Source of the DNA: Bacteroidota bacterium
GTDB taxonomy: Bacteria > Bacteroidota > Ignavibacteria > UBA10030 > UBA8401
Length of the DNA stretch: 64,000 nucleotides
Assembly (NCBI GenBank): GCA_040751955.1
Contig: JBFMFY010000001.1
Coordinates: forward strand, 244-64,243
Direction: 5' to 3'
The notes below the pieces were generated by a model. That model worked only from the letters and a program-made list of their open reading frames with translations, was not told the origin of the DNA and ran no database searches. Position 1 is the first letter of the stretch. Each line of letters begins with the position of its first letter. This document shows positions 1 to 64,000 of this stretch, piece after piece. The position numbers and the translations under genes were made by a program.

Positions 1-2
1 GT

Positions 3-770
3 AAACGGCTTGTCGGTTACATTTATAATTTGCAGGGTGATCCGTCGATAGAAAAAAATGCCGGGTATGTTGAATATTTTCCAGCGCTTCCTACATTGCC
101 AGGACGAGGAGTGGAGTTGGATACATTCGCTGTCTATGCGAGAATGGCACCCGGATCAACGAATTCGTCACCACGTGCAAAGTATTCTATTTTCTCTGCC
201 GGCGGCGGGCGCGCTGATTCAATTGTTAACCAAAATAATCGCGGTAGTATGGTATTTTTGGGTAACCATATATTTCTCCGTTCCGGACAGCGCGATGCTC
301 ACGGCGGAGCTGCAATAAACGGATATATCCGTCTTGAAAACGATACGGCATTGGTAAATGCATACTATGCCGATTCAGTGGAAAATATCGCTAAGCGGGA
401 TACTTTTGTTATACGGGCAGATGCGATAATTTTATTTGAAACTGAGAGCAGCATTTTGGGAGTCGGGTATGAAGTCTCTCCCACAATTCCTGCTGTTTAC
501 TCGCTCAGCCAGAATTATCCTAATCCATTCAACCCGACAACGAAAATCCAATTTGGATTGCCGCGTGCGGGAAAAGTATATTTGAAAATTTTTGATATAC
601 TTGGGCGAGAAGTAAGAACGTTAATCAACGAACACTATAACGCAGGAAGTTATGCGATAGAGTGGGACGGAAGAAATAATTTTGGCGGACAGGTAGCGAC
701 CGGAATGTACATCTATCATCTCGAGTCAGGCGGCTTTGTCCAATCCAAAAAGATGTTAATGCTGAAATAG
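3..770 (+). CDS. C-terminal fragment of a secreted protein with a type-A T9SS C-terminal sorting domain (5' end lies outside the window)
   Basis: The frame is open from base 3, with no stop before the track's TTG at 30. The C-terminus YSLSQNYPNPFNPTTKIQFGLP...WDGRN...GMYIYHLESGGFVQSKKMLMLK matches the CTD pattern shared by four other proteins in this window. Confidence 0.7.
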   Translation, partial: KRLVGYIYNLQGDPSIEKNAGYVEYFPALPTLPGRGVELDTFAVYARMAPGSTNSSPRAKYSIFSAGGGRADSIVNQNNRGSMVFLGNHIFLRSGQRDAHGGAAINGYIRLENDTALVNAYYADSVENIAKRDTFVIRADAIILFETESSILGVGYEVSPTIPAVYSLSQNYPNPFNPTTKIQFGLPRAGKVYLKIFDILGREVRTLINEHYNAGSYAIEWDGRNNFGGQVATGMYIYHLESGGFVQSKKMLMLK

Positions 771-792
771 TAATAGAATTCTGTTTTTGATG

Positions 793-840
793 GTAGTCAG
801 TAGTTGCTGCCGCAGGTGACTACTGACTACTGTCGTTTTT
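793..840 (+). terminator. Rho-independent terminator
   Basis: Perfect 12-bp inverted repeat GTAGTCAGTAGT (793-804) / ACTACTGACTAC (819-830), followed by tgtcgttttt, 23 nt after the upstream stop codon. Confidence 0.65.
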
Positions 841-852
841 ACTCGATGAATC

Positions 853-3800
853 ATGTCATTTCAAATTATTATTACAATACTGACAGCAGTAGGGGCGCTT
901 GCGTACTTTATCCCGACACCGCAAGAACTGCGTGATTCGTTTGTTGCAGGGCAAAATTATTTTGCGGCGAGAAACTATACAAAGGCGATTGAACAATACG
1001 ATAAGATACTGGAAACGGAGAGCGACTTGCTTACCCCCGACAGTGTCCGCGTCGTACTAATGAACGGCGAACTGAATGTCGGCGTCCGTTCCGCAGCACT
1101 GTATCAAAAAGCAAATTCGTACCGCACGCTCGGTATGCTCGATTCGTCCATTGCAACGTTTCGGCGAATGTTATCCCGTACCGATTCACCTAAACTGACG
1201 ATCCTTTCCCGGTACCAAATCTATGATCTATTCCTTCAGAAGAAGGAATACGACAGCGCAATTACAGCTGCGCGTGATTTAATCCAATATCATCCATTCG
1301 ATGAAAAAGTTGAACAGGCATTGTACGATATGGGGTGGGCGTTTCGTTTCAAACTCCAGTACGACAGTTCCTCCGCAACGTTTAAGAAACTTGCTGATAC
1401 TTACAGAGAAAGTCCTTTTCGGGTGCGCGCACTGTACCAGATCGGACAAAATGATCTCGATGCACACCATTGGAGAAGTGCAGTACATTCATTTTCCTAT
1501 CTATTGACGGAATATAAACCGGAATCTTTTACCCGCACCGATTTTGAAAATATGGAATTGAGAGTGAACAGAGAACGCCAGATCTTTGACGCTGTCTCAA
1601 ATCGTGAATCGGATAACACGAATCTGGAACTCGCTTCGAAAGCAGAATTCAAGATCGCTGAGGCGTACGAGAGATTGAATAGCATTGATTCTGCCGTTGC
1701 ACGGTATCAATATATCATACGGACATACACGCTGCTTCCATCGTTGATAGAGATTTCCTACATCCGGTGGGCAGAGTTAATGCAGCGGGTAAAAGGGACA
1801 GAAAGTGCCATTCAGGTATATCGGCGCGCGATCGATGAACATTTCCAAAACAAAGTGTTTCAAGCGCGCATGCAATACAAAATTGCCCGCACGTATCAGG
1901 ATCAAAAGGAATTTTCACGGGCGGCAGAAGAGTATTCGTTTTATGTGAAGGCATACGCCGAGTTTGCCGATCAGGCTGACTTTTCGCTTGAGAATGCCCG
2001 GTTCTTTTCAGTACTCAATTTCAGCGCCGCAAAAAATCACGAGCAGGTCATTGTATCGGCAGATTCATTTCTTACACATCACGGTGGAAGCGAATTTACT
2101 CCTAAAGCACTTATCATGCGCGGTAATGCATATCTGGCACTTCAAAAATTTGATGAGGCTCGCGCAAGCTACCAACAGGTTATGGATGGGTACACATCAT
2201 CCGCAGAATTTACACACGCACGAATGCAATTTCCGCGTTCCTTTTATGATGAGAAGCGTTACCAAGAAGCTCTTTCACACTATAAAAATTTGGAAATGGA
2301 ACTTCAGAACGGAATGGAAGCGAGTGAAGTGCAATACTATCTTGGAATGTCACATTTTTATTTGGGAAACATGGAGGAGTCTGTCTCTTCACTAAAAAAA
2401 GTCGATCCTTCTTCTCAATTCTATCCGTTCTCGTTTGCCCGCATTGTGAAGATATACGCCTCTCAAGCAAAACTGGATACAGCTGAATCGTTCATTGTTG
2501 GAGTGATTTCACAACTTCCCGATTCATCTGAATTCAAACCGTATGCGCATCTTTCGTACGGCGAATTGCTTGCTATATCAGGGAAATTTGACAAAGCAAT
2601 CGGCGAAATGACGATCGTAGTCAGTGACTCATCGGTTGTTGAAAATGCACGGTTGCAGGCGAGGTATGCGCGCGGTGCACTCTTTCAGCAAACAAAAAAA
2701 TTCAAAGAAGCGATTGATGACCTGGAATATTGTCTGCGACAGAAGGCATTCAAAGATAATTTTACAACGACGATTCCGATTGCCAACGAGAAACTTGCCT
2801 TATCATATCTCGGAATTGGGAAGCGAAAAGAGGCGACAGAGAAAATCCTGAACTTGCTTCAATCCGCTTCTTCAAAAGTGGAACGGGTGAAGTACTTATC
2901 GGCATTGACCGAATTGTACGTGCAAATGAACGACTTCTCAAAAATCATTGAATTCGGCAGTCAGGTAATTGCTGCGGACAGTGCCGATGAAAATTCTCGT
3001 GCCAAAGCGTACGCAGCGCTTGCGAATGCTTACGGCAATGCCAATAATCTTGAGAAAGTCGTTTCCGTGCTGCAACAAGCAGCGGATACGCTGCCTCATC
3101 ATCCGTTTATTAAAGAAATAGTTTGGCAGATGGCGTCACTCTTATTCGATGGCGGGGCTTATGCATCTGCCGATCCGTTGTTTGAAAAGTATAGAGAACG
3201 GTATCCTGCAGATGAGAAATCTGAAACTGCATTGCATAATCGCGGAATCTGTCTTTTTGGTATCGGTAAGATTGACGAAGCCGTCAAATTGAAACGTCAA
3301 TATATTTCATTGTACACACAGAGCACACGTTTACCGCAAGTGCAATATGAAATTGCAGAGTTATATTACAATGCAGAACGGTTCGACATGGCGGCGCAGG
3401 AATATGATAGAACGGTGAGAACGTACCCTGCATCGGAGTATGCAGCCACGGCACAGTATAATAAAGGATGGTGTTATTACCGATTGGGAGACACGCTGAA
3501 GATGGTCGAAACGTTTGATCGATTTGTGCAGGCGTACCCCCGCAGTCCGCAAGCACCGGACGCACAGTTCAGCATTGGTGATTATTACTATAATACAAAA
3601 GAATACGAAAAAGCGAAGCAGGCTTACCGTGTGATACTTGAGAAATATCCGTCCTACCCCAGAGTTGAAGAGGCAAAAAATCTTGTTCGTGAACTCGATC
3701 AGATCAATTCGTTTACCGAGTATTCGAAAGCGATGGCGTATTTTGACACTCAGGATTTTCTTCGTGCAATTCCTCTGTTGGAAGAGGTTCTGAAAAAGTA

Positions 3801-3993
3801 TCCTGATGCTGATGTGCGGTATGCCTGCGAAGCGAATATTGCATCAGCATACTCGGAACTCGGAGAAAAGAAAAAAGCGTTGGAAATGTTCACAAAGATC
3901 ATCGAGAAGTATTCGGGAAAACCTGACGCACAAATGGTCGTCTTTTTTGCAGAACAGCACAAACGGTGGTTGGAGACAAGTAAAAATCAATGA
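853..3993 (+). CDS. Large membrane-anchored TPR-repeat protein with YbgF/CpoB- or BamD-like TPRs in the C-terminal part
   Basis: 1046 aa. N-terminal hydrophobic anchor IIITILTAVGALAYFI, then continuous TPR-like helical repeats (e.g. YNKGWCYYRLGD..FVQAYPRSPQAPDAQFSIGDYYYNTKEYEKAKQAYRVILEKYP). The stop overlaps the next start (ATGA at 3990-3993). Confidence 0.8.
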   Translation: MSFQIIITILTAVGALAYFIPTPQELRDSFVAGQNYFAARNYTKAIEQYDKILETESDLLTPDSVRVVLMNGELNVGVRSAALYQKANSYRTLGMLDSSIATFRRMLSRTDSPKLTILSRYQIYDLFLQKKEYDSAITAARDLIQYHPFDEKVEQALYDMGWAFRFKLQYDSSSATFKKLADTYRESPFRVRALYQIGQNDLDAHHWRSAVHSFSYLLTEYKPESFTRTDFENMELRVNRERQIFDAVSNRESDNTNLELASKAEFKIAEAYERLNSIDSAVARYQYIIRTYTLLPSLIEISYIRWAELMQRVKGTESAIQVYRRAIDEHFQNKVFQARMQYKIARTYQDQKEFSRAAEEYSFYVKAYAEFADQADFSLENARFFSVLNFSAAKNHEQVIVSADSFLTHHGGSEFTPKALIMRGNAYLALQKFDEARASYQQVMDGYTSSAEFTHARMQFPRSFYDEKRYQEALSHYKNLEMELQNGMEASEVQYYLGMSHFYLGNMEESVSSLKKVDPSSQFYPFSFARIVKIYASQAKLDTAESFIVGVISQLPDSSEFKPYAHLSYGELLAISGKFDKAIGEMTIVVSDSSVVENARLQARYARGALFQQTKKFKEAIDDLEYCLRQKAFKDNFTTTIPIANEKLALSYLGIGKRKEATEKILNLLQSASSKVERVKYLSALTELYVQMNDFSKIIEFGSQVIAADSADENSRAKAYAALANAYGNANNLEKVVSVLQQAADTLPHHPFIKEIVWQMASLLFDGGAYASADPLFEKYRERYPADEKSETALHNRGICLFGIGKIDEAVKLKRQYISLYTQSTRLPQVQYEIAELYYNAERFDMAAQEYDRTVRTYPASEYAATAQYNKGWCYYRLGDTLKMVETFDRFVQAYPRSPQAPDAQFSIGDYYYNTKEYEKAKQAYRVILEKYPSYPRVEEAKNLVRELDQINSFTEYSKAMAYFDTQDFLRAIPLLEEVLKKYPDADVRYACEANIASAYSELGEKKKALEMFTKIIEKYSGKPDAQMVVFFAEQHKRWLETSKNQ

Positions 3994-5390
3994 CGTTGAC
4001 GGAAAAATTATATTCGTACAGAAAGTATGCCGCACTTGGGATTTCGATCTCAGGAGGTCTGCATCTCTTTTTCGGCCTATTGATATTGATGACGGGGGGT
4101 GAGAAAGGGGAGAAGATCATCAGTGTGGAACTGAAAACGTACGAGATGGTTAAACCGCCGGTCAAGTTTGAAGCACAGCCTCCCCGTTTTGTGAAATCGT
4201 TCGATCTTGCCAAGCAGGTGGATTATGTACCGCAAACGGGAGCGAGACAGATTGTATTTGCAAGGGCGGATGCGCCGACTGTCTCGACGGAGACGAATAC
4301 ACAACAGCAGGCTTCATCATCACAAGGGCGTCCCAGCGAAGGGAGTGTCTTCTTTGGGGCGCTCACTGCATCAACGGGTGCGTCGGATCTTGGATGGGGA
4401 TTGCCCGGCGGTGCAACAAGCTACGGGAGAAGTTTCGGTGTTGGTGGAACCGGAGGATGGGGTGCAGGACCGGGTGACGGGAAAGATTGGGGACCACAAT
4501 TTGCCAGCGATGTTGAAAATTCACGCGGTGGCGGCGGTGGCGGATTGACTGCTATGCGGGATAATCTTATTTCATCTGAAAATTTTGAAGACCGGTTCGA
4601 CGGATTTATTGAGGTCAACCCTCGCAACAAGAAAGATATCCGCGGATTTCTCAACATCTATCAATTGCAATACAATTCAACAAAGCTGGAAAAATCCCCA
4701 GCAAGCGGTTGGGATGTTGTGGATGGGCAGCCGTCATGGAACTGTGTACCTCAGGCGCTTCCAAGTCTCGCTCAATATGCTAATGATAGCACAAAATTAC
4801 GCGTATCCATTCGTGGAACGATCCGCCTGGATTCGAAAGAATTAAGTACGGTTCCATTTTTATACATGATGGGATTTCAATCAGGAATTCGGTACACAAA
4901 AGAAGAGGCGAGAAACATCGCACAGTACCTTCGTAACGGCGGATTTCTATTCATTGACGACGGCTTAGCGTATCAATCTGGTGCTTTTAATATAACTGCA
5001 CGACAAATGTTAAAAGATGCTCTTGGTTACGATGCAGTCTTTGAACGCGTACCCAATTCGCATCGATTGTATACCGCGTGGGAAAATTTTAACGGTCCAC
5101 CTTCAGGAGAGGATATTCAACGGTACAATAACAACGTGCGCGAAGTAAAAGAAATCTACCCGTATCTTGAAGCAATATTCTTAAACGGACGTATGGCAGT
5201 GTTGATTTCAAACCGCGGTTACAATTTTGCATGGGGGTATTGGAAACTTCTCCCTTCGTCCCAAGGGGGTCCGTTTGACAACACGCGTCAGTTACAGTTT
5301 GGATTAAATATTGTCGTCTACGCCTTAACCCAGCGTGGCGGCATCGTTGATCAAAACCGCACGCGGATAGCTCAAGAGCAAAAACGATGA
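3990..5390 (+). CDS. Membrane-anchored protein with a Gly-rich linker and a DUF4159-like C-terminal domain
   Basis: 466 aa. TM segment GISISGGLHLFFGLLILM. Low-complexity stretch GGTGGWGAGPGDG...SRGGGGGGL. FLYMMGFQSGIRYTKEEARNIAQYLRNGGFLFIDDG resembles the DUF4159 core. 4-nt overlaps with both neighbouring genes. Confidence 0.55.
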   Translation: MTLTEKLYSYRKYAALGISISGGLHLFFGLLILMTGGEKGEKIISVELKTYEMVKPPVKFEAQPPRFVKSFDLAKQVDYVPQTGARQIVFARADAPTVSTETNTQQQASSSQGRPSEGSVFFGALTASTGASDLGWGLPGGATSYGRSFGVGGTGGWGAGPGDGKDWGPQFASDVENSRGGGGGGLTAMRDNLISSENFEDRFDGFIEVNPRNKKDIRGFLNIYQLQYNSTKLEKSPASGWDVVDGQPSWNCVPQALPSLAQYANDSTKLRVSIRGTIRLDSKELSTVPFLYMMGFQSGIRYTKEEARNIAQYLRNGGFLFIDDGLAYQSGAFNITARQMLKDALGYDAVFERVPNSHRLYTAWENFNGPPSGEDIQRYNNNVREVKEIYPYLEAIFLNGRMAVLISNRGYNFAWGYWKLLPSSQGGPFDNTRQLQFGLNIVVYALTQRGGIVDQNRTRIAQEQKR

Positions 5391-5407
5391 TTTATCAGGA
5401 GTATGTC

Positions 5408-8056
5408 ATGAGAAAATTTTGCTACACAATGGCGATTTGGTTTCTTGTAATTTCCGTCTTATCAGGACAAGAAAAACGTCACGAGGAAGAGCGTGAAATA
5501 TACAATGCTTATTTTGATCAGGCAGGTGAAGAATTCGGAGTTCCCTCCGACCTTCTTCGCGCTCTTTCATTTGCTGAAACCAGATGGACCCATATGAAGT
5601 GGGATGACGACGATACACTTTCTTCCTGTTCAGGTATGCCTCGTGTGTATGGTGTGATGGGATTATGGGACAACGAGTACTTCGGTTACAGTTTGCGCGA
5701 AGCTGCAAATCTGATCGGTAAAACTCATCAGGAATTAAAAGAAAGCCCATTGCAGAATATCCGCGGCGCTGCTGCTCTGCTGAAAAAGTACTACGATGAA
5801 CTTTCTAAACCTGAAAATGTTAATGCCGGTGCGATTGAAAGCTGGCAGAACGCGATCGCCAAATTCAGCGGCTTTCCTCAGGAGGAGATAGCGCAAAGGC
5901 GGGGACTGGAAGTATATGCTGTACTTTCGACAGGGTACGAACGGGACAGGATTACGATCCGGAAACAAAATATTGATCTCGAAACAATTCAACGCATTGT
6001 GGACAAAACTGCCAAGACTGCTGCCGCAAAGAATCAGAATAAGCAATTGAATAAAACTGCAAATCAACCCGACTATCCTCTCGCTAAATGGAATGCGGCA
6101 TATTCCGGGAATTTCGGTACGCAGCTGATCCAGCAAAAATTTGTTGTTGTGCACGATGTTGAAGGATCGTATCTCGGTTGCATCTCCTGGTTCAAAAATC
6201 CCGCCGCACAAGTGAGCGCTCACTATGTATTGAATTCCCACCCAAATTCACCCGTCAGCAAGCAACCGACCGGAAGTCCTGACGCGCCGGTGGGAGAAGT
6301 AACACAGATGGTAGAAGAAAAATTCAGAGCATGGCATGTCGGCTGCTGGAATTCATACATGGTCGGCATCGAACACGAAGGATACTACAATGTGAGCGGA
6401 TGGTACACACAGGAATGTTATGAATCGTCGTCACGGCTTGTCGCGTATCTGTGTGATAAGTACGGCATTCCTAAAGACAGAAACCATGTGATTGCGCATA
6501 GCGAACACCAAAATAGTGCGTGGCGGAATTGGGTGACTTCTACGGGACAAGGATTCGATCCCACATGCAACACACATGTCGATCCGGGTCAATATTGGGA
6601 CTGGACAAAATTCATGAATCTTGTCACCGTGGGTGATACAGTGAAACCGCAAATTCTTACAGCGACACCTGCCGGCGGCAAGCCGGTTCCGACATATAAA
6701 GAAATTACTGTTCAATTCAATACTCCGATGGATGCCGCATCGACTGCTGCAGCATTTTCAATTATTCCGGCTGTGACAGGAACGAAATCATGGAATAACG
6801 ATAATACAGTCCTGACGTTTGATCCTTCATCGAATTTGGCATGGAATACATTATACACTGTTACTGTCGATTCATCTGCAAAAAATGTTTCCCTGAAGAA
6901 AAGCCTCGGTGGTATTCCGTATTCGTTCTCATTTACAACCGAACCGATCGATACCGCTGGTCCGACGGTGTTATGGACGTACCCGTACGATAACGCTATT
7001 GATGTTCCTGTAAAACCCGAAGTGATACTCGTGATGGATGACGGTGTGCTGACTCCGTCACTTTCTGCGACATTGAAATTCACAGACGAAAATAATGTGA
7101 ACGTATCAATGTCCGGTGCAAAGAATGAAGTGATTGACGATCTTGGATACATCTCATTTATGCCTGCATTAAAACCGAATCGAACATACAGAATAAAACT
7201 GCTCCCGGGAATAAAGGACTATTACAATAACTCCTCAAAGGATACAGTGCTGATACAGTTTAAAACCGAAGCGCAGGAATTTATTTCCACCGGAATACCG
7301 ATCGATCTGTTTGAATCGAACGGAAGGGGATGGATGCAACCCGCCGCTTCACAGGTATCTCAAAACATTGATACAGCGATGACAAAATTTGGATTCGTAC
7401 CGGAAAAAAGATATTCAGGAACGAATTCGGGAAAACTTACCTACAAATTTTTGAACTCCACAGGCGGTGTTATCGATCTGAAGACTTCATCCATGCCCGA
7501 AATTGATTCATACATGTCTATTGGATTGTGGGTGTACGGCGATATTGGCAACAATGCATTGAAATTAATTTTTTCACCGGATAATCAGTCGTTCGACTTC
7601 GGCCCCATACACTGGCGCGGTTGGAAATACATTTCTCTTCCGGTTGCTCAAATTACCGGAACAAATAGAAAATTGAGTTCTGTGCAGATCCTCCAGCGAC
7701 CGGGTGGTGCTGTGGAAGGTGTGTTGTACTTTGACGATCTGCAAGTGAATGCAGCAACGACAGTTGTTCCTTCTCGCGAAGTTCTTTCGCCTGCAGCATT
7801 TGTCTTGGAACAGAATTTCCCGAATCCGTTCAATCCTTCCACGACATTTCAATTTTCGAGTCCGGCAGCAGGTATAATCACGTTGGAAGTGTTCGATGTT
7901 TTGGGACGCCGCATTCGTACGCTTTTGAACGAGTACAAAGAGTCCGGACTTCATCGTATTGCGGTCGATTTTAGCGAACTTCCTTCCGGTGTGTATTATT
8001 ATACTTTGAGAGCCGGAGATTTTGTATCTTCCAAAAAAATGGTGCTGCTGAAATAA
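5408..8056 (+). CDS. Secreted multidomain peptidoglycan hydrolase: lytic-transglycosylase-like N-domain, N-acetylmuramoyl-L-alanine amidase (Amidase_2/PGRP type), Ig-like (SbsA/Big_5-like) domains and a T9SS CTD
   Basis: Start moved to the ATG at 5408 (AGGAG lies 6 nt upstream; signal-like MRKFCYTMAIWFLVISVLSGQ). SLT-like LLRALSFAETRW..GVMGL..NIRGAAALLKKYY. Amidase_2 motifs VVVHDVEGSY..AHYVLNS..WHVGCWNSYMVGIEHEG..VIAHSEH. CTD FVLEQNFPNPFNPSTTFQF...KKMVLLK. Confidence 0.8.
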   Translation: MRKFCYTMAIWFLVISVLSGQEKRHEEEREIYNAYFDQAGEEFGVPSDLLRALSFAETRWTHMKWDDDDTLSSCSGMPRVYGVMGLWDNEYFGYSLREAANLIGKTHQELKESPLQNIRGAAALLKKYYDELSKPENVNAGAIESWQNAIAKFSGFPQEEIAQRRGLEVYAVLSTGYERDRITIRKQNIDLETIQRIVDKTAKTAAAKNQNKQLNKTANQPDYPLAKWNAAYSGNFGTQLIQQKFVVVHDVEGSYLGCISWFKNPAAQVSAHYVLNSHPNSPVSKQPTGSPDAPVGEVTQMVEEKFRAWHVGCWNSYMVGIEHEGYYNVSGWYTQECYESSSRLVAYLCDKYGIPKDRNHVIAHSEHQNSAWRNWVTSTGQGFDPTCNTHVDPGQYWDWTKFMNLVTVGDTVKPQILTATPAGGKPVPTYKEITVQFNTPMDAASTAAAFSIIPAVTGTKSWNNDNTVLTFDPSSNLAWNTLYTVTVDSSAKNVSLKKSLGGIPYSFSFTTEPIDTAGPTVLWTYPYDNAIDVPVKPEVILVMDDGVLTPSLSATLKFTDENNVNVSMSGAKNEVIDDLGYISFMPALKPNRTYRIKLLPGIKDYYNNSSKDTVLIQFKTEAQEFISTGIPIDLFESNGRGWMQPAASQVSQNIDTAMTKFGFVPEKRYSGTNSGKLTYKFLNSTGGVIDLKTSSMPEIDSYMSIGLWVYGDIGNNALKLIFSPDNQSFDFGPIHWRGWKYISLPVAQITGTNRKLSSVQILQRPGGAVEGVLYFDDLQVNAATTVVPSREVLSPAAFVLEQNFPNPFNPSTTFQFSSPAAGIITLEVFDVLGRRIRTLLNEYKESGLHRIAVDFSELPSGVYYYTLRAGDFVSSKKMVLLK

Positions 8057-8088
8057 GGATGTGGATTCATTGTTTTTATGAGGTCTTT

Positions 8089-8988
8089 ATGCGAATGTTA
8101 TTAACAGTTGTATTGCTTGTTTCTTCTTCGATCGCGCAGATCCGAACGGTTTCAATCGAAAAAATTCAATTGCCCGCGACCGAATCTTGGAGTAATCCGA
8201 TCTTTTCTCAGTCCGGAACAGAAATATTTTTTACCAATGGTGATTATAACGGTATCTGGCGGTACTCTTTCGAGACAAAGTTATTGAATGAGATCACTCG
8301 TGACCGACACTCTGGGTATAATTTCTCTGTATCGCCGGATGGTAACCAAATTGCTTTTCGTCGGACAAACACAACAGGCGATTTTAGAACAAGAATTCAG
8401 GAGAGCATTGTTCTCGATCTCAAAACCGGAACACAGCAAAGTTTACAAAAAGGAAACTCCGTTTCTTTGCCGATTTTCCATAAAGGTGAAGCGATCACTG
8501 CTGAAAGGATTCCGATAAAAAGCCAACTTCAGAAAGTGTCAAACGACGTTGCCGTATTGGGAATTGAAAACACTAAAATTATACTCCTTGTTGATGGTGA
8601 GAAAAAGATATTCGATCCGCTCAATGGCAACTATGTTTGGCCCGTGTTATCCCCCGACCGCCAGCGGATTGCGGCAGTCGATATGGATCGTGGAGCGTTT
8701 GTATGCACCGTGGATGGCAGACTGCCTATGCCGTTAGGCAGATTAGATGCGCCCCAATGGGAAAGAAGCGGAAGTTGGATCATTGGAATGGAAGATATCG
8801 ACGACGGTCATCGCATAATTTCATCGGATATTGTTGCAAAGTCCAATGATGGAAAGACATCGGTGAACCTGACGGAGGAATTCAACGGCATTGCAATGTA
8901 CCCCGCTTGTTCTCCAGCAGAAAACAAAATCGCCTTTAGTACGGCTGATGGTGAAATATTCATTCTGACCTATGAGGAGGCGAAATAA
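8089..8988 (+). CDS. TolB-like (PD40/WD40-like) beta-propeller periplasmic protein
   Basis: Start moved to the ATG at 8089 (GAGG upstream; signal peptide MRMLLTVVLLVSSSIAQ). PD40-like repeats SVSPDGNQIAFRR, LSPDRQRIAAVD, CSPAENKIAFSTADGEIFIL. Confidence 0.65.
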   Translation: MRMLLTVVLLVSSSIAQIRTVSIEKIQLPATESWSNPIFSQSGTEIFFTNGDYNGIWRYSFETKLLNEITRDRHSGYNFSVSPDGNQIAFRRTNTTGDFRTRIQESIVLDLKTGTQQSLQKGNSVSLPIFHKGEAITAERIPIKSQLQKVSNDVAVLGIENTKIILLVDGEKKIFDPLNGNYVWPVLSPDRQRIAAVDMDRGAFVCTVDGRLPMPLGRLDAPQWERSGSWIIGMEDIDDGHRIISSDIVAKSNDGKTSVNLTEEFNGIAMYPACSPAENKIAFSTADGEIFILTYEEAK

Positions 8989-8989
8989 C

Positions 8990-10945
8990 ATGAAAAATGC
9001 TTTGATCATCCTCGCAGGAATTATTTGCTGTCTGTATATATCGCCGGCACAACCGCCGAACGATCTCACCGGTTTGAAGATCTGCATTGATCCGGGCCAC
9101 GGAGGATTCAATCCATGTAATGACAGGCGGATTGATCCGAACCCCGGCAGCGGCAACATCTTTTGGGAATCGGAAGGTAACTTCCGCAAAGCGCTTTGGC
9201 TGAAACCGTTGTTGGAAGCACGAGGTGCTACCGTTTTTATCACACGAACTACTAATGATAGTACAACAGTATATCCAGATCATCCGACAAACTGTAATGC
9301 CGATCCTAACGAACCAAGTCTCTCAGCAAGATGGCAATTTGCAAATGCTAATAATGTCCATTGGTTTCATTCGATCCACAGCAACGCGACAGGAGGAACC
9401 AATACATCTACAAACTATACGATGGTCTTATTGAAAGAAAATATCAGCACGCGACAACCCGCATTTCCGGCGGCAGTGGATATGTCTTCAATGATCTACA
9501 ATAATATCCGCGCCATCAATAGAACAGGTTCGTCTGGCGGAAACATTGCCGGCAAACCGGGTGTTTACCTCGACTACACGTTTTATGGGGGACCGAGCGG
9601 CGGATATAATCTTGGTGTGTTGAGCGGATTGATTATGCCGGGTGAATTATCCGAAGGTTCATTTCACGACTACTACCCTGAAACACGCCGTCTGTTGAAC
9701 AACGACTATCGAAAAGGTGAAGCATACGGGCTTTACAACGGTTTTGTTGAATACTACGGGATTCCATTCGATACACTCGGAATTATTTGCGGTACCCAGA
9801 AGAGCGGTTCAACACCGATCAACAACATTGTTGTTCGGTTACTTCCTCCCAATAAGGTGTACAATGGTGACACGTACAACAACGGATATTTCTTCTTTGA
9901 TTCATTGGCGCCGGGAAATTATAAAGTACTGTTTGAGACCGGTGGATATCCACTCGATACGGTCAATGTTGTGTTAACGGCGACGACAAAATCGGTTTCG
10001 TCTTCCGTTCCTCAGCACACTGCAACAAATGTCAGCCGCAGCCAGAATATCGTGATTAATTTTCTCAAGCCGATGGATACAACGAGTGTCAAGAATGCAT
10101 TTTCCATCCTACCGGCAACCTCCGGCACATTCGTCTGGAATAATGATCGAACGAGTTTAACATTTACTCCTTCTGCACCGCTGTTGTATTACGCTAATTA
10201 TACAGTCACCCTCGCCGGATACGGGGAAACACGTCAGCCAATCGTTTTTGTTGACAATAAAACTGTGACGTCGAATCTCTCAACGGCAAATTTTGTCATT
10301 AATTTCCAGACGGAACAACTTCCCCCGTATCTCATACTTACACAACCGAAGGAGGGTGATACCGCTTTTGCAGTGACAAAGCAGATAGGATTAAAATTTT
10401 CGCTTTCGATGGATACAGCGAGTGTCCGATCTGCTATTTCATTCATTCCTTCGGTGAGTGGTACATTCGGATGGTCTCAAAACAATACGACACTCCTTAT
10501 TACGCCGACAGGCGGATTGGCATACAATACAAATTATACCGTTACTGTCAGTGCAGCTGCAAAATCAATATACGGCGCTTCTATCGATGCAAACCGGGAC
10601 AGTATTCCCGGCGATCCGTTCATTCTCACGTTCCGAACGCAATCGAATCCGAATTTTGTAGAGAGAGAAAATGGCATACCCGCCGTCTATTCGCTGTACC
10701 AAAATTATCCGAATCCTTTCAATCCTCAAACGTCGATAGACTTCTCTATTCCACAAACAGGGTTCGTATCGTTAAAAGTGTATGACAATCTTGGAAGGGA
10801 GGTGGCGTCATTAGTGCATGCTATCGTTCAGGCAGGAACATATACTGCTTCGTGGGATGCATCGGCATTTGCTTCAGGAATTTATTTTTATAAATTGTCA
10901 TCGGAAAAATTCACGGATATCAAGCGGATGGTGTTGTTAAAATAA
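8990..10945 (+). CDS. Secreted N-acetylmuramoyl-L-alanine amidase (Amidase_3 type) with a carboxypeptidase-regulatory-like domain, two Ig-like (Big_5-like) domains and a T9SS CTD
   Basis: Start moved to the ATG at 8990 (GAGGAGG 9 nt upstream; signal peptide MKNALIILAGIICCLYISPAQ). LKICIDPGHGG...ATVFITRT...LSARWQFANANNVHWFHSIHSNA. CTD YSLYQNYPNPFNPQTSIDF...KRMVLLK. Confidence 0.8.
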   Translation: MKNALIILAGIICCLYISPAQPPNDLTGLKICIDPGHGGFNPCNDRRIDPNPGSGNIFWESEGNFRKALWLKPLLEARGATVFITRTTNDSTTVYPDHPTNCNADPNEPSLSARWQFANANNVHWFHSIHSNATGGTNTSTNYTMVLLKENISTRQPAFPAAVDMSSMIYNNIRAINRTGSSGGNIAGKPGVYLDYTFYGGPSGGYNLGVLSGLIMPGELSEGSFHDYYPETRRLLNNDYRKGEAYGLYNGFVEYYGIPFDTLGIICGTQKSGSTPINNIVVRLLPPNKVYNGDTYNNGYFFFDSLAPGNYKVLFETGGYPLDTVNVVLTATTKSVSSSVPQHTATNVSRSQNIVINFLKPMDTTSVKNAFSILPATSGTFVWNNDRTSLTFTPSAPLLYYANYTVTLAGYGETRQPIVFVDNKTVTSNLSTANFVINFQTEQLPPYLILTQPKEGDTAFAVTKQIGLKFSLSMDTASVRSAISFIPSVSGTFGWSQNNTTLLITPTGGLAYNTNYTVTVSAAAKSIYGASIDANRDSIPGDPFILTFRTQSNPNFVERENGIPAVYSLYQNYPNPFNPQTSIDFSIPQTGFVSLKVYDNLGREVASLVHAIVQAGTYTASWDASAFASGIYFYKLSSEKFTDIKRMVLLK

Positions 10946-10952
10946 CGATCGG

Positions 10953-11330
10953 ATGACAGAACGCGCATCAAGTCTTACCCAGAACATCAATATTGCACTT
11001 TCACTAGGCGGCCTGATCGTTTGGCTGTCGATCTCCATGCTGACGGACAAACGTGAAGCATGGGACAGCGACCTGTTTTGGTTCATGGGTGTGCCTCTGA
11101 TGATTCTGCTGAATGCCGTCGCCTCTTTTCTTGATCCATCCCAAATAGTATTGAAAGGAATTCTTTCTGTTTCACTTCAGCCCGTTGCAATGATCTTCCA
11201 GACAGGAGAAATAGGGTCGATGCTTCCGCTCGGGTTGATCCTCTTTGGTTTCATGGGGCTCTTCTACTCGGTGGGAGGTGTGGTCGGCAGCTTCGTTAAA
11301 AGAAATTTTTTTTCAACTCCAGAAGCCTAA
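10953..11330 (+). CDS. Small integral membrane protein, function unknown
   Basis: 125 aa with 3-4 hydrophobic segments. Compactly spaced between flanking same-strand genes. Confidence 0.5.
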   Translation: MTERASSLTQNINIALSLGGLIVWLSISMLTDKREAWDSDLFWFMGVPLMILLNAVASFLDPSQIVLKGILSVSLQPVAMIFQTGEIGSMLPLGLILFGFMGLFYSVGGVVGSFVKRNFFSTPEA

Positions 11331-11332
11331 GA

Positions 11333-12082
11333 ATGATCCGGGAACAGCTTTCGAATACACAATACGGCAAAGAGACAGGTTTTCGTTTGCGCGGCGGCGA
11401 GATCTCCCGCATTGAAGGATTCAGCGATAACGTCTTTGGTTTCGCACTGACGCTCCTTGTCGTAACTCTCGATGTTCCGAAGACATTCTCTCAATTGGAA
11501 GAGACTTTTCACGGCTTCATCGGCTTTGCCCTTGCCTTTTCTCTGCTTGTTGTTGTGTGGTACGATCATTATCAATTCTTCCGCCGCTTCGGGCTGAATG
11601 ACAGGTTTGTTCTCTGGATGAATTTTGTTCTCCTGTTTGTGGTCGTCTTTTTTGTTTATCCGACAAAATTCCTTGCGACGCTTCTGGTAAAAATGTTTTC
11701 GGGAATGTCCATCAACGTGACGCTGGCGGACGGAACCGTTGCCAGAGCGATCGAAAATCATCAATGGCCTACCATGATGATTGCGTACGGTATCGGATTT
11801 ATTATTATCTATGCTATTTATTTCTTCTTGTATCTACATGCATACCAACAACGAGAACAACTTGAGTTAACGGCAACGGAACTCGTCCACACAAAAGGAG
11901 AGATGGTGGGGCACTGCGCGAATTGCATTATTGGACTCTTATCGATTTCATTTGTGATCTTCGGCGGACCGGGCATGGCATTTTATTCCGGCATGACGTA
12001 CTGGCTTATCGGTCCGACGCAGGGTGTCATTGGTTATCATCGGGGTAAAAAGATTCGCACCCTTCTCGATCAAAAAAACTGA
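11333..12082 (+). CDS. TMEM175/DUF1211-family membrane protein (putative K+ channel)
   Basis: RIEGFSDNVFGFALTLLVVTLDVP matches the DUF1211 signature (RxEAFSDGVFAIAITLLV). Six predicted TM segments. Confidence 0.7.
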   Translation: MIREQLSNTQYGKETGFRLRGGEISRIEGFSDNVFGFALTLLVVTLDVPKTFSQLEETFHGFIGFALAFSLLVVVWYDHYQFFRRFGLNDRFVLWMNFVLLFVVVFFVYPTKFLATLLVKMFSGMSINVTLADGTVARAIENHQWPTMMIAYGIGFIIIYAIYFFLYLHAYQQREQLELTATELVHTKGEMVGHCANCIIGLLSISFVIFGGPGMAFYSGMTYWLIGPTQGVIGYHRGKKIRTLLDQKN

Positions 12083-12131
12083 GCTTCTCCTCTCTTTGTA
12101 TTCAGCTTCGTTTTTCGTATTTTTAATCGTC

Positions 12132-12204
12132 GCTCTCGTAGTTCAAGTGGATAGAACCGGAGTTTCCTAAACTTCTAATCGCAGTTCGAGTCTGCGCGAG
12201 AGCA
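12132..12204 (+). tRNA. tRNA-Arg (anticodon CCT)
   Basis: The hand-folded cloverleaf totals 73 nt. Acceptor GCTCTCG/CGAGAGC plus discriminator A. D-stem GTTC/GAAC with loop AAGTGGATA. Anticodon stem GGAGT/ACTTC with loop TTCCTAA. T-arm CGCAG-TTCGAGT-CTGCG. No encoded CCA. Confidence 0.9.
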
Positions 12205-12238
12205 CTTTTAATTAATTATCAAGTCACAAATTATCAAG

Positions 12239-12283
12239 TTGCAAATTTTTTAACTTCCATTGAGATAATGTGAAAATTTGCAA
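12239..12283 (+). promoter_or_regulatory. 11-bp perfect inverted repeat in the proS leader (possible operator, attenuator or promoter-overlapping hairpin)
   Basis: TTGCAAATTTT (12239-12249) / AAAATTTGCAA (12273-12283). Preceded by the tandem direct repeat ATTATCAAGT[CT][AG]CAAATT x2 (12217-12248). TTGCAA..GATAAT could also be a -35/-10 pair with a 19-nt spacer. Confidence 0.3.
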
Positions 12284-12306
12284 TTCACCACATTCGGTTG
12301 AAGTAA

Positions 12307-14004
12307 ATGAGATTAAGCAAAGGTTTTTTCCCTACCGTTAAAGAAGTGCCTGCTGATGCAGTGATTCCAAGTCATCAACTCATGATTCGCGCGGGACTGA
12401 TGCGCCAATTGACCGCAGGTGTCTATTCGTTTCTGCCTCTTGGCTATGCGGTTATGAAGAAAGTCATGCAGATTATCCGCGAAGAGATGGATGCAATCGG
12501 TGGACAGGAATTCCATCTGCCTGCGCTGAATCCTATTGAACTGTGGGAAGAAACTGACCGCGTGAAAGCGTTCGGCGACATTATGTTCCATCTGAAGAAT
12601 CGTCCCATGGTTCTCGCGCCGACGCACGAAGAGGTGATCACTGCGATTGCAAAGAATCATGTGAAGTCATATAAAGAGATGCCGCAAATTTGGTATCAGA
12701 TCCAGACTAAATTTCGGAATGAACCGAGACCGAAGTCCGGCGTGCTGCGCGGGCGTCAGTTTACGATGAAAGATTCTTACAGCATGGATTCTTCATGGGA
12801 AGGATTGGACAGGAGCTACGATCTTCATGCACAGGCGTACCGGAATATCTACACACGATGCGGGCTGACATTCTACATAGTTGGAGCGTCGAGCGGAGCA
12901 ATGGGAGGGAGCGGTTCACAGGAATTTATGGTTGAATCGAACGCAGGTGAAGACAATCTCGCCGTTTGTCAGGAAAGCGGCTACGCAGCAAACATTGAAA
13001 TTGCATCATCGCTGGTTCCAAAAGCGGAACGATTTTCCGAAAATAAACCGTTCGAAAAAGTTCATACACCGAATGCAAAAACAATCGACGAAGTTGCGGC
13101 ATTCTTAAAGATGCCGACACACCGTTGTGCGAAATCGCTCGTGTTTATGAACGGCACGCAGCCTGTTCTTGTGTTGATGCTCGGCAATGACCAACTCAAC
13201 GAATCCAAACTTCAATCTGTTTTTGGCGCCGATATTCGCCCGGCGCACCCCGAAGAATTGCAGACATTGACCGGTGCAGACGCAGGTTCGATCGGTCCGG
13301 TCGGTCTCGAAGGAAAAATAACTATCGTTGCTGATACACGATTGGAAGGTGCCAACGGGCTTGTTTGCGGAGCAAATCAGAATGATTATCACTTCATCAA
13401 TGTTGATTTGAATCGCGATGCAAAGATTCAATCATATCATGATTTCAGAACGGTTGAGGAAGGTGAAATGAGTCCTGATGGGAAAGGGAAACTTCGCATT
13501 GTCAAAGGAATCGAAGTTGGTCATATTTTCAAACTCGGGACGAAATATTCTGTTGCGATGAAAGCAAATTTTCTCGACGAAAAAGGGGAAGAGCATCCGA
13601 TCATCATGGGAAGTTACGGAATCGGCGTTGAACGTATTGTTGCCTGCCACATCGAACAGCATCATGATGAATTCGGCATCAAGTGGCAGAAATCGATTGC
13701 ACCGTACGATGTGCATCTGATCAGTGTGAACATGAATTCCGAATTAGTGAAGCACCATGCAGAAGCACTGTATGCTGAACTTCAGAAAAAAGGAATTACA
13801 GTATTGTACGATGATCGCTCGGATGTAACTGCGGGATTTAAGTTCAAAGATGCCGATCTGTTGGGAATGCCGCTGCACGTTATCGTCGGTGAAAAGAATC
13901 TAAAGAACAATGAGATCGAATTGAAAGATCGGAATTCAGGGAAGCGTTGGAATGTTCCGGTTTCTTCTGCAATTGATGAGATTGTAAAGTTCGTTAAAAA
14001 TTAG
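12307..14004 (+). CDS. proS: Prolyl-tRNA synthetase (bacterial type with editing insertion)
   Basis: 565 aa. N-terminus MRLSKGFFPTVKEVPADAVIPSHQLMIRAGLMRQL and class II motifs (FRNEPRPKSGVLRGRQFTMKDSYS, GSYGIGVERI). Confidence 0.95.
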   Translation: MRLSKGFFPTVKEVPADAVIPSHQLMIRAGLMRQLTAGVYSFLPLGYAVMKKVMQIIREEMDAIGGQEFHLPALNPIELWEETDRVKAFGDIMFHLKNRPMVLAPTHEEVITAIAKNHVKSYKEMPQIWYQIQTKFRNEPRPKSGVLRGRQFTMKDSYSMDSSWEGLDRSYDLHAQAYRNIYTRCGLTFYIVGASSGAMGGSGSQEFMVESNAGEDNLAVCQESGYAANIEIASSLVPKAERFSENKPFEKVHTPNAKTIDEVAAFLKMPTHRCAKSLVFMNGTQPVLVLMLGNDQLNESKLQSVFGADIRPAHPEELQTLTGADAGSIGPVGLEGKITIVADTRLEGANGLVCGANQNDYHFINVDLNRDAKIQSYHDFRTVEEGEMSPDGKGKLRIVKGIEVGHIFKLGTKYSVAMKANFLDEKGEEHPIIMGSYGIGVERIVACHIEQHHDEFGIKWQKSIAPYDVHLISVNMNSELVKHHAEALYAELQKKGITVLYDDRSDVTAGFKFKDADLLGMPLHVIVGEKNLKNNEIELKDRNSGKRWNVPVSSAIDEIVKFVKN

Positions 14005-14092
14005 TTGTATTTAATTGCGGACTGCCCGTTACGAATTTACCGATTACGGAACGACTTTAATCTTGTAATTTTGGAATCTTGCAATCTTGAAT

Positions 14093-15520
14093 ATGATTTT
14101 CCCCTCCATGCAAACAAAACAATTCTATATCGCCGGAGATCAACAATCAAGCAGTAAAACCACTGCAATAAAAAATCCTTATACTAATACCGAACTTGCG
14201 CAAGTTTATCAGGCAGACAAAGAACACATTGAACAAACAATTCTTTCCGCTCAAGAGGCATTCAAAACTACCTCTCAATATTCAAGTCACGAACGGTCAG
14301 AAATCCTTCGTTCAATTGCTTCTCAACTGAAACACCGCAAAGAAGAATTCGCACAGTTGATCACTGCCGAAGCTGGAAAACCGATCACATTCTCCCGTGC
14401 CGAAGTTGACAGGGCGATCTCGACATTTGAGATTGCTTCTGAAGAGGCAAAGAGGATAACGGGAGAGATGGTGCCGCTCGATGTCACGACATCGACAAAA
14501 AACAAACAAGGAATCATCACACGTTTTCCTATCGGTATCATTGCTTGTATTTCCCCTTTCAATTTTCCGCTGAATCTTGTCGCTCATAAAATTGCACCTG
14601 CAATTGCAAGCGGCAATTCATTTATTCTCAAACCTCCTCCGCAAACACCGCTCACATCGTTGTTCCTTGCTGAAGTGCTGTTAAATTCCGGTTTCGTGAA
14701 GAGTGCAATCAACGTCGTGCCGACTTCGAACGAACTAGCCGAACAGCTCGTTGCAGACGAGCGAATTGCAATGCTCAGTTTTACAGGGAGTGCAAAAGTG
14801 GGATGGATGCTGAAGCAAAAAGCAGGGAAGAAAAAGATTGTGCTTGAACTCGGCGGAAATGCGGGCGTTATTGTCGATAAAACTGCCGATGTAGAGCATG
14901 CAGTTGCCCGATGCATCCTTGGCGGATTTGGTTATGCCGGACAGGTGTGTATTAAGGTTCAACGGATTATTATTCATGAATCGTTGTACGATCGTTTTGA
15001 AAAAGAATTTGTTGATGCTGCTTCGAAAGTTGTTGTCGGTGACCCGCTCAATGAAAAAACGATTGTCGGACCGATGATCTCAGAAAGCGAATCGAAACGG
15101 ATTGAAGCGTGGGTGAGTGAAGCAGTTTCTCAGGGTGCAAAAGTATTAACCGGCGGGACAAGAAACGGTATTTTCTATCGACCTACCGTGCTCACAAATG
15201 TAAAATCTGAAATGAAAGTGTGCTCTGAAGAAATATTCGGACCTGTAGTTACATTGGAAAAAGATTCGACAATCAAAGAAGCGGTTGAAAAGATAAATAA
15301 CTCCAGGTACGGATTACAGGCAGGGATCTTCTCCAATGATTTTCGAAATATTCAGTATGCCTACAGGCATTTGAATATCGGAGCTGTCATTGTCAACGAC
15401 TATCCGACATTTCGAGTTGACAACATGCCGTACGGCGGTGTGAAGGATTCAGGATTTGGAAGGGAAGGGGTGAAATACGCAATTCAGGAAATGATGGAAC
15501 CGAGACTATTGGTTTTTTAA
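14093..15520 (+). CDS. NAD(P)-dependent aldehyde dehydrogenase family protein
   Basis: ALDH motifs ELGGNAG and catalytic-Cys region GYAGQVCIKVQR, plus EEIFGPV. The first ATG at 14093 is preferred over the track's TTG at 14087. Confidence 0.9.
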   Translation: MIFPSMQTKQFYIAGDQQSSSKTTAIKNPYTNTELAQVYQADKEHIEQTILSAQEAFKTTSQYSSHERSEILRSIASQLKHRKEEFAQLITAEAGKPITFSRAEVDRAISTFEIASEEAKRITGEMVPLDVTTSTKNKQGIITRFPIGIIACISPFNFPLNLVAHKIAPAIASGNSFILKPPPQTPLTSLFLAEVLLNSGFVKSAINVVPTSNELAEQLVADERIAMLSFTGSAKVGWMLKQKAGKKKIVLELGGNAGVIVDKTADVEHAVARCILGGFGYAGQVCIKVQRIIIHESLYDRFEKEFVDAASKVVVGDPLNEKTIVGPMISESESKRIEAWVSEAVSQGAKVLTGGTRNGIFYRPTVLTNVKSEMKVCSEEIFGPVVTLEKDSTIKEAVEKINNSRYGLQAGIFSNDFRNIQYAYRHLNIGAVIVNDYPTFRVDNMPYGGVKDSGFGREGVKYAIQEMMEPRLLVF

Positions 15521-15561
15521 TTTGGTATTCTTGATAATCTTGTAATTTTTGAAATTTGTAA

Positions 15562-18500
15562 ATGTCTGAATTCATACATCTTCATAACCACACTCACTAT
15601 TCCCTGCTCGACGGTGCTGCGACAGTTGAAACGCTGCTGAAAGCTGCTGCCGATAATAACATGCCCGCTGTTGCACTGACTGATCACGGTGTGATGTTCG
15701 GTGCAATTGAATTTTACAAAAAAGCGAAGAAGAAGAATCTCAAGCCGATCATCGGTTGTGAAGTGTATATCTTGACCAAAGGAAGCCGGTTCACCAAATC
15801 GAAAGAGAGGGATGACGGGAACGATCTACTTGTTTCGGACGGCAAGACAAAAAAGAAGAGAGATTACCACCATCTTATTTTATTGTGCAAAGATATTGTT
15901 GGTTACAAGAATCTCATCAAACTTGTCACGTTGGGGCACACCGAAGGATACTATTACAAACCGCGCATTGATTTTGAACTTCTTTCGCAATATCACGAAG
16001 GGCTTGTGTGTATGTCCGCTTGTGCAGGAGGTGTCGTCGCCAATCCTTTGATCAATGGTGATTATGAGGAAGCAAAAGAGATTGCGACAATGTACAAGAA
16101 TCTCTTCGGCGACGATTTCTATTTAGAAATTCAAGATCACGGCATTCCTGCAGAGAAAATTGTCCTGCGCGATATGCCGAAACTCGCCAAAGAATTGAAC
16201 ATCAAACTTGTTGCAACGAACGACTGTCATTACATCAAAAAAGAGCATGCTGTTGCACACAATGTGATGCTGTTGATTCCTGATGCCGACGCATCAAATC
16301 CTCCTGATATCAATAATCTTCGATACGGCACAGACCAGATATATTTTAAGAGTGCGCAAGAGATGTGTGAACTCTTCAAAGAGTTTCCCGAAGCAATTGC
16401 AAACACGCTTGAAATAACTGAAAAGTGCAATCTAAATCTTGAACTCGGTAAAAACCAGATGCCGAAGTTTCCCATTCCCCCCGATGCGGGTGTTTCGACT
16501 CTTGAAGAGTATCTTGAAAAGATTGCATGGGAGGGTTTGCGAAAGCGATATAAAGAGATCACTCCCGAAATTAAAGCGAGAATCGAACATGAACTTGCAG
16601 TTGTTAAGAGCATGGGGTATGCAGGATATTTCCTGATCGTCGCTGATTTTATTCAAGCAGCACGTGACCGAGGCGTTATGGTTGGTCCGGGCAGAGGAAG
16701 CGCAGCCGGTAGTATTGTTGCCTACGCGACAGGAATTACAAATGTTGATCCGTTGAAATACGATCTTCTGTTCGAACGATTCCTGAATCCAGATCGTATC
16801 TCAATGCCCGATATCGACGTTGACTTCTCCGATTCAAAAAGGGAAGTGGTCATTGAATATGTCCGCGATAAATACGGGAAGGATAACGTCGCACAGATCA
16901 TCACGTTTGGAACGCTTTCATCGAAGGCGGTACTCAAAGACGTGGCCCGCGTTCTCGGAATTCCTCTCTCGGTCGTCGAAAGTATCAACAAACAAATTCC
17001 AACGATTCTTGGAAAGGTGATGCCGATCCAGGAGGCGCTCGATACGCTTCCAGATCTAAAACCGTTTAAGGAGAATCCTGATCAGAAAATCCAACAGATG
17101 TTCGAGATTGCAAAAGTGCTCGAAGGGATGAACCGCAACGCCGGAATGCACGCAGCAGGCGTCGTTATTGCGCCGGAGCCGCTCGTTAACTTCGTACCGA
17201 TGTATAAAACACCGAGTACAGAATTGATGACGCAGTTCACGATGAAGGACCTCGAAGAAGCAGGTCTGCTCAAGATGGATTTCCTTGGATTGCGGACTTT
17301 GACTGTGATTGAAAATGCGCTCGACCTCATAAAAAAGAATCACGGGGTATCGATCGATCTCGACAACATTCCGGAGAACGATGCGAAAACATTCGAACTA
17401 TTTGGGAAAGGTCAAACGGTTGCAGTATTCCAGTTCGAAAGTTCCGGAATGCAGGATTGGCTGCGGAAGTTGAAACCAACTTCTATCAGCGATTTGACGG
17501 CGATGAACGCGCTCTATCGCCCCGGACCGATGGAAAATATCGGTGACTTCATTAAACGAAAACATGGCTTTGCGAAGATCGAATATCTCCATCCCAAAAT
17601 GGAACCGATTCTCAAAGAGACATACGGCGTTATCGTCTATCAAGAACAGGTGATGCGCATTGCATCCGAGATCGGAGGCTTTACGCTCGCAAAATCCGAC
17701 TTGATGCGCCGCGCGATGGGTAAAAAAGACAAGAAGATCATGGAGGGATTGAAGGCTGAGTTCATTGAAGGGGCGCAGAAGGCAAGTAAACTGAGTGAAA
17801 AATTAGCGGGTGAAATTTTTGACTTGATCGAAAAATTTGCTTCCTATGGCTTTAATAAATCGCACTCGGTAGCATACTCCGTCGTTGCCTATCAAACGGC
17901 ATACCTCAAGGCGCATTATCCGGCAGAGTATATGGCGGCAACACTCACGTCGGAAATAAATAACACGGATAAAATCGTTCTCTTCATCGACGATTGCAGG
18001 AAGATTGGACTGCAAGTCCTTCCACCGGATGTCAATGAAAGCGATAAAGATTTTAATGTTACGAACGATGGAATCCGTTTTGGACTTGCCGCGATCAAAA
18101 ATGTCGGCGTCAATGCTGTTGAAGCAATCGTGAAAGCGCGTACGGAAAAAGGGAAATTCACCTCGCTCTACGATTTTTGCATGAAGGTCGATCTCCATAC
18201 AGTTAACAAAAAGACGATCGAAGGGCTTGTTCTTTCCGGAGCGTTCGACTCCGTAACAAAGAATCGTGCACAATTATTTAAGGCGATTGAACAGATGCTT
18301 GCAGCCGCTTCCAGCGCCCAGGTCCACGCCGAGCGGGGGCAGGACAGTCTATTTGGCGGCAGCACGCAATCGGCTGTCGTTGGTACGATGGTTCCTCAGC
18401 TTCCCACGATTCCAATGTGGACCGATTCTGAAAAATTATCGCGCGAGAAAGAGGTTCTTGGGTTTTATGTTTCCGGCCACCCCTTGTTGAAATATGAAAA

Positions 18501-19053
18501 AGAGATCAATGCGTTTGCGTCGATCCATCTTGGGGATGTGGAAGGGATGAAGAATGGTTCGGTAAAAGCGGGAGGAGTGATCACGTCGATTAAAAAGAAG
18601 ATCGATAAAAAAGGGAATACGATGGCGTTCCTGACAATCGAAGATTTCACAGGGAAAGCCGAGTGTGTCGTCTTTTCAAGTCTTTATAAAAAGAAGATTG
18701 AGTTGCTGGCAGAAGAAAAGATGGTGCTCGTCGAGGGGAAAGGAGAAGTAAGTGGAGACATCATTAAGATTGTTGTTGACGACATCTTGCCGATGGAAGA
18801 AGTGCGGGAAAAATTCGCGAAAAAAATTTTCTTCTTGCTCAATGCGGATGAAGTTACCGATATTACGCTGACGAAACTCCGCGAACTGATGGAAAAGAAC
18901 AAAGGGAACTGCAACTGTTACTTCAATGTTGTAGGGAAGGAATTTGAAAACAAACCGGTATTTAGATCACGGAAATATTCGGTCAATCCTTCAACAGATT
19001 TTATCGAACACGTGGAAGAAATACTCGGGAAAAACGCAATTATATTATCATAA
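15562..19053 (+). CDS. dnaE: DNA polymerase III alpha subunit
   Basis: 1163 aa. PHP domain HLHNHTHYSLLDGA and polymerase core (GPGRGSAAGS, MPDIDVDF, FNKSHSVAYS). Confidence 0.97.
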   Translation: MSEFIHLHNHTHYSLLDGAATVETLLKAAADNNMPAVALTDHGVMFGAIEFYKKAKKKNLKPIIGCEVYILTKGSRFTKSKERDDGNDLLVSDGKTKKKRDYHHLILLCKDIVGYKNLIKLVTLGHTEGYYYKPRIDFELLSQYHEGLVCMSACAGGVVANPLINGDYEEAKEIATMYKNLFGDDFYLEIQDHGIPAEKIVLRDMPKLAKELNIKLVATNDCHYIKKEHAVAHNVMLLIPDADASNPPDINNLRYGTDQIYFKSAQEMCELFKEFPEAIANTLEITEKCNLNLELGKNQMPKFPIPPDAGVSTLEEYLEKIAWEGLRKRYKEITPEIKARIEHELAVVKSMGYAGYFLIVADFIQAARDRGVMVGPGRGSAAGSIVAYATGITNVDPLKYDLLFERFLNPDRISMPDIDVDFSDSKREVVIEYVRDKYGKDNVAQIITFGTLSSKAVLKDVARVLGIPLSVVESINKQIPTILGKVMPIQEALDTLPDLKPFKENPDQKIQQMFEIAKVLEGMNRNAGMHAAGVVIAPEPLVNFVPMYKTPSTELMTQFTMKDLEEAGLLKMDFLGLRTLTVIENALDLIKKNHGVSIDLDNIPENDAKTFELFGKGQTVAVFQFESSGMQDWLRKLKPTSISDLTAMNALYRPGPMENIGDFIKRKHGFAKIEYLHPKMEPILKETYGVIVYQEQVMRIASEIGGFTLAKSDLMRRAMGKKDKKIMEGLKAEFIEGAQKASKLSEKLAGEIFDLIEKFASYGFNKSHSVAYSVVAYQTAYLKAHYPAEYMAATLTSEINNTDKIVLFIDDCRKIGLQVLPPDVNESDKDFNVTNDGIRFGLAAIKNVGVNAVEAIVKARTEKGKFTSLYDFCMKVDLHTVNKKTIEGLVLSGAFDSVTKNRAQLFKAIEQMLAAASSAQVHAERGQDSLFGGSTQSAVVGTMVPQLPTIPMWTDSEKLSREKEVLGFYVSGHPLLKYEKEINAFASIHLGDVEGMKNGSVKAGGVITSIKKKIDKKGNTMAFLTIEDFTGKAECVVFSSLYKKKIELLAEEKMVLVEGKGEVSGDIIKIVVDDILPMEEVREKFAKKIFFLLNADEVTDITLTKLRELMEKNKGNCNCYFNVVGKEFENKPVFRSRKYSVNPSTDFIEHVEEILGKNAIILS

Positions 19054-19085
19054 CTAATCTAACTTGCAGAACAGAAGGAGATCAA

Positions 19086-19409
19086 ATGAAACCCGTAGAA
19101 GTAAACGACAGCAACTTCCAGACTGAAGTGCTTAATTCTCAAACACCTGTCCTTGTAGATTTCTGGGCAGTATGGTGCGGTCCGTGCAAAATGATCGCTC
19201 CGATCGTTGAGGAATTGGCAAAGGAATACGATGGTAAAATGAAATTCGGCAAACTTGACGTCGATTCGAACCCGCAAGTTTCCATGCAATACGGTATTCG
19301 CAGCATCCCAACGCTGCTTGTGTTCAAGGGTGGCAAAGTGGTTGACCAAATCGTCGGTGCAATGCCGAAGAAGGCATTGGTTGACAAGATTAGTCCCCAT
19401 ATGAATTGA
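19086..19409 (+). CDS. trxA: Thioredoxin
   Basis: 107 aa with the WCGPC active site. GGAG Shine-Dalgarno upstream. Confidence 0.95.
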   Translation: MKPVEVNDSNFQTEVLNSQTPVLVDFWAVWCGPCKMIAPIVEELAKEYDGKMKFGKLDVDSNPQVSMQYGIRSIPTLLVFKGGKVVDQIVGAMPKKALVDKISPHMN

Positions 19410-19422
19410 TGCTCTAAAGAAT

Positions 19423-19453
19423 AACAAACCCCGTCTCAGCGGGGTTTGTTATT
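19423..19453 (+). terminator. Rho-independent terminator after trxA
   Basis: AACAAACCCCG (19423-19433) / CGGGGTTTGTT (19440-19450), 6-nt loop, then ATT. Confidence 0.8.
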
Positions 19454-19522
19454 GCATTTCCCAATTGCTTCTCCTCCTCTTTAGTTCTACATTTGCACAC
19501 AATCGAATATTCCCTCACCAAA

Positions 19523-21457
19523 ATGTATCCGGTAAATGCCATGAACACTGAACTGCAACGAACTATCCCCCAATTACTTGAAACAAGCACGCAGAAATTT
19601 CCCAATAATGTGCTGATGTGGGAAAAGAAGACAGACGCGTACAAAGGTACAACCTATTCGGAAATCCGCCAACAGGTGCATCAATGCGCCGCGGGATTGA
19701 TGAGTCTCGGCATTGCGGCGGGAGACAGGCTCGCTCTCATTTCGGAAGGGAGGAATGATTGGGTCGTCTCTGAACTCGGTATTTTGTATGCTGGTGCAAT
19801 CAACGTTCCTATTTCCGTGAAAGTGGATGAACTTTCCGATTTGAAATTCCGCATCGCTCATTCCGGTGCTCGTATGGCGATCGTCTCCGGCGGGCATGCT
19901 CACAAGTTGCGCGCCATCGAAAAGGATCTTCCTGAACTGGAAAAGATCATCATCCTTGACGGCGAACCACGGAGTGAAGATGAGATGACATTTGCTGAAC
20001 TGATAGAACATGGGAAGGAGTTTCTTAAATCCCGAACTTCCGAATTTGAGCAGCGATGGAGATCGATCCGTGAGAACGATCCGGCAAATATCTGTTACAC
20101 ATCGGGAACAACCGCTGATCCAAAAGGAATTATACTGACGCACCGCAATTACACCGCCAATGTCGAGCAGGCATCCGGCTTGCTGCCGATACCGGAATCG
20201 TATTGTTCGCTCCTCATCCTTCCGTGGGACCATTCATTTGCCCACACGGCGGGAATCTACACGTTGATGAAGAACGGGGCAAGCATGGCATCGGTGCAAG
20301 TTGGCAAAACGCCGATGGAGACATTGAAGAACGTGCCGGTGAACATCAAAGAGACGAAACCGACATTTTTACTGAGTGTACCTGCGCTGGCGAAGAATTT
20401 CAAGAAGAATATCGAGAAGGGGATTCGCGACAAAGGGGAAAAAGTTGAGAAGCTTTTCAATACCGCTGTGGAACTCGGCTATAAGATCAACGGCATCGGG
20501 TGGGACAGAGGAAAGAATGGAACGCTGATTGAAAAATTGAAATACAAATTGTTCGATGTGCTCATCTTTAAAAAGATCAGGCAGGGATTCGGAGGGAATC
20601 TGAAGTTCTTCATCGGCGGCGGCGCACTGCTGGATATTGAACTGCAGCGGTTTTTCTATGCGATCGGCATGCCGATGTATCAAGGTTACGGATTGACAGA
20701 AGCCGCTCCGATCATTTCAGCGAATGTTCCGAAACGGCACAAACTCGGCTCGTCGGGTTCTATCGTTCCAAATCTTGAAATAAAAATTTGCGACGAAACG
20801 GGGAACGGACTTCCGACAGGAAAGCAGGGGGAAATCGTCATTCGCGGTGAGAATGTAATGGCGGGATACTGGAAGAATGAAAAGGCAACGCGAGAAACAA
20901 TACGTGACGGTTGGCTGTACACAGGAGATCTCGGGTATCTCGACGAAGATAATTTTCTGTATGTTCTCGGACGGGTAAAAAGTCTGCTCATCGGACACGA
21001 CGGCGAAAAGTACAGTCCCGAAGGGATCGAAGAAGCTCTGGTTGGCAATTCGCCGTACATCGATCAGGTAATGCTTTACAACAATCAGTCGCAATACACA
21101 GTCGGATTGATCGTGCCGAACAAAGAGAATCTGTTGAAGTATCTCTCTCAAAAAAATCTTTCTCATCACACGGAAGAAGGACAAACGGCTGCGCTGCGGA
21201 TGCTGGAAGGTGAAATCGCGGAATATAAGCAAGGGGGAAAATTTAGCGGAGAATTTCCCGAACGCTGGCTTCCTTCAGCCGTTGCTGTGCTCGGAGAAGG
21301 ATTCACCGAGCAGAATCATTTTCTCAACAGCACGCTGAAAATGGTGCGGGGAAAGATCACCGAATTTTATAGAGACAGGATCGATTTCCTTTTCACCGCT
21401 GAAGGTAAAGATATTTGCAATCACCAAAACAAGAACATCATCAAGAGAATGGAATAA
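19523..21457 (+). CDS. Long-chain-fatty-acid--CoA ligase / AMP-dependent synthetase
   Basis: AMP-binding motif YTSGTTADPKGIILTHRN, plus GYGLTE and YTGDLGYLDEDNFLYVLGRVK. The start is uncertain: track TTG at 19493, ATGs at 19523 and 19541. Confidence 0.85.
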   Translation: MYPVNAMNTELQRTIPQLLETSTQKFPNNVLMWEKKTDAYKGTTYSEIRQQVHQCAAGLMSLGIAAGDRLALISEGRNDWVVSELGILYAGAINVPISVKVDELSDLKFRIAHSGARMAIVSGGHAHKLRAIEKDLPELEKIIILDGEPRSEDEMTFAELIEHGKEFLKSRTSEFEQRWRSIRENDPANICYTSGTTADPKGIILTHRNYTANVEQASGLLPIPESYCSLLILPWDHSFAHTAGIYTLMKNGASMASVQVGKTPMETLKNVPVNIKETKPTFLLSVPALAKNFKKNIEKGIRDKGEKVEKLFNTAVELGYKINGIGWDRGKNGTLIEKLKYKLFDVLIFKKIRQGFGGNLKFFIGGGALLDIELQRFFYAIGMPMYQGYGLTEAAPIISANVPKRHKLGSSGSIVPNLEIKICDETGNGLPTGKQGEIVIRGENVMAGYWKNEKATRETIRDGWLYTGDLGYLDEDNFLYVLGRVKSLLIGHDGEKYSPEGIEEALVGNSPYIDQVMLYNNQSQYTVGLIVPNKENLLKYLSQKNLSHHTEEGQTAALRMLEGEIAEYKQGGKFSGEFPERWLPSAVAVLGEGFTEQNHFLNSTLKMVRGKITEFYRDRIDFLFTAEGKDICNHQNKNIIKRME

Positions 21458-21548
21458 GAACAAGTGGCAATTACCAGTTACCAATAACCATTACTAATTT
21501 CAAATCACCAAAGAATAGTGGTAGGAATAAAAGCATGCTGAGGATGAA

Positions 21549-21884
21549 ATGAAGTTGCAATCGTTGTCCGATCTCGAAAATTTATTACCTGAATCCGAGC
21601 GGAAGAAAAATACCGGGAATACTGAAGTGAAGAAAGGAGAACATGAAGGGAAAGGCAAATCTGTCCGCGTGCTCCTTGATACAAAGAACCGGAAAGGAAA
21701 GAGCGTAACAGTAGTGGTAGGACTGCAACATAATCCGCAGACAATTGAAGAGATCGCAAAAATGTTAAAGCAGCATTGCGGAGCGGGAGGAACTGTAAAG
21801 GGCGGGAATATAGAAATTCAGGGAGACCAACGACAGAGGATAACGGAAAAACTTCAACAGATGAATTACACTGTAAAGCAATGA
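21549..21884 (+). CDS. yciH: SUI1/YciH-family translation initiation factor
   Basis: 111 aa. KGKSVTVVVGLQ...LKQHCGAGGTVKGGNIEIQGDQRQRI is the SUI1 fold signature. Confidence 0.85.
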   Translation: MKLQSLSDLENLLPESERKKNTGNTEVKKGEHEGKGKSVRVLLDTKNRKGKSVTVVVGLQHNPQTIEEIAKMLKQHCGAGGTVKGGNIEIQGDQRQRITEKLQQMNYTVKQ

Positions 21885-22048
21885 ACAATGACCAATTACC
21901 AATAACAAGTTACAAATACCAGTTATCGGTTAGGTTTCTAATATTCAAATCCGTATGTTGTATTCGGTGCCTCCCTGAACACCATCATCAGACTGGCTAT
22001 CGTATTATATAAGATTTGGTGGATCATTTATTTATCTATGGAGGTACA

Positions 22049-22375
22049 ATGAAATTATACGTCGGCAATCTGGATCGGGAAGTCACAAAAGAAGATTTGG
22101 AAGAGGCGTTCAAACCGTTCGGCGAACTCGGCGATGTTGTGGTAATCAAAGACCGTGTGAACAATGTTTCGAAAGGATTCGGATTCGTTGAAATGCCGAA
22201 CAAGAACGAAGCGGAAGCGGCAATTGCAGCGTTGAAAGGGAAACCTCTCAAAGGGCGCAACATCGATGTGAACGAAGCGCGTCCGAAAACAGATGCACCC
22301 CGCAGAAGTTTCGGCGGAGGGGGTGGATATGGAGGGGGTGGTGGACGACGCGGCGGTGGAGGAAATCGGTATTAA
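22049..22375 (+). CDS. RRM-type RNA-binding protein with a Gly/Arg-rich tail
   Basis: Start moved to the ATG at 22049 (GGAGG upstream). RNP2 KLYVGNL, RNP1 KGFGFVEM. C-terminal GGGGGYGGGGGRRGGGGNRY. Confidence 0.9.
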   Translation: MKLYVGNLDREVTKEDLEEAFKPFGELGDVVVIKDRVNNVSKGFGFVEMPNKNEAEAAIAALKGKPLKGRNIDVNEARPKTDAPRRSFGGGGGYGGGGGRRGGGGNRY

Positions 22376-22403
22376 AAGTGCGGCGCTTAAAAGCTAGTTG
22401 GTT

Positions 22404-22433
22404 AAAAATCCCGCTATGCGGGATTTTTTTTTT
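22404..22433 (+). terminator. Rho-independent terminator
   Basis: AAAAATCCCGC / GCGGGATTTTT with a 3-nt loop, followed by a T-run. Confidence 0.85.
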
Positions 22434-22486
22434 ATCTGAAAACTTTTTTTCCAAAAACTTTCAGTGTATGCGCTAAGTCGATTCTT

Positions 22487-22549
22487 GTCATGTTGAGCGC
22501 AGCGAAACATCCAGAATTTCACTGGATTCTTCACTTCGTTCAGAATGAC
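22487..22549. repeat. REP-like nested palindromic element
   Basis: Outer imperfect arms GTCATGTTGAGCGCAGCGAA / CTTCGTTCAGAATGAC. Inner perfect hairpin ATCCAG-aatttca-CTGGAT. Confidence 0.5.
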
Positions 22550-22624
22550 TATGCTCAATAGTTAGTTTTCACACAACCTGTCTGTTTGGGAACATCTCAA
22601 GAGAAGCAAGAAGCACACCCCCTG

Positions 22625-22661
22625 CCCCTCTCTCCATCGCAAATAGCAACGCACAGAGGGG
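22625..22661. repeat. REP-like hairpin
   Basis: CCCCTCT (22625-22631) / AGAGGGG (22655-22661). Confidence 0.4.
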
Positions 22662-22688
22662 AGTAGATTTCGTTCAAAAGCTCTGCAC

Positions 22689-22751
22689 CTGTAGGGCGAA
22701 TCTCCAGATTCGACCGTGTAGTGTAAACGGAACTGGAGTTCCGTCCTACAG
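22689..22751. repeat. REP-like compound palindrome (outer stem enclosing two inner hairpins)
   Basis: Outer CTGTAGG / CCTACAG. Inner CGAATC-tcca-GATTCG and ACGGAAC-tgga-GTTCCGT. Confidence 0.5.
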
Positions 22752-22810
22752 TATCACTCGTTCCCAAATTCTGTTTATGAAGGAGAAGAAAAGATCACTA
22801 TCTTTTAAAA

Positions 22811-25303
22811 ATGAATTCTCTCCCGATTGATATCGTCCTCCCTGAACTTCTAAGTGCATTGACAAACCATCAAAACGTCATTCTTTCTGCCGATCCAGGT
22901 GCAGGAAAAACGACTCGCGTTCCAATTGCGTTGATGAACGAACCGTGGCTGAAAAACCAAAAGATCATTATGCTTGAACCGCGCCGGCTTGCGGCGATCC
23001 GATCTGCAGAATATATGGCGCAGCAGTTGAATGAAAAAGCGGGAGAGAATGTCGGATACCGCATACGAGGAGATCTGAAGGTTGGGAAAAGAACAAGAAT
23101 AGAAGTTGTGACTGAAGGAATCCTGACACGGATGCTGCAGGATGATCCTTCGTTACCCGATGTTGGAATTGTCATCTTCGATGAATTCCATGAACGAAGT
23201 ATCAACGCAGACCTTGGACTTGCATTGACACTCGATGTACAAGAACAGATCCGCAGCGACCTGCGCATCCTTGTAATGTCTGCAACTCTGGATGGCGTCG
23301 CGATATCAGCGTTGCTTGATCATGCACCTGTCATTAAAAGCGAAGGAAGGATATATCCCGTTGAGACGATCTATCTTCCGCTGCAAAAGAGAGGACAGAT
23401 CGAACCGATTGTTGTGTCAACAATTCTCAAAGCGCTGCGAGAACAGGACGGGGACATTCTTGTATTTCTTCCGGGACAACGCGAGATACGAAAAACGGAA
23501 TCATTGCTGCTGAAAAAAGAACTCTCGCCACACATCGAGATCCATTTATTGTACGGCGAAGCGAGTGCTGAAAAACAACGTGCGGTATTGCAACCTGCAG
23601 CTTCAGGAAAAAGAAAAGTGATTCTCTCCACCAACATAGCGGAGACGAGCTTGACGATTGAAGGCGTCCGTATCGTTATCGATTCCGGACTCACACGCAG
23701 TGCATCGTTCGATCCGCGGCGGGGAATGTCCGGACTTGTAACGACTGCTGTCTCTCATGCTGCTGCAGATCAGCGGCGCGGGCGTGCCGGAAGGCAGCAG
23801 CCGGGAGTTTGTTATCGGCTTTGGACGCAGGCAGAACATTCTTTGCTCAAGAGATATTCACAACCGGAAATTCTTTCTGCCGATCTCTCTTCGTTCGCAT
23901 TGGAACTGGCGCAATGGGGAGATCTCTCGGGGAGCAGACTCAAATTTCTCGACTCTCCTCCGCAAAAACATCTAAACCACGCACTGTCACTTTTGAAAGA
24001 TCTCAATGCCATTAATGAACAAGGAAAGTTAACTCGTCACGGAGCGGCGCTTACCCGATTCGGTATTCACCCCCGTTTAGCGCACATGCTGGTTCGAGGA
24101 AATGAACTTGGCGTCGGAATACTTGCTTGTGATGTTGCAGCAATATTGGAAGAGCGCGACCTGTTGCGCGGGAAATCTGATTCAGATATCGATCTGTATT
24201 CACGATACATTGAGATGAAAAGAGGGAAATCATCAGACTCATTTGCTGTGCGGAGAGTACGGGAACAGTCCGGTCGGTTAATGATGATGTTGAATCTGCA
24301 ACCGACGCCAGGATTCAGTGACGATCAAATTCAGCAGCATCTCGGAAAACTTCTCGCATTGGCATATCCGGAACGAATTGGAAAGAGGAAGGATCAAAGC
24401 GGGAAGTATCAGTTGTCGGGAAATACTGTCGGCGTACTGCCGAAAGAGAGTGCGCTGTTCAAAGAAGAATATCTTGCCGTTGGTGAAGTGGATGGAGCGG
24501 GGAGCGAAGTAAAGATATTCCTCGCCGCACCGATCATAAGAGATGACATTCTTGAATTGTTCGCTGATAAGATCGAAACAACGGAAGAGATATTCTGGGA
24601 TCAAAAACTCGAATCTGTCGTTGCACGGCGTGTTTCTCGGCTTGGGTCTATCGAACTGTCGCATCAATCATTTGAACCTTCTGCAGAAATAGTAATACCG
24701 CTCATCTGTAGTGCGATACGGGAATTGGGCTTGCAATCGCTTCAGTGGGAGAAAGAATCCGAATCTTTGCGCACACGGAGCGAGTGGCTGCGTGCGCAAA
24801 AAATTGTCGATGAAAATTGGGTTGATCTAAGTGACGAACGATTGTTGTCCACTCTCGAAGAATGGCTCGGACCGTTTCTGCGTGGGATTAAGAAAAGAAG
24901 TCAATTTTCAAAACTGGATATGGCATCTATCCTGAAAGCATTGTTCACGTACGATCAACTCAAAAAACTTGATACGCTTGCTCCGAAACATCTGACGGTA
25001 CCAACCGGCTCGCATATTCCGATTGATTATTCGAATCCCCAACCGATACTAGCAGTGCGATTGCAGGAGATGTTTGGAGAAACAGACACACCGACTGTGG
25101 CTGAAGGAAAGGTGAAAGTGTTGCTGCATCTGTTGTCACCAGCACGGCGTCCGCTTGCGGTAACGCAAGACCTTCCCAGTTTCTGGAAGAATGCATATCA
25201 GCAAGTGCGTAAAGATATGCGGGGAGAATATCCGAAGCATTATTGGCCTGAGAATCCGCTGGAAGCGGAGCCGACGAAGAGAACGAAGAAGTATATGAAA
25301 TGA
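22811..25303 (+). CDS. hrpB: ATP-dependent RNA helicase HrpB (DEAH box)
   Basis: 830 aa. GAGKTT, DEFHER, SATL, HrpB-type C-terminal domain. Confidence 0.92.
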   Translation: MNSLPIDIVLPELLSALTNHQNVILSADPGAGKTTRVPIALMNEPWLKNQKIIMLEPRRLAAIRSAEYMAQQLNEKAGENVGYRIRGDLKVGKRTRIEVVTEGILTRMLQDDPSLPDVGIVIFDEFHERSINADLGLALTLDVQEQIRSDLRILVMSATLDGVAISALLDHAPVIKSEGRIYPVETIYLPLQKRGQIEPIVVSTILKALREQDGDILVFLPGQREIRKTESLLLKKELSPHIEIHLLYGEASAEKQRAVLQPAASGKRKVILSTNIAETSLTIEGVRIVIDSGLTRSASFDPRRGMSGLVTTAVSHAAADQRRGRAGRQQPGVCYRLWTQAEHSLLKRYSQPEILSADLSSFALELAQWGDLSGSRLKFLDSPPQKHLNHALSLLKDLNAINEQGKLTRHGAALTRFGIHPRLAHMLVRGNELGVGILACDVAAILEERDLLRGKSDSDIDLYSRYIEMKRGKSSDSFAVRRVREQSGRLMMMLNLQPTPGFSDDQIQQHLGKLLALAYPERIGKRKDQSGKYQLSGNTVGVLPKESALFKEEYLAVGEVDGAGSEVKIFLAAPIIRDDILELFADKIETTEEIFWDQKLESVVARRVSRLGSIELSHQSFEPSAEIVIPLICSAIRELGLQSLQWEKESESLRTRSEWLRAQKIVDENWVDLSDERLLSTLEEWLGPFLRGIKKRSQFSKLDMASILKALFTYDQLKKLDTLAPKHLTVPTGSHIPIDYSNPQPILAVRLQEMFGETDTPTVAEGKVKVLLHLLSPARRPLAVTQDLPSFWKNAYQQVRKDMRGEYPKHYWPENPLEAEPTKRTKKYMK

Positions 25304-25304
25304 T

Positions 25305-27764
25305 TCAGAGACGCTTGAATGAATATCCGCGCCGTTTTAACTCGCTGATCAATCCATCCAATTTTTCATAGAATTTATCCTCTCGCTGTTTATCAGTGCC
25401 GATGTGGGAAAGAAGAAGGAATCCGTTCAATCCATTTCGTTCGACTGATTCATACCGCAGAATTCTGCCCGCAATTGAATCGGAGGAAATGTAATTGGGC
25501 ATGGAAGGAGTTGTGTAGTCGGCGTTCGACGATGTACCGGGGGTGAAGTTGATCAGCGTGAGTCCGTATTCGTTCGTCCAATTGGAAATGGTTCGGTTGT
25601 ACCATTCAAACGGAGGGAGAAAGTATTTTGCTTCCGAAGAGGAGATACCGAACTTTGCCATTTCTATATAATTCTTTCTTAGGTCGATGATAAATGAATC
25701 CTTGGTCACCAGCAACGAGTCACGCTCTTTCCACGAACAATACGACAGATGTTTATCGGAATGTGCGCCGAGATAGTGTCCTTCGTTTTTCAATTTGCGG
25801 ATCAATGAAGAAAACTTCTTGTTCCGATAGAAGTCACCAGTGAAAAAGAATGATGCTTTCACGTTCTGCTTTTTTAATGTAGCCAGGATCGATGCGGCAC
25901 CGTCGGCAAATTCATGTCCGGTAACAATGAGATAGACCTCTTTTTTTGTCGAATCCATCCGGACGATTCCACCGTGGCTTTTGCTCATGTGTTGGCGTGA
26001 GTGCAATGAGTTTTGTTCTAATGAAGATAGATACATCGTCAATTCTGCCGTGCCATCCATTGTCGGTTCATTGTTCGTGTAATCACCCCAATCGTCATGG
26101 TACACTGCAAGGTTTGATTGAAATGCTGCATACGGATCCGGTTTGGTCAGCCGGATGTACCGTCTGTGCTGGTCAAATATGGTTTCGCGCACAGGTCCGT
26201 CAACCAATCCACCGTCGATCGGATAATTGTACACATGTGTAAATGCAGAATGGGGATCGTCCGGTGTATCACCCCATCGCGGCAGCCCAACGATCATACT
26301 TGTTCCCCAAATATTGCATCCGAAGAGCCAGTCCCGCAGTGATGCTTCCATACGGTCATAGGAAGAATCAGCGGTCAGTTTTTTATAAAGATGAATCTGC
26401 GTAAGCAATGCGCTTACAAGATTGTTAGAACACCAGATAAACGGGACACCGAAGAGGAATGGGTTAGATGCCCCGCGTTGATACACATTCTCAATTCCTT
26501 TTTTAATCAGCGGAATAAATCTGTCCGAGGTCTCTTTGATTGAGGCAAGATGGTAGTGACCGAGATTCACGAAAGGGTACCATTGATAATGCCGTGCCGT
26601 GTCGGCACCGAGCCACGGTGTTGTCTCTTCCAATGAACCGTATTTGACTGCTTCTGTGAGATACCTTTCATCACCTGTTGAGAGATACAATTGAATTGCA
26701 GCTAATTCCATGTCATCTGTCCAATTATCCTCTTCGTAAAAATAAGGAGCACTGCACGGCGCAGTTTGACATACACCGGGATACTGAATTCCAAAATCGT
26801 ACGCATCGATTGCTTTTTGGAGCAAGTTGTCGGCAAACGCAGGATAGTACCGTTTCATTGTCAACGCACCAAGAGCGAATGACGAAGCAAATTTTCCGGC
26901 TGTCGATGCGACGCCGGTTGTGCGGTTCTTATGCTGAAAAATTCCTTGCGGCTGACCGGTGATAAAATAGACCGGGCGTTCTTTTCCTTTTCCGTAATAC
27001 ACCGTGTCTTCGGACGGAAGACGAAATCCGCGATGATCGCGGTCGTCCGCAATTTGATTGAACATGAAATTCTTTCCCGGATTCATTTTGACAAGCCACT
27101 CAAGTCCCCACTTTGCTTCGTCAAGAATATCGGGAATACCGTTCGAGCCGGGACGTCCGTTCGCACCATATGAATCGTCGAATGCATCAGGATTCTGTTG
27201 ATATGCAAACATCATCTGGTATGTTGCGGTAGCGGAAGTGGTGACGTATTGCAAATAGTCGGACGCGTCGTGCCATCCCCCGGATACATCTATATGCGTT
27301 GAGTCCAGCGTTGGATGATAAATAATAAAACCATCATGTGTGTGACACGAATCGTCAAGGTATGGATTATATCCGCTCCGCTGCTGCCGCATGTAGTTCA
27401 AAAGAAAATCAGCCGAAGCAGCATACACGTCGTCATCGATTCTAAAAATGGGAGATCGCACCGAATCCACTTGAATGTAAAACACCCCCCGTTGTCTCAA
27501 TGAAGTGAAATCCAGCCGGAATGTTGAGGCGAAAGCAGCATAAGATCCAAAGCGTTGTACATGCAAGAATGAGTCAACGGGATGTTCTGTTAATGCGTCG
27601 TACACGGTGAACGAGCGGAGGACAGGAAGGTTCGGTATTGTGCTGACAAGTACAGCTGCCTTGGTAGATTGCAGCGTATATCCGAGTTGATTGATCCGAA
27701 TCCAAGTTTGTGGGGTGCATATCTGCAGTCCTGCAAACAGGAACGAGAATAAGATCTTTTTCAT
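25305..27764 (-). CDS. Secreted glycoside hydrolase family 9 (N-terminal Ig-like domain plus catalytic domain) fused to a C-terminal polysaccharide-deacetylase-like domain
   Basis: Start moved to MKKILFSFLFAGLQ (ATG at 27764). GH9 motifs GGWHDASDYLQY and HDDWGDYTNNEPTMDGTA. The C-terminal ~230 aa (VYLIVTGHEFADG..FFFTGDFY..GHYLGAHSDKHL) looks like a deacetylase. Confidence 0.8.
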   Translation of the reverse strand: MKKILFSFLFAGLQICTPQTWIRINQLGYTLQSTKAAVLVSTIPNLPVLRSFTVYDALTEHPVDSFLHVQRFGSYAAFASTFRLDFTSLRQRGVFYIQVDSVRSPIFRIDDDVYAASADFLLNYMRQQRSGYNPYLDDSCHTHDGFIIYHPTLDSTHIDVSGGWHDASDYLQYVTTSATATYQMMFAYQQNPDAFDDSYGANGRPGSNGIPDILDEAKWGLEWLVKMNPGKNFMFNQIADDRDHRGFRLPSEDTVYYGKGKERPVYFITGQPQGIFQHKNRTTGVASTAGKFASSFALGALTMKRYYPAFADNLLQKAIDAYDFGIQYPGVCQTAPCSAPYFYEEDNWTDDMELAAIQLYLSTGDERYLTEAVKYGSLEETTPWLGADTARHYQWYPFVNLGHYHLASIKETSDRFIPLIKKGIENVYQRGASNPFLFGVPFIWCSNNLVSALLTQIHLYKKLTADSSYDRMEASLRDWLFGCNIWGTSMIVGLPRWGDTPDDPHSAFTHVYNYPIDGGLVDGPVRETIFDQHRRYIRLTKPDPYAAFQSNLAVYHDDWGDYTNNEPTMDGTAELTMYLSSLEQNSLHSRQHMSKSHGGIVRMDSTKKEVYLIVTGHEFADGAASILATLKKQNVKASFFFTGDFYRNKKFSSLIRKLKNEGHYLGAHSDKHLSYCSWKERDSLLVTKDSFIIDLRKNYIEMAKFGISSSEAKYFLPPFEWYNRTISNWTNEYGLTLINFTPGTSSNADYTTPSMPNYISSDSIAGRILRYESVERNGLNGFLLLSHIGTDKQREDKFYEKLDGLISELKRRGYSFKRL

Positions 27765-27846
27765 ATTGCTTGACCGGAAAAAATTGTGGAACTTGAAGCC
27801 GTCGCTCGCAACATCTGCAATCAATTCTTAAAAAGCAAAGCACGAA

Positions 27847-29664
27847 ATGAAAATAATTCTTCACCTTCTGCTACTAACACTTTCTCTCAAAAGCCAGACC
27901 GCTTTTCGATTTGCACACATTTCCGATACTCATATCGGAAGCGCTACAGCGGCGGAAGATTTGCGGCGGACAGTGCATGACATCAACTCTCTTGGAAATA
28001 TTTCTTTTGCCATCCTCACCGGTGACATTACGGAATTCGGCGCTGACCATCAGCTACGGCTGGCAAAACAGATTCTGGACAGCCTGACGGTTCCGTGGTA
28101 CATCGTTCCGGGGAATCATGACATGAAATGGTCCGAATCCGGAGGGATTTCATTCTCAAAAATATTTGGAAGTGAACGGTTTGTGTTTGATCATGAAGAG
28201 TACACATTCCTCGGTCTCCATCAGGGTCCGCGCATGCGGATGGGGGATGCCTATTGGGCTACTGAAGATGTAGCGTGGCTTGATTCAGTATTGAGTGCAA
28301 TGAAAAATCCCAAACGACGATTTTTTATTGCAACACATTATCCGGCCGATTCCGGAATTGCAAATTGGGACGTGGTAACAACGCTGGTTCGCAAATATAA
28401 CATTCAGGCATTTCTCAACGGACACTGGCACAGGAATTATTTTGGCTACTTCGATGGAATTCCCGGTGTCGTGGGCAGATCGAACTTGCGCGCACGAGAT
28501 TCTGTTGGCGGTTACAATCTCGTCGAGGTACGGAATGATTCGATGATTTACTCAACGCGGATTCCGGGGAGAGAAACGAAACATCCCTGGGCAATTGTAC
28601 AACTCGGTGAACGCATTTATTTGTCCGACGGGAATATGCAAGCAAGAATCAATGCCGCATCAACAAATGTTCGTGTTGCATGGGAGGAAAGATTTCGGAC
28701 TTCCATGTCTGCTCCTCCTGCGGTGACAGATCGGTACCGAACATTTGCATTAATGGACGGTTCGGTTCATATCTACAAGGATGAGAAAAAAATTGCAACA
28801 CTCTACACACAGGCACCAATTGTAGCATCGCCGGCATTAGACAAATCCCGAATTGTCGTTGCATCCACCGACAGCAGCATTTCGTGTTATGAAATCACTA
28901 CACAAAAGATGATTTGGAAAGTGAAAACCGGTGCATCGGTTGTTGCAGTTCCGCTGATAGACGACGGTGTTGTGTATTGCGGTTCGAGCGACAGAAAATT
29001 CCGCGCGATCAATCTCAAGAAGGGCACACTGCTTTGGAGTTTTGATTCACTACAAGGTCATGTGGAAGCAAAACCGCTTATTGTCGATGAGAAGATAATT
29101 TTTGGTGCATGGGACGAGCATTTGTACTGCCTCGATAAAAAATCCGGAACGCTTCTCTGGAAATGGAAAGGAGACAAACCGGGCATTCTGTTATCTCCCG
29201 CTGCGTGTGAACCTGTCTCTGCGGGAGGAAAGGTCTTTATTGTTGCTCCTGATCGATACACGACTGCAATAGATATCATTACGGGAAAAGAAGTATGGCG
29301 CACAAACAGATTTCAAGTTCGGGAGACAATTGGGATGTCAGAAGATGGTGAAAGGGTGTACATCCGAACGATGAATGACTCGTTATACGCACTCTCAACT
29401 ATGAGCAACAAACCGGAAGTTATCTGGAATCTTCATGCGGGATTCGGGTACGATATTAATTCGGCTCAAATACGAGAGAAGGATGGCGTTCTCTTCTATG
29501 CGACCAAAAACGGGTTATTAATTGCTGTTGACGGGAAATCGGGGAGGTTGTTGTGGAAGATCAAAGTTGACAATGTCATTGCTCATACCCCAATTCCAAT
29601 TTCAAAAAACAAAGTCATATTTTCGAACATTATAGGGACGGTGTGCAAAGTAACTACAGATTGA
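27847..29664 (+). CDS. Secreted calcineurin-like metallophosphoesterase fused to a PQQ/BamB-like beta-propeller
   Basis: FRFAHISDTHIG, GDITEFG, GNHD, GHWH motifs. The C-terminal half has repeated propeller blades (VYCGSSDRKFRAINLKKGTLLW, HLYCLDKKSGTLLWKW, ...DGKSGRLLWK). Confidence 0.75.
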   Translation: MKIILHLLLLTLSLKSQTAFRFAHISDTHIGSATAAEDLRRTVHDINSLGNISFAILTGDITEFGADHQLRLAKQILDSLTVPWYIVPGNHDMKWSESGGISFSKIFGSERFVFDHEEYTFLGLHQGPRMRMGDAYWATEDVAWLDSVLSAMKNPKRRFFIATHYPADSGIANWDVVTTLVRKYNIQAFLNGHWHRNYFGYFDGIPGVVGRSNLRARDSVGGYNLVEVRNDSMIYSTRIPGRETKHPWAIVQLGERIYLSDGNMQARINAASTNVRVAWEERFRTSMSAPPAVTDRYRTFALMDGSVHIYKDEKKIATLYTQAPIVASPALDKSRIVVASTDSSISCYEITTQKMIWKVKTGASVVAVPLIDDGVVYCGSSDRKFRAINLKKGTLLWSFDSLQGHVEAKPLIVDEKIIFGAWDEHLYCLDKKSGTLLWKWKGDKPGILLSPAACEPVSAGGKVFIVAPDRYTTAIDIITGKEVWRTNRFQVRETIGMSEDGERVYIRTMNDSLYALSTMSNKPEVIWNLHAGFGYDINSAQIREKDGVLFYATKNGLLIAVDGKSGRLLWKIKVDNVIAHTPIPISKNKVIFSNIIGTVCKVTTD

Positions 29665-29703
29665 AAAGTTGAGAAAGCCTTTCCATACATCCACTTGTGT
29701 CAT

Positions 29704-29730
29704 AATGCCGCTTTTCGAGCGGCATTTTCT
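29704..29730 (+). terminator. Rho-independent terminator
   Basis: AATGCCGC / GCGGCATT with a 7-nt loop, then TTTCT. Confidence 0.7.
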
Positions 29731-29763
29731 ATGAAATGGACAAAGCGCTGGTATAAATGACTA

Positions 29764-29777
29764 TTAGAAATTTCTAA
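29764..29777. promoter_or_regulatory. Perfect 14-bp palindrome TTAGAAATTTCTAA (candidate operator) upstream of the sensor operon
   Basis: Self-complementary 14-mer about 100 nt upstream of the GTG at 29881. A half-site-like AAATTAGAA follows at 29782-29790. A second inverted repeat AGTATG..CATACT lies at 29790-29815. Confidence 0.3.
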
Positions 29778-29880
29778 TCGGAAATTAGAAGTATGTAAGT
29801 ATCAACTTGCATACTTTTGAACACTGTCGGATGCAGAAGCACCGCTTTGCCCCCAGCGAATAGAAAAATTCTGAGAGAGA

Positions 29881-30456
29881 GTGTTGAATAATACGATACT
29901 ATCCATACTACTATTGCTTTTTCTTTCAACAATTGTTACGAAGAGCCAAACGGTAGTTGTACCTGTCAACATTCATATTCCTATTCTTTTTAAAGCAATA
30001 AGTCTCGAAAAAAACATCAACAAACCGGATTTGGAAACATTTGTCGTTGGTGTCGCCTATGAAGAAGGGAACGAACGATCCGTCGGTATTAAAAATGAAA
30101 TACTCTCATTTGGGAAAAATGAAAAGTATGATTTGTTAGATGGTAAATCAGTTCGCTTCGAGGCGATTGATGTGAATACTACGAAGGACATACGGGAATT
30201 GCTCTATCAAATAAATCCTGCCGCACTTTATATTGCACCACTGAATCAAAATATGCTGCAGAAAGTTATGAGTGCAACACAAAAGGGAAAAGTACTTTCT
30301 ATAACCGGCGTTCCCGAGTACGTTGATGATGGAGTTTCGGTTGGCATCGGTATTAAAGGTGATTCTCCTGAAATCATCATCAACCTTGCGGCATCGAAAG
30401 AAGAAGGTGCTCAATTTAGCTCAAAAGTTTTGGGTCTTGCAAGAATTGTTCAGTAG
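29881..30456 (+). CDS. Periplasmic YfiR/DUF4154-like protein
   Basis: 191 aa with a signal peptide. The C-terminal IIINLAASKEEGAQFSSKVLGLARIV resembles the DUF4154 C-terminus. Located directly upstream of a histidine kinase, as is typical for this family. Confidence 0.5.
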   Translation: MLNNTILSILLLLFLSTIVTKSQTVVVPVNIHIPILFKAISLEKNINKPDLETFVVGVAYEEGNERSVGIKNEILSFGKNEKYDLLDGKSVRFEAIDVNTTKDIRELLYQINPAALYIAPLNQNMLQKVMSATQKGKVLSITGVPEYVDDGVSVGIGIKGDSPEIIINLAASKEEGAQFSSKVLGLARIVQ

Positions 30457-30470
30457 GTCGCAGGTATAGC

Positions 30471-32414
30471 ATGAACTTTACTCTTTCATTTAGGACCAGA
30501 CTCAACATAGTATTGACGATTGTGCTTGGTGCGATCTGTTCAATTGTCTATTTCTATGTTCCGGAGAAAATGGAAGAGCAATCGCTTCAAATTCTTCGCT
30601 CAAAAGCACGCACCATTGCTCAAATATCTGCTACCACTGCCGCTCCTGCGGTCTATTTTAACGATGCCGACGCTCTCGCCGAAGTCGTACGAATAGCACA
30701 AAATAATACAGACCTTCGATTCCTGATCATCACCGACCACACATCCCAATTGACTGCGGGACACAACGTTGAGCAGGCGCTTACGTTGAATTACCGGCTG
30801 GCAAATCCTTCCGGAATAATTTCGTCCGATCAGCGGACATTCATGATATCCACAAATATTGTCATGAACGGAAAACCGATCGGGACAATGTACATCGGTG
30901 TCGGTCTTGATGAAATGTTAGCAGAGATAGACGGAAGCAGACAATTGCTGCTTGCAGTCTGTCTGTTCGTAATGTGTATCGGTATCGTACTGGTGCATGG
31001 TATGAGCTATTTTATTACGAGACCGATCGATTCGATGGTTGCCATCTTTCGCCACATAGCGGAAGGAGATTACACAAAACGTGTTGATATGACAGCAATG
31101 AAGGAAACAGACCGGCTTGCTGAATCATTCAACAGCATGGCTGATTCCGTACAGAAAGCACAGAGCGAGCTGCATCTTGCAAATAAAACCCTTGAGTACA
31201 GGGTTGCCGAACGGACAAGGGACCTTCAGCGGGAGATCCAACAGCACAAAATGACAGAGCTTGCATTACGCGAGAGTGAGGAAAGGTACAGGACATTGAT
31301 AGACCTTTCTCCCGACGGCATCGCCGTACACGACGAAGAGAAATTTGTTTTCGTCAATTCATCAATGACCACGTTGCTGAAATCGCACGGTTCGGCAGAA
31401 TTGCTGAAATTATCCATTTTGGATTTTCTTCCCGAAGGACGAAGAACAGAATTCCGGGAACATTTAATTCGCCTGTTGTACGGTACGGAACAGACACTCA
31501 TCACAGAAGAAACACTGCTCCTTTCCGACGGCTCACACATCGTAGCAGAAATTGCAGCGACCAAACTCAGTTTTCAAGGAAATCCTTCCATTCAAATCGT
31601 CATCCGTGATATTACTCAAAGAATTAAGAATGAAAAGCGCCGAGCGATGCTTGAGAAACAAATGGTACAGGCACAAAAAATGGAAAGCATCGGTACGCTG
31701 GCAAGCGGCATATCCCACGACTTCTCCAATATTCTTTCGATCATTGTTACCGGCGTAAATAAATTGACTTTTCTCAAAGAGGTGAATAGAGAATCGATCG
31801 CAGAAATTGCTGAACATATCACTCGCGCGGCAAACAGAGGGAGCGCTCTGGTGAAGCAATTGCTCACATTTGCCAAAAAGAACGAGATCAAATTCGAAAC
31901 ACTCTCCATCAATCCCATCATCCTGGAAATTGCCAAAGTATTGCAGCAGACGTTCCCTCAGAATATTTCGTTCGATGTGAGACTGGCGGCGAACCTCAAG
32001 CAGATCAAGGCGGACAGCAACCAGATACATCAGGTAATGTTGAATTTATGCCTGAATGCCCGCGATGCAATGCCGAACGGCGGCAGGTTAGTCATTGAAA
32101 CGGAGAACATCCCGACTGCTTCAATCAATCATGCCGGACTCAAGATCAATGAATCAGAATGTATCTGTGTGAAAGTATCCGATACAGGAATCGGCATGTC
32201 TGACGAAATGAAGAAAAGAATTTTTGAACCTTTTTACACCACAAAAGAACAGGGGAAAGGTTCAGGACTCGGGCTTGCAATGGTGTACGGAATCATTGAA
32301 GGCCATCGGGGGGTGATCGATGTAGTTTCAAAGGAGGGGGAAGGAACAATGTTCTGTATCTATTTTCCCGCACTGAGCGAAGAACCTATTTTTCCAAAAA
32401 TAAAAGCCGCTTAA
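30471..32414 (+). CDS. Sensor histidine kinase (2 TM, periplasmic domain, HAMP, PAS, HisKA, HATPase_c); no receiver domain
   Basis: H-box GISHDFSNIL, N-box LNLCLNARDAM, G-boxes DTGIGM and GSGLGLA. PAS region SEERYRTLIDLSPDGIAVHD. Confidence 0.9.
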   Translation: MNFTLSFRTRLNIVLTIVLGAICSIVYFYVPEKMEEQSLQILRSKARTIAQISATTAAPAVYFNDADALAEVVRIAQNNTDLRFLIITDHTSQLTAGHNVEQALTLNYRLANPSGIISSDQRTFMISTNIVMNGKPIGTMYIGVGLDEMLAEIDGSRQLLLAVCLFVMCIGIVLVHGMSYFITRPIDSMVAIFRHIAEGDYTKRVDMTAMKETDRLAESFNSMADSVQKAQSELHLANKTLEYRVAERTRDLQREIQQHKMTELALRESEERYRTLIDLSPDGIAVHDEEKFVFVNSSMTTLLKSHGSAELLKLSILDFLPEGRRTEFREHLIRLLYGTEQTLITEETLLLSDGSHIVAEIAATKLSFQGNPSIQIVIRDITQRIKNEKRRAMLEKQMVQAQKMESIGTLASGISHDFSNILSIIVTGVNKLTFLKEVNRESIAEIAEHITRAANRGSALVKQLLTFAKKNEIKFETLSINPIILEIAKVLQQTFPQNISFDVRLAANLKQIKADSNQIHQVMLNLCLNARDAMPNGGRLVIETENIPTASINHAGLKINESECICVKVSDTGIGMSDEMKKRIFEPFYTTKEQGKGSGLGLAMVYGIIEGHRGVIDVVSKEGEGTMFCIYFPALSEEPIFPKIKAA

Positions 32415-32435
32415 TGCGGCTTCATGTTTTTTTGG
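32404..32435. terminator. Bidirectional terminator between the convergent kinase and PiT genes
   Basis: AAGCCGC / GCGGCTT hairpin with the kinase stop codon in the loop, followed by catgttttttt. Confidence 0.6.
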
Positions 32436-32448
32436 ATTGAAATTTGTA

Positions 32449-33441
32449 TTAAAGAAAAATCTCCGTCAGCCAATAAGTTATTGCTCCAATAGCCGCTGAT
32501 GTCGGTATTGTTAAAATCCAGGCGATGATTATTTTTCCTGCAATGCCCCACCGAACTGCTGAGAGTCGCTTCGTTGCCCCGACTCCCATAATAGAGCCGG
32601 CGATTGTATGAGTGGTGGAAACCGGAATGCCTGCAATTGCTGTTCCCAGTAAAACAAGCGACCCTGCTCCTTCCGCACAAAATCCTCCGACCGGTTTCAG
32701 GTGAGTGAGTTTCACTCCAAGAGTTCCAATCACCTTCCATCCTCCCAGCAAAGTACCAAGTCCGATCGCGCTGTGAGCAGTAATAATTACCCACCACGGA
32801 ACGTACATTTCTCCCCCTTGAAAATATCCTGTTGAATACAGAAGAATGGTGATAATGCCCATTGTTTTTTGAGCGTCGTTGGTACCATGCCCCAAGCTGT
32901 ATGCGGCAGATGAAACAAGCTGACCTACACGGAAAAATTTATCCACACGTCGAACATTCCAATCTTTGAAGAGCCATGTCACAACGATCATCAACAAGAA
33001 CGCCATCAAAAGCCCGATGGTCGGTGAAAGAAAAATAAAGATGACGACTTTCGTGATACCCTCGAAATTTAACGCTGCTATTCCTGCTTTAAAAAGACCC
33101 GCTCCTGCAAGTCCGCCGATGAGTGCGTGCGAAACGCTGATCGGATACCCGTAGTGCGTACACAAATGAGTCCAGATGATTGCTCCGACAAGCGCTGCAA
33201 AAATAAATTCAGGGGTAACGATCGATGGATCGACAATTCCTTTCCCGATAGTTTTTGCAACCGCAACACCGAATCCGAATGCGGCTGCAAAATTGAAGAA
33301 TGCAGCCCACAGAACTGCGATGCGGGGGGAAAGGACCTTGGTGGAAACGACGGTGGCGATCGAATTTGCCGCATCATTCATGCCGTTGAGAAAATCGAAC
33401 AGCAGTGCGATGACGATGATGAAGATGACGAATACATCCAT
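32449..33441 (-). CDS. pit: Inorganic phosphate transporter, PiT family
   Basis: NGMNDAANSIAT and GTNDAQKTMGII PHO4 signatures. Polytopic membrane protein. Confidence 0.92.
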   Translation of the reverse strand: MDVFVIFIIVIALLFDFLNGMNDAANSIATVVSTKVLSPRIAVLWAAFFNFAAAFGFGVAVAKTIGKGIVDPSIVTPEFIFAALVGAIIWTHLCTHYGYPISVSHALIGGLAGAGLFKAGIAALNFEGITKVVIFIFLSPTIGLLMAFLLMIVVTWLFKDWNVRRVDKFFRVGQLVSSAAYSLGHGTNDAQKTMGIITILLYSTGYFQGGEMYVPWWVIITAHSAIGLGTLLGGWKVIGTLGVKLTHLKPVGGFCAEGAGSLVLLGTAIAGIPVSTTHTIAGSIMGVGATKRLSAVRWGIAGKIIIAWILTIPTSAAIGAITYWLTEIFL

Positions 33442-33458
33442 GGTGGTGTCGTCCTTCC

Positions 33459-34103
33459 TTATGCTTGTTTGATCATGATCGCTTCAAGCACATTGGCGAC
33501 ATCTTCACATTTGTCGGTAGCGGTTTCAAGAGAGACGAGGACTTCTTTATTCTTGATTAACTCGATTGCATTTTCTTCGTTGTCGAATAGTTCTGCAATC
33601 GATTGGTCGAAGATCGCATCGGCATCGTTTTCATACTGATTGACCTTTTGGAGAATTTTGTTAAGATCGTCGATGCGCCGAAAATCGCTCAACAATGCAA
33701 TTCCCCTCTGAATTTCAATGGATGATTGATAGATAATATCAGTGAGGCGTTGAATATCGGCGGAATTTTTTTTGATCTTGTAAAGGTGGAAGCGTTGTGC
33801 GGATCCATCAATATAATCGATGACATCATCGAGCATCGATGCGAGTTTGTGTATATCCTCTCTGTCGAACGGCGTAACAAACGAACTGTTCAGTTCAGTA
33901 AAAATCTCGTGAGTGATGGAATCACCCTTGTGCTCAAGCTCTTTGATCTTGTCCACAACAGGCTGCCTCTCTGTCTTAGATAAACTTGGCAGTGAACGCA
34001 ACGTTTCGGCAGATTCAACTAATGTGCGCGCAAGGTTATCAAAGAGCACAAAAAATTTTTCGTCATGGGGGAGAAGTGATTGTATGATTCTGTCGAGTCT
34101 CAT
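33459..34103 (-). CDS. DUF47 / PhoU-like phosphate transport regulator (PiT-associated)
   Basis: 214 aa helical protein of the DUF47 type, in the conserved position upstream of pit. Confidence 0.8.
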   Translation of the reverse strand: MRLDRIIQSLLPHDEKFFVLFDNLARTLVESAETLRSLPSLSKTERQPVVDKIKELEHKGDSITHEIFTELNSSFVTPFDREDIHKLASMLDDVIDYIDGSAQRFHLYKIKKNSADIQRLTDIIYQSSIEIQRGIALLSDFRRIDDLNKILQKVNQYENDADAIFDQSIAELFDNEENAIELIKNKEVLVSLETATDKCEDVANVLEAIMIKQA

Positions 34104-34273
34104 ATAAGGTCCGCGGAAATGTTGAACATTCTCTGAAATTGCGTTGAAACATACCCAAGTTTATCTTAAAAAGAAAGCTCCCGCAGATAATAAATTGCGG
34201 TTAAAATTTGAAATTGCAGTTTTTTTCGCCTACTTTTTTGCAGTTCACTCATCATTGTCATGAGGCTTATCAA

Positions 34274-35407
34274 ATGAAAAATACGCGCCGCTCTTTTTTT
34301 ACCACGTCACTGCTTGCAATGGGAACTGCTTTGATGTCTCGTCCTTCCAAAGCGTTTCCGTTGTTCAACATCAATACGAAGACGAATAAAAAAATGAAAC
34401 TCAGTTTCAGACCGTACACACTCGAACTGCGGCACACGTTTACTGTTGCAACAATGAGCCGCACAACAACACCGGCAGTACTGACTGAAATAGAGTACGA
34501 CGGTGTTGTCGGTTATGGGGAAGCATCTATGCCGCCGTATCTCGGCGAATCGCAGGAAAGCGTCATGGCATTCTTGAAGCGTGTCGATCTTTCCAAATAC
34601 GAAAATCCGTTCGACCTGGAAACAATTCTTGCCGATATTGATGTGCTTGCGTTCCATAATACTTCTGCGAAGGCTGCAATCGACATTGCGCTCCATGACT
34701 TGGTAGGGAAATTAATGGGACAGCCGTGGTACAACATCTGGGGATTCGACAAAAACAAAGCGCCGAACACAACATTCACAATCGGTATCGACAAAGCGGA
34801 TGTTGTTCGGGAAAAAACAAAAGAGGCTGCAGGATTTAAAATATTAAAAGTGAAACTGGGGAAGGATAACGACAGGGAGATGATCGAAACGATTCGCTCC
34901 GTTACGGATGTGCCATTGACAGCCGACCCGAATCAAGGATGGAAAGACAAATTTTATGCCCTGGATATGATCCACTGGTTGAAGGAGAAAGGTGTGCAAT
35001 ATATTGAGCAGCCGATGGCGAAGGAAAAGTACGATGACCATGCGTGGTTGACGGAGCGAAGTCCGCTGCCGATCCTTGCGGATGAAAGCTGCCAGCGGCT
35101 CAACGACATCAGCAAAATTAAAGGAGCATACAACGGCATCGTCATTAAATTGATGAAGTGCACGGGAATGCGTGAGGCACACAAAATGTTGACACTTGCA
35201 AAAGCATACAACATGAAAGTGTTAATCGGCTGCATGACTGAGACTTCATGCGCTATTTCCGCCGCATCTCATCTCTCGCCGATGTGCGATTGGGCAGACC
35301 TCGACGGAATGTTGCTCATCAAGAACGATGTCTTCAACGGAACGACGGTTGTGGATGGAAAGCTGACGCTGACTGATTTACCTGGAATTGGTGTGAAGAA
35401 AATTTAA
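34274..35407 (+). CDS. Dipeptide (L-Ala-D/L-Glu-type) epimerase, enolase superfamily MLE subgroup, with a Tat-like signal peptide
   Basis: KxK motif ILKVKLG; metal ligands DPNQGW, IEQP, LADES; second Lys in KLMKCTG. Start moved to the ATG at 34274, giving MKNTRRSFFTTSLLAMGTALMSRPSKA. Confidence 0.8.
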   Translation: MKNTRRSFFTTSLLAMGTALMSRPSKAFPLFNINTKTNKKMKLSFRPYTLELRHTFTVATMSRTTTPAVLTEIEYDGVVGYGEASMPPYLGESQESVMAFLKRVDLSKYENPFDLETILADIDVLAFHNTSAKAAIDIALHDLVGKLMGQPWYNIWGFDKNKAPNTTFTIGIDKADVVREKTKEAAGFKILKVKLGKDNDREMIETIRSVTDVPLTADPNQGWKDKFYALDMIHWLKEKGVQYIEQPMAKEKYDDHAWLTERSPLPILADESCQRLNDISKIKGAYNGIVIKLMKCTGMREAHKMLTLAKAYNMKVLIGCMTETSCAISAASHLSPMCDWADLDGMLLIKNDVFNGTTVVDGKLTLTDLPGIGVKKI

Positions 35408-35445
35408 TTGACAGCGAAGCGATACCATGATCCATAGTTATCGCA

Positions 35446-36261
35446 TCATTTTCGATTCTGAATTTCCCACAACAGCACCGCACTTGCGCTGGCGACATTC
35501 AGCGAATCAATCCCTTCTTTCATTGGAATTGTTACGAACGCATCGCACAAATCTAACACTTCTTTTGAGATGCCATGCCCTTCTGCGCCAAGCACAATAC
35601 AAATTTTTTTTGAAAAGTGGACGGAACGAATGTCGGTGCTTATAGTGTTTGGATGTGCTGCGTAGAATTTTAATCCTGAACGTTTCAGAGAATCAATGTC
35701 GCTTCTGGCGTTTGTGAGATATGTGATTGGCATCTGGAATATATTTCCCATCGAATTCCGGACCGATCTCCGCAAATATGGATCGCATGAACTTGGCAGC
35801 GTGAGAATTGCATCGACTGCAAAACAGGCGCAGTTCCGTACGATTACTCCCATATTTTCTGCATTAACAATCCCATCAATCAAGACGCAAAGAAAATTAT
35901 CTTTTTCCTCAATTATTTGAACAAGTTCAGTGATCGGAACTCCTTTTGGCACTTTAGCAATTCCCATTATCGCTTGGTGCAATTCGTGTCCGACAATCGA
36001 ATTAAGCAACCGTTTCTCTCCGATAAATATTTTGATCGGATCCGGATGCTGTTCAATTGTTGCTCGATGTTGTGCAAACCACTGTTCAGTCAAAAGAAGC
36101 GAGAAGAGACGGATGCCGCTCGCCAGCAGCCTTGAAACCACTTTCTCCCCTTCAGCAACAAAAATTCCTTTCTGCAAATGTTCGAGCGGCCTTTTAAGAG
36201 TTCGGTACGGTTCAAGTTCGGGCATCTCGAGCGATCTGATATGTTCAATTCTCGCTATCAT
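35446..36261 (-). CDS. TrmH/SpoU-family RNA 2'-O-methyltransferase
   Basis: IVLGAEGHGIS and IPM..IDSLNVASA motifs. Confidence 0.85.
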   Translation of the reverse strand: MIARIEHIRSLEMPELEPYRTLKRPLEHLQKGIFVAEGEKVVSRLLASGIRLFSLLLTEQWFAQHRATIEQHPDPIKIFIGEKRLLNSIVGHELHQAIMGIAKVPKGVPITELVQIIEEKDNFLCVLIDGIVNAENMGVIVRNCACFAVDAILTLPSSCDPYLRRSVRNSMGNIFQMPITYLTNARSDIDSLKRSGLKFYAAHPNTISTDIRSVHFSKKICIVLGAEGHGISKEVLDLCDAFVTIPMKEGIDSLNVASASAVLLWEIQNRK

Positions 36262-36344
36262 TCTTTGAAGTCAGTCAAATCTTTGGTATTTTAAGTGGTG
36301 TCTCAGTTTGATTGCTTAGATATTTCTTCAAGAAAAAATTCTTC

Positions 36345-36398
36345 ATGCTGAACTTATTTCAGCATCGAATGTAGATCCCGAAACGAGTTCAGGGTGAT
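36345..36398. repeat. Two adjacent REP-like hairpins in the trmH-gltX divergent spacer
   Basis: Perfect ATGCTGAA-cttat-TTCAGCAT (36345-36365), then imperfect ATCCCGAAAC..GTTCAGGGTGAT (36374-36398). Confidence 0.45.
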
Positions 36399-36484
36399 GA
36401 AACTGTGACACTACCGTATTTTATTCTCGCTATTGTTAAATCTGTGAATCTGTAGTTTCGCGTTTTTGAAAGGTTTATTCTGTA

Positions 36485-37921
36485 ATGTCTGTTCGAGTTC
36501 GATTCGCTCCAAGCCCAACCGGGTATCTTCACGTCGGAGGTCTTCGTACCGCTCTCTATAATTTCCTCTTTGCAAAAAAGCACAACGGCACATTCATCCT
36601 GCGCATTGAAGATACTGACCAATCGCGTAAAGTGGAAGGGGCGATGGAAAATTTAATTGCAACGCTGAAGTGGGCGGGAATTAATTTTGATGAAGGACCG
36701 GATAAAGATGGCAGCCACGGTCCGTACATCCAATCACAGCGACTGTCAATTTACAAAGAACATGCTGAACAACTGATAAAAAACGGAAAAGCGTATTACT
36801 GTTTTTGCACAGCAGAACGGCTGGAAGAGGTTCGCAAACAACAATCATTGCAAGGATTAGACCCGAAGTACGACGGACATTGTCGTACAATCACGATTGA
36901 TGAAGCAAGGAGGAGAATTCAATCGGGTGAATCGCACGTAGTGCGTATGCGCGTACCTGACGAAGGTGAAGTAAAATTCACGGACATGATTCGCGGTGAT
37001 GTCTCAATACAAAATAAAATTCTTGATGATCAGGTGTTGTTGAAATCGGATGGGTACCCGACGTACCATCTCGCCGTTGTGGTTGACGATCACCAGATGG
37101 AAATCAGTCATGTTGTCCGGGGTGAAGAATGGCTGCCGAGCACGCCAAAGCATGTTCTGCTGTATCAATATTTTGGATGGGATGTACCGAAGTTTGCACA
37201 TCTGCCGCTGCTGTTGAATCCTGACAAAAGCAAACTGAGCAAACGACAGGGAGATGTTGCGGTAGAAGATTACCGTTCCAAAGGATACTTGAAAGAGGCG
37301 CTGGTCAACTTTGTTGCATTACTTGGATGGAATCCGGGGGATGAACGGGAAATTTTTTCACTCGATGAATTGATCAAAGAATTCTCGTTTGAAAGAGTCG
37401 GAAAAGCGGGAGCTGTTTTCAATATTGAAAAACTTAACTGGATGAACCAGCAGCATATCAAATTGAAATCGACCGAAGAACTTTTGCCTCTCGTGAGACC
37501 TCTTATTCAGGAAAAAGGATGGAAAGTGCCGGATGCATATGTTCGGCAGGTTATAGGGCTGATGAAAGAGCGTGTTGTAGTCCTTGGTGATTTTGTCGGC
37601 GGATGCCCATATTTTTATCAAGATCCGACATTGTATGATGAAGCAGCACGTGCAAAGAACTGGAAACCGGAATCAGCTGAGCAGATAATGAAACTTGCCG
37701 GGAAATTTGAATCATTAACGCAATTCGACGCTGCGACAATTGAATCGGCACTCCGTTCCACTGCGGAGGAATTCAAAATAGGTGCTGGGAAATTGATTCA
37801 CCCGCTGCGCCTCGCTCTTTCGGGCGTTGCAAACGGTCCTTCGCTTTTTCATATGGCAGAAGTATTAGGGAAAGATGCCGTGCTGCGCCGGATCGGCAAT
37901 GCGATAGAACGGTTGCGATGA
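36485..37921 (+). CDS. gltX: Glutamyl-tRNA synthetase
   Basis: HIGH-type PSPTGYLHVGGLRTAL and KMSKS-type KLSKR motifs. Confidence 0.95.
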   Translation: MSVRVRFAPSPTGYLHVGGLRTALYNFLFAKKHNGTFILRIEDTDQSRKVEGAMENLIATLKWAGINFDEGPDKDGSHGPYIQSQRLSIYKEHAEQLIKNGKAYYCFCTAERLEEVRKQQSLQGLDPKYDGHCRTITIDEARRRIQSGESHVVRMRVPDEGEVKFTDMIRGDVSIQNKILDDQVLLKSDGYPTYHLAVVVDDHQMEISHVVRGEEWLPSTPKHVLLYQYFGWDVPKFAHLPLLLNPDKSKLSKRQGDVAVEDYRSKGYLKEALVNFVALLGWNPGDEREIFSLDELIKEFSFERVGKAGAVFNIEKLNWMNQQHIKLKSTEELLPLVRPLIQEKGWKVPDAYVRQVIGLMKERVVVLGDFVGGCPYFYQDPTLYDEAARAKNWKPESAEQIMKLAGKFESLTQFDAATIESALRSTAEEFKIGAGKLIHPLRLALSGVANGPSLFHMAEVLGKDAVLRRIGNAIERLR

Positions 37922-37969
37922 TACTGGTCTTAAAATTGATTCTCGCACAACCCTTCAATATATTCCTGT

Positions 37970-38341
37970 ATGAAATCACTCGACATCATCAAACTTCACA
38001 ATGCAGTCTTTTATGCCTACCACGGCGCGCTCAGCGATGAGCAAAACCTCGGCGGCAAATTTGAGATCGACGTAGAATTGCACTGCGATCTCACGAAAGC
38101 AAAACAGAGTGACAATCTGAATGAGACGGTGAATTATGAAAAAGTATATGCTCTGATGAAAAAAATCGTGACCGAAAAAAAGTATTATCTCATTGAAGCA
38201 CTGGCACATTCGATCGGCAAAGGAATTCTTCAAGCGTTCACACAGGTGCAGAAGACTGTCGTTCGTGTCCGCAAGCCGGGGGCGCCTGTTCATGGCGTCA
38301 TTGATTCAATCGAAGTGGTTATTGAAACGGAACGGGAATGA
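37970..38341 (+). CDS. folB: Dihydroneopterin aldolase
   Basis: 123 aa. FYAYHGALSDEQNLGGKFEIDVEL is typical of FolB. 4-nt overlap with folK. Confidence 0.88.
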   Translation: MKSLDIIKLHNAVFYAYHGALSDEQNLGGKFEIDVELHCDLTKAKQSDNLNETVNYEKVYALMKKIVTEKKYYLIEALAHSIGKGILQAFTQVQKTVVRVRKPGAPVHGVIDSIEVVIETERE

Positions 38342-38883
38342 GACACACAATTTATTTAGGGCTTGGCTCGAACGTCGGGGATAGGATTGAATTTCTTGCC
38401 GCCGCCATACGCGGGATTGCCGATTTTTCATGGACTGTTGTGGATGACGTCTCTGATGTTTTCGTCACTGAGCCGGTGGGAAATGTTCAACAACCCGATT
38501 TTCTCAACGTTTGCATTTCAGTGCGTACCGATCTCGATCATCTTACGTTCCATTCCAATATGAAAGATTTGGAGAAATCGATCGGACGCACAGAATCTGT
38601 CCGGTGGGGTCCGCGGGAGATCGATATCGATCTTTTGTTTTTTGATTCTGTGATCGTGACGCTGCCGGCACTTACGATTCCTCATAAAGAGATCCTTAAC
38701 CGTTTGTTCGTACTGCAGCCGCTGGCGCAGATTGCTCCGATGTTTTTGCATCCTGTTGCAGGGAAAACAATATCCGAACTGTTAAAGGCATCGAATGATG
38801 CTCATGGTATCGAACGTTCAGAACACTTCACTTCACAACTCTTGATGTTGATCAATGATTCAATTACACACCCGACCGTCTGA
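38338..38883 (+). CDS. folK: 2-amino-4-hydroxy-6-hydroxymethyldihydropteridine pyrophosphokinase
   Basis: IYLGLGSNVGDR N-terminus, RWGPREIDIDLL and IPH motifs. Confidence 0.9.
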   Translation: MRHTIYLGLGSNVGDRIEFLAAAIRGIADFSWTVVDDVSDVFVTEPVGNVQQPDFLNVCISVRTDLDHLTFHSNMKDLEKSIGRTESVRWGPREIDIDLLFFDSVIVTLPALTIPHKEILNRLFVLQPLAQIAPMFLHPVAGKTISELLKASNDAHGIERSEHFTSQLLMLINDSITHPTV

Positions 38884-39520
38884 CATTCGATATGTCGCCA
38901 TTGAAGGAGTTATCGGCGCAGGCAAAACGACGCTTGCGAAGATGCTTTCCGAACGGCTTGATGCAAAACTTGTATTGGAAAAGTTCGAAGAGAATCCCTT
39001 TCTGCCGAAATTCTACGAAGACCCGGAACATTATGCATTTCAGACTCAGATTTTCTTTCTTCTATCCCGCTATAAGCAGCAGCAGGAATTATTTCAAGGG
39101 GATCTGTTCCATAATGTTTTGATATCGGATTATATTTTCGATAAGGATAAAATCTTTGCGTACCTGACGCTGCAGGATGACGAATTAAAACTGTATGAGA
39201 CGCTGATCGGCACCATTGAAAAAAATATTCCGACACCCGATCTTGTCGTTTACCTGCAGTCCAGTGTCGAACGGTTGATGACGAATATCAAGCGGCGCGG
39301 CAGATCATACGAGGAGAATATGTCGGAGGAGTACATCAAGGATTTGAATGAAGCGTACAACTATTTCTTCTTCCGGTACAAATCTGCGCCGCTGCTGATC
39401 ATCAATTCAACCGAGATTGATTTTGTGAACGATCCGCAAGACTTCGAGGATTTGCTTCAACAGATACTTCGCACCGATAAAGCGCCCGTTGAATATTACA
39501 ATCCAAAATCAAAAAAGTAA
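38855..39520 (+). CDS. Deoxynucleoside kinase
   Basis: P-loop IEGVIGAGKTTLAKML and dNK-family spacing. 29-nt overlap with folK. Confidence 0.85.
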   Translation: MIQLHTRPSDIRYVAIEGVIGAGKTTLAKMLSERLDAKLVLEKFEENPFLPKFYEDPEHYAFQTQIFFLLSRYKQQQELFQGDLFHNVLISDYIFDKDKIFAYLTLQDDELKLYETLIGTIEKNIPTPDLVVYLQSSVERLMTNIKRRGRSYEENMSEEYIKDLNEAYNYFFFRYKSAPLLIINSTEIDFVNDPQDFEDLLQQILRTDKAPVEYYNPKSKK

Positions 39521-39554
39521 GGCATGAGCATTAACTTGCCGGGAAAATTGATTT

Positions 39555-39746
39555 ATGCTCCTTCGTTTCATACTCTGGATGATCATCGTTTTCATTGCAG
39601 CAAAAATTATCGGCAGTACGCTTCGGTACTTGCGACGTCTTGCAACTCCCAATCGTCACATCAAAGACCAACGACACGAAACAAAAGTAGATGAGTATAA
39701 GGATGTGGAAGATGTTCCGTATGAAGATATCTCCGATAAGAAATGA
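39555..39746 (+). CDS. Small single-pass membrane protein with a charged tail, function unknown
   Basis: 63 aa, one TM segment (FILWMIIVFIAAKIIG). The stop overlaps the next gene's start (ATGA). Confidence 0.4.
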   Translation: MLLRFILWMIIVFIAAKIIGSTLRYLRRLATPNRHIKDQRHETKVDEYKDVEDVPYEDISDKK

Positions 39747-40879
39747 CATCAATGCGCACGCTTGAAATCTGGTCAAAAAAAATACTCATCGGCATCGTCG
39801 GAACGTTCCGTTCTTCCAGAAGGATTTCTCCAAATCAAATTCCCCTGCAGCGGCTCAAACGGATTCTGATCGTCAAGCAGCACGATCAACTCGGCGACCT
39901 TGTAGTGACAACGCCTGCGATCAGGGCATTACGGAAGAAGTTTCCCCATTCTCACATTGCAATTGTTGTGCGGGAGTACACAGCACCTATGATCTGGGAG
40001 AATCCGAACATCGATTCGGTGATAGTCTTCTATGAAAAATTGAACCGATGGAATTGGCAAAAATTCAGATCGTTCTGGGATCAATTGCGGGGAAACGGGG
40101 GCTTCGATTGCGCGATTATGTTCAATTCCGTTTCTCGTTCCTTGTCGTCAGATATAATTGCGGTTGCAAGCAAAGCCAAAATCATTATCGGTCCCAATCA
40201 TATCGCTCTCGATCCCGAAATCCCCGAAAACATTTATAATGTGTTGACTCCACGATCACGGAAACCACAGCACGAATCGGAACATTACCTCGATATCGTC
40301 CGGGCGTTGGGTGTGCCGCCCGATGGATTGGAATACGACCTGCTGTTGACCGGAGAGGAAGAGGCGGAAGCGGAAAAAGTACTTTATGAATTGGGAACCC
40401 AATCGGCGAAACTACTTATCGGTGTACACTTCGGCGCTCTGAACAAAGAAAAACGATATCCGCTGGAAAAATTAGCGAAAGTAATCGAGTGGATCAAATC
40501 AAATTATCATTGTGAAATTCTCTTGATTCCCGGACCGAACGAGATGCATCACCATGATAATCTGATATCGCATATCAAAAATGCGGAAGTAAGGTCAGTA
40601 CCGGTTCAGCAATTGAGAATATCATGTGCCGTAATCGCAAAATTGAATTTGCTGCTTTGTAACGACACCGGCACACTGCACATTGCTTCTGCGCTGAGAG
40701 TTCCCACCATTTCATTTCACAGCATCAGCGACCCGGCACAATGGAAACCGCCGCATGAACGTCATATTGGTCTTCGTACAGATGATAAAAAAATTACGTC
40801 CATTACAGTAGAGATGGTGACCGCCGCTATTCAACAGCAATTGCAGAAAGCGGGTTTCCTTGAAAAAGAATACACGTGA
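39743..40879 (+). CDS. Glycosyltransferase family 9 (LPS heptosyltransferase-like)
   Basis: ILIVKQHDQLGDLVVTTPAIRALRKKFP N-terminal motif and C-terminal NDTGTLHIASAL. Confidence 0.85.
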   Translation: MTSMRTLEIWSKKILIGIVGTFRSSRRISPNQIPLQRLKRILIVKQHDQLGDLVVTTPAIRALRKKFPHSHIAIVVREYTAPMIWENPNIDSVIVFYEKLNRWNWQKFRSFWDQLRGNGGFDCAIMFNSVSRSLSSDIIAVASKAKIIIGPNHIALDPEIPENIYNVLTPRSRKPQHESEHYLDIVRALGVPPDGLEYDLLLTGEEEAEAEKVLYELGTQSAKLLIGVHFGALNKEKRYPLEKLAKVIEWIKSNYHCEILLIPGPNEMHHHDNLISHIKNAEVRSVPVQQLRISCAVIAKLNLLLCNDTGTLHIASALRVPTISFHSISDPAQWKPPHERHIGLRTDDKKITSITVEMVTAAIQQQLQKAGFLEKEYT

Positions 40880-40944
40880 CAGGATCATTCGCTTTGCCTG
40901 CTGCAACTTGTTAATCACTCGAAACATCCGTACTTTTCATAAGT

Positions 40945-41904
40945 ATGGAAACAGTAATTGAGAAAAAGAGACCCTCAGCAATTCCAGTGAATCTTGAAGA
41001 AGAAATTCTTCGACTTAAAAAAGAATTAAACGCGGTCATCCTTGCACATTATTATCAAGAGTCCCAGATTCAGGATCTTGCTGACTTTGTAGGAGACAGT
41101 CTCGATCTGTCACGGAAAGCCGCTTCGACAACAGCTGATGTGATCGTTTTTTGCGGAGTGCATTTCATGGCGGAGACAGCGAAGATCCTCAATCCGCATA
41201 AACCCGTTCTTCTTCCCGATCTGCTTGCCGGGTGTTCATTATCGGACGGATGTCCTCCGAAGTTGTTCGAGAAATTCCGCAAACAGCATCCCGAGCATGT
41301 GGCGATCACCTACATTAACTGCAGTGCCGAAGTAAAAGCGTTGAGCGACATTATCTGCACATCCAGCAACGCCGAAAAAATCATCAATCAAATCCCAAGA
41401 GATCAGCCGATTCTTTTTTCTCCCGACAAAAATCTCGGCGCATACCTTCAAAAGAAAACCGGCAGGGAGATGCTGCTGTGGAACGGCAGTTGCATCGTTC
41501 ACGAAACATTCAGCGAGCGGAAACTGATCGGATTGCAACTGGAACATCCCGATGCTGAATTAATCGCGCATCCAGAATGTGAAGATATTATCCTGCAAAA
41601 GGCATCGTATATCGGCTCAACCAGTATGTTGTTGAAGCATGTGCAGAATTCGCCCCGCACGAAGTTTATAGTTGCAACCGAAGCAGGCATTATTCATCAG
41701 ATGGAAAAATCGACTGTGGGGAAACAATTCATTCCGCTTCCGCCTGACGCAAGTTGTTCCTGCAACGAGTGCCCGCACATGAAGCGGAACACAATGGAGA
41801 AATTATATCTCTGCATGAAGAATATGAACCCGCAGATAGAAATGAGTTCCGATCTTCTGAAGCGCGCCCGTACACCAATCGAGAGAATGCTGGCGATGAG
41901 TTGA
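40945..41904 (+). CDS. nadA: Quinolinate synthase
   Basis: 319 aa NadA-type sequence ([28 protein letters not shown]). Confidence 0.93.
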
Positions 41905-41929
41905 TCAAACCAACACGAATGATACCGCT

Positions 41930-44095
41930 ATGAGAAAATATTTTATCTCCCTTCTCGTTTTCTCCTTTGCCCAAGTCCTCTTTTCTCAATGGAACTATCT
42001 TCAGATTCAGCATCCCCAGCAAACTTGGCGATACGGTCAGGGTACAATTGATCAGGCAGTCATATCGATAAAACCGAAGGGGAATTATCAACAGTACGAT
42101 CTGTATCTCACACTTTCAGCAAAAGATCTCGGCTTCACATCATCGGACAGTGTTGAAGTACAAATGGATTTCAGTCTGCCGAAGGAAGCAATCGTCAACG
42201 ATTTGTGGCTATGGATAGACGATGTTACTATCATGCGCGGAATTATTCTTGACCGATGGACTGCATCGAACATTTATGAGAATATCGTAAAGCGGCGGAG
42301 AGATCCGGCATTGCTGATGAAAAATTCTTCAGTTCAGTATTCTCTTCGAATCTATCCGATGCAAGGCAATAAATCGCGCAAGGTGAAGATCACATATTTG
42401 CTGCCGATGGCATTTTCGGGATCGAATGCACAAACACCGATCCCGACAAATATTCTACGGCTGTCGAAAACTACATTGCCAAAAGTAACTACTCTCTTTT
42501 GGAACACACCGGAATTTTCCAGCCCGAGGTTCAATGAACTTGCAACCGGATTTGAAGCAAATCCTCGATTGGATGCCGAGACGGGAAAAAATTATTACTA
42601 TGGAGAAATTTCCGGCTCTGCACTGCAAGGGAATGTGACATTTTCCGCGACAACAAAAAACCAATCGGTATTATTGGGACGATACTCAAAACCTGACAAA
42701 GCGGATGAAGGATATTTCCTGCTCTCATTCAACCCGTCGAATATCTTCAGCATCAACACAGAGCAAAAGATCACATTCCTTTTTGAATTCGATGAATCGA
42801 AATCCGCCTATTCTACTCTCAGTCTGATCAATAATCTTAAATCGTTCATGTCATCGAATTTTACCAAGAAGGATTCATTCAATTTTATTTTCTCCGGCGC
42901 GCAAATAAAAAGGATGAAGCCGAGCGGTTGGTACGGAGGCGATTCGGCGACGATAGAAAATGTGTTCAATGCGATCACACAGAACATGCTGCAGAATGCG
43001 AACAACATGCAGGCACTTATTACTGACGGCATTGATTTTATCAGATCGAATGGAAACAACGGCGCATTGTGGCTTATCGCAGGAACCGATGCATACAATC
43101 ATCATTCCGTTGCCAATCCTGCGATCGCTTCGATCACAACACTGCTGAAGCCCAACATTCCGATTTTTGTAACGGATATAAGCAACTGGTCTGTTGTCTA
43201 TTCATATTTCAATAGTAAGTATTACTATGGTAACGACTATTTCTATGAGAATCTGACACGACTCACCGGCAGCGTTTTTGTATCATACAGACAGAACCCT
43301 GTGTTGCAGTCCAATTTGTCCGCTGTGTTCGATCAGATCAGAGGAACAATTCAATCGTTCGATCTTATCACAAGGATCGAAGGAGGATTCTGCTCAAACA
43401 GATTCACGAATATTTCGACAACTTCAAGCGATATTCCAATTGACAGGACGATTACTCAGGTTGGACGCTTCAATGGTTCATTCCCGTTTGTGTTGGAAAT
43501 AGCAGGGATATACAAAGGAACAACGCTGACGACCAAAGTCACGATCCACGATTCATCTGTTGTCAATGTCGACAATTCGCTGGAAACAATCTGGGCGGGG
43601 AATCAAATACTTGCGTTGGAATCTCTTCCGGAAAATAACAACAACACCAAGACGATTCTTGACGCTAGTTTGACATACAGGGTCTTGAGCAGATATTCAA
43701 CATTCCTTGCACTCGAACCGAGCGATACACTGCCGGCGTGCACGACGTGCCGTGATGAATCGAAACTTGTTTCTGTCGGAAACAGAAAAAATCCACTGAT
43801 ACCGAACAATGATTCGCTCCTCTACGCGTATCCTAATCCGTTTAATCCGGAAACAAAGTTGAAAATGAGACTCCCGAAAGGTGTGAACCCCGCTTCAGCA
43901 ACATTTCAGATATTCAATGTGCTTGGACAACGAGTGAAATCGTTCGATATCTCTTCGCTCACCAGCGAATCATTCACGGAGATCGTTTGGAACGGAGAAT
44001 CTGATGCAGGAGTCAAAGTTACCAGCGGTGTTTATTTTGCAGTGTTATCAACACCGGTAAAAAGAACTTCTCTTAAATTGCTCATGATGAAATAA
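41930..44095 (+). CDS. Secreted VIT-like / vWA-like domain protein with a T9SS CTD
   Basis: The N-terminal region resembles a VIT domain (DLWLWIDDVTIMRGIILDRWTASNIYENIVKRRRDPALL...YSLRIYPMQGNKSRKVKITYLLP). CTD LLYAYPNPFNPETKLKM...LKLLMMK. Confidence 0.5.
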   Translation: MRKYFISLLVFSFAQVLFSQWNYLQIQHPQQTWRYGQGTIDQAVISIKPKGNYQQYDLYLTLSAKDLGFTSSDSVEVQMDFSLPKEAIVNDLWLWIDDVTIMRGIILDRWTASNIYENIVKRRRDPALLMKNSSVQYSLRIYPMQGNKSRKVKITYLLPMAFSGSNAQTPIPTNILRLSKTTLPKVTTLFWNTPEFSSPRFNELATGFEANPRLDAETGKNYYYGEISGSALQGNVTFSATTKNQSVLLGRYSKPDKADEGYFLLSFNPSNIFSINTEQKITFLFEFDESKSAYSTLSLINNLKSFMSSNFTKKDSFNFIFSGAQIKRMKPSGWYGGDSATIENVFNAITQNMLQNANNMQALITDGIDFIRSNGNNGALWLIAGTDAYNHHSVANPAIASITTLLKPNIPIFVTDISNWSVVYSYFNSKYYYGNDYFYENLTRLTGSVFVSYRQNPVLQSNLSAVFDQIRGTIQSFDLITRIEGGFCSNRFTNISTTSSDIPIDRTITQVGRFNGSFPFVLEIAGIYKGTTLTTKVTIHDSSVVNVDNSLETIWAGNQILALESLPENNNNTKTILDASLTYRVLSRYSTFLALEPSDTLPACTTCRDESKLVSVGNRKNPLIPNNDSLLYAYPNPFNPETKLKMRLPKGVNPASATFQIFNVLGQRVKSFDISSLTSESFTEIVWNGESDAGVKVTSGVYFAVLSTPVKRTSLKLLMMK

Positions 44096-44110
44096 GGCGT
44101 TGGTGGAAAG

Positions 44111-44140
44111 AAATCCCGTCTCGTGCGGGATTTTTCATTT
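44111..44140 (+). terminator. Rho-independent terminator
   Basis: AAATCCCG / CGGGATTT with a 7-nt loop, followed by tttcattttt. Confidence 0.8.
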
Positions 44141-44194
44141 TTGAGGAGGAGGAATTGTTTTGTATATTTTCCCATCGAACATGTAACTTAGCCG

Positions 44195-44225
44195 GGTGAC
44201 CGTTGCTTACGAAGTGACGGTCACC
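44195..44225 (+). promoter_or_regulatory. Perfect 9-bp stem hairpin in the asnS leader
   Basis: GGTGACCGT (44195-44203) / ACGGTCACC (44217-44225), ending 28 nt before the asnS ATG. Confidence 0.3.
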
Positions 44226-44253
44226 TGTATTATAAAAAAATTGAAGGAACAGA

Positions 44254-45552
44254 ATGGCTACAAAAGTATATATCGAGGATCTGTCGAAACATGTCGGAGA
44301 AAACATTACGCTGCAAGGATGGCTGTACAATGCACGTTCAAGCGGGAAGATAAAATTCTTATTGTTACGTGACGGAACAGGCGTCTGTCAGGGCGTCGTC
44401 GTCAAAGCGGTAGTCGGTGAAGAAATATTCAACCGCTGCGATCAACTGACGCAGGAATCGTCATTTAAGATGTCCGGAACCGTGCGTGCCGAGCAGCGCG
44501 CTCCCGGCGGATATGAAATGGATGTCACAAACATCGAAATCATTTCTATCGCAAAAGAATATCCGATCACGCCCAAAGAGCATGGCGTAGAATTTCTTGC
44601 TGACCGCCGTCATTTGTGGCTCCGTTCGTCACGACAGCATGCGATTATGCGCGTGCGTCACGAGATCATCCGCTCAATCCGGGAATTCTTTGACGGACGG
44701 GGATTCACGCTGCTGGATGCGCCAATTTTTACTCCGGCTGCGTGCGAAGGTACCTCGACATTATTTGAGACGGAATATTTTGATCTCGGGAAGGCATACC
44801 TGACGCAGTCAGGTCAATTGTACGGCGAAGCGGGAGCGATGGCGCTGGGAAAGGTCTATGTCTTCGGTCCGACGTTCAGAGCTGAAAAATCGAAAACACG
44901 CCGTCATCTCACCGAATTCTGGATGGTGGAACCGGAAGTTGCATTTAATGATCTGAACGACAATATGGATCTTGCGGAAGATTTTTTAGAGCACATCGTA
45001 ACCAACGTGTTGAAAAACCGTATGCCGGAATTGAAAACGCTGGAACGCAACGTAAAATTTCTTGAGAATGTGAAAAAACCGCTCCCGAGAATTACATACG
45101 ATGAAGCGGTGGAAATTTTGCATTCAAAAGGATTGCCGTTTGAATGGGGAAACGATCTCGGCGGAACAGATGAGACGGTCATCTCCGAACAGTTCGACCG
45201 TCCCGTGATGGTGCATCGGTATCCCGCAGCAGTCAAGGCATTTTACATGAAGCGCGATCCGAAGAACGAAAAACTTGCGCTCGCCGTTGATGTGCTCGCT
45301 CCTGAGGGATACGGAGAAATTATCGGCGGCAGCCAGCGCGAAGATGATTACGACACCCTTCTTGCACGATTAAAAGAACATGATCTTCCGCAGGAAGCGT
45401 TCGAATGGTATCTTGATTTGCGTCGATTCGGTTCTGTTCCTCATGCTGGTTTTGGTTTGGGAATTGAAAGAACAGTTTCGTGGATTTGCGGACTTGATCA
45501 TGTGCGCGAAACGATACCGTTCCCGAGAATGATTTATCGTTTGACCCCGTAA
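44254..45552 (+). CDS. asnS: Asparaginyl-tRNA synthetase
   Basis: 432 aa class IIb synthetase ([34 protein letters not shown]). Confidence 0.94.
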
Positions 45553-45569
45553 CAGAGACGGCGGCAACT

Positions 45570-45660
45570 GAGTCGTTGAGTAGTTGAGATTTGATTATTC
45601 AACGTCAGAAATGAACTTAAATAATCTCAACTACTTATATACTCAACTACTCAAATACTC
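45570..45660. repeat. Palindromic word-repeat element, copy A ([GTnGTTGAG]x2 - spacer - [CTCAACTAC]x2)
   Basis: GAGTAGTTGAG (45578-45588) is complementary to CTCAACTACTC (45642-45652). An extra CTCAACTAC lies at 45626-45634. The element ends 2 nt before the dinB-family ATG. Confidence 0.7.
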
Positions 45661-45661
45661 C

Positions 45662-46162
45662 ATGGAAACTTCCCAACAATACGTCGAACGGCTTCTCGGA
45701 TACCTCGGCGAGAAAGATCAGTTCAAAGTGCTTTCTTCCACTGTTAACAAGATCCGGAAACTTGTGAAGAAGGCAAAGAGGAAAAATCTCTATAAGAAAC
45801 CGGAGTCCAACAAATGGTCCGTGGCTGAAATTGTTGCTCATCTCGCTGAGACCGAACTGGTAATGGGTTGGAGGTATCGTTCGATTGCGGAAAAGAATGA
45901 AGTGCGCATTCAATCATTTGAGCAGGATGATTGGGCGAAAAATTCCCGCTATGAAAAAAGTGATGTTTTTGAGATGCTCGATCTGTTTGAAACACTGAGA
46001 AATGCAAATCTTGCATTTGTGAAAGGACTGCCGAAAGAAAAACTGGAGAACTTCGGCATGCACGAAGAACGGGGAAAGGAAACGATCCTTCACATCACAC
46101 GGTTGGAAGCAGGGCACGATCTCAATCACTTGATGCAGATAGAAAGAATCTTGGAGAGGTAG
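45662..46162 (+). CDS. DinB-family (DinB_2) metal-dependent protein
   Basis: WSVAEIVAHLAETELVMGWRY and a C-terminal GHDLNH motif. Start moved to the ATG at 45662 because the track's upstream extension is translated repeat sequence. Confidence 0.75.
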   Translation: METSQQYVERLLGYLGEKDQFKVLSSTVNKIRKLVKKAKRKNLYKKPESNKWSVAEIVAHLAETELVMGWRYRSIAEKNEVRIQSFEQDDWAKNSRYEKSDVFEMLDLFETLRNANLAFVKGLPKEKLENFGMHEERGKETILHITRLEAGHDLNHLMQIERILER

Positions 46163-46252
46163 TTGAGTCGATGTGTAGTTGAGCAAATAAGTATATCGTT
46201 TGCCCAACTGCATTTTCTCAACTACTCAAATACTGTATACTCAACTACTCAA
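46159..46252. repeat. Palindromic word-repeat element, copy B
   Basis: GTAGTTGAG at 46159-46167 and 46175-46183. CTCAACTAC at 46217-46225 and 46240-46248. Shares the exact 18-mer CTCAACTACTCAAATACT (46217-46234) with copy A (45642-45659). The ABC gene ATG at 46252 abuts the last repeat. Confidence 0.7.
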
Positions 46253-47394
46253 TGCTCAAAGCCGAACACCTCAGAAAGCAATTCACAACAGTACTCGCTG
46301 TTGACGACGTTTCGTTGGAAGTACGCAGGGGAGATATTTTCGGTCTCATCGGACCGAACGGCGCCGGAAAAAGTACAACCATCAGAATGCTCCTGAATAT
46401 CATCAAGCCTGACGCAGGAACCATTTTGTATGACGGGAAACCGTTCGATGTTTCAATTCAAAATTCGATCGGTTACTTGCCGGAAGAGCGGGGCTTATAT
46501 AAGAAGAACGGATTGCTCGATACGATTATCTATTTTGCTTCACTTCGCGGGATTGATTCAGTAACAGCAAAAAAGAAAGGTATGGAATGGCTCGAGCGTT
46601 TCAATCTTCAATCGTACGCAAAAAGAAAAGTCGAAGAGCTCTCGAAAGGAAATCAGCAAAAAGCGCAATTCATCACCGCCATTCTTCACAACCCCGAACT
46701 GGTTATTCTTGACGAACCTTTTTCCGGACTTGATCCTGTGAACCAGATCGTAATGAAAGATATTTTCAACGAGCTGAAGCAGCAGGGGAAAGCGGTCATT
46801 TTTTCAACCCATCAAATGGAATCTGCTGAACGATTGTGTGACGAGATCTGCCTGATCAACAGGGGGAATATTGTGCTGGAAGGAACTGTGAAGCAGGTAA
46901 AACAGAAATTCGGTACAAACGCAGTGCGGTTGGAATACGATGGGGATGGTTCATTCCTGAAAAAACTTCCTTTTGTTTCAAAATCTACTGTCTATGAAAA
47001 TTACGCCGAATTGATGTTGACTGACGGTGTATCGACTCAGGAAATTCTCAAGGCGGTATCTTCAAAAATAGATCTGAGAAAATTTGAATTTGTAGAGCCC
47101 TCCCTCAACTCAATCTTTCTCGATGTCGTCGGCACATCCGTTGAACAAATTGAACGTGATCGGGCAGAAGAAAAAAAACCGACGATTCCCGCAGCACTTA
47201 CAAATCCGGAAGTTAAAAAGCAGAGAACCTCTCTGCTGCTGGGTATCGGGATGACCGTTGTTGGTTTGATCCTTTCGTTGACGGGGAAAGATATGTGGGT
47301 GCTTGTCGGCGCCGGTGCTGTAGCATCGGTCATTTCATATGTGAAACTGCAAAAAATTCAGCAGCGGCTGCGGAAGGAGGCATCGAATGAATAA
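46252..47394 (+). CDS. ABC transporter ATP-binding protein (ABC-2/NatA-like, DUF4162-like domain) with a C-terminal two-TM extension
   Basis: Walker A GPNGAGKST, signature LSKGNQQK, Walker B LVILDEP. The tail LLLGIGMTVVGLILSLTGKDMWVLVGAGAVASVISYV is hydrophobic. Confidence 0.88.
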   Translation: MLKAEHLRKQFTTVLAVDDVSLEVRRGDIFGLIGPNGAGKSTTIRMLLNIIKPDAGTILYDGKPFDVSIQNSIGYLPEERGLYKKNGLLDTIIYFASLRGIDSVTAKKKGMEWLERFNLQSYAKRKVEELSKGNQQKAQFITAILHNPELVILDEPFSGLDPVNQIVMKDIFNELKQQGKAVIFSTHQMESAERLCDEICLINRGNIVLEGTVKQVKQKFGTNAVRLEYDGDGSFLKKLPFVSKSTVYENYAELMLTDGVSTQEILKAVSSKIDLRKFEFVEPSLNSIFLDVVGTSVEQIERDRAEEKKPTIPAALTNPEVKKQRTSLLLGIGMTVVGLILSLTGKDMWVLVGAGAVASVISYVKLQKIQQRLRKEASNE

Positions 47395-48634
47395 AATGCT
47401 TGCCGTTGCAAAATGGGAATTTATTGAGAAGGTAAAAACAAAAGCGTTCATCATCGGATTGTTCATGACACCGCTGATCATGTCGGTGTTTATGGTGCTG
47501 CCGGGATTACTTTCGAAGAGTGAGAAAGAGACGACAAAAAAAATCGGCGTAATTGATGAAACAAGAGTGCTCGCAAGTTTGATCAATACCAAACTGCATG
47601 AGAAATATAAACTGTCGTCCGGCATTCCAACGTACGAATTGTACGAGATCACCGACGAGAATCGGGAAACAGATCATCTGAAAGTCATTGCGACAGCCCA
47701 ATTGATTTCAGGACAGATCGAAGGATATTTCGTCATTCCCATGAGCGTAATGGACAGCGGAAAAGTAGAATACCGTGCGGAGAATGTCGGCAATGTGCGC
47801 GATCAGAACCGTTTTTCGAATATCCTCAAAGATATCATCATCGAACAGCGCGCGAAGAAAGCGGGATACGATCCCTCAGTCATTAAAAAATTGATCACGG
47901 AAGTCGATATCAAAACGATCAAAGTGTCGCAAAAAGGGGATGAGAGCGAATCAGGATTCATGGAGACATTTTTCAGCGGATATATTTTCATTATGATGCT
48001 GATGTTTCTTGTAATGTCCTCGGGACAAATGTTGATACGAAGCGTTGTTGAAGAGAAGTCGAACAGAATCATTGAAGTGCTGGTTTCTTCCTGTTCCTCA
48101 AAGGAATTAATGTCCGGAAAAATAATCGGTCTCACGCTTCTTGGTTTGACAACAATTGCTTTTTGGGCTTTCATTCTTATCGGAGTGAATTTTGCATCCG
48201 AAAAGCCGTTTGTCACGGTTGACAACGTCATGCTGCTGTTGATCTATTTTATTCTCGGGTATTTCATGTATGTTGCCATTTTCATTACTGCCGGATCGAC
48301 TGTTTCAACGGAGCAGGAAGCGCAGCAGATGACAGGATATATTACTATCCTGCTTGTTCTGCCGATAGCGCTTGCAGTTCCGGTAATGATGAATCCTGAT
48401 TCGACATTGGTCAAAGTGTTATCGCAGATACCATTATTGACGCCGACGATGATGGCGCTTCGTTTTTCTGTGCGAGTGCCGGATATGTGGGAGATCATAC
48501 TTTCACTGGTAACACTTTCGGGAACGATAGCCGGTTTGATGTGGGTAGCAGCAAAAGTATTCAGAATCGGAATATTGATCACAGGCAAGCGCCCGAATAT
48601 TAAAGAAATAGTCGGCTGGTTACGAAACGAATAA
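47387..48634 (+). CDS. ABC-2 type transporter permease (NatB-like, large extracytoplasmic loop after TM1)
   Basis: 415 aa. TM1, then a ~150-aa loop, then five C-terminal TM segments. 8-nt overlap with the ATPase gene. Confidence 0.8.
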   Translation: MNKMLAVAKWEFIEKVKTKAFIIGLFMTPLIMSVFMVLPGLLSKSEKETTKKIGVIDETRVLASLINTKLHEKYKLSSGIPTYELYEITDENRETDHLKVIATAQLISGQIEGYFVIPMSVMDSGKVEYRAENVGNVRDQNRFSNILKDIIIEQRAKKAGYDPSVIKKLITEVDIKTIKVSQKGDESESGFMETFFSGYIFIMMLMFLVMSSGQMLIRSVVEEKSNRIIEVLVSSCSSKELMSGKIIGLTLLGLTTIAFWAFILIGVNFASEKPFVTVDNVMLLLIYFILGYFMYVAIFITAGSTVSTEQEAQQMTGYITILLVLPIALAVPVMMNPDSTLVKVLSQIPLLTPTMMALRFSVRVPDMWEIILSLVTLSGTIAGLMWVAAKVFRIGILITGKRPNIKEIVGWLRNE

Positions 48635-48644
48635 TGAGGAAATC

Positions 48645-49142
48645 ATGAATCGCTTTTTTCTTTTCGGCACGGTAGTTTTGCTCGCAACGTTCACATATTC
48701 ATATTCACAGGTTGCCGTTTCCAGCGTGAAAGGAGATGCGTTTGGCACCGGCGTCCATGGATTAGGATTTTCCGGCGGACCTGCAAGCGGGGCAGGAATA
48801 AGCTACCGGTACCACACGGAAGGAAAGTCCTCACTTCAGGGGATCGTCGGCGTGTTCAAACCGAAATCGACCGATACGTTTTATTCATTCGGCGCGGAGT
48901 TTCAGCAGGACCTGACGCGGAGCAACTCGGCGAGATTCTTTTTTGCGGTTGCCAGCAGTTATGTTTTTAACGGAACCGGCACGAATAATTATTCTGCCCC
49001 ATTCCGTGCAGGTCTTGGAGTCGGAGGAGAATTTTTACTGCAGGATGCTGTACATTTTTCATTTCAGGGTCTTTTCACATATTTTTCGGACGGTACGATC
49101 CTTCCGCTTCCTCAACTGGCTGTGCATTACTATTTTTACTAA
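48645..49142 (+). CDS. Small outer-membrane beta-barrel-like protein
   Basis: 165 aa with a signal peptide, alternating Gly/aromatic beta-strand pattern and a C-terminal aromatic (..LAVHYYFY). Confidence 0.5.
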   Translation: MNRFFLFGTVVLLATFTYSYSQVAVSSVKGDAFGTGVHGLGFSGGPASGAGISYRYHTEGKSSLQGIVGVFKPKSTDTFYSFGAEFQQDLTRSNSARFFFAVASSYVFNGTGTNNYSAPFRAGLGVGGEFLLQDAVHFSFQGLFTYFSDGTILPLPQLAVHYYFY

Positions 49143-49205
49143 TTGCCGAAAAGAAGTGCGGCATGCAGCAAAACGGTATATTTAGTTACCGACGGATTTA
49201 AAAAT

Positions 49206-49240
49206 ACAAAACCCGCTCCCAAAAAAGGAACGGGTTTTGT
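49206..49240. terminator. Bidirectional terminator between convergent genes
   Basis: ACAAAACCCG (49206-49215) / CGGGTTTTGT (49231-49240). Confidence 0.7.
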
Positions 49241-49262
49241 AGCTAAACAATGAAACCGATAA

Positions 49263-50954
49263 TTACTTCACCAACATCATCTTCTTTGTTTCGGTAAAGT
49301 TTCCTGCTTTCAATGTATAGAAGTATGTCCCTGCAGCTAATCCGGCTGCATCGAATGTTACTTCATGAGTTCCGGCTTCAATCATTCCTTCGTACAGAGT
49401 TCCGACCTGTTGTCCCAATGTGTTTGAAATGAACAGGTGGATATTAGATGCTTTTGTTACAGAGAACCGAATCTTGCTCGTAGGATTGAATGGGTTTGGA
49501 TAATTTTGATCCAGTTTAAATACCGCCGGAGCAGTAGTGGAGAGAGTCTTTACACTTTGTACGACGACCTTACTCTCAAGAATGATCAGTGAGACATCTT
49601 CCGGATGATCAATTCGTGTATTTGTGTTCACTATAATTAGTTCACGCCTTCCGTCTCCATCGAGATCGTTTCCAAAAGTGACATTTGGCAGTGCGTACGA
49701 AGAATCACTTGGCGCATGATATATCGTATCGAGTTTATAGCCTGTTGAATCATCATATGGCATTCCGGTTAAGTGCCGCAAACGATAAACCTTGCGGTCT
49801 GAACCCCAATCGCCGATAAAGAAATCGACCTCGCCGTTCCCGTCAATATCGCCAATGTCTGCACCCTGAAAATTCAAGTTAAGCGGAGAGGTAAGCCACT
49901 TTGTGTTTGCCGCAGTCAACGTGGAAACATCGTTCGTATTACCGACGTAAAACACGGCGCTCGGTGTGCTGACCTGACCTGCAATAAACATCTCTAACTT
50001 GCCATCCTTGTTCGCATCGTAGAAAGCAACGCTGTTTTGTTCGCCGTAGTCATCTGGATTTGTTATTTGATTAATATCTGCCTGTAAAGAATACGTGTTT
50101 GCACCGGTTGCTTCATACACTGCATACGTCAACATGTCCCAGGTAAATCCCCAGATTTCTTTTTTGCCGTCACCGTCAAAATCTACAACGTGATTGTTGA
50201 AGTAGTATCCCCCATTGAATGTGCCGATCGTATCGGCAAACTCAAGTTCAAACGAGCTAAACCCGGGGCTGACATCGCCGAGTAATCGATAAATGAACAG
50301 CGGACGCGTGGATGCAGAGAGGGAACCATTCCCGTACGATCTGCGTGCGCTTGTAATCAATTCAACCTCACCGTCACCATCCACATCATCAGCAACAATG
50401 CTGGTAATTGCATGGTAATAAAAATCTCGGAATCCGAGATTGGATATCATCGTCGGCTCGCTCAGGAAATTGCTCGAATCGGTGTCGTACTCATAAATAA
50501 AAACCCTTCCGGGATTCGGATTCCCGGTCGAGCGTGCATCGGATGGGAGTCCAAAAATAATTTCCTGCTTAGTATCTTTGTCAAGATCTCCGACAGTCAA
50601 GCAGGGCCACGATCCTTCTACGGTGTTCTGCGGCGGAAGCTGTGCGCTCCAAACGAGAGCATACGTATTATTGCCGGTTGCTTCAAACCGAAGGATTCGT
50701 GCCATGGTTGTATCGGAAGATGTTGTTGCCGGATCAACAATAACCAAGAATTCTTTTTTTCCATCGTTATCCAGATCATAGTTCGCATACACTCGCCATG
50801 CAGCAACATCATCCGGCCATTGTGCATAATCGCTCGGTTTAAATTGTGCCGACAAGGAAAAGTTTGCAGTGTCAATGTATGCCTGTGCAAATCCGACGTG
50901 AGATACGCACAGTGTCACTGCCAATACAAAGATCGCAGTACAAAATTTTTTCAT
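49263..50954 (-). CDS. Secreted FG-GAP/VCBS-repeat (integrin-alpha-like propeller) protein with a T9SS CTD
   Basis: Repeated Ca-binding loops DLDNDGKKE, DVDGDGEVE, DFDGDGKKE, DANKDGKLE, DIDGNGEVD, DLDGDGRRE. CTD FKLDQNYPNPFNPTSKIRF...KKMMLVK. Confidence 0.8.
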   Translation of the reverse strand: MKKFCTAIFVLAVTLCVSHVGFAQAYIDTANFSLSAQFKPSDYAQWPDDVAAWRVYANYDLDNDGKKEFLVIVDPATTSSDTTMARILRFEATGNNTYALVWSAQLPPQNTVEGSWPCLTVGDLDKDTKQEIIFGLPSDARSTGNPNPGRVFIYEYDTDSSNFLSEPTMISNLGFRDFYYHAITSIVADDVDGDGEVELITSARRSYGNGSLSASTRPLFIYRLLGDVSPGFSSFELEFADTIGTFNGGYYFNNHVVDFDGDGKKEIWGFTWDMLTYAVYEATGANTYSLQADINQITNPDDYGEQNSVAFYDANKDGKLEMFIAGQVSTPSAVFYVGNTNDVSTLTAANTKWLTSPLNLNFQGADIGDIDGNGEVDFFIGDWGSDRKVYRLRHLTGMPYDDSTGYKLDTIYHAPSDSSYALPNVTFGNDLDGDGRRELIIVNTNTRIDHPEDVSLIILESKVVVQSVKTLSTTAPAVFKLDQNYPNPFNPTSKIRFSVTKASNIHLFISNTLGQQVGTLYEGMIEAGTHEVTFDAAGLAAGTYFYTLKAGNFTETKKMMLVK

Positions 50955-51119
50955 GTAGAAATCCTCCTGTTAAATTAAGAGTGAATGGTAGGTTTGGAGT
51001 TTTACAGCAGCACTACACTTGAATAACCAAAAATAAGATTTCATAATCAAGAGTTAGTGCAGTAGATTTTACAAAAGTATATAGAGAACGTAATAATCGT
51101 TTAATTTCTAAGGAATTGC

Positions 51120-51148
51120 TTGACATAATTCCGATGTGTAGTTATATT
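51120..51148 (+). promoter_or_regulatory. Near-consensus sigma70-type promoter for receptor module 1
   Basis: TTGACA (51120-51125), 17-nt spacer, TATATT (51143-51148). It lies inside the track's 5' ORF extension, which supports the downstream ATG at 51236. Confidence 0.55.
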
Positions 51149-51235
51149 CTTTGGGCAAGCGAACACAAATCACTATTACTTCTAATAGCCGGTACCATAA
51201 TTCTCCCAACGTTGTTCATTCTTATCAGGTATGCC

Positions 51236-53899
51236 ATGAACGCTGCAATACTGCGATTTTTTGTGTTATCTAGTTTCATTACACTTTCCTTCACATATGC
51301 CGGTACGACGGGAAAAATTTCGGGAACGATTACCGATGAAAAAACCGGTGAAGCAATCGTCGGCGCCACTGTACTTATCAACGGCACAACTATTGGCGCT
51401 GCAACCGATGTCGAAGGTAACTTCGTCATTTCGAATCTTTCCCCGAATGTATATTCCGTCTCCATTTCAGCAATTGGGTACAGGAAACAATTGATTCAAA
51501 ATGTTCAGGTGAATGTCGATCTCACAACGCGGCTGGATGTCAGGATGTCGTCAGAAGCTGTGGACCTTGAGGCAGTCGTGGTAACAGCAGAGAAACCGCT
51601 GGTACGGCGTGATCTCACATCGTCGCAGACAAATGTTGATGCAAGCCAGATCAGGGCTCTTCCGGTGGAAAGTATCACCGGCATTTTAACGACGCAAGCG
51701 GGTGTCATTCAGGATGCGGGCGGCGCTCTGCATTTCCGCGGCGGAAGATCGGATGAAGTTGCATACACCGTCAACGGATTGTCGGTGAACAATCCGTTCA
51801 CTAATACGAACAGCTTCAGTATTGCCACCAACGCCATTCAGGAACTCTCCGTTATGCAGGGAACATTCAACGCGGAATACGGCAACGCGTTGAGCGGCGT
51901 TGTCGAAGCGGGATTGAAGGAGGGGGGAGAATCGTACACAGGTCAACTGACATTTTACGCCGGAAGCAGAGTGAGCACTCATAACAATATTTTCCTTAAT
52001 ATCGATAAAATAAATTTCAACGATCTTATTTATGAAGCTACATTTGGCGGACCAGTTCCTTTGACGGATAATGCGCTGACATTCTTCATCTCATCCAGAT
52101 ACAATGACGACGGCGGATACCTGTACGGCAAACGGGAACACATGCCGTTTGACAGTTCGTTTTTCTATGCCGATAAGCCGTGGGTGATCACTCGTTCCGG
52201 CGACGGACAATATGTTGCGATGAATAATTCAAAGTCGCTTACGGCAACCAACAGGTTCAGTTACCGCTTGACACCGACTACAAAAATCGGATATGATTTC
52301 GTCTTCAACGAATCGAAGTACAGGAATTATAACCACAGTTTCCGGTACAATCCGGACGGCATCTACAATAATTTTGAAAACGATGTACTCCATGCGCTTG
52401 AATTTTCTGACGTCCTATCCAGCACCACATCGTTCAAAGTGAAAGCGTCATACGCACGCAACAGATACGAACAGTACCGATATAAAGACCTCAGACAGGA
52501 CCACTACGCTCCCGAAGAGTTCCTCCGTGTTCCATCAGCGGCAAGTTTTTACTACGGCGGTTCGCAGAACGGAATATTTGAACGCGTTGCAGAGACATAT
52601 TCCTTGAAATTTGACGGTGCCAGTCAGATATCTTCCAAGCAGGAAGTTAAAATCGGTGCCGAAGCGAAATTCCCTCAGATGAAACAATTGAGCTACACAG
52701 TGCTTCGGGATACGGTAAATTTTCTTTCACCGACATTGCCGAACACAGCAGATTCACGGTACAACAGCTATGCCCGGTTTCCAAAGCAAATTTCGGCGTA
52801 CGGACAGACAAAGATGGAATTTGAAAGTATCATCATGAACCTCGGATTGCGGTACGATTATTTTGATGCCAACAGTATTACTCCGGTGAATATCAATTAC
52901 CCGAAAGGACCGAAGAAGTCATCAACCGTTAAGCAGACTGTTAGTCCTCGTATCGGCGTTTCATATCCCATCACTGAACGGGGGATTATCCATTTTTCGT
53001 ACGGACATTTTTTCCAGATGCCGCAGCTGAGAAGGTTGTATGAAAATCCCGATTTCAAATTCAATCCGGGGTCAACCGGTTCTACATTCGGCAACCCGAA
53101 CCTCGAGCCCCAAAAAACCGTAACGTATGAATTCGGACTTCAACAGCAACTGACGGAAGATCTTGCATTCAACGTTACCGGTTTCTACAAAGATATCCGG
53201 GACCTTTTCGCGACACAGACTATCCGCGTCAGCGGCGACACAACCATTAATGTCTATGTAAACAAGGATTATGGAAATGTTAAGGGATTGACATTCTCTT
53301 TGACTAAACGAAGAAATGCTTCCGACATCGTTGCATTTACGGTTGATTATACATTTCAGACGGCAGAAGGAAATGATGTGAGTGCCGATGCATTTTTTCT
53401 TGACACACAATCAGGTAGAGAGAGTGAAAAGACCGTTGTGCTGCTGGACTGGGACCAGCCTCATACTTTAAATGCGACACTGTCTGTCGGCAAATCAAAT
53501 GACTGGAATGTAAGCCTTATCGGTAAAGCAGGAACAGGGCAGCCGTACACGCCGTTTGTCGGGGAGAATCAAGTCGTATTGAAGCGGAACACGGGACGAA
53601 AGCCATTCACAACCACTGTTGATCTGCTTGCACAGCAAGAGTTCTCCTATTCATCACTGGCGATCACCGTGTTTCTAAAAGTCTTCAACCTCTTCGATGC
53701 GTTAAATGAACTTGTTGTGTATGACGATACCGGCAGATCTACCTACACGCTCGCGCCGAACCGCGGAGAAGGAAAATCAACTCAGCAGCAGTTTGAATCC
53801 GGAACAGACGGCGTTCGGAGTATCTATGAATATTTTTCCAACCCCGGTCTCTACTCATCGCCCCGCTCTGTGATGATAGGACTCAGCGTTGGTTTCTAA
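51236..53899 (+). CDS. TonB-dependent-receptor-like outer membrane protein (CarboxypepD_reg-like N-domain, plug, barrel), module 1
   Basis: AGTTGKISGTITDEKTGEAIVGATV..., AVVVTAEKP, LHFRGGRSDEVAYTVNGLSVNNPF, NLEPQKTVTYEFG, C-terminal ..IGLSVGF. Confidence 0.88.
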   Translation: MNAAILRFFVLSSFITLSFTYAGTTGKISGTITDEKTGEAIVGATVLINGTTIGAATDVEGNFVISNLSPNVYSVSISAIGYRKQLIQNVQVNVDLTTRLDVRMSSEAVDLEAVVVTAEKPLVRRDLTSSQTNVDASQIRALPVESITGILTTQAGVIQDAGGALHFRGGRSDEVAYTVNGLSVNNPFTNTNSFSIATNAIQELSVMQGTFNAEYGNALSGVVEAGLKEGGESYTGQLTFYAGSRVSTHNNIFLNIDKINFNDLIYEATFGGPVPLTDNALTFFISSRYNDDGGYLYGKREHMPFDSSFFYADKPWVITRSGDGQYVAMNNSKSLTATNRFSYRLTPTTKIGYDFVFNESKYRNYNHSFRYNPDGIYNNFENDVLHALEFSDVLSSTTSFKVKASYARNRYEQYRYKDLRQDHYAPEEFLRVPSAASFYYGGSQNGIFERVAETYSLKFDGASQISSKQEVKIGAEAKFPQMKQLSYTVLRDTVNFLSPTLPNTADSRYNSYARFPKQISAYGQTKMEFESIIMNLGLRYDYFDANSITPVNINYPKGPKKSSTVKQTVSPRIGVSYPITERGIIHFSYGHFFQMPQLRRLYENPDFKFNPGSTGSTFGNPNLEPQKTVTYEFGLQQQLTEDLAFNVTGFYKDIRDLFATQTIRVSGDTTINVYVNKDYGNVKGLTFSLTKRRNASDIVAFTVDYTFQTAEGNDVSADAFFLDTQSGRESEKTVVLLDWDQPHTLNATLSVGKSNDWNVSLIGKAGTGQPYTPFVGENQVVLKRNTGRKPFTTTVDLLAQQEFSYSSLAITVFLKVFNLFDALNELVVYDDTGRSTYTLAPNRGEGKSTQQQFESGTDGVRSIYEYFSNPGLYSSPRSVMIGLSVGF

Positions 53900-53930
53900 A
53901 ATAACGGAACAATCAATGTCTATCAATTCT

Positions 53931-56900
53931 ATGAAAAAGATCTGTACGCTTATCGTTCTCGGCTCATCGTTGGCGGTATCGCAATGGTCACAAGAACAAC
54001 GCAATGAACAAGAGCAGATCGCTCGCGCAATCCAGCAAGCAAGTCTCACCCAGCCCCGTTCAACGTCGCGCCTCGAAAACCGTGCAAAAGATTTCGGCTC
54101 TGTTCCGATGTGGAAATCCGCATCGCAAGCGGACAGGAAATATTTTTTGATGAACGGGAATCAGATCGTCGGAAATATTTACAATTACGGCGGCATCGCT
54201 CCCGGCGACGGATTGACACGACACGTCAATAACATGGTCTGGAGAGGTTTGGGAGACATCTATCAATTTGGTCCGTTGGTTGCGGCAGAAGTGATCGACA
54301 CATCGGGGAAGAAAGTTCAAATATCATCCGATGGCATCAATGATAGTTACGCTCGCGATTTCAATCCGGCAAACAATACAATTCTATATTCCTGGCAACC
54401 TCTCCCGGAGTATGCCGATCCTGCGTCGCCGGTGATGGCATCAAGCGGAGCCGGAGATATCAGTCCGCAGGACGGCAAACCGGACAGCTGGCCCCGTCAA
54501 TGGTACAACCCTTCAAAAGGTGAATATGTATGGCCCGGATATTTGCGGCAGGATGTACCGAATGCAGACCTTGAAGTGTTGTGGGGGATGGATGACAGAG
54601 AAAACGATGAGTTCGCATATTTTCCGTTCGGATATGATACGATCGATGCAACGATCAACAAACCGATCAGAGGGCTTGGTGTAAAAATTGAAGGACGTGC
54701 ACTGCAATGGAGCAATGCACTGGCGCAGAACACGATATTCTTTGTCTATACGGCACAGAATTTCAGCACGCGCGATTTATCCGACGTTCACTTTGGAATG
54801 TACGGAGACATTGATGTTGGTGGAGGTTCACCGGAGAATCAGGATGACCTTGGTTTTTTCATCTCACCTCTAGATACGGTAATACGAGGAACTACGATAC
54901 CGATTCCGCTCTACTCCCGCAACCTTGTCTATCTGTGGGACAATCCGCCGGGTATTGGTGAATTGGGTTTAAAAACCCATTACACCGGCTGTAAATTTTT
55001 GGAGAGTCCGGGAAATCCGAACGATGCAAAGGACAACGACGGCGATGGGTTGATCAATGAAAGCCAAACCAATTTGATTGATGACGATGGTGACTGGCGT
55101 GTTGCATCCGATGACGTCGGTATCGACGGCGTACCGGAAACAAATGACTTAGGAGAAAAAGACGGGATGCCGACCCACGGTGTAAAACTTGCAGACGGTA
55201 CGGTTGATCCACTTCGCCCGGGCGAACCAAACTACGAATTGACAGACCTTGATGAGTCCGATCAGATCGGGTTGACTTCATTTAGAAGCTGGCGGTGGAC
55301 AGAGCGACGGTTACGGGACGATGACCAAACATGGAACATCCTTGATTCGGGTTTTGTGGATAATTCCATTCCCAATTACAGCGATGTGATATTCCTCTAC
55401 GGTTCGGGACGGATACGGTTGAATAAAAGCGGTACGGATGGATCGATCAAAAGATTTTCAATTGCACTCTTAATGGGCGCCGATCTGAACGATCTGTTGA
55501 CATCTGCACAGACAGTGCAACTGATCTATAATCAGAATTATCAGTTTTATCGTCCGCCAGATAAACCGACTGTTTATGCAGTACCGGGGGACAGAAGAGT
55601 GACGCTCTACTGGGATGACATAGCTGAAAGCAGCGTTGATCCCGTGGCGGGAAAAGATTTCGAAGGGTACGTCATTTACCGCAGTACTGATCCGCAATTC
55701 TCAGACATCAATACCGTCACAGATGGGAAGGGAACTCCGACCCTTTATGAAGCACTCAAGAACGGAGTCGGCACTGAAGCACGATTTGATATTGCATTTC
55801 GCAACGAACCGTTCACCGATATTAATGCCAATGGTAAATTTGAATCGGGCGAGCCATACAACGATGTGAATTTGAACGGACGATGGGATGCGAGCATTGA
55901 AGATTATTGGAAAGGATATTCACCCGTTCCATATGGAAACAGGGGTGTCCAATATTATTTAGGTGACAATACCGGGCTGGTGCACATGTACGTCGATTCC
56001 AATAATGTCATCAACGGGCAGACATACTATTATGCCGTTGTTGCATATGATCATGGTGACTCGACGAAAGTTCCACCGACAGAGACTACAAAGCGGATCA
56101 ATATTGATCCGATCACATCGCAGTTGGTATTCGATGTCAATACGGTGCGTGTAGTACCTGGACCACGTGCAAGCGGATACATTCCGCCGAAGTTCACTTC
56201 TGTGAATGGCGTCGATCATACTGTCGGAACAGGTACAGGAAAAGTAACAGCAGTATTTATCGACGATCTTGCAGTGAAGGATAACATCAGCTATACTGTT
56301 ATGTTTAGTGATACGTTACGAACTGGAAATCAAAAGACAGCTACTCTCAATTACTCGGTGCTTAAAGTGACTCCTACCGAATCTGAAGTAACGCTGCTTG
56401 ACACGAACAATGTCAAAATCGGTAATGCGCATATTCTAAAAGATGATATATTCAGAGTGACGCACGCCGCTACCGGGCAATCGTATATCGACAATGTCGA
56501 TTTTGTCATAGATACAGCACTCGGGTACATCAGAAAAACAATTAATGGTGCAATGGCAGGCAGCAAAGGACCATACAAGATACGGTATCGTTATCTCGCA
56601 CAGCCGCCAAGCACATTGTTAAACAATGAGGAGGCGAATCCAGTATTCGATGGAATAAAAATTTTTACTGAAAATAAGTTGCTTGCGGTAAGCTTAACGA
56701 AGAGCAATTGGCTTATTCATAATAAAAAATTAAACTTTAGAATATTTCCTCCAAGTATTGGCACGTTAAAGCTTGCACCAATTGATTTTCAGATCCAATT
56801 GAAAAGTTCTGACACTTTGGCGAACGGGATGTACGCACAGCCAGGGGACACAGCCTATAATATTTTCTTACAGAAAGTTGTTCAGACTCCGTTCATATTC

Positions 56901-57518
56901 AAAAATATCACAGATGATACAGCTAGAGCAAAGTTGCCATTTAGGGTGATTGTTAAAGAAGATCAAAATGGGAACAAAAAATGGGATATTTCAGAGGCAA
57001 TAGTCTTTTTAACGCCGGCTCCTTACGGTTCCGGTACAAACACCCATGCTGAAGTTCGATTTGAGTTTGCTGATACAGCAAGTAAATCTTTTGGCGGCGA
57101 AGTGTTTAATTTATTGACGGAGCAACCGTTTACATCCGTGGATAAATTCACGTTTACGACCCGTGCTGCGCAATATAATCCAACTGATGCAGCCACATCT
57201 CTTGATAAAATTAAAGTCGTTCCTAATCCGTACGTCGCGGTCAATGAGATTGAACCGACAGACCGATTACCCGGGACGACACGTGGAAGCCGGAGAATTT
57301 ATTTTGAGCATCTTCCACCGCAATGCACGATCCGCATCTATACAATAGCAGGAGAGTTGGTGAAAGAGATTCATCATGCAACAGGGATAGACAACGGACG
57401 TGAATACTGGGATCTGTTGAACAGAGACAATCTCGGCGTTGCATACGGTGTTTACATCGCACATATAGATGCTCCCGGCGTCGGCGAACGGATATTGAAA
57501 TTTGCGCTCATTAAATAG
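53931..57518 (+). CDS. Giant secreted protein of unknown function: DxDxDG Ca-binding-like repeats, FN3-like domain, divergent T9SS-like CTD (module 1 partner)
   Basis: Start moved to the ATG at 53931 (signal peptide MKKICTLIVLGSSLAVSQW). DNDGDGLINES, DDDGDWRVASDDVGIDGV. FN3-like PPDKPTVYAVPGDRRVTLYWDD..DFEGYVIYRS...YYYAVVAYDHGD. C-terminus VVPNPYVAVNE...IRIYTIAGELVKE...YWDLLNRD..GVYIAHI..KFALIK. Confidence 0.8.
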   Translation: MKKICTLIVLGSSLAVSQWSQEQRNEQEQIARAIQQASLTQPRSTSRLENRAKDFGSVPMWKSASQADRKYFLMNGNQIVGNIYNYGGIAPGDGLTRHVNNMVWRGLGDIYQFGPLVAAEVIDTSGKKVQISSDGINDSYARDFNPANNTILYSWQPLPEYADPASPVMASSGAGDISPQDGKPDSWPRQWYNPSKGEYVWPGYLRQDVPNADLEVLWGMDDRENDEFAYFPFGYDTIDATINKPIRGLGVKIEGRALQWSNALAQNTIFFVYTAQNFSTRDLSDVHFGMYGDIDVGGGSPENQDDLGFFISPLDTVIRGTTIPIPLYSRNLVYLWDNPPGIGELGLKTHYTGCKFLESPGNPNDAKDNDGDGLINESQTNLIDDDGDWRVASDDVGIDGVPETNDLGEKDGMPTHGVKLADGTVDPLRPGEPNYELTDLDESDQIGLTSFRSWRWTERRLRDDDQTWNILDSGFVDNSIPNYSDVIFLYGSGRIRLNKSGTDGSIKRFSIALLMGADLNDLLTSAQTVQLIYNQNYQFYRPPDKPTVYAVPGDRRVTLYWDDIAESSVDPVAGKDFEGYVIYRSTDPQFSDINTVTDGKGTPTLYEALKNGVGTEARFDIAFRNEPFTDINANGKFESGEPYNDVNLNGRWDASIEDYWKGYSPVPYGNRGVQYYLGDNTGLVHMYVDSNNVINGQTYYYAVVAYDHGDSTKVPPTETTKRINIDPITSQLVFDVNTVRVVPGPRASGYIPPKFTSVNGVDHTVGTGTGKVTAVFIDDLAVKDNISYTVMFSDTLRTGNQKTATLNYSVLKVTPTESEVTLLDTNNVKIGNAHILKDDIFRVTHAATGQSYIDNVDFVIDTALGYIRKTINGAMAGSKGPYKIRYRYLAQPPSTLLNNEEANPVFDGIKIFTENKLLAVSLTKSNWLIHNKKLNFRIFPPSIGTLKLAPIDFQIQLKSSDTLANGMYAQPGDTAYNIFLQKVVQTPFIFKNITDDTARAKLPFRVIVKEDQNGNKKWDISEAIVFLTPAPYGSGTNTHAEVRFEFADTASKSFGGEVFNLLTEQPFTSVDKFTFTTRAAQYNPTDAATSLDKIKVVPNPYVAVNEIEPTDRLPGTTRGSRRIYFEHLPPQCTIRIYTIAGELVKEIHHATGIDNGREYWDLLNRDNLGVAYGVYIAHIDAPGVGERILKFALIK

Positions 57519-57528
57519 AGTGACTGCC

Positions 57529-58545
57529 ATGAACAAAATATTCTTTATTGCTTCTATCATTATCGCTTGCACTTCCGTCGCGTTGGCACAACAAGCATCC
57601 ATAACCAAAACGGGAACGACGGCTGCGCCATTTTTGAAGATCGGTGTCGGTGCGCGGTCGATTGGAATGGGGGGAGCGTATGCTGCTGTTGCCAACGATC
57701 TTTCAGCCATGTACTGGAATCCTGCGGGTCTCTCGCGGTTGACCACAAATGAAGCGGCATTCAACCACATTGATTGGATCGCTGATATTAAATTTGATAT
57801 GGCGGCAACCTCAATACTCATTAATGAAGTCGGCACCATCGGCGCAAGTTTCACTACATTAAATCTTGGCGAAATGGAGGTGACGACCACCGGTGAGCCG
57901 GAAGGAACAGGGGAGCGGTTTTCTGCCGGAGCAACAATGATCAATCTTTCGTACGCCAGAAATCTTTCGTACAAATTTTCGATCGGATTTAATGTGAAGT
58001 ACATCAGCGAATCCATTTGGAACATGCGTGCACAATCCGTTGCGCTTGATTTTGGAACGTTATACACTGCCGATATTCTGAACGGTGTTAACCTTGGTGC
58101 AAGCATGTCAAACTTCGGACCGAAGATGCGTTTAGAAGGACGCGACAATTTGGTGCTCATTAATACAGGTGCCGGAGGAAAAAATATAATTAACGGAGAG
58201 TATGAACTCGACAGTTACGATCTTCCTTTGATCTTTCGAGTAGGTGTCTCGACCGATCTTATGCGATCGGAAAATAACAGAGTAACAGTCGCTGTTGATG
58301 CGGTTCATCCAAACGACAATACCGAATATGTGAACTCGGGTATTGAATATTCATGGGGAAGTATTGTTGCGCTCAGAGGAGGATGGAAATCAGCGTATGA
58401 ACGAGGTGGAGAACAAGGACTGACACTTGGAGCTGGTATTCACTACATATTGGCAGCGCCGGTCGATTTTTTGTTTGATTATGCCTACCAGGATTTCGGA
58501 AGGTTGAAAGAAGTCCATTATTTCAGTTTTGGTCTTCGGTTTTAA
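57529..58545 (+). CDS. porV: PorV/PorQ-family outer membrane beta-barrel (T9SS shuttle-type protein)
   Basis: Start moved to the ATG at 57529 (signal peptide MNKIFFIASIIIACTSVALAQQ). Hallmark GTTAAPFLKIGVGARSIGMGGAYAAVANDLSAMYWNPAGLS. C-terminal ..YFSFGLRF. Confidence 0.7.
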   Translation: MNKIFFIASIIIACTSVALAQQASITKTGTTAAPFLKIGVGARSIGMGGAYAAVANDLSAMYWNPAGLSRLTTNEAAFNHIDWIADIKFDMAATSILINEVGTIGASFTTLNLGEMEVTTTGEPEGTGERFSAGATMINLSYARNLSYKFSIGFNVKYISESIWNMRAQSVALDFGTLYTADILNGVNLGASMSNFGPKMRLEGRDNLVLINTGAGGKNIINGEYELDSYDLPLIFRVGVSTDLMRSENNRVTVAVDAVHPNDNTEYVNSGIEYSWGSIVALRGGWKSAYERGGEQGLTLGAGIHYILAAPVDFLFDYAYQDFGRLKEVHYFSFGLRF

Positions 58546-58559
58546 TCAGAGGTCCCGTA

Positions 58560-58588
58560 TTGATTCATCGGACAGCTTTTTCTATATT
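58560..58588 (+). promoter_or_regulatory. Near-consensus sigma70-type promoter for receptor module 2
   Basis: TTGATT (58560-58565), 17-nt spacer, TATATT (58583-58588), 48 nt upstream of the ATG at 58637. Confidence 0.5.
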
Positions 58589-58636
58589 TCTCTACACCAA
58601 TCACATCCACCACTAATTTAGAACGGATCAGATTCC

Positions 58637-61618
58637 ATGATCAAACGCTACTCTGTTCTTTATGCAACACTCTGCATCCTCATCTCCATCACTCACCTCA
58701 TAGCAGGAACCACCGGAAAGATTTCGGGAAAAGTTACGGATTCAAAAACCGGAGAAGGAATTCCATCTGCGATAGTAACAGTGATTGGCACAGCGTTAGG
58801 TGCAGCGACGGATGCAAGCGGCAACTATGTTATAGTCAACGTTCCTCCGGGTACATATTCCGTGTCTGTCAGTTATATCGGGTACCAACCGACACGCGTG
58901 AATAACGTTGGTGTGAATGTGGACTACACAACGACACTCAATATTCAACTTCGGGAATCAGCGGTTGAACTGGGTGAATTTGTAGTTGAAGGTGAGCGGA
59001 ATCCGTTGATCCGTCAGGATCAGACGAACCCGGTAGTTGCCGTGACATCGGAGAACATTCAAACTTTGCCGGTGACAAGTATCAGTGAAGTAGTCGGTCT
59101 TCAAGCAGGGGTAGTAACATCAGATGATGGGCTGTTACATATTCGAGGCGGGAGGTCGAACGAAATTGCGTACACGTTAAATGGTATTTCTGTCAATAAT
59201 CCGTATGATAATTTCAGTTCTGTGGGTGTTGCAACGAACGCAGTGCAAGAGGTGACTGTATCCACAGGAACATTCAGCGCAGAGTATGGCAATGCGTTAA
59301 GCGGTGTTGTAAATTATGTCACGAAAGAGGGAGGACAGCGTGCGTCTGGCAGTGTGCGATTGCTGACAGGAGATTACTATACAAAAAACAATGTCGTATT
59401 TCCTCACCTTAATAAGTATCAACCGTTTAATACATCACGGGCAGAGCTGACATTGGGAGGTCCGCTCGTTCTTGATGACCTTTCATTTTATGTTTCAGGA
59501 GTTTTTGACAGGAATAACGGATATCTCTACGGTAACAGGATATACCGCCCAACCGATATGTCGATTCAACCATCAGAATTTATTAAGACACTGCCTATTC
59601 TCGATTCACTTGGGAATCCATATTCGGATCCGAATACACCGGGTCAATATATTTACACAGAAGATTGGCGTCTCGATTCAAGGACAAATGCTCCATATTA
59701 CTTCAATCCCCTCGGCGGATCGATGAAGTATGCAGAAGCGTACATCCGGAACTCTAACAATCAAATAGAGAAAGTCCGTATCCAATATCCTGACACAACC
59801 GGACTGCCGACAGGTGACAGTGCATTAATTCCACTGAACACAAGTCGATCCTATAATATCCAAGGAAACATATCATACCGCATTTCATCAACGATGAAAT
59901 TAAAGTATGAAGCGGTGTATGACAATAGTGAAAGCAAGGATGCGTTTTACTATTCATACCGATACAACCCCGATGGGCGTCCCACAAATTATAGCAACGG
60001 TCTTGTTCAAACTATAGATTGGACTCACACACTGAGCAACGCAGCCTTCTATACCCTGAAGGTCTCACTGACGGATTCGGAAGACAAAACATATGCATTT
60101 GAAAATATTAACGATCCCCATTATCTGCCTTCGTTTTATCAAACGACACTTGTCAATACGAGTTTTCTGACCGGTGGTGTGTCATTGGGTCGAACATTTA
60201 GGTCAACAAAATCGTTAGGGGCAAAGGTGGATATTCAAGCGCAGATGTTTGGGAATCACGAAATTAAACTGGGGGGCGAACTTCGCCGTCATACGATCGA
60301 CTTTGAATCATATACGCTTCAATTTTACAATGTCAATAAGCCGAGTGAGATCATCGATGATTTCCAGGACGTATATCGTGACAGTGTAAAATATGCAGCA
60401 CAGATACCGGGTGTGGAAGGCGGATATACAAAGTATTCACGCACACCAGTCCAGCTGTCGCTATACATCCAAGATAAAATCGAGCTTGAAAAGTCATTCA
60501 TTCTAAACGCAGGGTTGCGGTACGAATATTTTGACCCGAGTGCGCGGTTTAATCCAAATCTCAGTGACGAGTATTCAAATCTCGGAGTTATTTTTGTTAC
60601 AAAAGGGTTGAAACCTGCAACAATCAAACATACTGTCAGCCCGCGAATCAGTATGGCGTATCCGATCACCGATCAGGGGGTCATCCGGTTTTCGTACGGA
60701 CATTTTTATCAATTGGGCAATCTGTCGCAGTTGTACAGGAATCCGAACTTCCGAGCAACCGGAACACCGACGTTTGGCAATGCCGATGTCCGTCCTCAAA
60801 GAAGTGTTCAATATGAAGTCGGCTTAATGCAAGGGCTCACCGCAGATCTCCGTTTGGAGGTTGTTGCATTTTACAAAGATGTGCGTGATTATCTTTACAG
60901 CCAAACTGTGAAAGCTGGAAAAGGTGATATTGAATATGTGATTCTTACAAATCTTGATTACGCAAACTCGCGTGGAATTACTCTTTCTCTGTTCCAACGC
61001 CGTACTCCCGGCAGTATGTTCTCGTCATCCGTAGATTATACGTTTGCGGTTGCGGAGGGGAACCGCACGGAACCGATCGACGAACTGTTCTTTAACGAAC
61101 TGTCAAAGAAATCGACCGAAACATTTCTTGTCCCGCTTGATTTTGACCGCTCGCATACATTAAACACGACATTGAACCTGACACAACCGGACGATTTCAG
61201 CATTAGTTCAACGATACGCCTGCAAACAGGATCACCGTACACACCAAGTGTACCCGCAAACTTATCGACATTGATTTCACGTTTTATTCAAAATAGCTCC
61301 GCAAAGCCGTTTCAGTGGTCGGTGGATTTGAAGGTTGAGAAGTATTTTACCATAGGAGAGTTGAAATATTCTGTCTTTGCTCTTGTTGACAATCTGTTCA
61401 ATACCGAGAATGAGATTGCAGTATATTCTACGAGCGGAAGAGCGTTGTATAACGCCAATCAAATAGCCGATCCGACCGCATTTCAGGATATTCGTTCACG
61501 GATTACGCGCGGTGATCAGGGATTGATACCGCTCTCGGCGATTGATAATTATTACGCTAATCCGCAGAATCTAAGTCGTCCGCGCCTAATTCGCTTTGGT
61601 CTCTCATTATTGTTCTGA
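58637..61618 (+). CDS. TonB-dependent-receptor-like outer membrane protein, module 2 (paralog of 51236-53899)
   Basis: AGTTGKISGKVTDSKTGEGIPSAIV..., LHIRGGRSNEIAYTLNGISVNNPY, DVRPQRSVQYEVG, C-terminal ..FGLSLLF. Collinear with module 1 at the protein level. Confidence 0.88.
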   Translation: MIKRYSVLYATLCILISITHLIAGTTGKISGKVTDSKTGEGIPSAIVTVIGTALGAATDASGNYVIVNVPPGTYSVSVSYIGYQPTRVNNVGVNVDYTTTLNIQLRESAVELGEFVVEGERNPLIRQDQTNPVVAVTSENIQTLPVTSISEVVGLQAGVVTSDDGLLHIRGGRSNEIAYTLNGISVNNPYDNFSSVGVATNAVQEVTVSTGTFSAEYGNALSGVVNYVTKEGGQRASGSVRLLTGDYYTKNNVVFPHLNKYQPFNTSRAELTLGGPLVLDDLSFYVSGVFDRNNGYLYGNRIYRPTDMSIQPSEFIKTLPILDSLGNPYSDPNTPGQYIYTEDWRLDSRTNAPYYFNPLGGSMKYAEAYIRNSNNQIEKVRIQYPDTTGLPTGDSALIPLNTSRSYNIQGNISYRISSTMKLKYEAVYDNSESKDAFYYSYRYNPDGRPTNYSNGLVQTIDWTHTLSNAAFYTLKVSLTDSEDKTYAFENINDPHYLPSFYQTTLVNTSFLTGGVSLGRTFRSTKSLGAKVDIQAQMFGNHEIKLGGELRRHTIDFESYTLQFYNVNKPSEIIDDFQDVYRDSVKYAAQIPGVEGGYTKYSRTPVQLSLYIQDKIELEKSFILNAGLRYEYFDPSARFNPNLSDEYSNLGVIFVTKGLKPATIKHTVSPRISMAYPITDQGVIRFSYGHFYQLGNLSQLYRNPNFRATGTPTFGNADVRPQRSVQYEVGLMQGLTADLRLEVVAFYKDVRDYLYSQTVKAGKGDIEYVILTNLDYANSRGITLSLFQRRTPGSMFSSSVDYTFAVAEGNRTEPIDELFFNELSKKSTETFLVPLDFDRSHTLNTTLNLTQPDDFSISSTIRLQTGSPYTPSVPANLSTLISRFIQNSSAKPFQWSVDLKVEKYFTIGELKYSVFALVDNLFNTENEIAVYSTSGRALYNANQIADPTAFQDIRSRITRGDQGLIPLSAIDNYYANPQNLSRPRLIRFGLSLLF

Positions 61619-61655
61619 CAAGTCAACGTTCGATTTGAATTAAGGAATTCACTTT

Positions 61656-64000
61656 ATGAAAAAATGTGTCGTAATATTTTTAATCGTGTTTCTTTCATTC
61701 GCGCAGGCGCAAAAAGAAAAACCGGATTTTCTTTCTATTGATGTCAAGTACTTGACGAAAGATCAATTACGTAGATACCAGGAATGGCGTGAGGAACAAT
61801 TTCGTATGCTCAAAGCGGCAGGCGATATCAACGAGGTAAAAAGTCTCATTATTCAAGGGAATAAAATTCGCTCGATTATCTATAATACAGGGGCGATTAG
61901 TAATCCGGGCGTTACAGGAAATGTGCTCGATCTTGTATGGAACGGTTTGGGTTATGGTTATGAATTCGGTCCTTTGGCGGGTGCCCGCGTTCCTCGCCCT
62001 CTCAATCCTTCCGATTCAGTCGATATTGTGATCGATGGATTTGGCGGCGCAAGCAGAAGAACCGATGACGGTGATTTCTCCGCCGATGGGGTCACGAAAT
62101 GGGGATGGCTTCCTGTTCCCGGGTATTCTGCCCCGGGCCAAAAAGATATTGCAAGTTGGGGATCTCGTACCTCTGATCTTCGAATTCGTCCTAAATCGTG
62201 GCCAGAAAGTTGGTATAATGAAATCCTCGGCGAATACGTTTACCCCTCATTCTTGGGAGGGAACTCAACCGTGCCGGATGAGGAAGTTTATTACATTGTT
62301 GACGATTCGACCGATGTCGAATTCGATTATCGTCCCATCGCAAGCGAACCGAATCACGGCGGACTTGGTCTCGACCTTGAAGTGAGGACAATGCAGTTTG
62401 CAAACCCCCTTGCCGAAGATATTATTTTCCTTGTCTATACCGCAGAAATGGATCTTCGCGCCAAAAAAATTGATCGTGTCTTTTTCGGTATGTTCGGCGA
62501 TCCGCATATCGGCGGTCCGAATAACTTTGGTGATGATGCTGCATCGTTCATTCCCGGAAAAGCGATCGGCTTACCTGCGTTTGATAACCTGCTAGAAGTT
62601 GACGGAAGAATAGTGACTCAACGCGCAAGGAATATGGTGTACAGTTGGGACCCTGACGGTAAAAGCGACCTTGCTGCTTATACACCCGGATATTTTGGAT
62701 ATAAATTTCTTGAAAGTCCAAACAACAGTGTTGATGGTATTGATAATGATGATGACGGCATAGTTGATGAAAGTCCATTCGGCGGCAAGGGAGTCTTTGT
62801 TGACGGAATTAGTCTCCCCCTGACAACCGGCATAGCTGATGTTGCAAAATACACAGCGCTCTACGGGATACCGAAACCGAGATGGGGTGGAGATGAAGAT
62901 GGCGATTGGAATAAGGAAAATGACGATGTGGGTGTGGATGGTATTGGAGGAACAAATGATTATGGAGAAGCGGACGGATTTCCATCGCAGGCATTTTACC
63001 TTGATGCCAACAGCAATGGGAAATATGATCGTGGTGAATTGTTGGATACACTTCAGAAACCGGGATGGGGATGGGCTGGATCTGAACCGAATTTCGGCTT
63101 TCGAGATGTGAACGAATCAGATCAAATCGGACTGCGAAGTTTCTGGTCGTTGAGATATGGGAATCCCAATCGGCCGAAAAACGACCAGTTGATGTACTCG
63201 TCAATGTCATCGGATATGGATACGGCGGCTTTGGCACTGTTATATCCCTATGCCCCTGAAGAAAACAAGACAGGTGATTTCATCTTTCTCTACGGTACGG
63301 GACCTTTTCCGATGGAACCGGGGCATCGAGAGCGCTTTTCGATAGCATTGTTGATGGGGGATGATCTGCGCGATTTATTGTTAAATTCGGAAACTGCGCA
63401 ATTGATTCTCGAGGCGAGTTATCGGTTTGCCCAACCGCCTCCCAAACCAAAAGTGACCGCCGTAGCAGGAAATGGAAGAGTAACACTCTATTGGGATAAC
63501 AATCCCGAAGATACACGTGATCCGTTCACCGGAAAACAGGATTTTGAGGGGTATAAAATCTACAGAAGTCAGGATTATACATTCAAAGATGTTTTCACCA
63601 TTACCGATGGTAATGGATATCCTTTCCTTGGAAAAGCTTTGTTCGACGATAAGGCGAGAAAAACCGCACAGTGGCATCGTCCCTGGACACAGGCAGAGAA
63701 GGACAAATATACCGGTGGATTTCATCCAATCGAATACCGCGGACGATTTATCAGATACTATATGGGTGAACCGGAAGATTCATCGGGTCTCAGGCACGAG
63801 TATGTTGACTCGACGGTAACCAATGGCATCACTTATTATTATGCAGTCGTTTCATTTGATCATGGCGATGATAGCCTGCAACTACCTCCCTCGGAATCCC
63901 AATCGATCATTCTGCGAGATCCGATCACACAGATATTTAAGTTCGACGTGAACACCGTTGCGGTAACGCCAAACGATAAGGCGGAGGGAACTATTAGTCC
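61656..64000 (+). CDS. Giant secreted protein, module 2 partner (paralog of 53931-57518); 3' end outside the window
   Basis: Absent from the ORF track. Hand translation from the ATG at 61656 (MKKCVVIFLIVFLSFAQAQ...) finds no stop through base 64000. It shares long blocks with the module-1 giant (FGMFGDPHIGG, YKFLESPNNSVDGIDNDDDGIVDES, NESDQIGLRSF, RFSIALLMGDDLRDLL, PKPKVTAVAGNGRVTLYWDN..DFEGYKIYRS, YYYAVVSFDHGD). Confidence 0.85.
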   Translation, partial: MKKCVVIFLIVFLSFAQAQKEKPDFLSIDVKYLTKDQLRRYQEWREEQFRMLKAAGDINEVKSLIIQGNKIRSIIYNTGAISNPGVTGNVLDLVWNGLGYGYEFGPLAGARVPRPLNPSDSVDIVIDGFGGASRRTDDGDFSADGVTKWGWLPVPGYSAPGQKDIASWGSRTSDLRIRPKSWPESWYNEILGEYVYPSFLGGNSTVPDEEVYYIVDDSTDVEFDYRPIASEPNHGGLGLDLEVRTMQFANPLAEDIIFLVYTAEMDLRAKKIDRVFFGMFGDPHIGGPNNFGDDAASFIPGKAIGLPAFDNLLEVDGRIVTQRARNMVYSWDPDGKSDLAAYTPGYFGYKFLESPNNSVDGIDNDDDGIVDESPFGGKGVFVDGISLPLTTGIADVAKYTALYGIPKPRWGGDEDGDWNKENDDVGVDGIGGTNDYGEADGFPSQAFYLDANSNGKYDRGELLDTLQKPGWGWAGSEPNFGFRDVNESDQIGLRSFWSLRYGNPNRPKNDQLMYSSMSSDMDTAALALLYPYAPEENKTGDFIFLYGTGPFPMEPGHRERFSIALLMGDDLRDLLLNSETAQLILEASYRFAQPPPKPKVTAVAGNGRVTLYWDNNPEDTRDPFTGKQDFEGYKIYRSQDYTFKDVFTITDGNGYPFLGKALFDDKARKTAQWHRPWTQAEKDKYTGGFHPIEYRGRFIRYYMGEPEDSSGLRHEYVDSTVTNGITYYYAVVSFDHGDDSLQLPPSESQSIILRDPITQIFKFDVNTVAVTPNDKAEGTIS

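Follow-up and report, generated by a model that had tools for sequence, protein, structure and literature searches.

In the SusC/SusD (RagA/RagB) systems, a TonB-dependent transporter with a CarboxypepD_reg-type domain is co-transcribed with a surface partner that captures substrate, and SusC/SusD pairs serve as a marker of glycan uptake in genome and metaproteome surveys. Other TonB-dependent transporters, namely BtuB of Bacteroides and TbpA of Neisseria, are capped by surface lipoproteins that are not SusD (BtuG and TbpB) and are exported by lipoprotein pathways. In Porphyromonas gingivalis, PorZ and PorU retain their C-terminal domains (CTDs), which are bound to PorQ and PorV, respectively, and serve as anchors (PMC10202324). 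A review of type IX secretion system (T9SS) effectors has proposed that cognate PorV-like barrels shield CTDs from cleavage (PMC10202324). Here, we analyzed a stretch of 64,000 nucleotides (the window) from an uncultured Ignavibacteria-type bacterium, and we describe two tandem modules of a previously undescribed three-gene outer-membrane unit. We call this unit T-G-P, where T is a TonB-dependent receptor, G a secreted 'giant' of ~1,200 aa, and P a barrel of the PorV/PorQ family. In a full-text search of the literature on Ignavibacteria, Balneolales, Marinimicrobia, PorV, TonB, and PUL subjects, no description of the trio was found, and genome papers do not mention it either. The features of the locus are:

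49263..50954, minus strand: FG-GAP gene, 563 aa; FG-GAP beta-propeller with a canonical T9SS type-A CTD; divergent from T1
51120..51148, plus strand: promoter-like site of module 1, TTGACA-17 nt-TATATT; 88 nt upstream of the T1 start codon
51236..53899, plus strand: T1, 887 aa; TonB-dependent receptor
53931..57518, plus strand: G1, 1195 aa; secreted giant
57529..58545, plus strand: P1, 338 aa counted from ATG; PorV/PorQ-family, 14-strand-type outer-membrane barrel
58560..58588, plus strand: promoter-like site of module 2, TTGATT-17 nt-TATATT; inside the 91-nt P1-T2 gap
58637..61618, plus strand: T2, 993 aa; TonB-dependent receptor, paralogue of T1
61656..64000 (continuing beyond the window end), plus strand: G2, giant, paralogue of G1; first 781 of about 1218 aa

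The original prediction described a tandem repeat of two genes, a barrel and a giant, with a PorV-type gene embedded between the copies. Its coordinates and quoted peptides were all verified and the modules are indeed paralogous; the repeated unit, however, consists of three genes, and the PorV-type gene is the third gene of each module. The transporters are 35% identical (E 2e-169) and the giants 36% identical over about 780 aa (E 2e-117), so that, judged by sequence, the paralogy of both pairs is far above chance. Together with the 42% identity of P1 and P2, compared in a relative that has both, these values point to an ancient duplication of the entire unit. In the relative L001 (WBUG01000001) the order is T-G-P-T-G-P, with the second PorV-like gene after its G2, and the G2 of the window is 81% identical to the 1218-aa G2 of this relative; we therefore expect, with near certainty, a second P immediately beyond the window end. 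The gaps between the genes measure 31 nt (T1-G1), 10 nt (from the G1 stop codon to the P1 start), 91 nt (P1-T2), and 37 nt (T2-G2). Each module had been predicted to have its own near-consensus promoter with the common -10 hexamer TATATT, and both sites are present, that of module 1 matching 11 of 12 consensus positions. The motif is also kept in relatives: the hexamers of module 1 recur with a diverged spacer upstream of the T1 orthologues in five loci (L004, L006, L009, L012, and L038), and TTGACA-17-TATATT stands at -76 and -82 in the gaps of L004 and L012, respectively, that are orthologous to P1-T2. A strict form of the motif was found upstream of 15 of the 74 T genes in relatives; only 18 occurrences exist in the 1.18 Mb of loci, and these 15 are among them. 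The short gaps inside the modules (10-37 nt) and the one conserved promoter per module indicate that the modules are operons.

As anticipated, the gene order is conserved outside this genome. Virtually all giant genes that we examined, from more than 80 loci of Ignavibacteria, Balneolales, and Marinimicrobia, stand in the order T-G-P, so that the unit is shared by several lineages of about phylum rank. Among the 94 giant genes in related loci, 78 had room for a neighbor on a given side; T lies directly upstream in 76/78 and P directly downstream in 77/78, and the three exceptions are BLAST-coverage artefacts caused by longer variants. The same order was observed in Balneolales (Natronogracilivirga), in Marinimicrobia-type contigs, and in other distant members. 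A profile search with the giant family returned 6452 clusters (50% identity) at E<=1e-3 and 912 at E<=1e-30, and several giant copies are present per locus. This family diversity and the multiple copies per locus are what is expected of substrate-specialized uptake systems. The orthologue group of G1 itself shows class-wide, housekeeping-like conservation.

T1 consists of a signal peptide, a CarboxypepD_reg N-domain, a TonB-box-like motif (EAVVVTA), a plug, and a barrel. In Pfam, T1 matches TonB_dep_Rec_b-barrel (106.4 bits), CarbopepD_reg_2 (71 bits), and Plug (41.3 bits), and T2 matches the TonB barrel (96.2 bits), OMP_b-brl_4 (75 bits), CarboxypepD_reg (72 bits), and Plug (41.5 bits); CarboxypepD_reg, Plug, and TonB barrel are above the Pfam cut-offs in both. 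Between the N-domain and the plug, the motif was read by eye as LEAVVVTAEK in T1 and LGEFVVEGER in T2. We rejected a SusC/RagA identity for T, as the SusC model TIGR04056 scores 90 bits against T1 with a cut-off of 368, covering only the N-terminal ~130 residues, and does not match T2. The barrel P had been suggested to be of the PorV type rather than a FadL-type barrel or a generic porin, and our searches bear this out. P1 scores 227.9 bits with the NCBIfam family PorV_fam (NF033709, cut-off 90), aligning residues 30-338 to model positions 1-326, and 45 bits with Pfam PorV, whereas FadL/OMPP1 identity was rejected at 20.3 bits for Toluene_X (E 2e-4, cut-off 29.7). The equivalog models for PorV (95.8 bits, cut-off 250) and PorQ (93.5 bits, cut-off 220) are both missed, and the sole relative of P1 in the PDB is PorV of F. 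johnsoniae (6h3i_F, E 8e-14). By its model scores, P is thus a separate subfamily of the PorV/PorQ family, neither PorV nor PorQ proper.

The giants, in turn, belong to no characterized family by searches of Pfam, NCBIfam, and PDB sequences, which stayed empty even with a 63-sequence profile. G1 was described from structure prediction (AF2, pLDDT 80, pTM 0.72). Behind a Sec signal peptide (residues 1-20), the model contains an N-terminal beta-supersandwich with acidic loops (residues 66-545, nt 54126-55565), an FN3-like domain with an insertion (residues ~547-745), and a variable Ig-like stalk (residues ~751-1085), and the protein ends in a divergent T9SS-type CTD (residues 1095-1195, nt 57213-57515). 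Of the domains initially assigned to the giants, 'FN3' thus has no Pfam match and survives as an FN3-like domain of the structure model, and 'Ca-binding', likewise without a Pfam match, is based on acidic DxDxDG-type motifs and the structure model. Since a Foldseek search with full-length G1 gave only low-TM multi-domain matches (PorZ, complement, and fibronectin), we modelled the N-domain separately (pLDDT 81). Its matches are to supersandwich N-domains of the carbohydrate-binding type, namely those of GH116, GH94 phosphorylases, dextran dextrinase, and GH38 (probability 0.98-1.0), as well as that of cyclic-glucan synthase, with TMq only 0.31-0.38 and E 2e-4 or weaker. The fold is shared by proteins that are not sugar binders, YidC and copper amine oxidases. 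The expected absence of a catalytic motif was confirmed, in that neither giant contains HExxH. A PorU-like sortase or metalloprotease was rejected on the same ground; outside the tail neither PorU nor C25 was matched, and an M6-like model matches the tail only.

The predicted delivery of the giant by the T9SS comes with a caveat: its tail fails the standard tail models and is recognized by profile comparison only. The last 100 aa of G1 have no Pfam match even at E<=1, and the giant tail is under every curated T9SS tail threshold. Features of the canonical tails of the window that recur in the giant CTD are the PNPY start, the core strands, and a terminal Lys, and hhalign aligns it with these tails at 73% probability (E 3e-5). 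Four proteins of the window carry such canonical type-A tails, and by this signature the organism has T9SS cargo; the window itself contains none of the core T9SS genes (SprA, PorKLMN). When isolated giant tails were compared with curated models, all 29 matched the CTD part of PorZ, 18/29 that of PorU, and 20/29 Por_Secre_tail (TIGR04183), the last all below cut-off (best E 1.3e-3). In the control, canonical tails matched the PorZ model in 2/8 cases and the PorU CTD in 8/8, and the likeness to PorU tails is therefore non-specific. The preference for PorZ is the sole tail likeness specific to the giant, and the CTD part of PorZ is the closest curated model in these comparisons. The giant tail, which also has a conserved 20-residue insert that is disordered in the structure model, classifies as type-A-related and outside the curated family (TIGR04183 / PF18962); some Balneolales homologues are annotated by their source as 'T9SS type A sorting domain-containing protein'. 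We dropped a further argument, that the CTD is more conserved than the body, because the canonical tail of the FG-GAP neighbor, used as cargo control, shows the same trend (0.48 versus 0.30 for the body).

We propose that the giant is exported by the T9SS, held on its cognate PorV/PorQ-like barrel, and captures substrate for the transporter, a reading to which we assign a probability of roughly 0.5. T, G, and P would cross the inner membrane by Sec, as the signal peptides read in the sequence suggest (with an Ala-Gln type cleavage site in G and P). The giant has no lipobox and so cannot reach the surface as a lipoprotein; type IX secretion would instead take it over the outer membrane by means of its divergent CTD. 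This CTD would stay uncut, with no exchange for a lipid anchor, and dock on the co-encoded barrel much as in the PorZ-PorQ and PorU-PorV pairs of Porphyromonas, making P the dedicated membrane anchor of its one giant. Raised on the variable Ig-like stalk, the giant would present the supersandwich domain, which is of a sugar-binding type, with its acidic and probably Ca-binding loops, and the FN3-like domain, and may thereby capture a polymeric substrate, most likely a glycan, beside T. To judge from its family membership, T would import this substrate or its fragments with TonB energy, and the two tandem modules, which are old paralogues, would have different substrates. T-G-P would then probably be the functional counterpart of SusC/SusD(+SusE/F) where a lineage or locus works without SusD. 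More tentatively, we suggest that the three proteins form a stable complex, in which the retained CTD permanently plugs the giant into a PorQ-like barrel, and that this is a widespread class of uptake machine in FCB bacteria other than Bacteroidia (Ignavibacteria, Balneolales, and Marinimicrobia), replacing the SusD lipoprotein. A true SusCDE set is present in Melioribacter (PMC3534657), and T-G-P is thus not simply a substitute for a missing SusD.

T-G-P shares with SusC/SusD the CarboxypepD_reg-type transporter co-transcribed with a putative surface partner for substrate capture and the multiplication into paralogous modules, and in relatives the units likewise have LacI regulators, glycoside hydrolases, and importers of the inner membrane as neighbors. 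Unlike SusC/SusD, T1 fails the SusC model, no SusD-like (TPR) protein is encoded, and the gene downstream of T specifies an all-beta protein of 1,200 aa that is not a lipoprotein and ends in a T9SS-type tail, followed by an obligatory third component, the PorV/PorQ-type barrel. A surface binding protein feeding a TonB-dependent barrel also recalls BtuB-BtuG and TbpA-TbpB, whereas for the giant delivery would fall to the T9SS and anchoring to a protein barrel. With PorQ-PorZ and PorV-PorU it has in common a PorV/PorQ-family barrel and a large, putative surface protein with a PorZ-like CTD. The likeness is confined to the tail, which scores 15-20 bits in the matches listed with a score (cut-offs of 260 for PorZ and 420 for PorU); the G1 model lacks the two propellers of PorZ, the giant lacks the C25 peptidase region of PorU, and G and P are encoded side by side with a TonB transporter, in multi-copy modules and in sugar loci. 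Finally, a dedicated PorV-like barrel beside a single cargo is known from PorP/SprF and the type-B CTD cargo of Flavobacterium gliding adhesins (PMC10202324), but the giant tail is type-A-like, P scores as PorV/PorQ family with no PorP/SprF model among the Pfam/NCBIfam matches, and the surroundings show no sign of adhesins or motility.

The sugar loci of relatives lend support to uptake without SusD; the caveats are that T is not of the SusC type and that the modules of the window have no sugar genes beside them. Neither beside these two modules nor in most of the 80 Ignavibacteria orthologue loci did we find carbohydrate-active enzymes. Distant trios, in contrast, adjoin LacI regulators, GH16, GH30, GH13 (alpha-amylase), and GH18 genes, and sugar importers. 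In L092 the order is LacI, GH16-PA14, ABC importer, then T-G-P, then GH16 and GH30; other trios have GH16 and GH30 (L089), alpha-amylase and LacI (L085), GH18/GH85 and NamZ (L084), or MFS and ROK kinase (L086) nearby, or LacI directly upstream (L090).

The anchoring of the giant could also be explained by P acting, as in the original prediction, as a locus-specific shuttle of the PorV kind that picks up the giant at the T9SS translocon, with the giant passed to the sortase, its CTD cut, and the protein lipid- or LPS-anchored or released before it serves T as a binding protein or enzyme. P is as near to PorV as to PorQ in bits, the one relative with a solved structure is the shuttle PorV, the giant tail shares core motifs with the local canonical tails, and PorV-like helpers dedicated to particular cargo, PorP/SprF among them, have been described (PMC10202324). 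Yet one would expect a PorV of general function to act on all type-A cargo, and because P and G are co-encoded strictly one-to-one, a stoichiometric partner and stable PorQ/PorZ-like anchor suits the data better than a transient shuttle. The giant tail is moreover a distinct subtype with its conserved insert, and its nearest curated model is that of PorZ, whose tail is retained; we therefore consider the shuttle unlikely. It is less probable still, in our view, that the trio has no role in nutrition and belongs, as a lineage-specific component, to the T9SS or to the apparatus of cell-surface assembly, with G and P as a PorZ/PorQ-like attachment pair and T as a structural or export partner. The best full-length Foldseek match of G1 is PorZ (5m11, E 5e-6), although with a TM of about 0.1 and limited to the tail, and the match of every giant tail to the PorZ model is set against scores of the PorZ and PorU models far below cut-off (19 versus 260 bits). 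Distant members carry Reg_prop beta-propeller repeats like PorZ, with P0141 matching PorZ positions 588-672 (E 1.6e-8), the class-wide G1 orthologues have no sugar genes nearby, and the BAM of Bacteroidota includes, as an essential subunit, a FadL-like barrel to which a surface protein is held (PMC12578637). Machinery is, however, usually single-copy, whereas here we find tandem modules and thousands of divergent clusters; distant members lie inside regulated sugar-utilization loci, and the plug and TonB-box-like motif of T are typical of importers.

We regard as very improbable a third reading, in which T works outward and secretes the giant while P would serve as a FadL-type channel through which a hydrophobic substrate passes. 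T2 combines OMP_b-brl_4 (75 bits, cut-off 30) with CarboxypepD_reg, which we take to be the architecture of Oar-like transporters, and the Myxococcus TonB-dependent transporter Oar is reported to work outward for the protease PopC (Gomez-Santos et al., Nat Commun 2019). The T9SS-type tail already accounts for export of the giant, though, and a plugged barrel of 22 strands is unlikely to let through a beta protein with several domains and 1,200 residues; the weak Toluene_X/FadL match of P (E 2e-4) is below cut-off while the PorV/PorQ model is strongly passed, and the sugar-locus context suggests import.

Sediments, bioreactors, soda lakes, and the dark ocean have abundant members of lineages such as Ignavibacteria, Balneolales, and Marinimicrobia. 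Should these use T-G-P in place of SusCD or alongside it, their polymer uptake would be missed or labelled 'hypothetical' in SusCD-based surveys. T-G-P would couple type IX secretion to nutrient import, as the first TonB-dependent transporter with a T9SS cargo for an integral partner, and the role of PorV/PorQ-type barrels would widen from shuttles of a secretion system to general anchors of surface proteins, for which the FadL-like BamG, a subunit lately found in the Bacteroidota BAM, offers a parallel (PMC12578637). The giant family (912 clusters) has no Pfam or NCBIfam model, and its cultured carriers (Natronogracilivirga, Gracilimonas, and Balneola) make the proposal directly testable.

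The FG-GAP protein encoded upstream of T1 matches FG-GAP_3 (67.8 bits) and Por_Secre_tail (34.8 bits), both above the Pfam cut-off. Its gene was the only recurrent neighbor in the 80 orthologous Ignavibacteria loci, the others being housekeeping genes. In 40 related loci, FG-GAP homologues lie directly upstream of T, 32 on the same strand and 8 divergently. The protein is a probable accessory (fourth) component, and with its propeller and normal T9SS tail it would probably be a further surface binding protein. An FG-GAP/CTD gene is also found near the Marinimicrobia trio.

Two consecutive modules occupy the end of the window, each opening with the gene of a TonB-dependent receptor (T) and continuing into that of a secreted giant protein of about 1,200 aa (G), with a PorV/PorQ-family barrel gene (P) as the third part of the module. 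The reading frames lie where the original prediction had placed them:

51120-51148, forward strand: promoter-like site of module 1, TTGACA-17-TATATT, 88 nt upstream of T1
51236-53899, forward strand: T1, 887 aa
53931-57518, forward strand: G1, 1195 aa
57529-58545, forward strand: P1, 338 aa counted from ATG
58560-58588, forward strand: promoter-like site of module 2, TTGATT-17-TATATT, within the P-T2 gap
58637-61618, forward strand: T2, 993 aa
61656 to past the window end, forward strand: G2, 781 aa inside the window

The gaps between the five genes measure, in order, 31, 10, 91 and 37 nt. T1 and T2 can be aligned over their full lengths, with 35% identity (E = 2e-169), and G1 and G2 are 36% identical across all 781 available residues (E = 2e-117), with the collinear blocks quoted earlier for the giants found in the sequence. 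The related MAG WBUG01000001 has the gene order T-G-P-T-G-P, and its G1 is 73% identical to that of the window. Since the window G2 is 81% identical to the 1218-aa G2 of this relative, the last 440 or so codons of G2 fall outside the window, and a second P gene is expected to follow them. P1 and P2 of the relative are 42% identical; together with the values of 35% and 36% for T and G, this divergence points to a joint, ancient duplication of all three genes.

Judged from sequence, T-G-P is a conserved and putatively co-transcribed unit that was duplicated as a whole. We mapped the three genes on 80 loci from one-genome-per-species contigs, all Ignavibacteria-type MAGs, which contain 94 giant genes. 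T was immediately 5' of the giant gene in 76 of the 78 cases with room for it and P immediately 3' in 77 of 78; the giants behind the three misses are longer variants with extra domains outside BLAST coverage. The tandem T-G-P-T-G-P is seen in the window's clade, two loci (L022 and L023) carry module pairs arranged tail to tail, and three others (L028, L032 and L036) hold a second, inverted G-P plus an additional G fragment. That module copies are arranged differently between genera suggests repeated local duplication or inversion. Searching the giant profile against 1.84 billion cluster representatives yielded 6452 giant-family clusters with E<=1e-3, of which 912 also reached E<=1e-30, two of the family's clusters coming from Marinimicrobia. 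Every distant member on a sufficiently long contig showed the T-G-P order, including one in the cultured Balneolales bacterium Natronogracilivirga saccharolytica, which has relatives in Gracilimonas and Balneola. The receptor-giant-PorV-like order is thus kept outside this genome, in Ignavibacteria, Balneolales and Marinimicrobia, as had been anticipated.

The sequence can reasonably be read as giving each module a single promoter. Both hexamers are retained at orthologous positions in relatives (L004, L006, L009, L012 and L038), with a varying spacer; of 74 T genes, 15 are preceded by the strict motif, and these account for 15 of its 18 occurrences in 1.18 Mb of loci. TTGACA-17-TATATT is of near-consensus sigma-70 type and is conserved in this Bacteroidota-related lineage, whereas the Bacteroides promoter is of the TAnnTTTG type.

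In both T1 and T2, the CarboxypepD_reg N-domain, the plug and the TonB-dependent barrel all score above the Pfam cut-offs. The suggestion of a SusC-type transporter did not survive: where the SusC model requires 368 bits, T1 reached 90, and T2 gave no match. T-G-P may be likened in function to SusC/SusD (+SusE/F) but is not a member of that group, both the SusC model and a SusD partner having been looked for with a negative outcome. For P, the assignment as PorV-type stood at the family level (228 bits against a cut-off of 90 for the NCBIfam PorV/PorQ family) and fell for PorV proper (96 against 250); the score for PorQ proper was likewise far under its cut-off (94 against 220 bits), and that for FadL was below threshold. 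Among solved structures, the sole relative of P is Flavobacterium PorV (E = 8e-14).

The giant is a protein family without an existing model: G1 and G2 had no match in Pfam or NCBIfam and a 63-sequence giant profile had none in the PDB sequence set, in keeping with the earlier view that the giants stand outside well-characterised families. An AF2 model of G1 (pLDDT 80, pTM 0.72) predicts the following layout:

before residue 66: signal peptide, helix and disordered linker
residues 66-545: large beta domain
residues 360-447, within the beta domain: poorly structured acidic stretch with DNDGDG and DDDGD motifs
residues ~547-745: FN3-like sandwich with a long insertion
residues ~751-1085: several Ig-like sandwiches
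residues 1095-1195: terminal sandwich, with a disordered loop at 1102-1119

A fold search with full-length G1 was uninformative, every TM score being at or below about 0.25. Modelled separately (pLDDT 81, pTM 0.80), the N-domain matched the beta-supersandwich N-domains of GH116 beta-glucosidase, GH94 cellobiose/chitobiose phosphorylases, dextran dextrinase, GH38 mannosidase and cyclic glucan synthase, as well as mutarotases, YidC P1 and copper amine oxidases, with probabilities up to 1.0 and modest TMq values of 0.31-0.38. We read this predicted fold as being of a carbohydrate-binding type. The fold match gives no evidence of catalysis, and the (alpha/alpha)6 catalytic domains of the matched enzymes are absent. 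Mean identity to G1 among orthologues is 0.62 for the N-domain, 0.67 for the acidic loops, 0.73-0.78 for the FN3-like domain, 0.33-0.39 for the Ig-like stalk and 0.75 for the tail. The conserved core of the family is the N-terminal ~550 residues, and some members carry Reg_prop propeller repeats instead of the C-terminal Ig-like stalk; the proposed capture head is modular. In a 1490-aa giant variant (P0010, at 6462-10916 of L012, and P0009), a propeller of BNR/sortilin type (PF14870, PF15902) has been added at the N-terminus.

From its sequence, the giant is predicted to be a Sec substrate that is not a lipoprotein and that ends in a tail related to those of the T9SS. Four other window proteins carry canonical type-A tails, so the organism clearly uses such tails:

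49263-50954, reverse strand: FG-GAP propeller protein, encoded divergently from T1, that ends in a canonical T9SS type-A tail
5387-8056, 8972-10945 and 41930-44095, forward strand: three further proteins with canonical T9SS type-A tails

The latter three suggest that the organism is a heavy T9SS user; two of them have amidase-like (AmpD/CwlD-type) regions and one a VIT domain. The giant tail falls under the thresholds of standard T9SS tail models. It starts with VVPNPY, shares the strand pattern and terminal Lys of the local canonical tails, and has a conserved insert of about 20 residues after PNPY (residues 1102-1121 of G1); aligned profile to profile with eight canonical tails, drawn from the window and from related loci, it reached 73% probability (E = 3e-5). 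When 29 giant tails were scanned in isolation, with all matches sub-threshold, 29 of 29 matched the PorZ model in its tail portion (best E = 8e-6), 25 the tail of a T9SS-dependent M6-like protein, 20 Por_Secre_tail and 18 the PorU tail. Since canonical tails matched Por_Secre_tail and PorU in 8/8 cases and PorZ in just 2/8, only the PorZ preference is specific to the giant. In a second control, with the FG-GAP cargo encoded next door, conservation was likewise higher in the canonical tail (0.48) than in the body (0.30), which weakens one argument for the giant tail. Assignment as a T9SS tail thus draws on sub-threshold matches and profile-level similarity. A 1046-aa TPR protein (853-3993, forward strand) matches the YbgF/CpoB and BamD models and the C-terminal part of the PorW/SprE model (86 bits, cut-off 250); it may represent a PorW-like T9SS lipoprotein that has diverged, or a mere TPR scaffold.

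We propose, with a probability of about 0.5, that the giant would be exported through the T9SS, that its tail would be kept and docked on its cognate barrel P, as PorZ is on PorQ and PorU on PorV, and that its supersandwich, acidic-loop and FN3-like head would capture a polymer for import via T. A barrel serving as anchor is an established principle, since Bacteroidota BAM includes a FadL-type barrel with a surface protein held by its loops (PMC12578637). The proposed retention of the tail also follows a published suggestion that cognate PorV-like barrels protect tails from cleavage (PMC10202324). Conservation of the G1 orthogroup throughout the class, with no sugar genes adjoining it, would also allow a broader role. 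The unit has the logic of a barrel plus a tailed protein in common with PorQ/PorZ, but G itself is not PorZ. That P is a transient shuttle and the tail is cleaved we consider rather unlikely. Lower still we rate a PorZ/PorQ-like function in surface assembly with no link to uptake. An Oar-like export role for T seems highly improbable, and what probability remains is assigned to explanations we have not considered. On the proposed docking and capture model, T-G-P would be a system for TonB-dependent uptake that works with a partner at the cell surface and is assembled from T9SS parts. The trio is undescribed in the full-text literature and genome papers searched, a coverage outside which most subscription journals lie.

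Many giant-family members are located in regulated carbohydrate loci, among them these distant trios:

L092: LacI, GH16-PA14 and ABC importer upstream of T-G-P, then a hypothetical gene, GH16 and GH30
L089: trio with neighbours GH16 and GH30
L085 (Natronogracilivirga): trio with a tailed protein, LacI and a tailed alpha-amylase
L090: trio with LacI immediately upstream
L084: trio with a tailed GH18/GH85 and NamZ
L086: trio with MFS and ROK kinase

The window modules are surrounded by housekeeping genes and an ABC-2 exporter. Across the Ignavibacteria loci, the only neighbour to recur is the FG-GAP/T9SS-tail gene, which stands immediately 5' of T in 40 loci; in 32 of these the two genes point the same way, and in 8 they diverge, the arrangement found in the window. 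A comparable gene lies near a Marinimicrobia trio. The FG-GAP protein, whose window gene falls outside the 51120-64000 stretch first described, probably belongs to the system as a fourth component. A 165-aa ORF without a Pfam match (48645-49142, forward strand) holds the same place after ABC-2 transporter genes in L001, the relative's locus. Elsewhere in the window, an 839-aa protein whose C-terminus is a polysaccharide deacetylase and one stretch of which weakly resembles a cellobiohydrolase (25305-27824, reverse strand) adjoins a 605-aa PQQ/BamB-like propeller protein (27847-29664, forward strand), possibly a pair of envelope or polysaccharide-processing genes.
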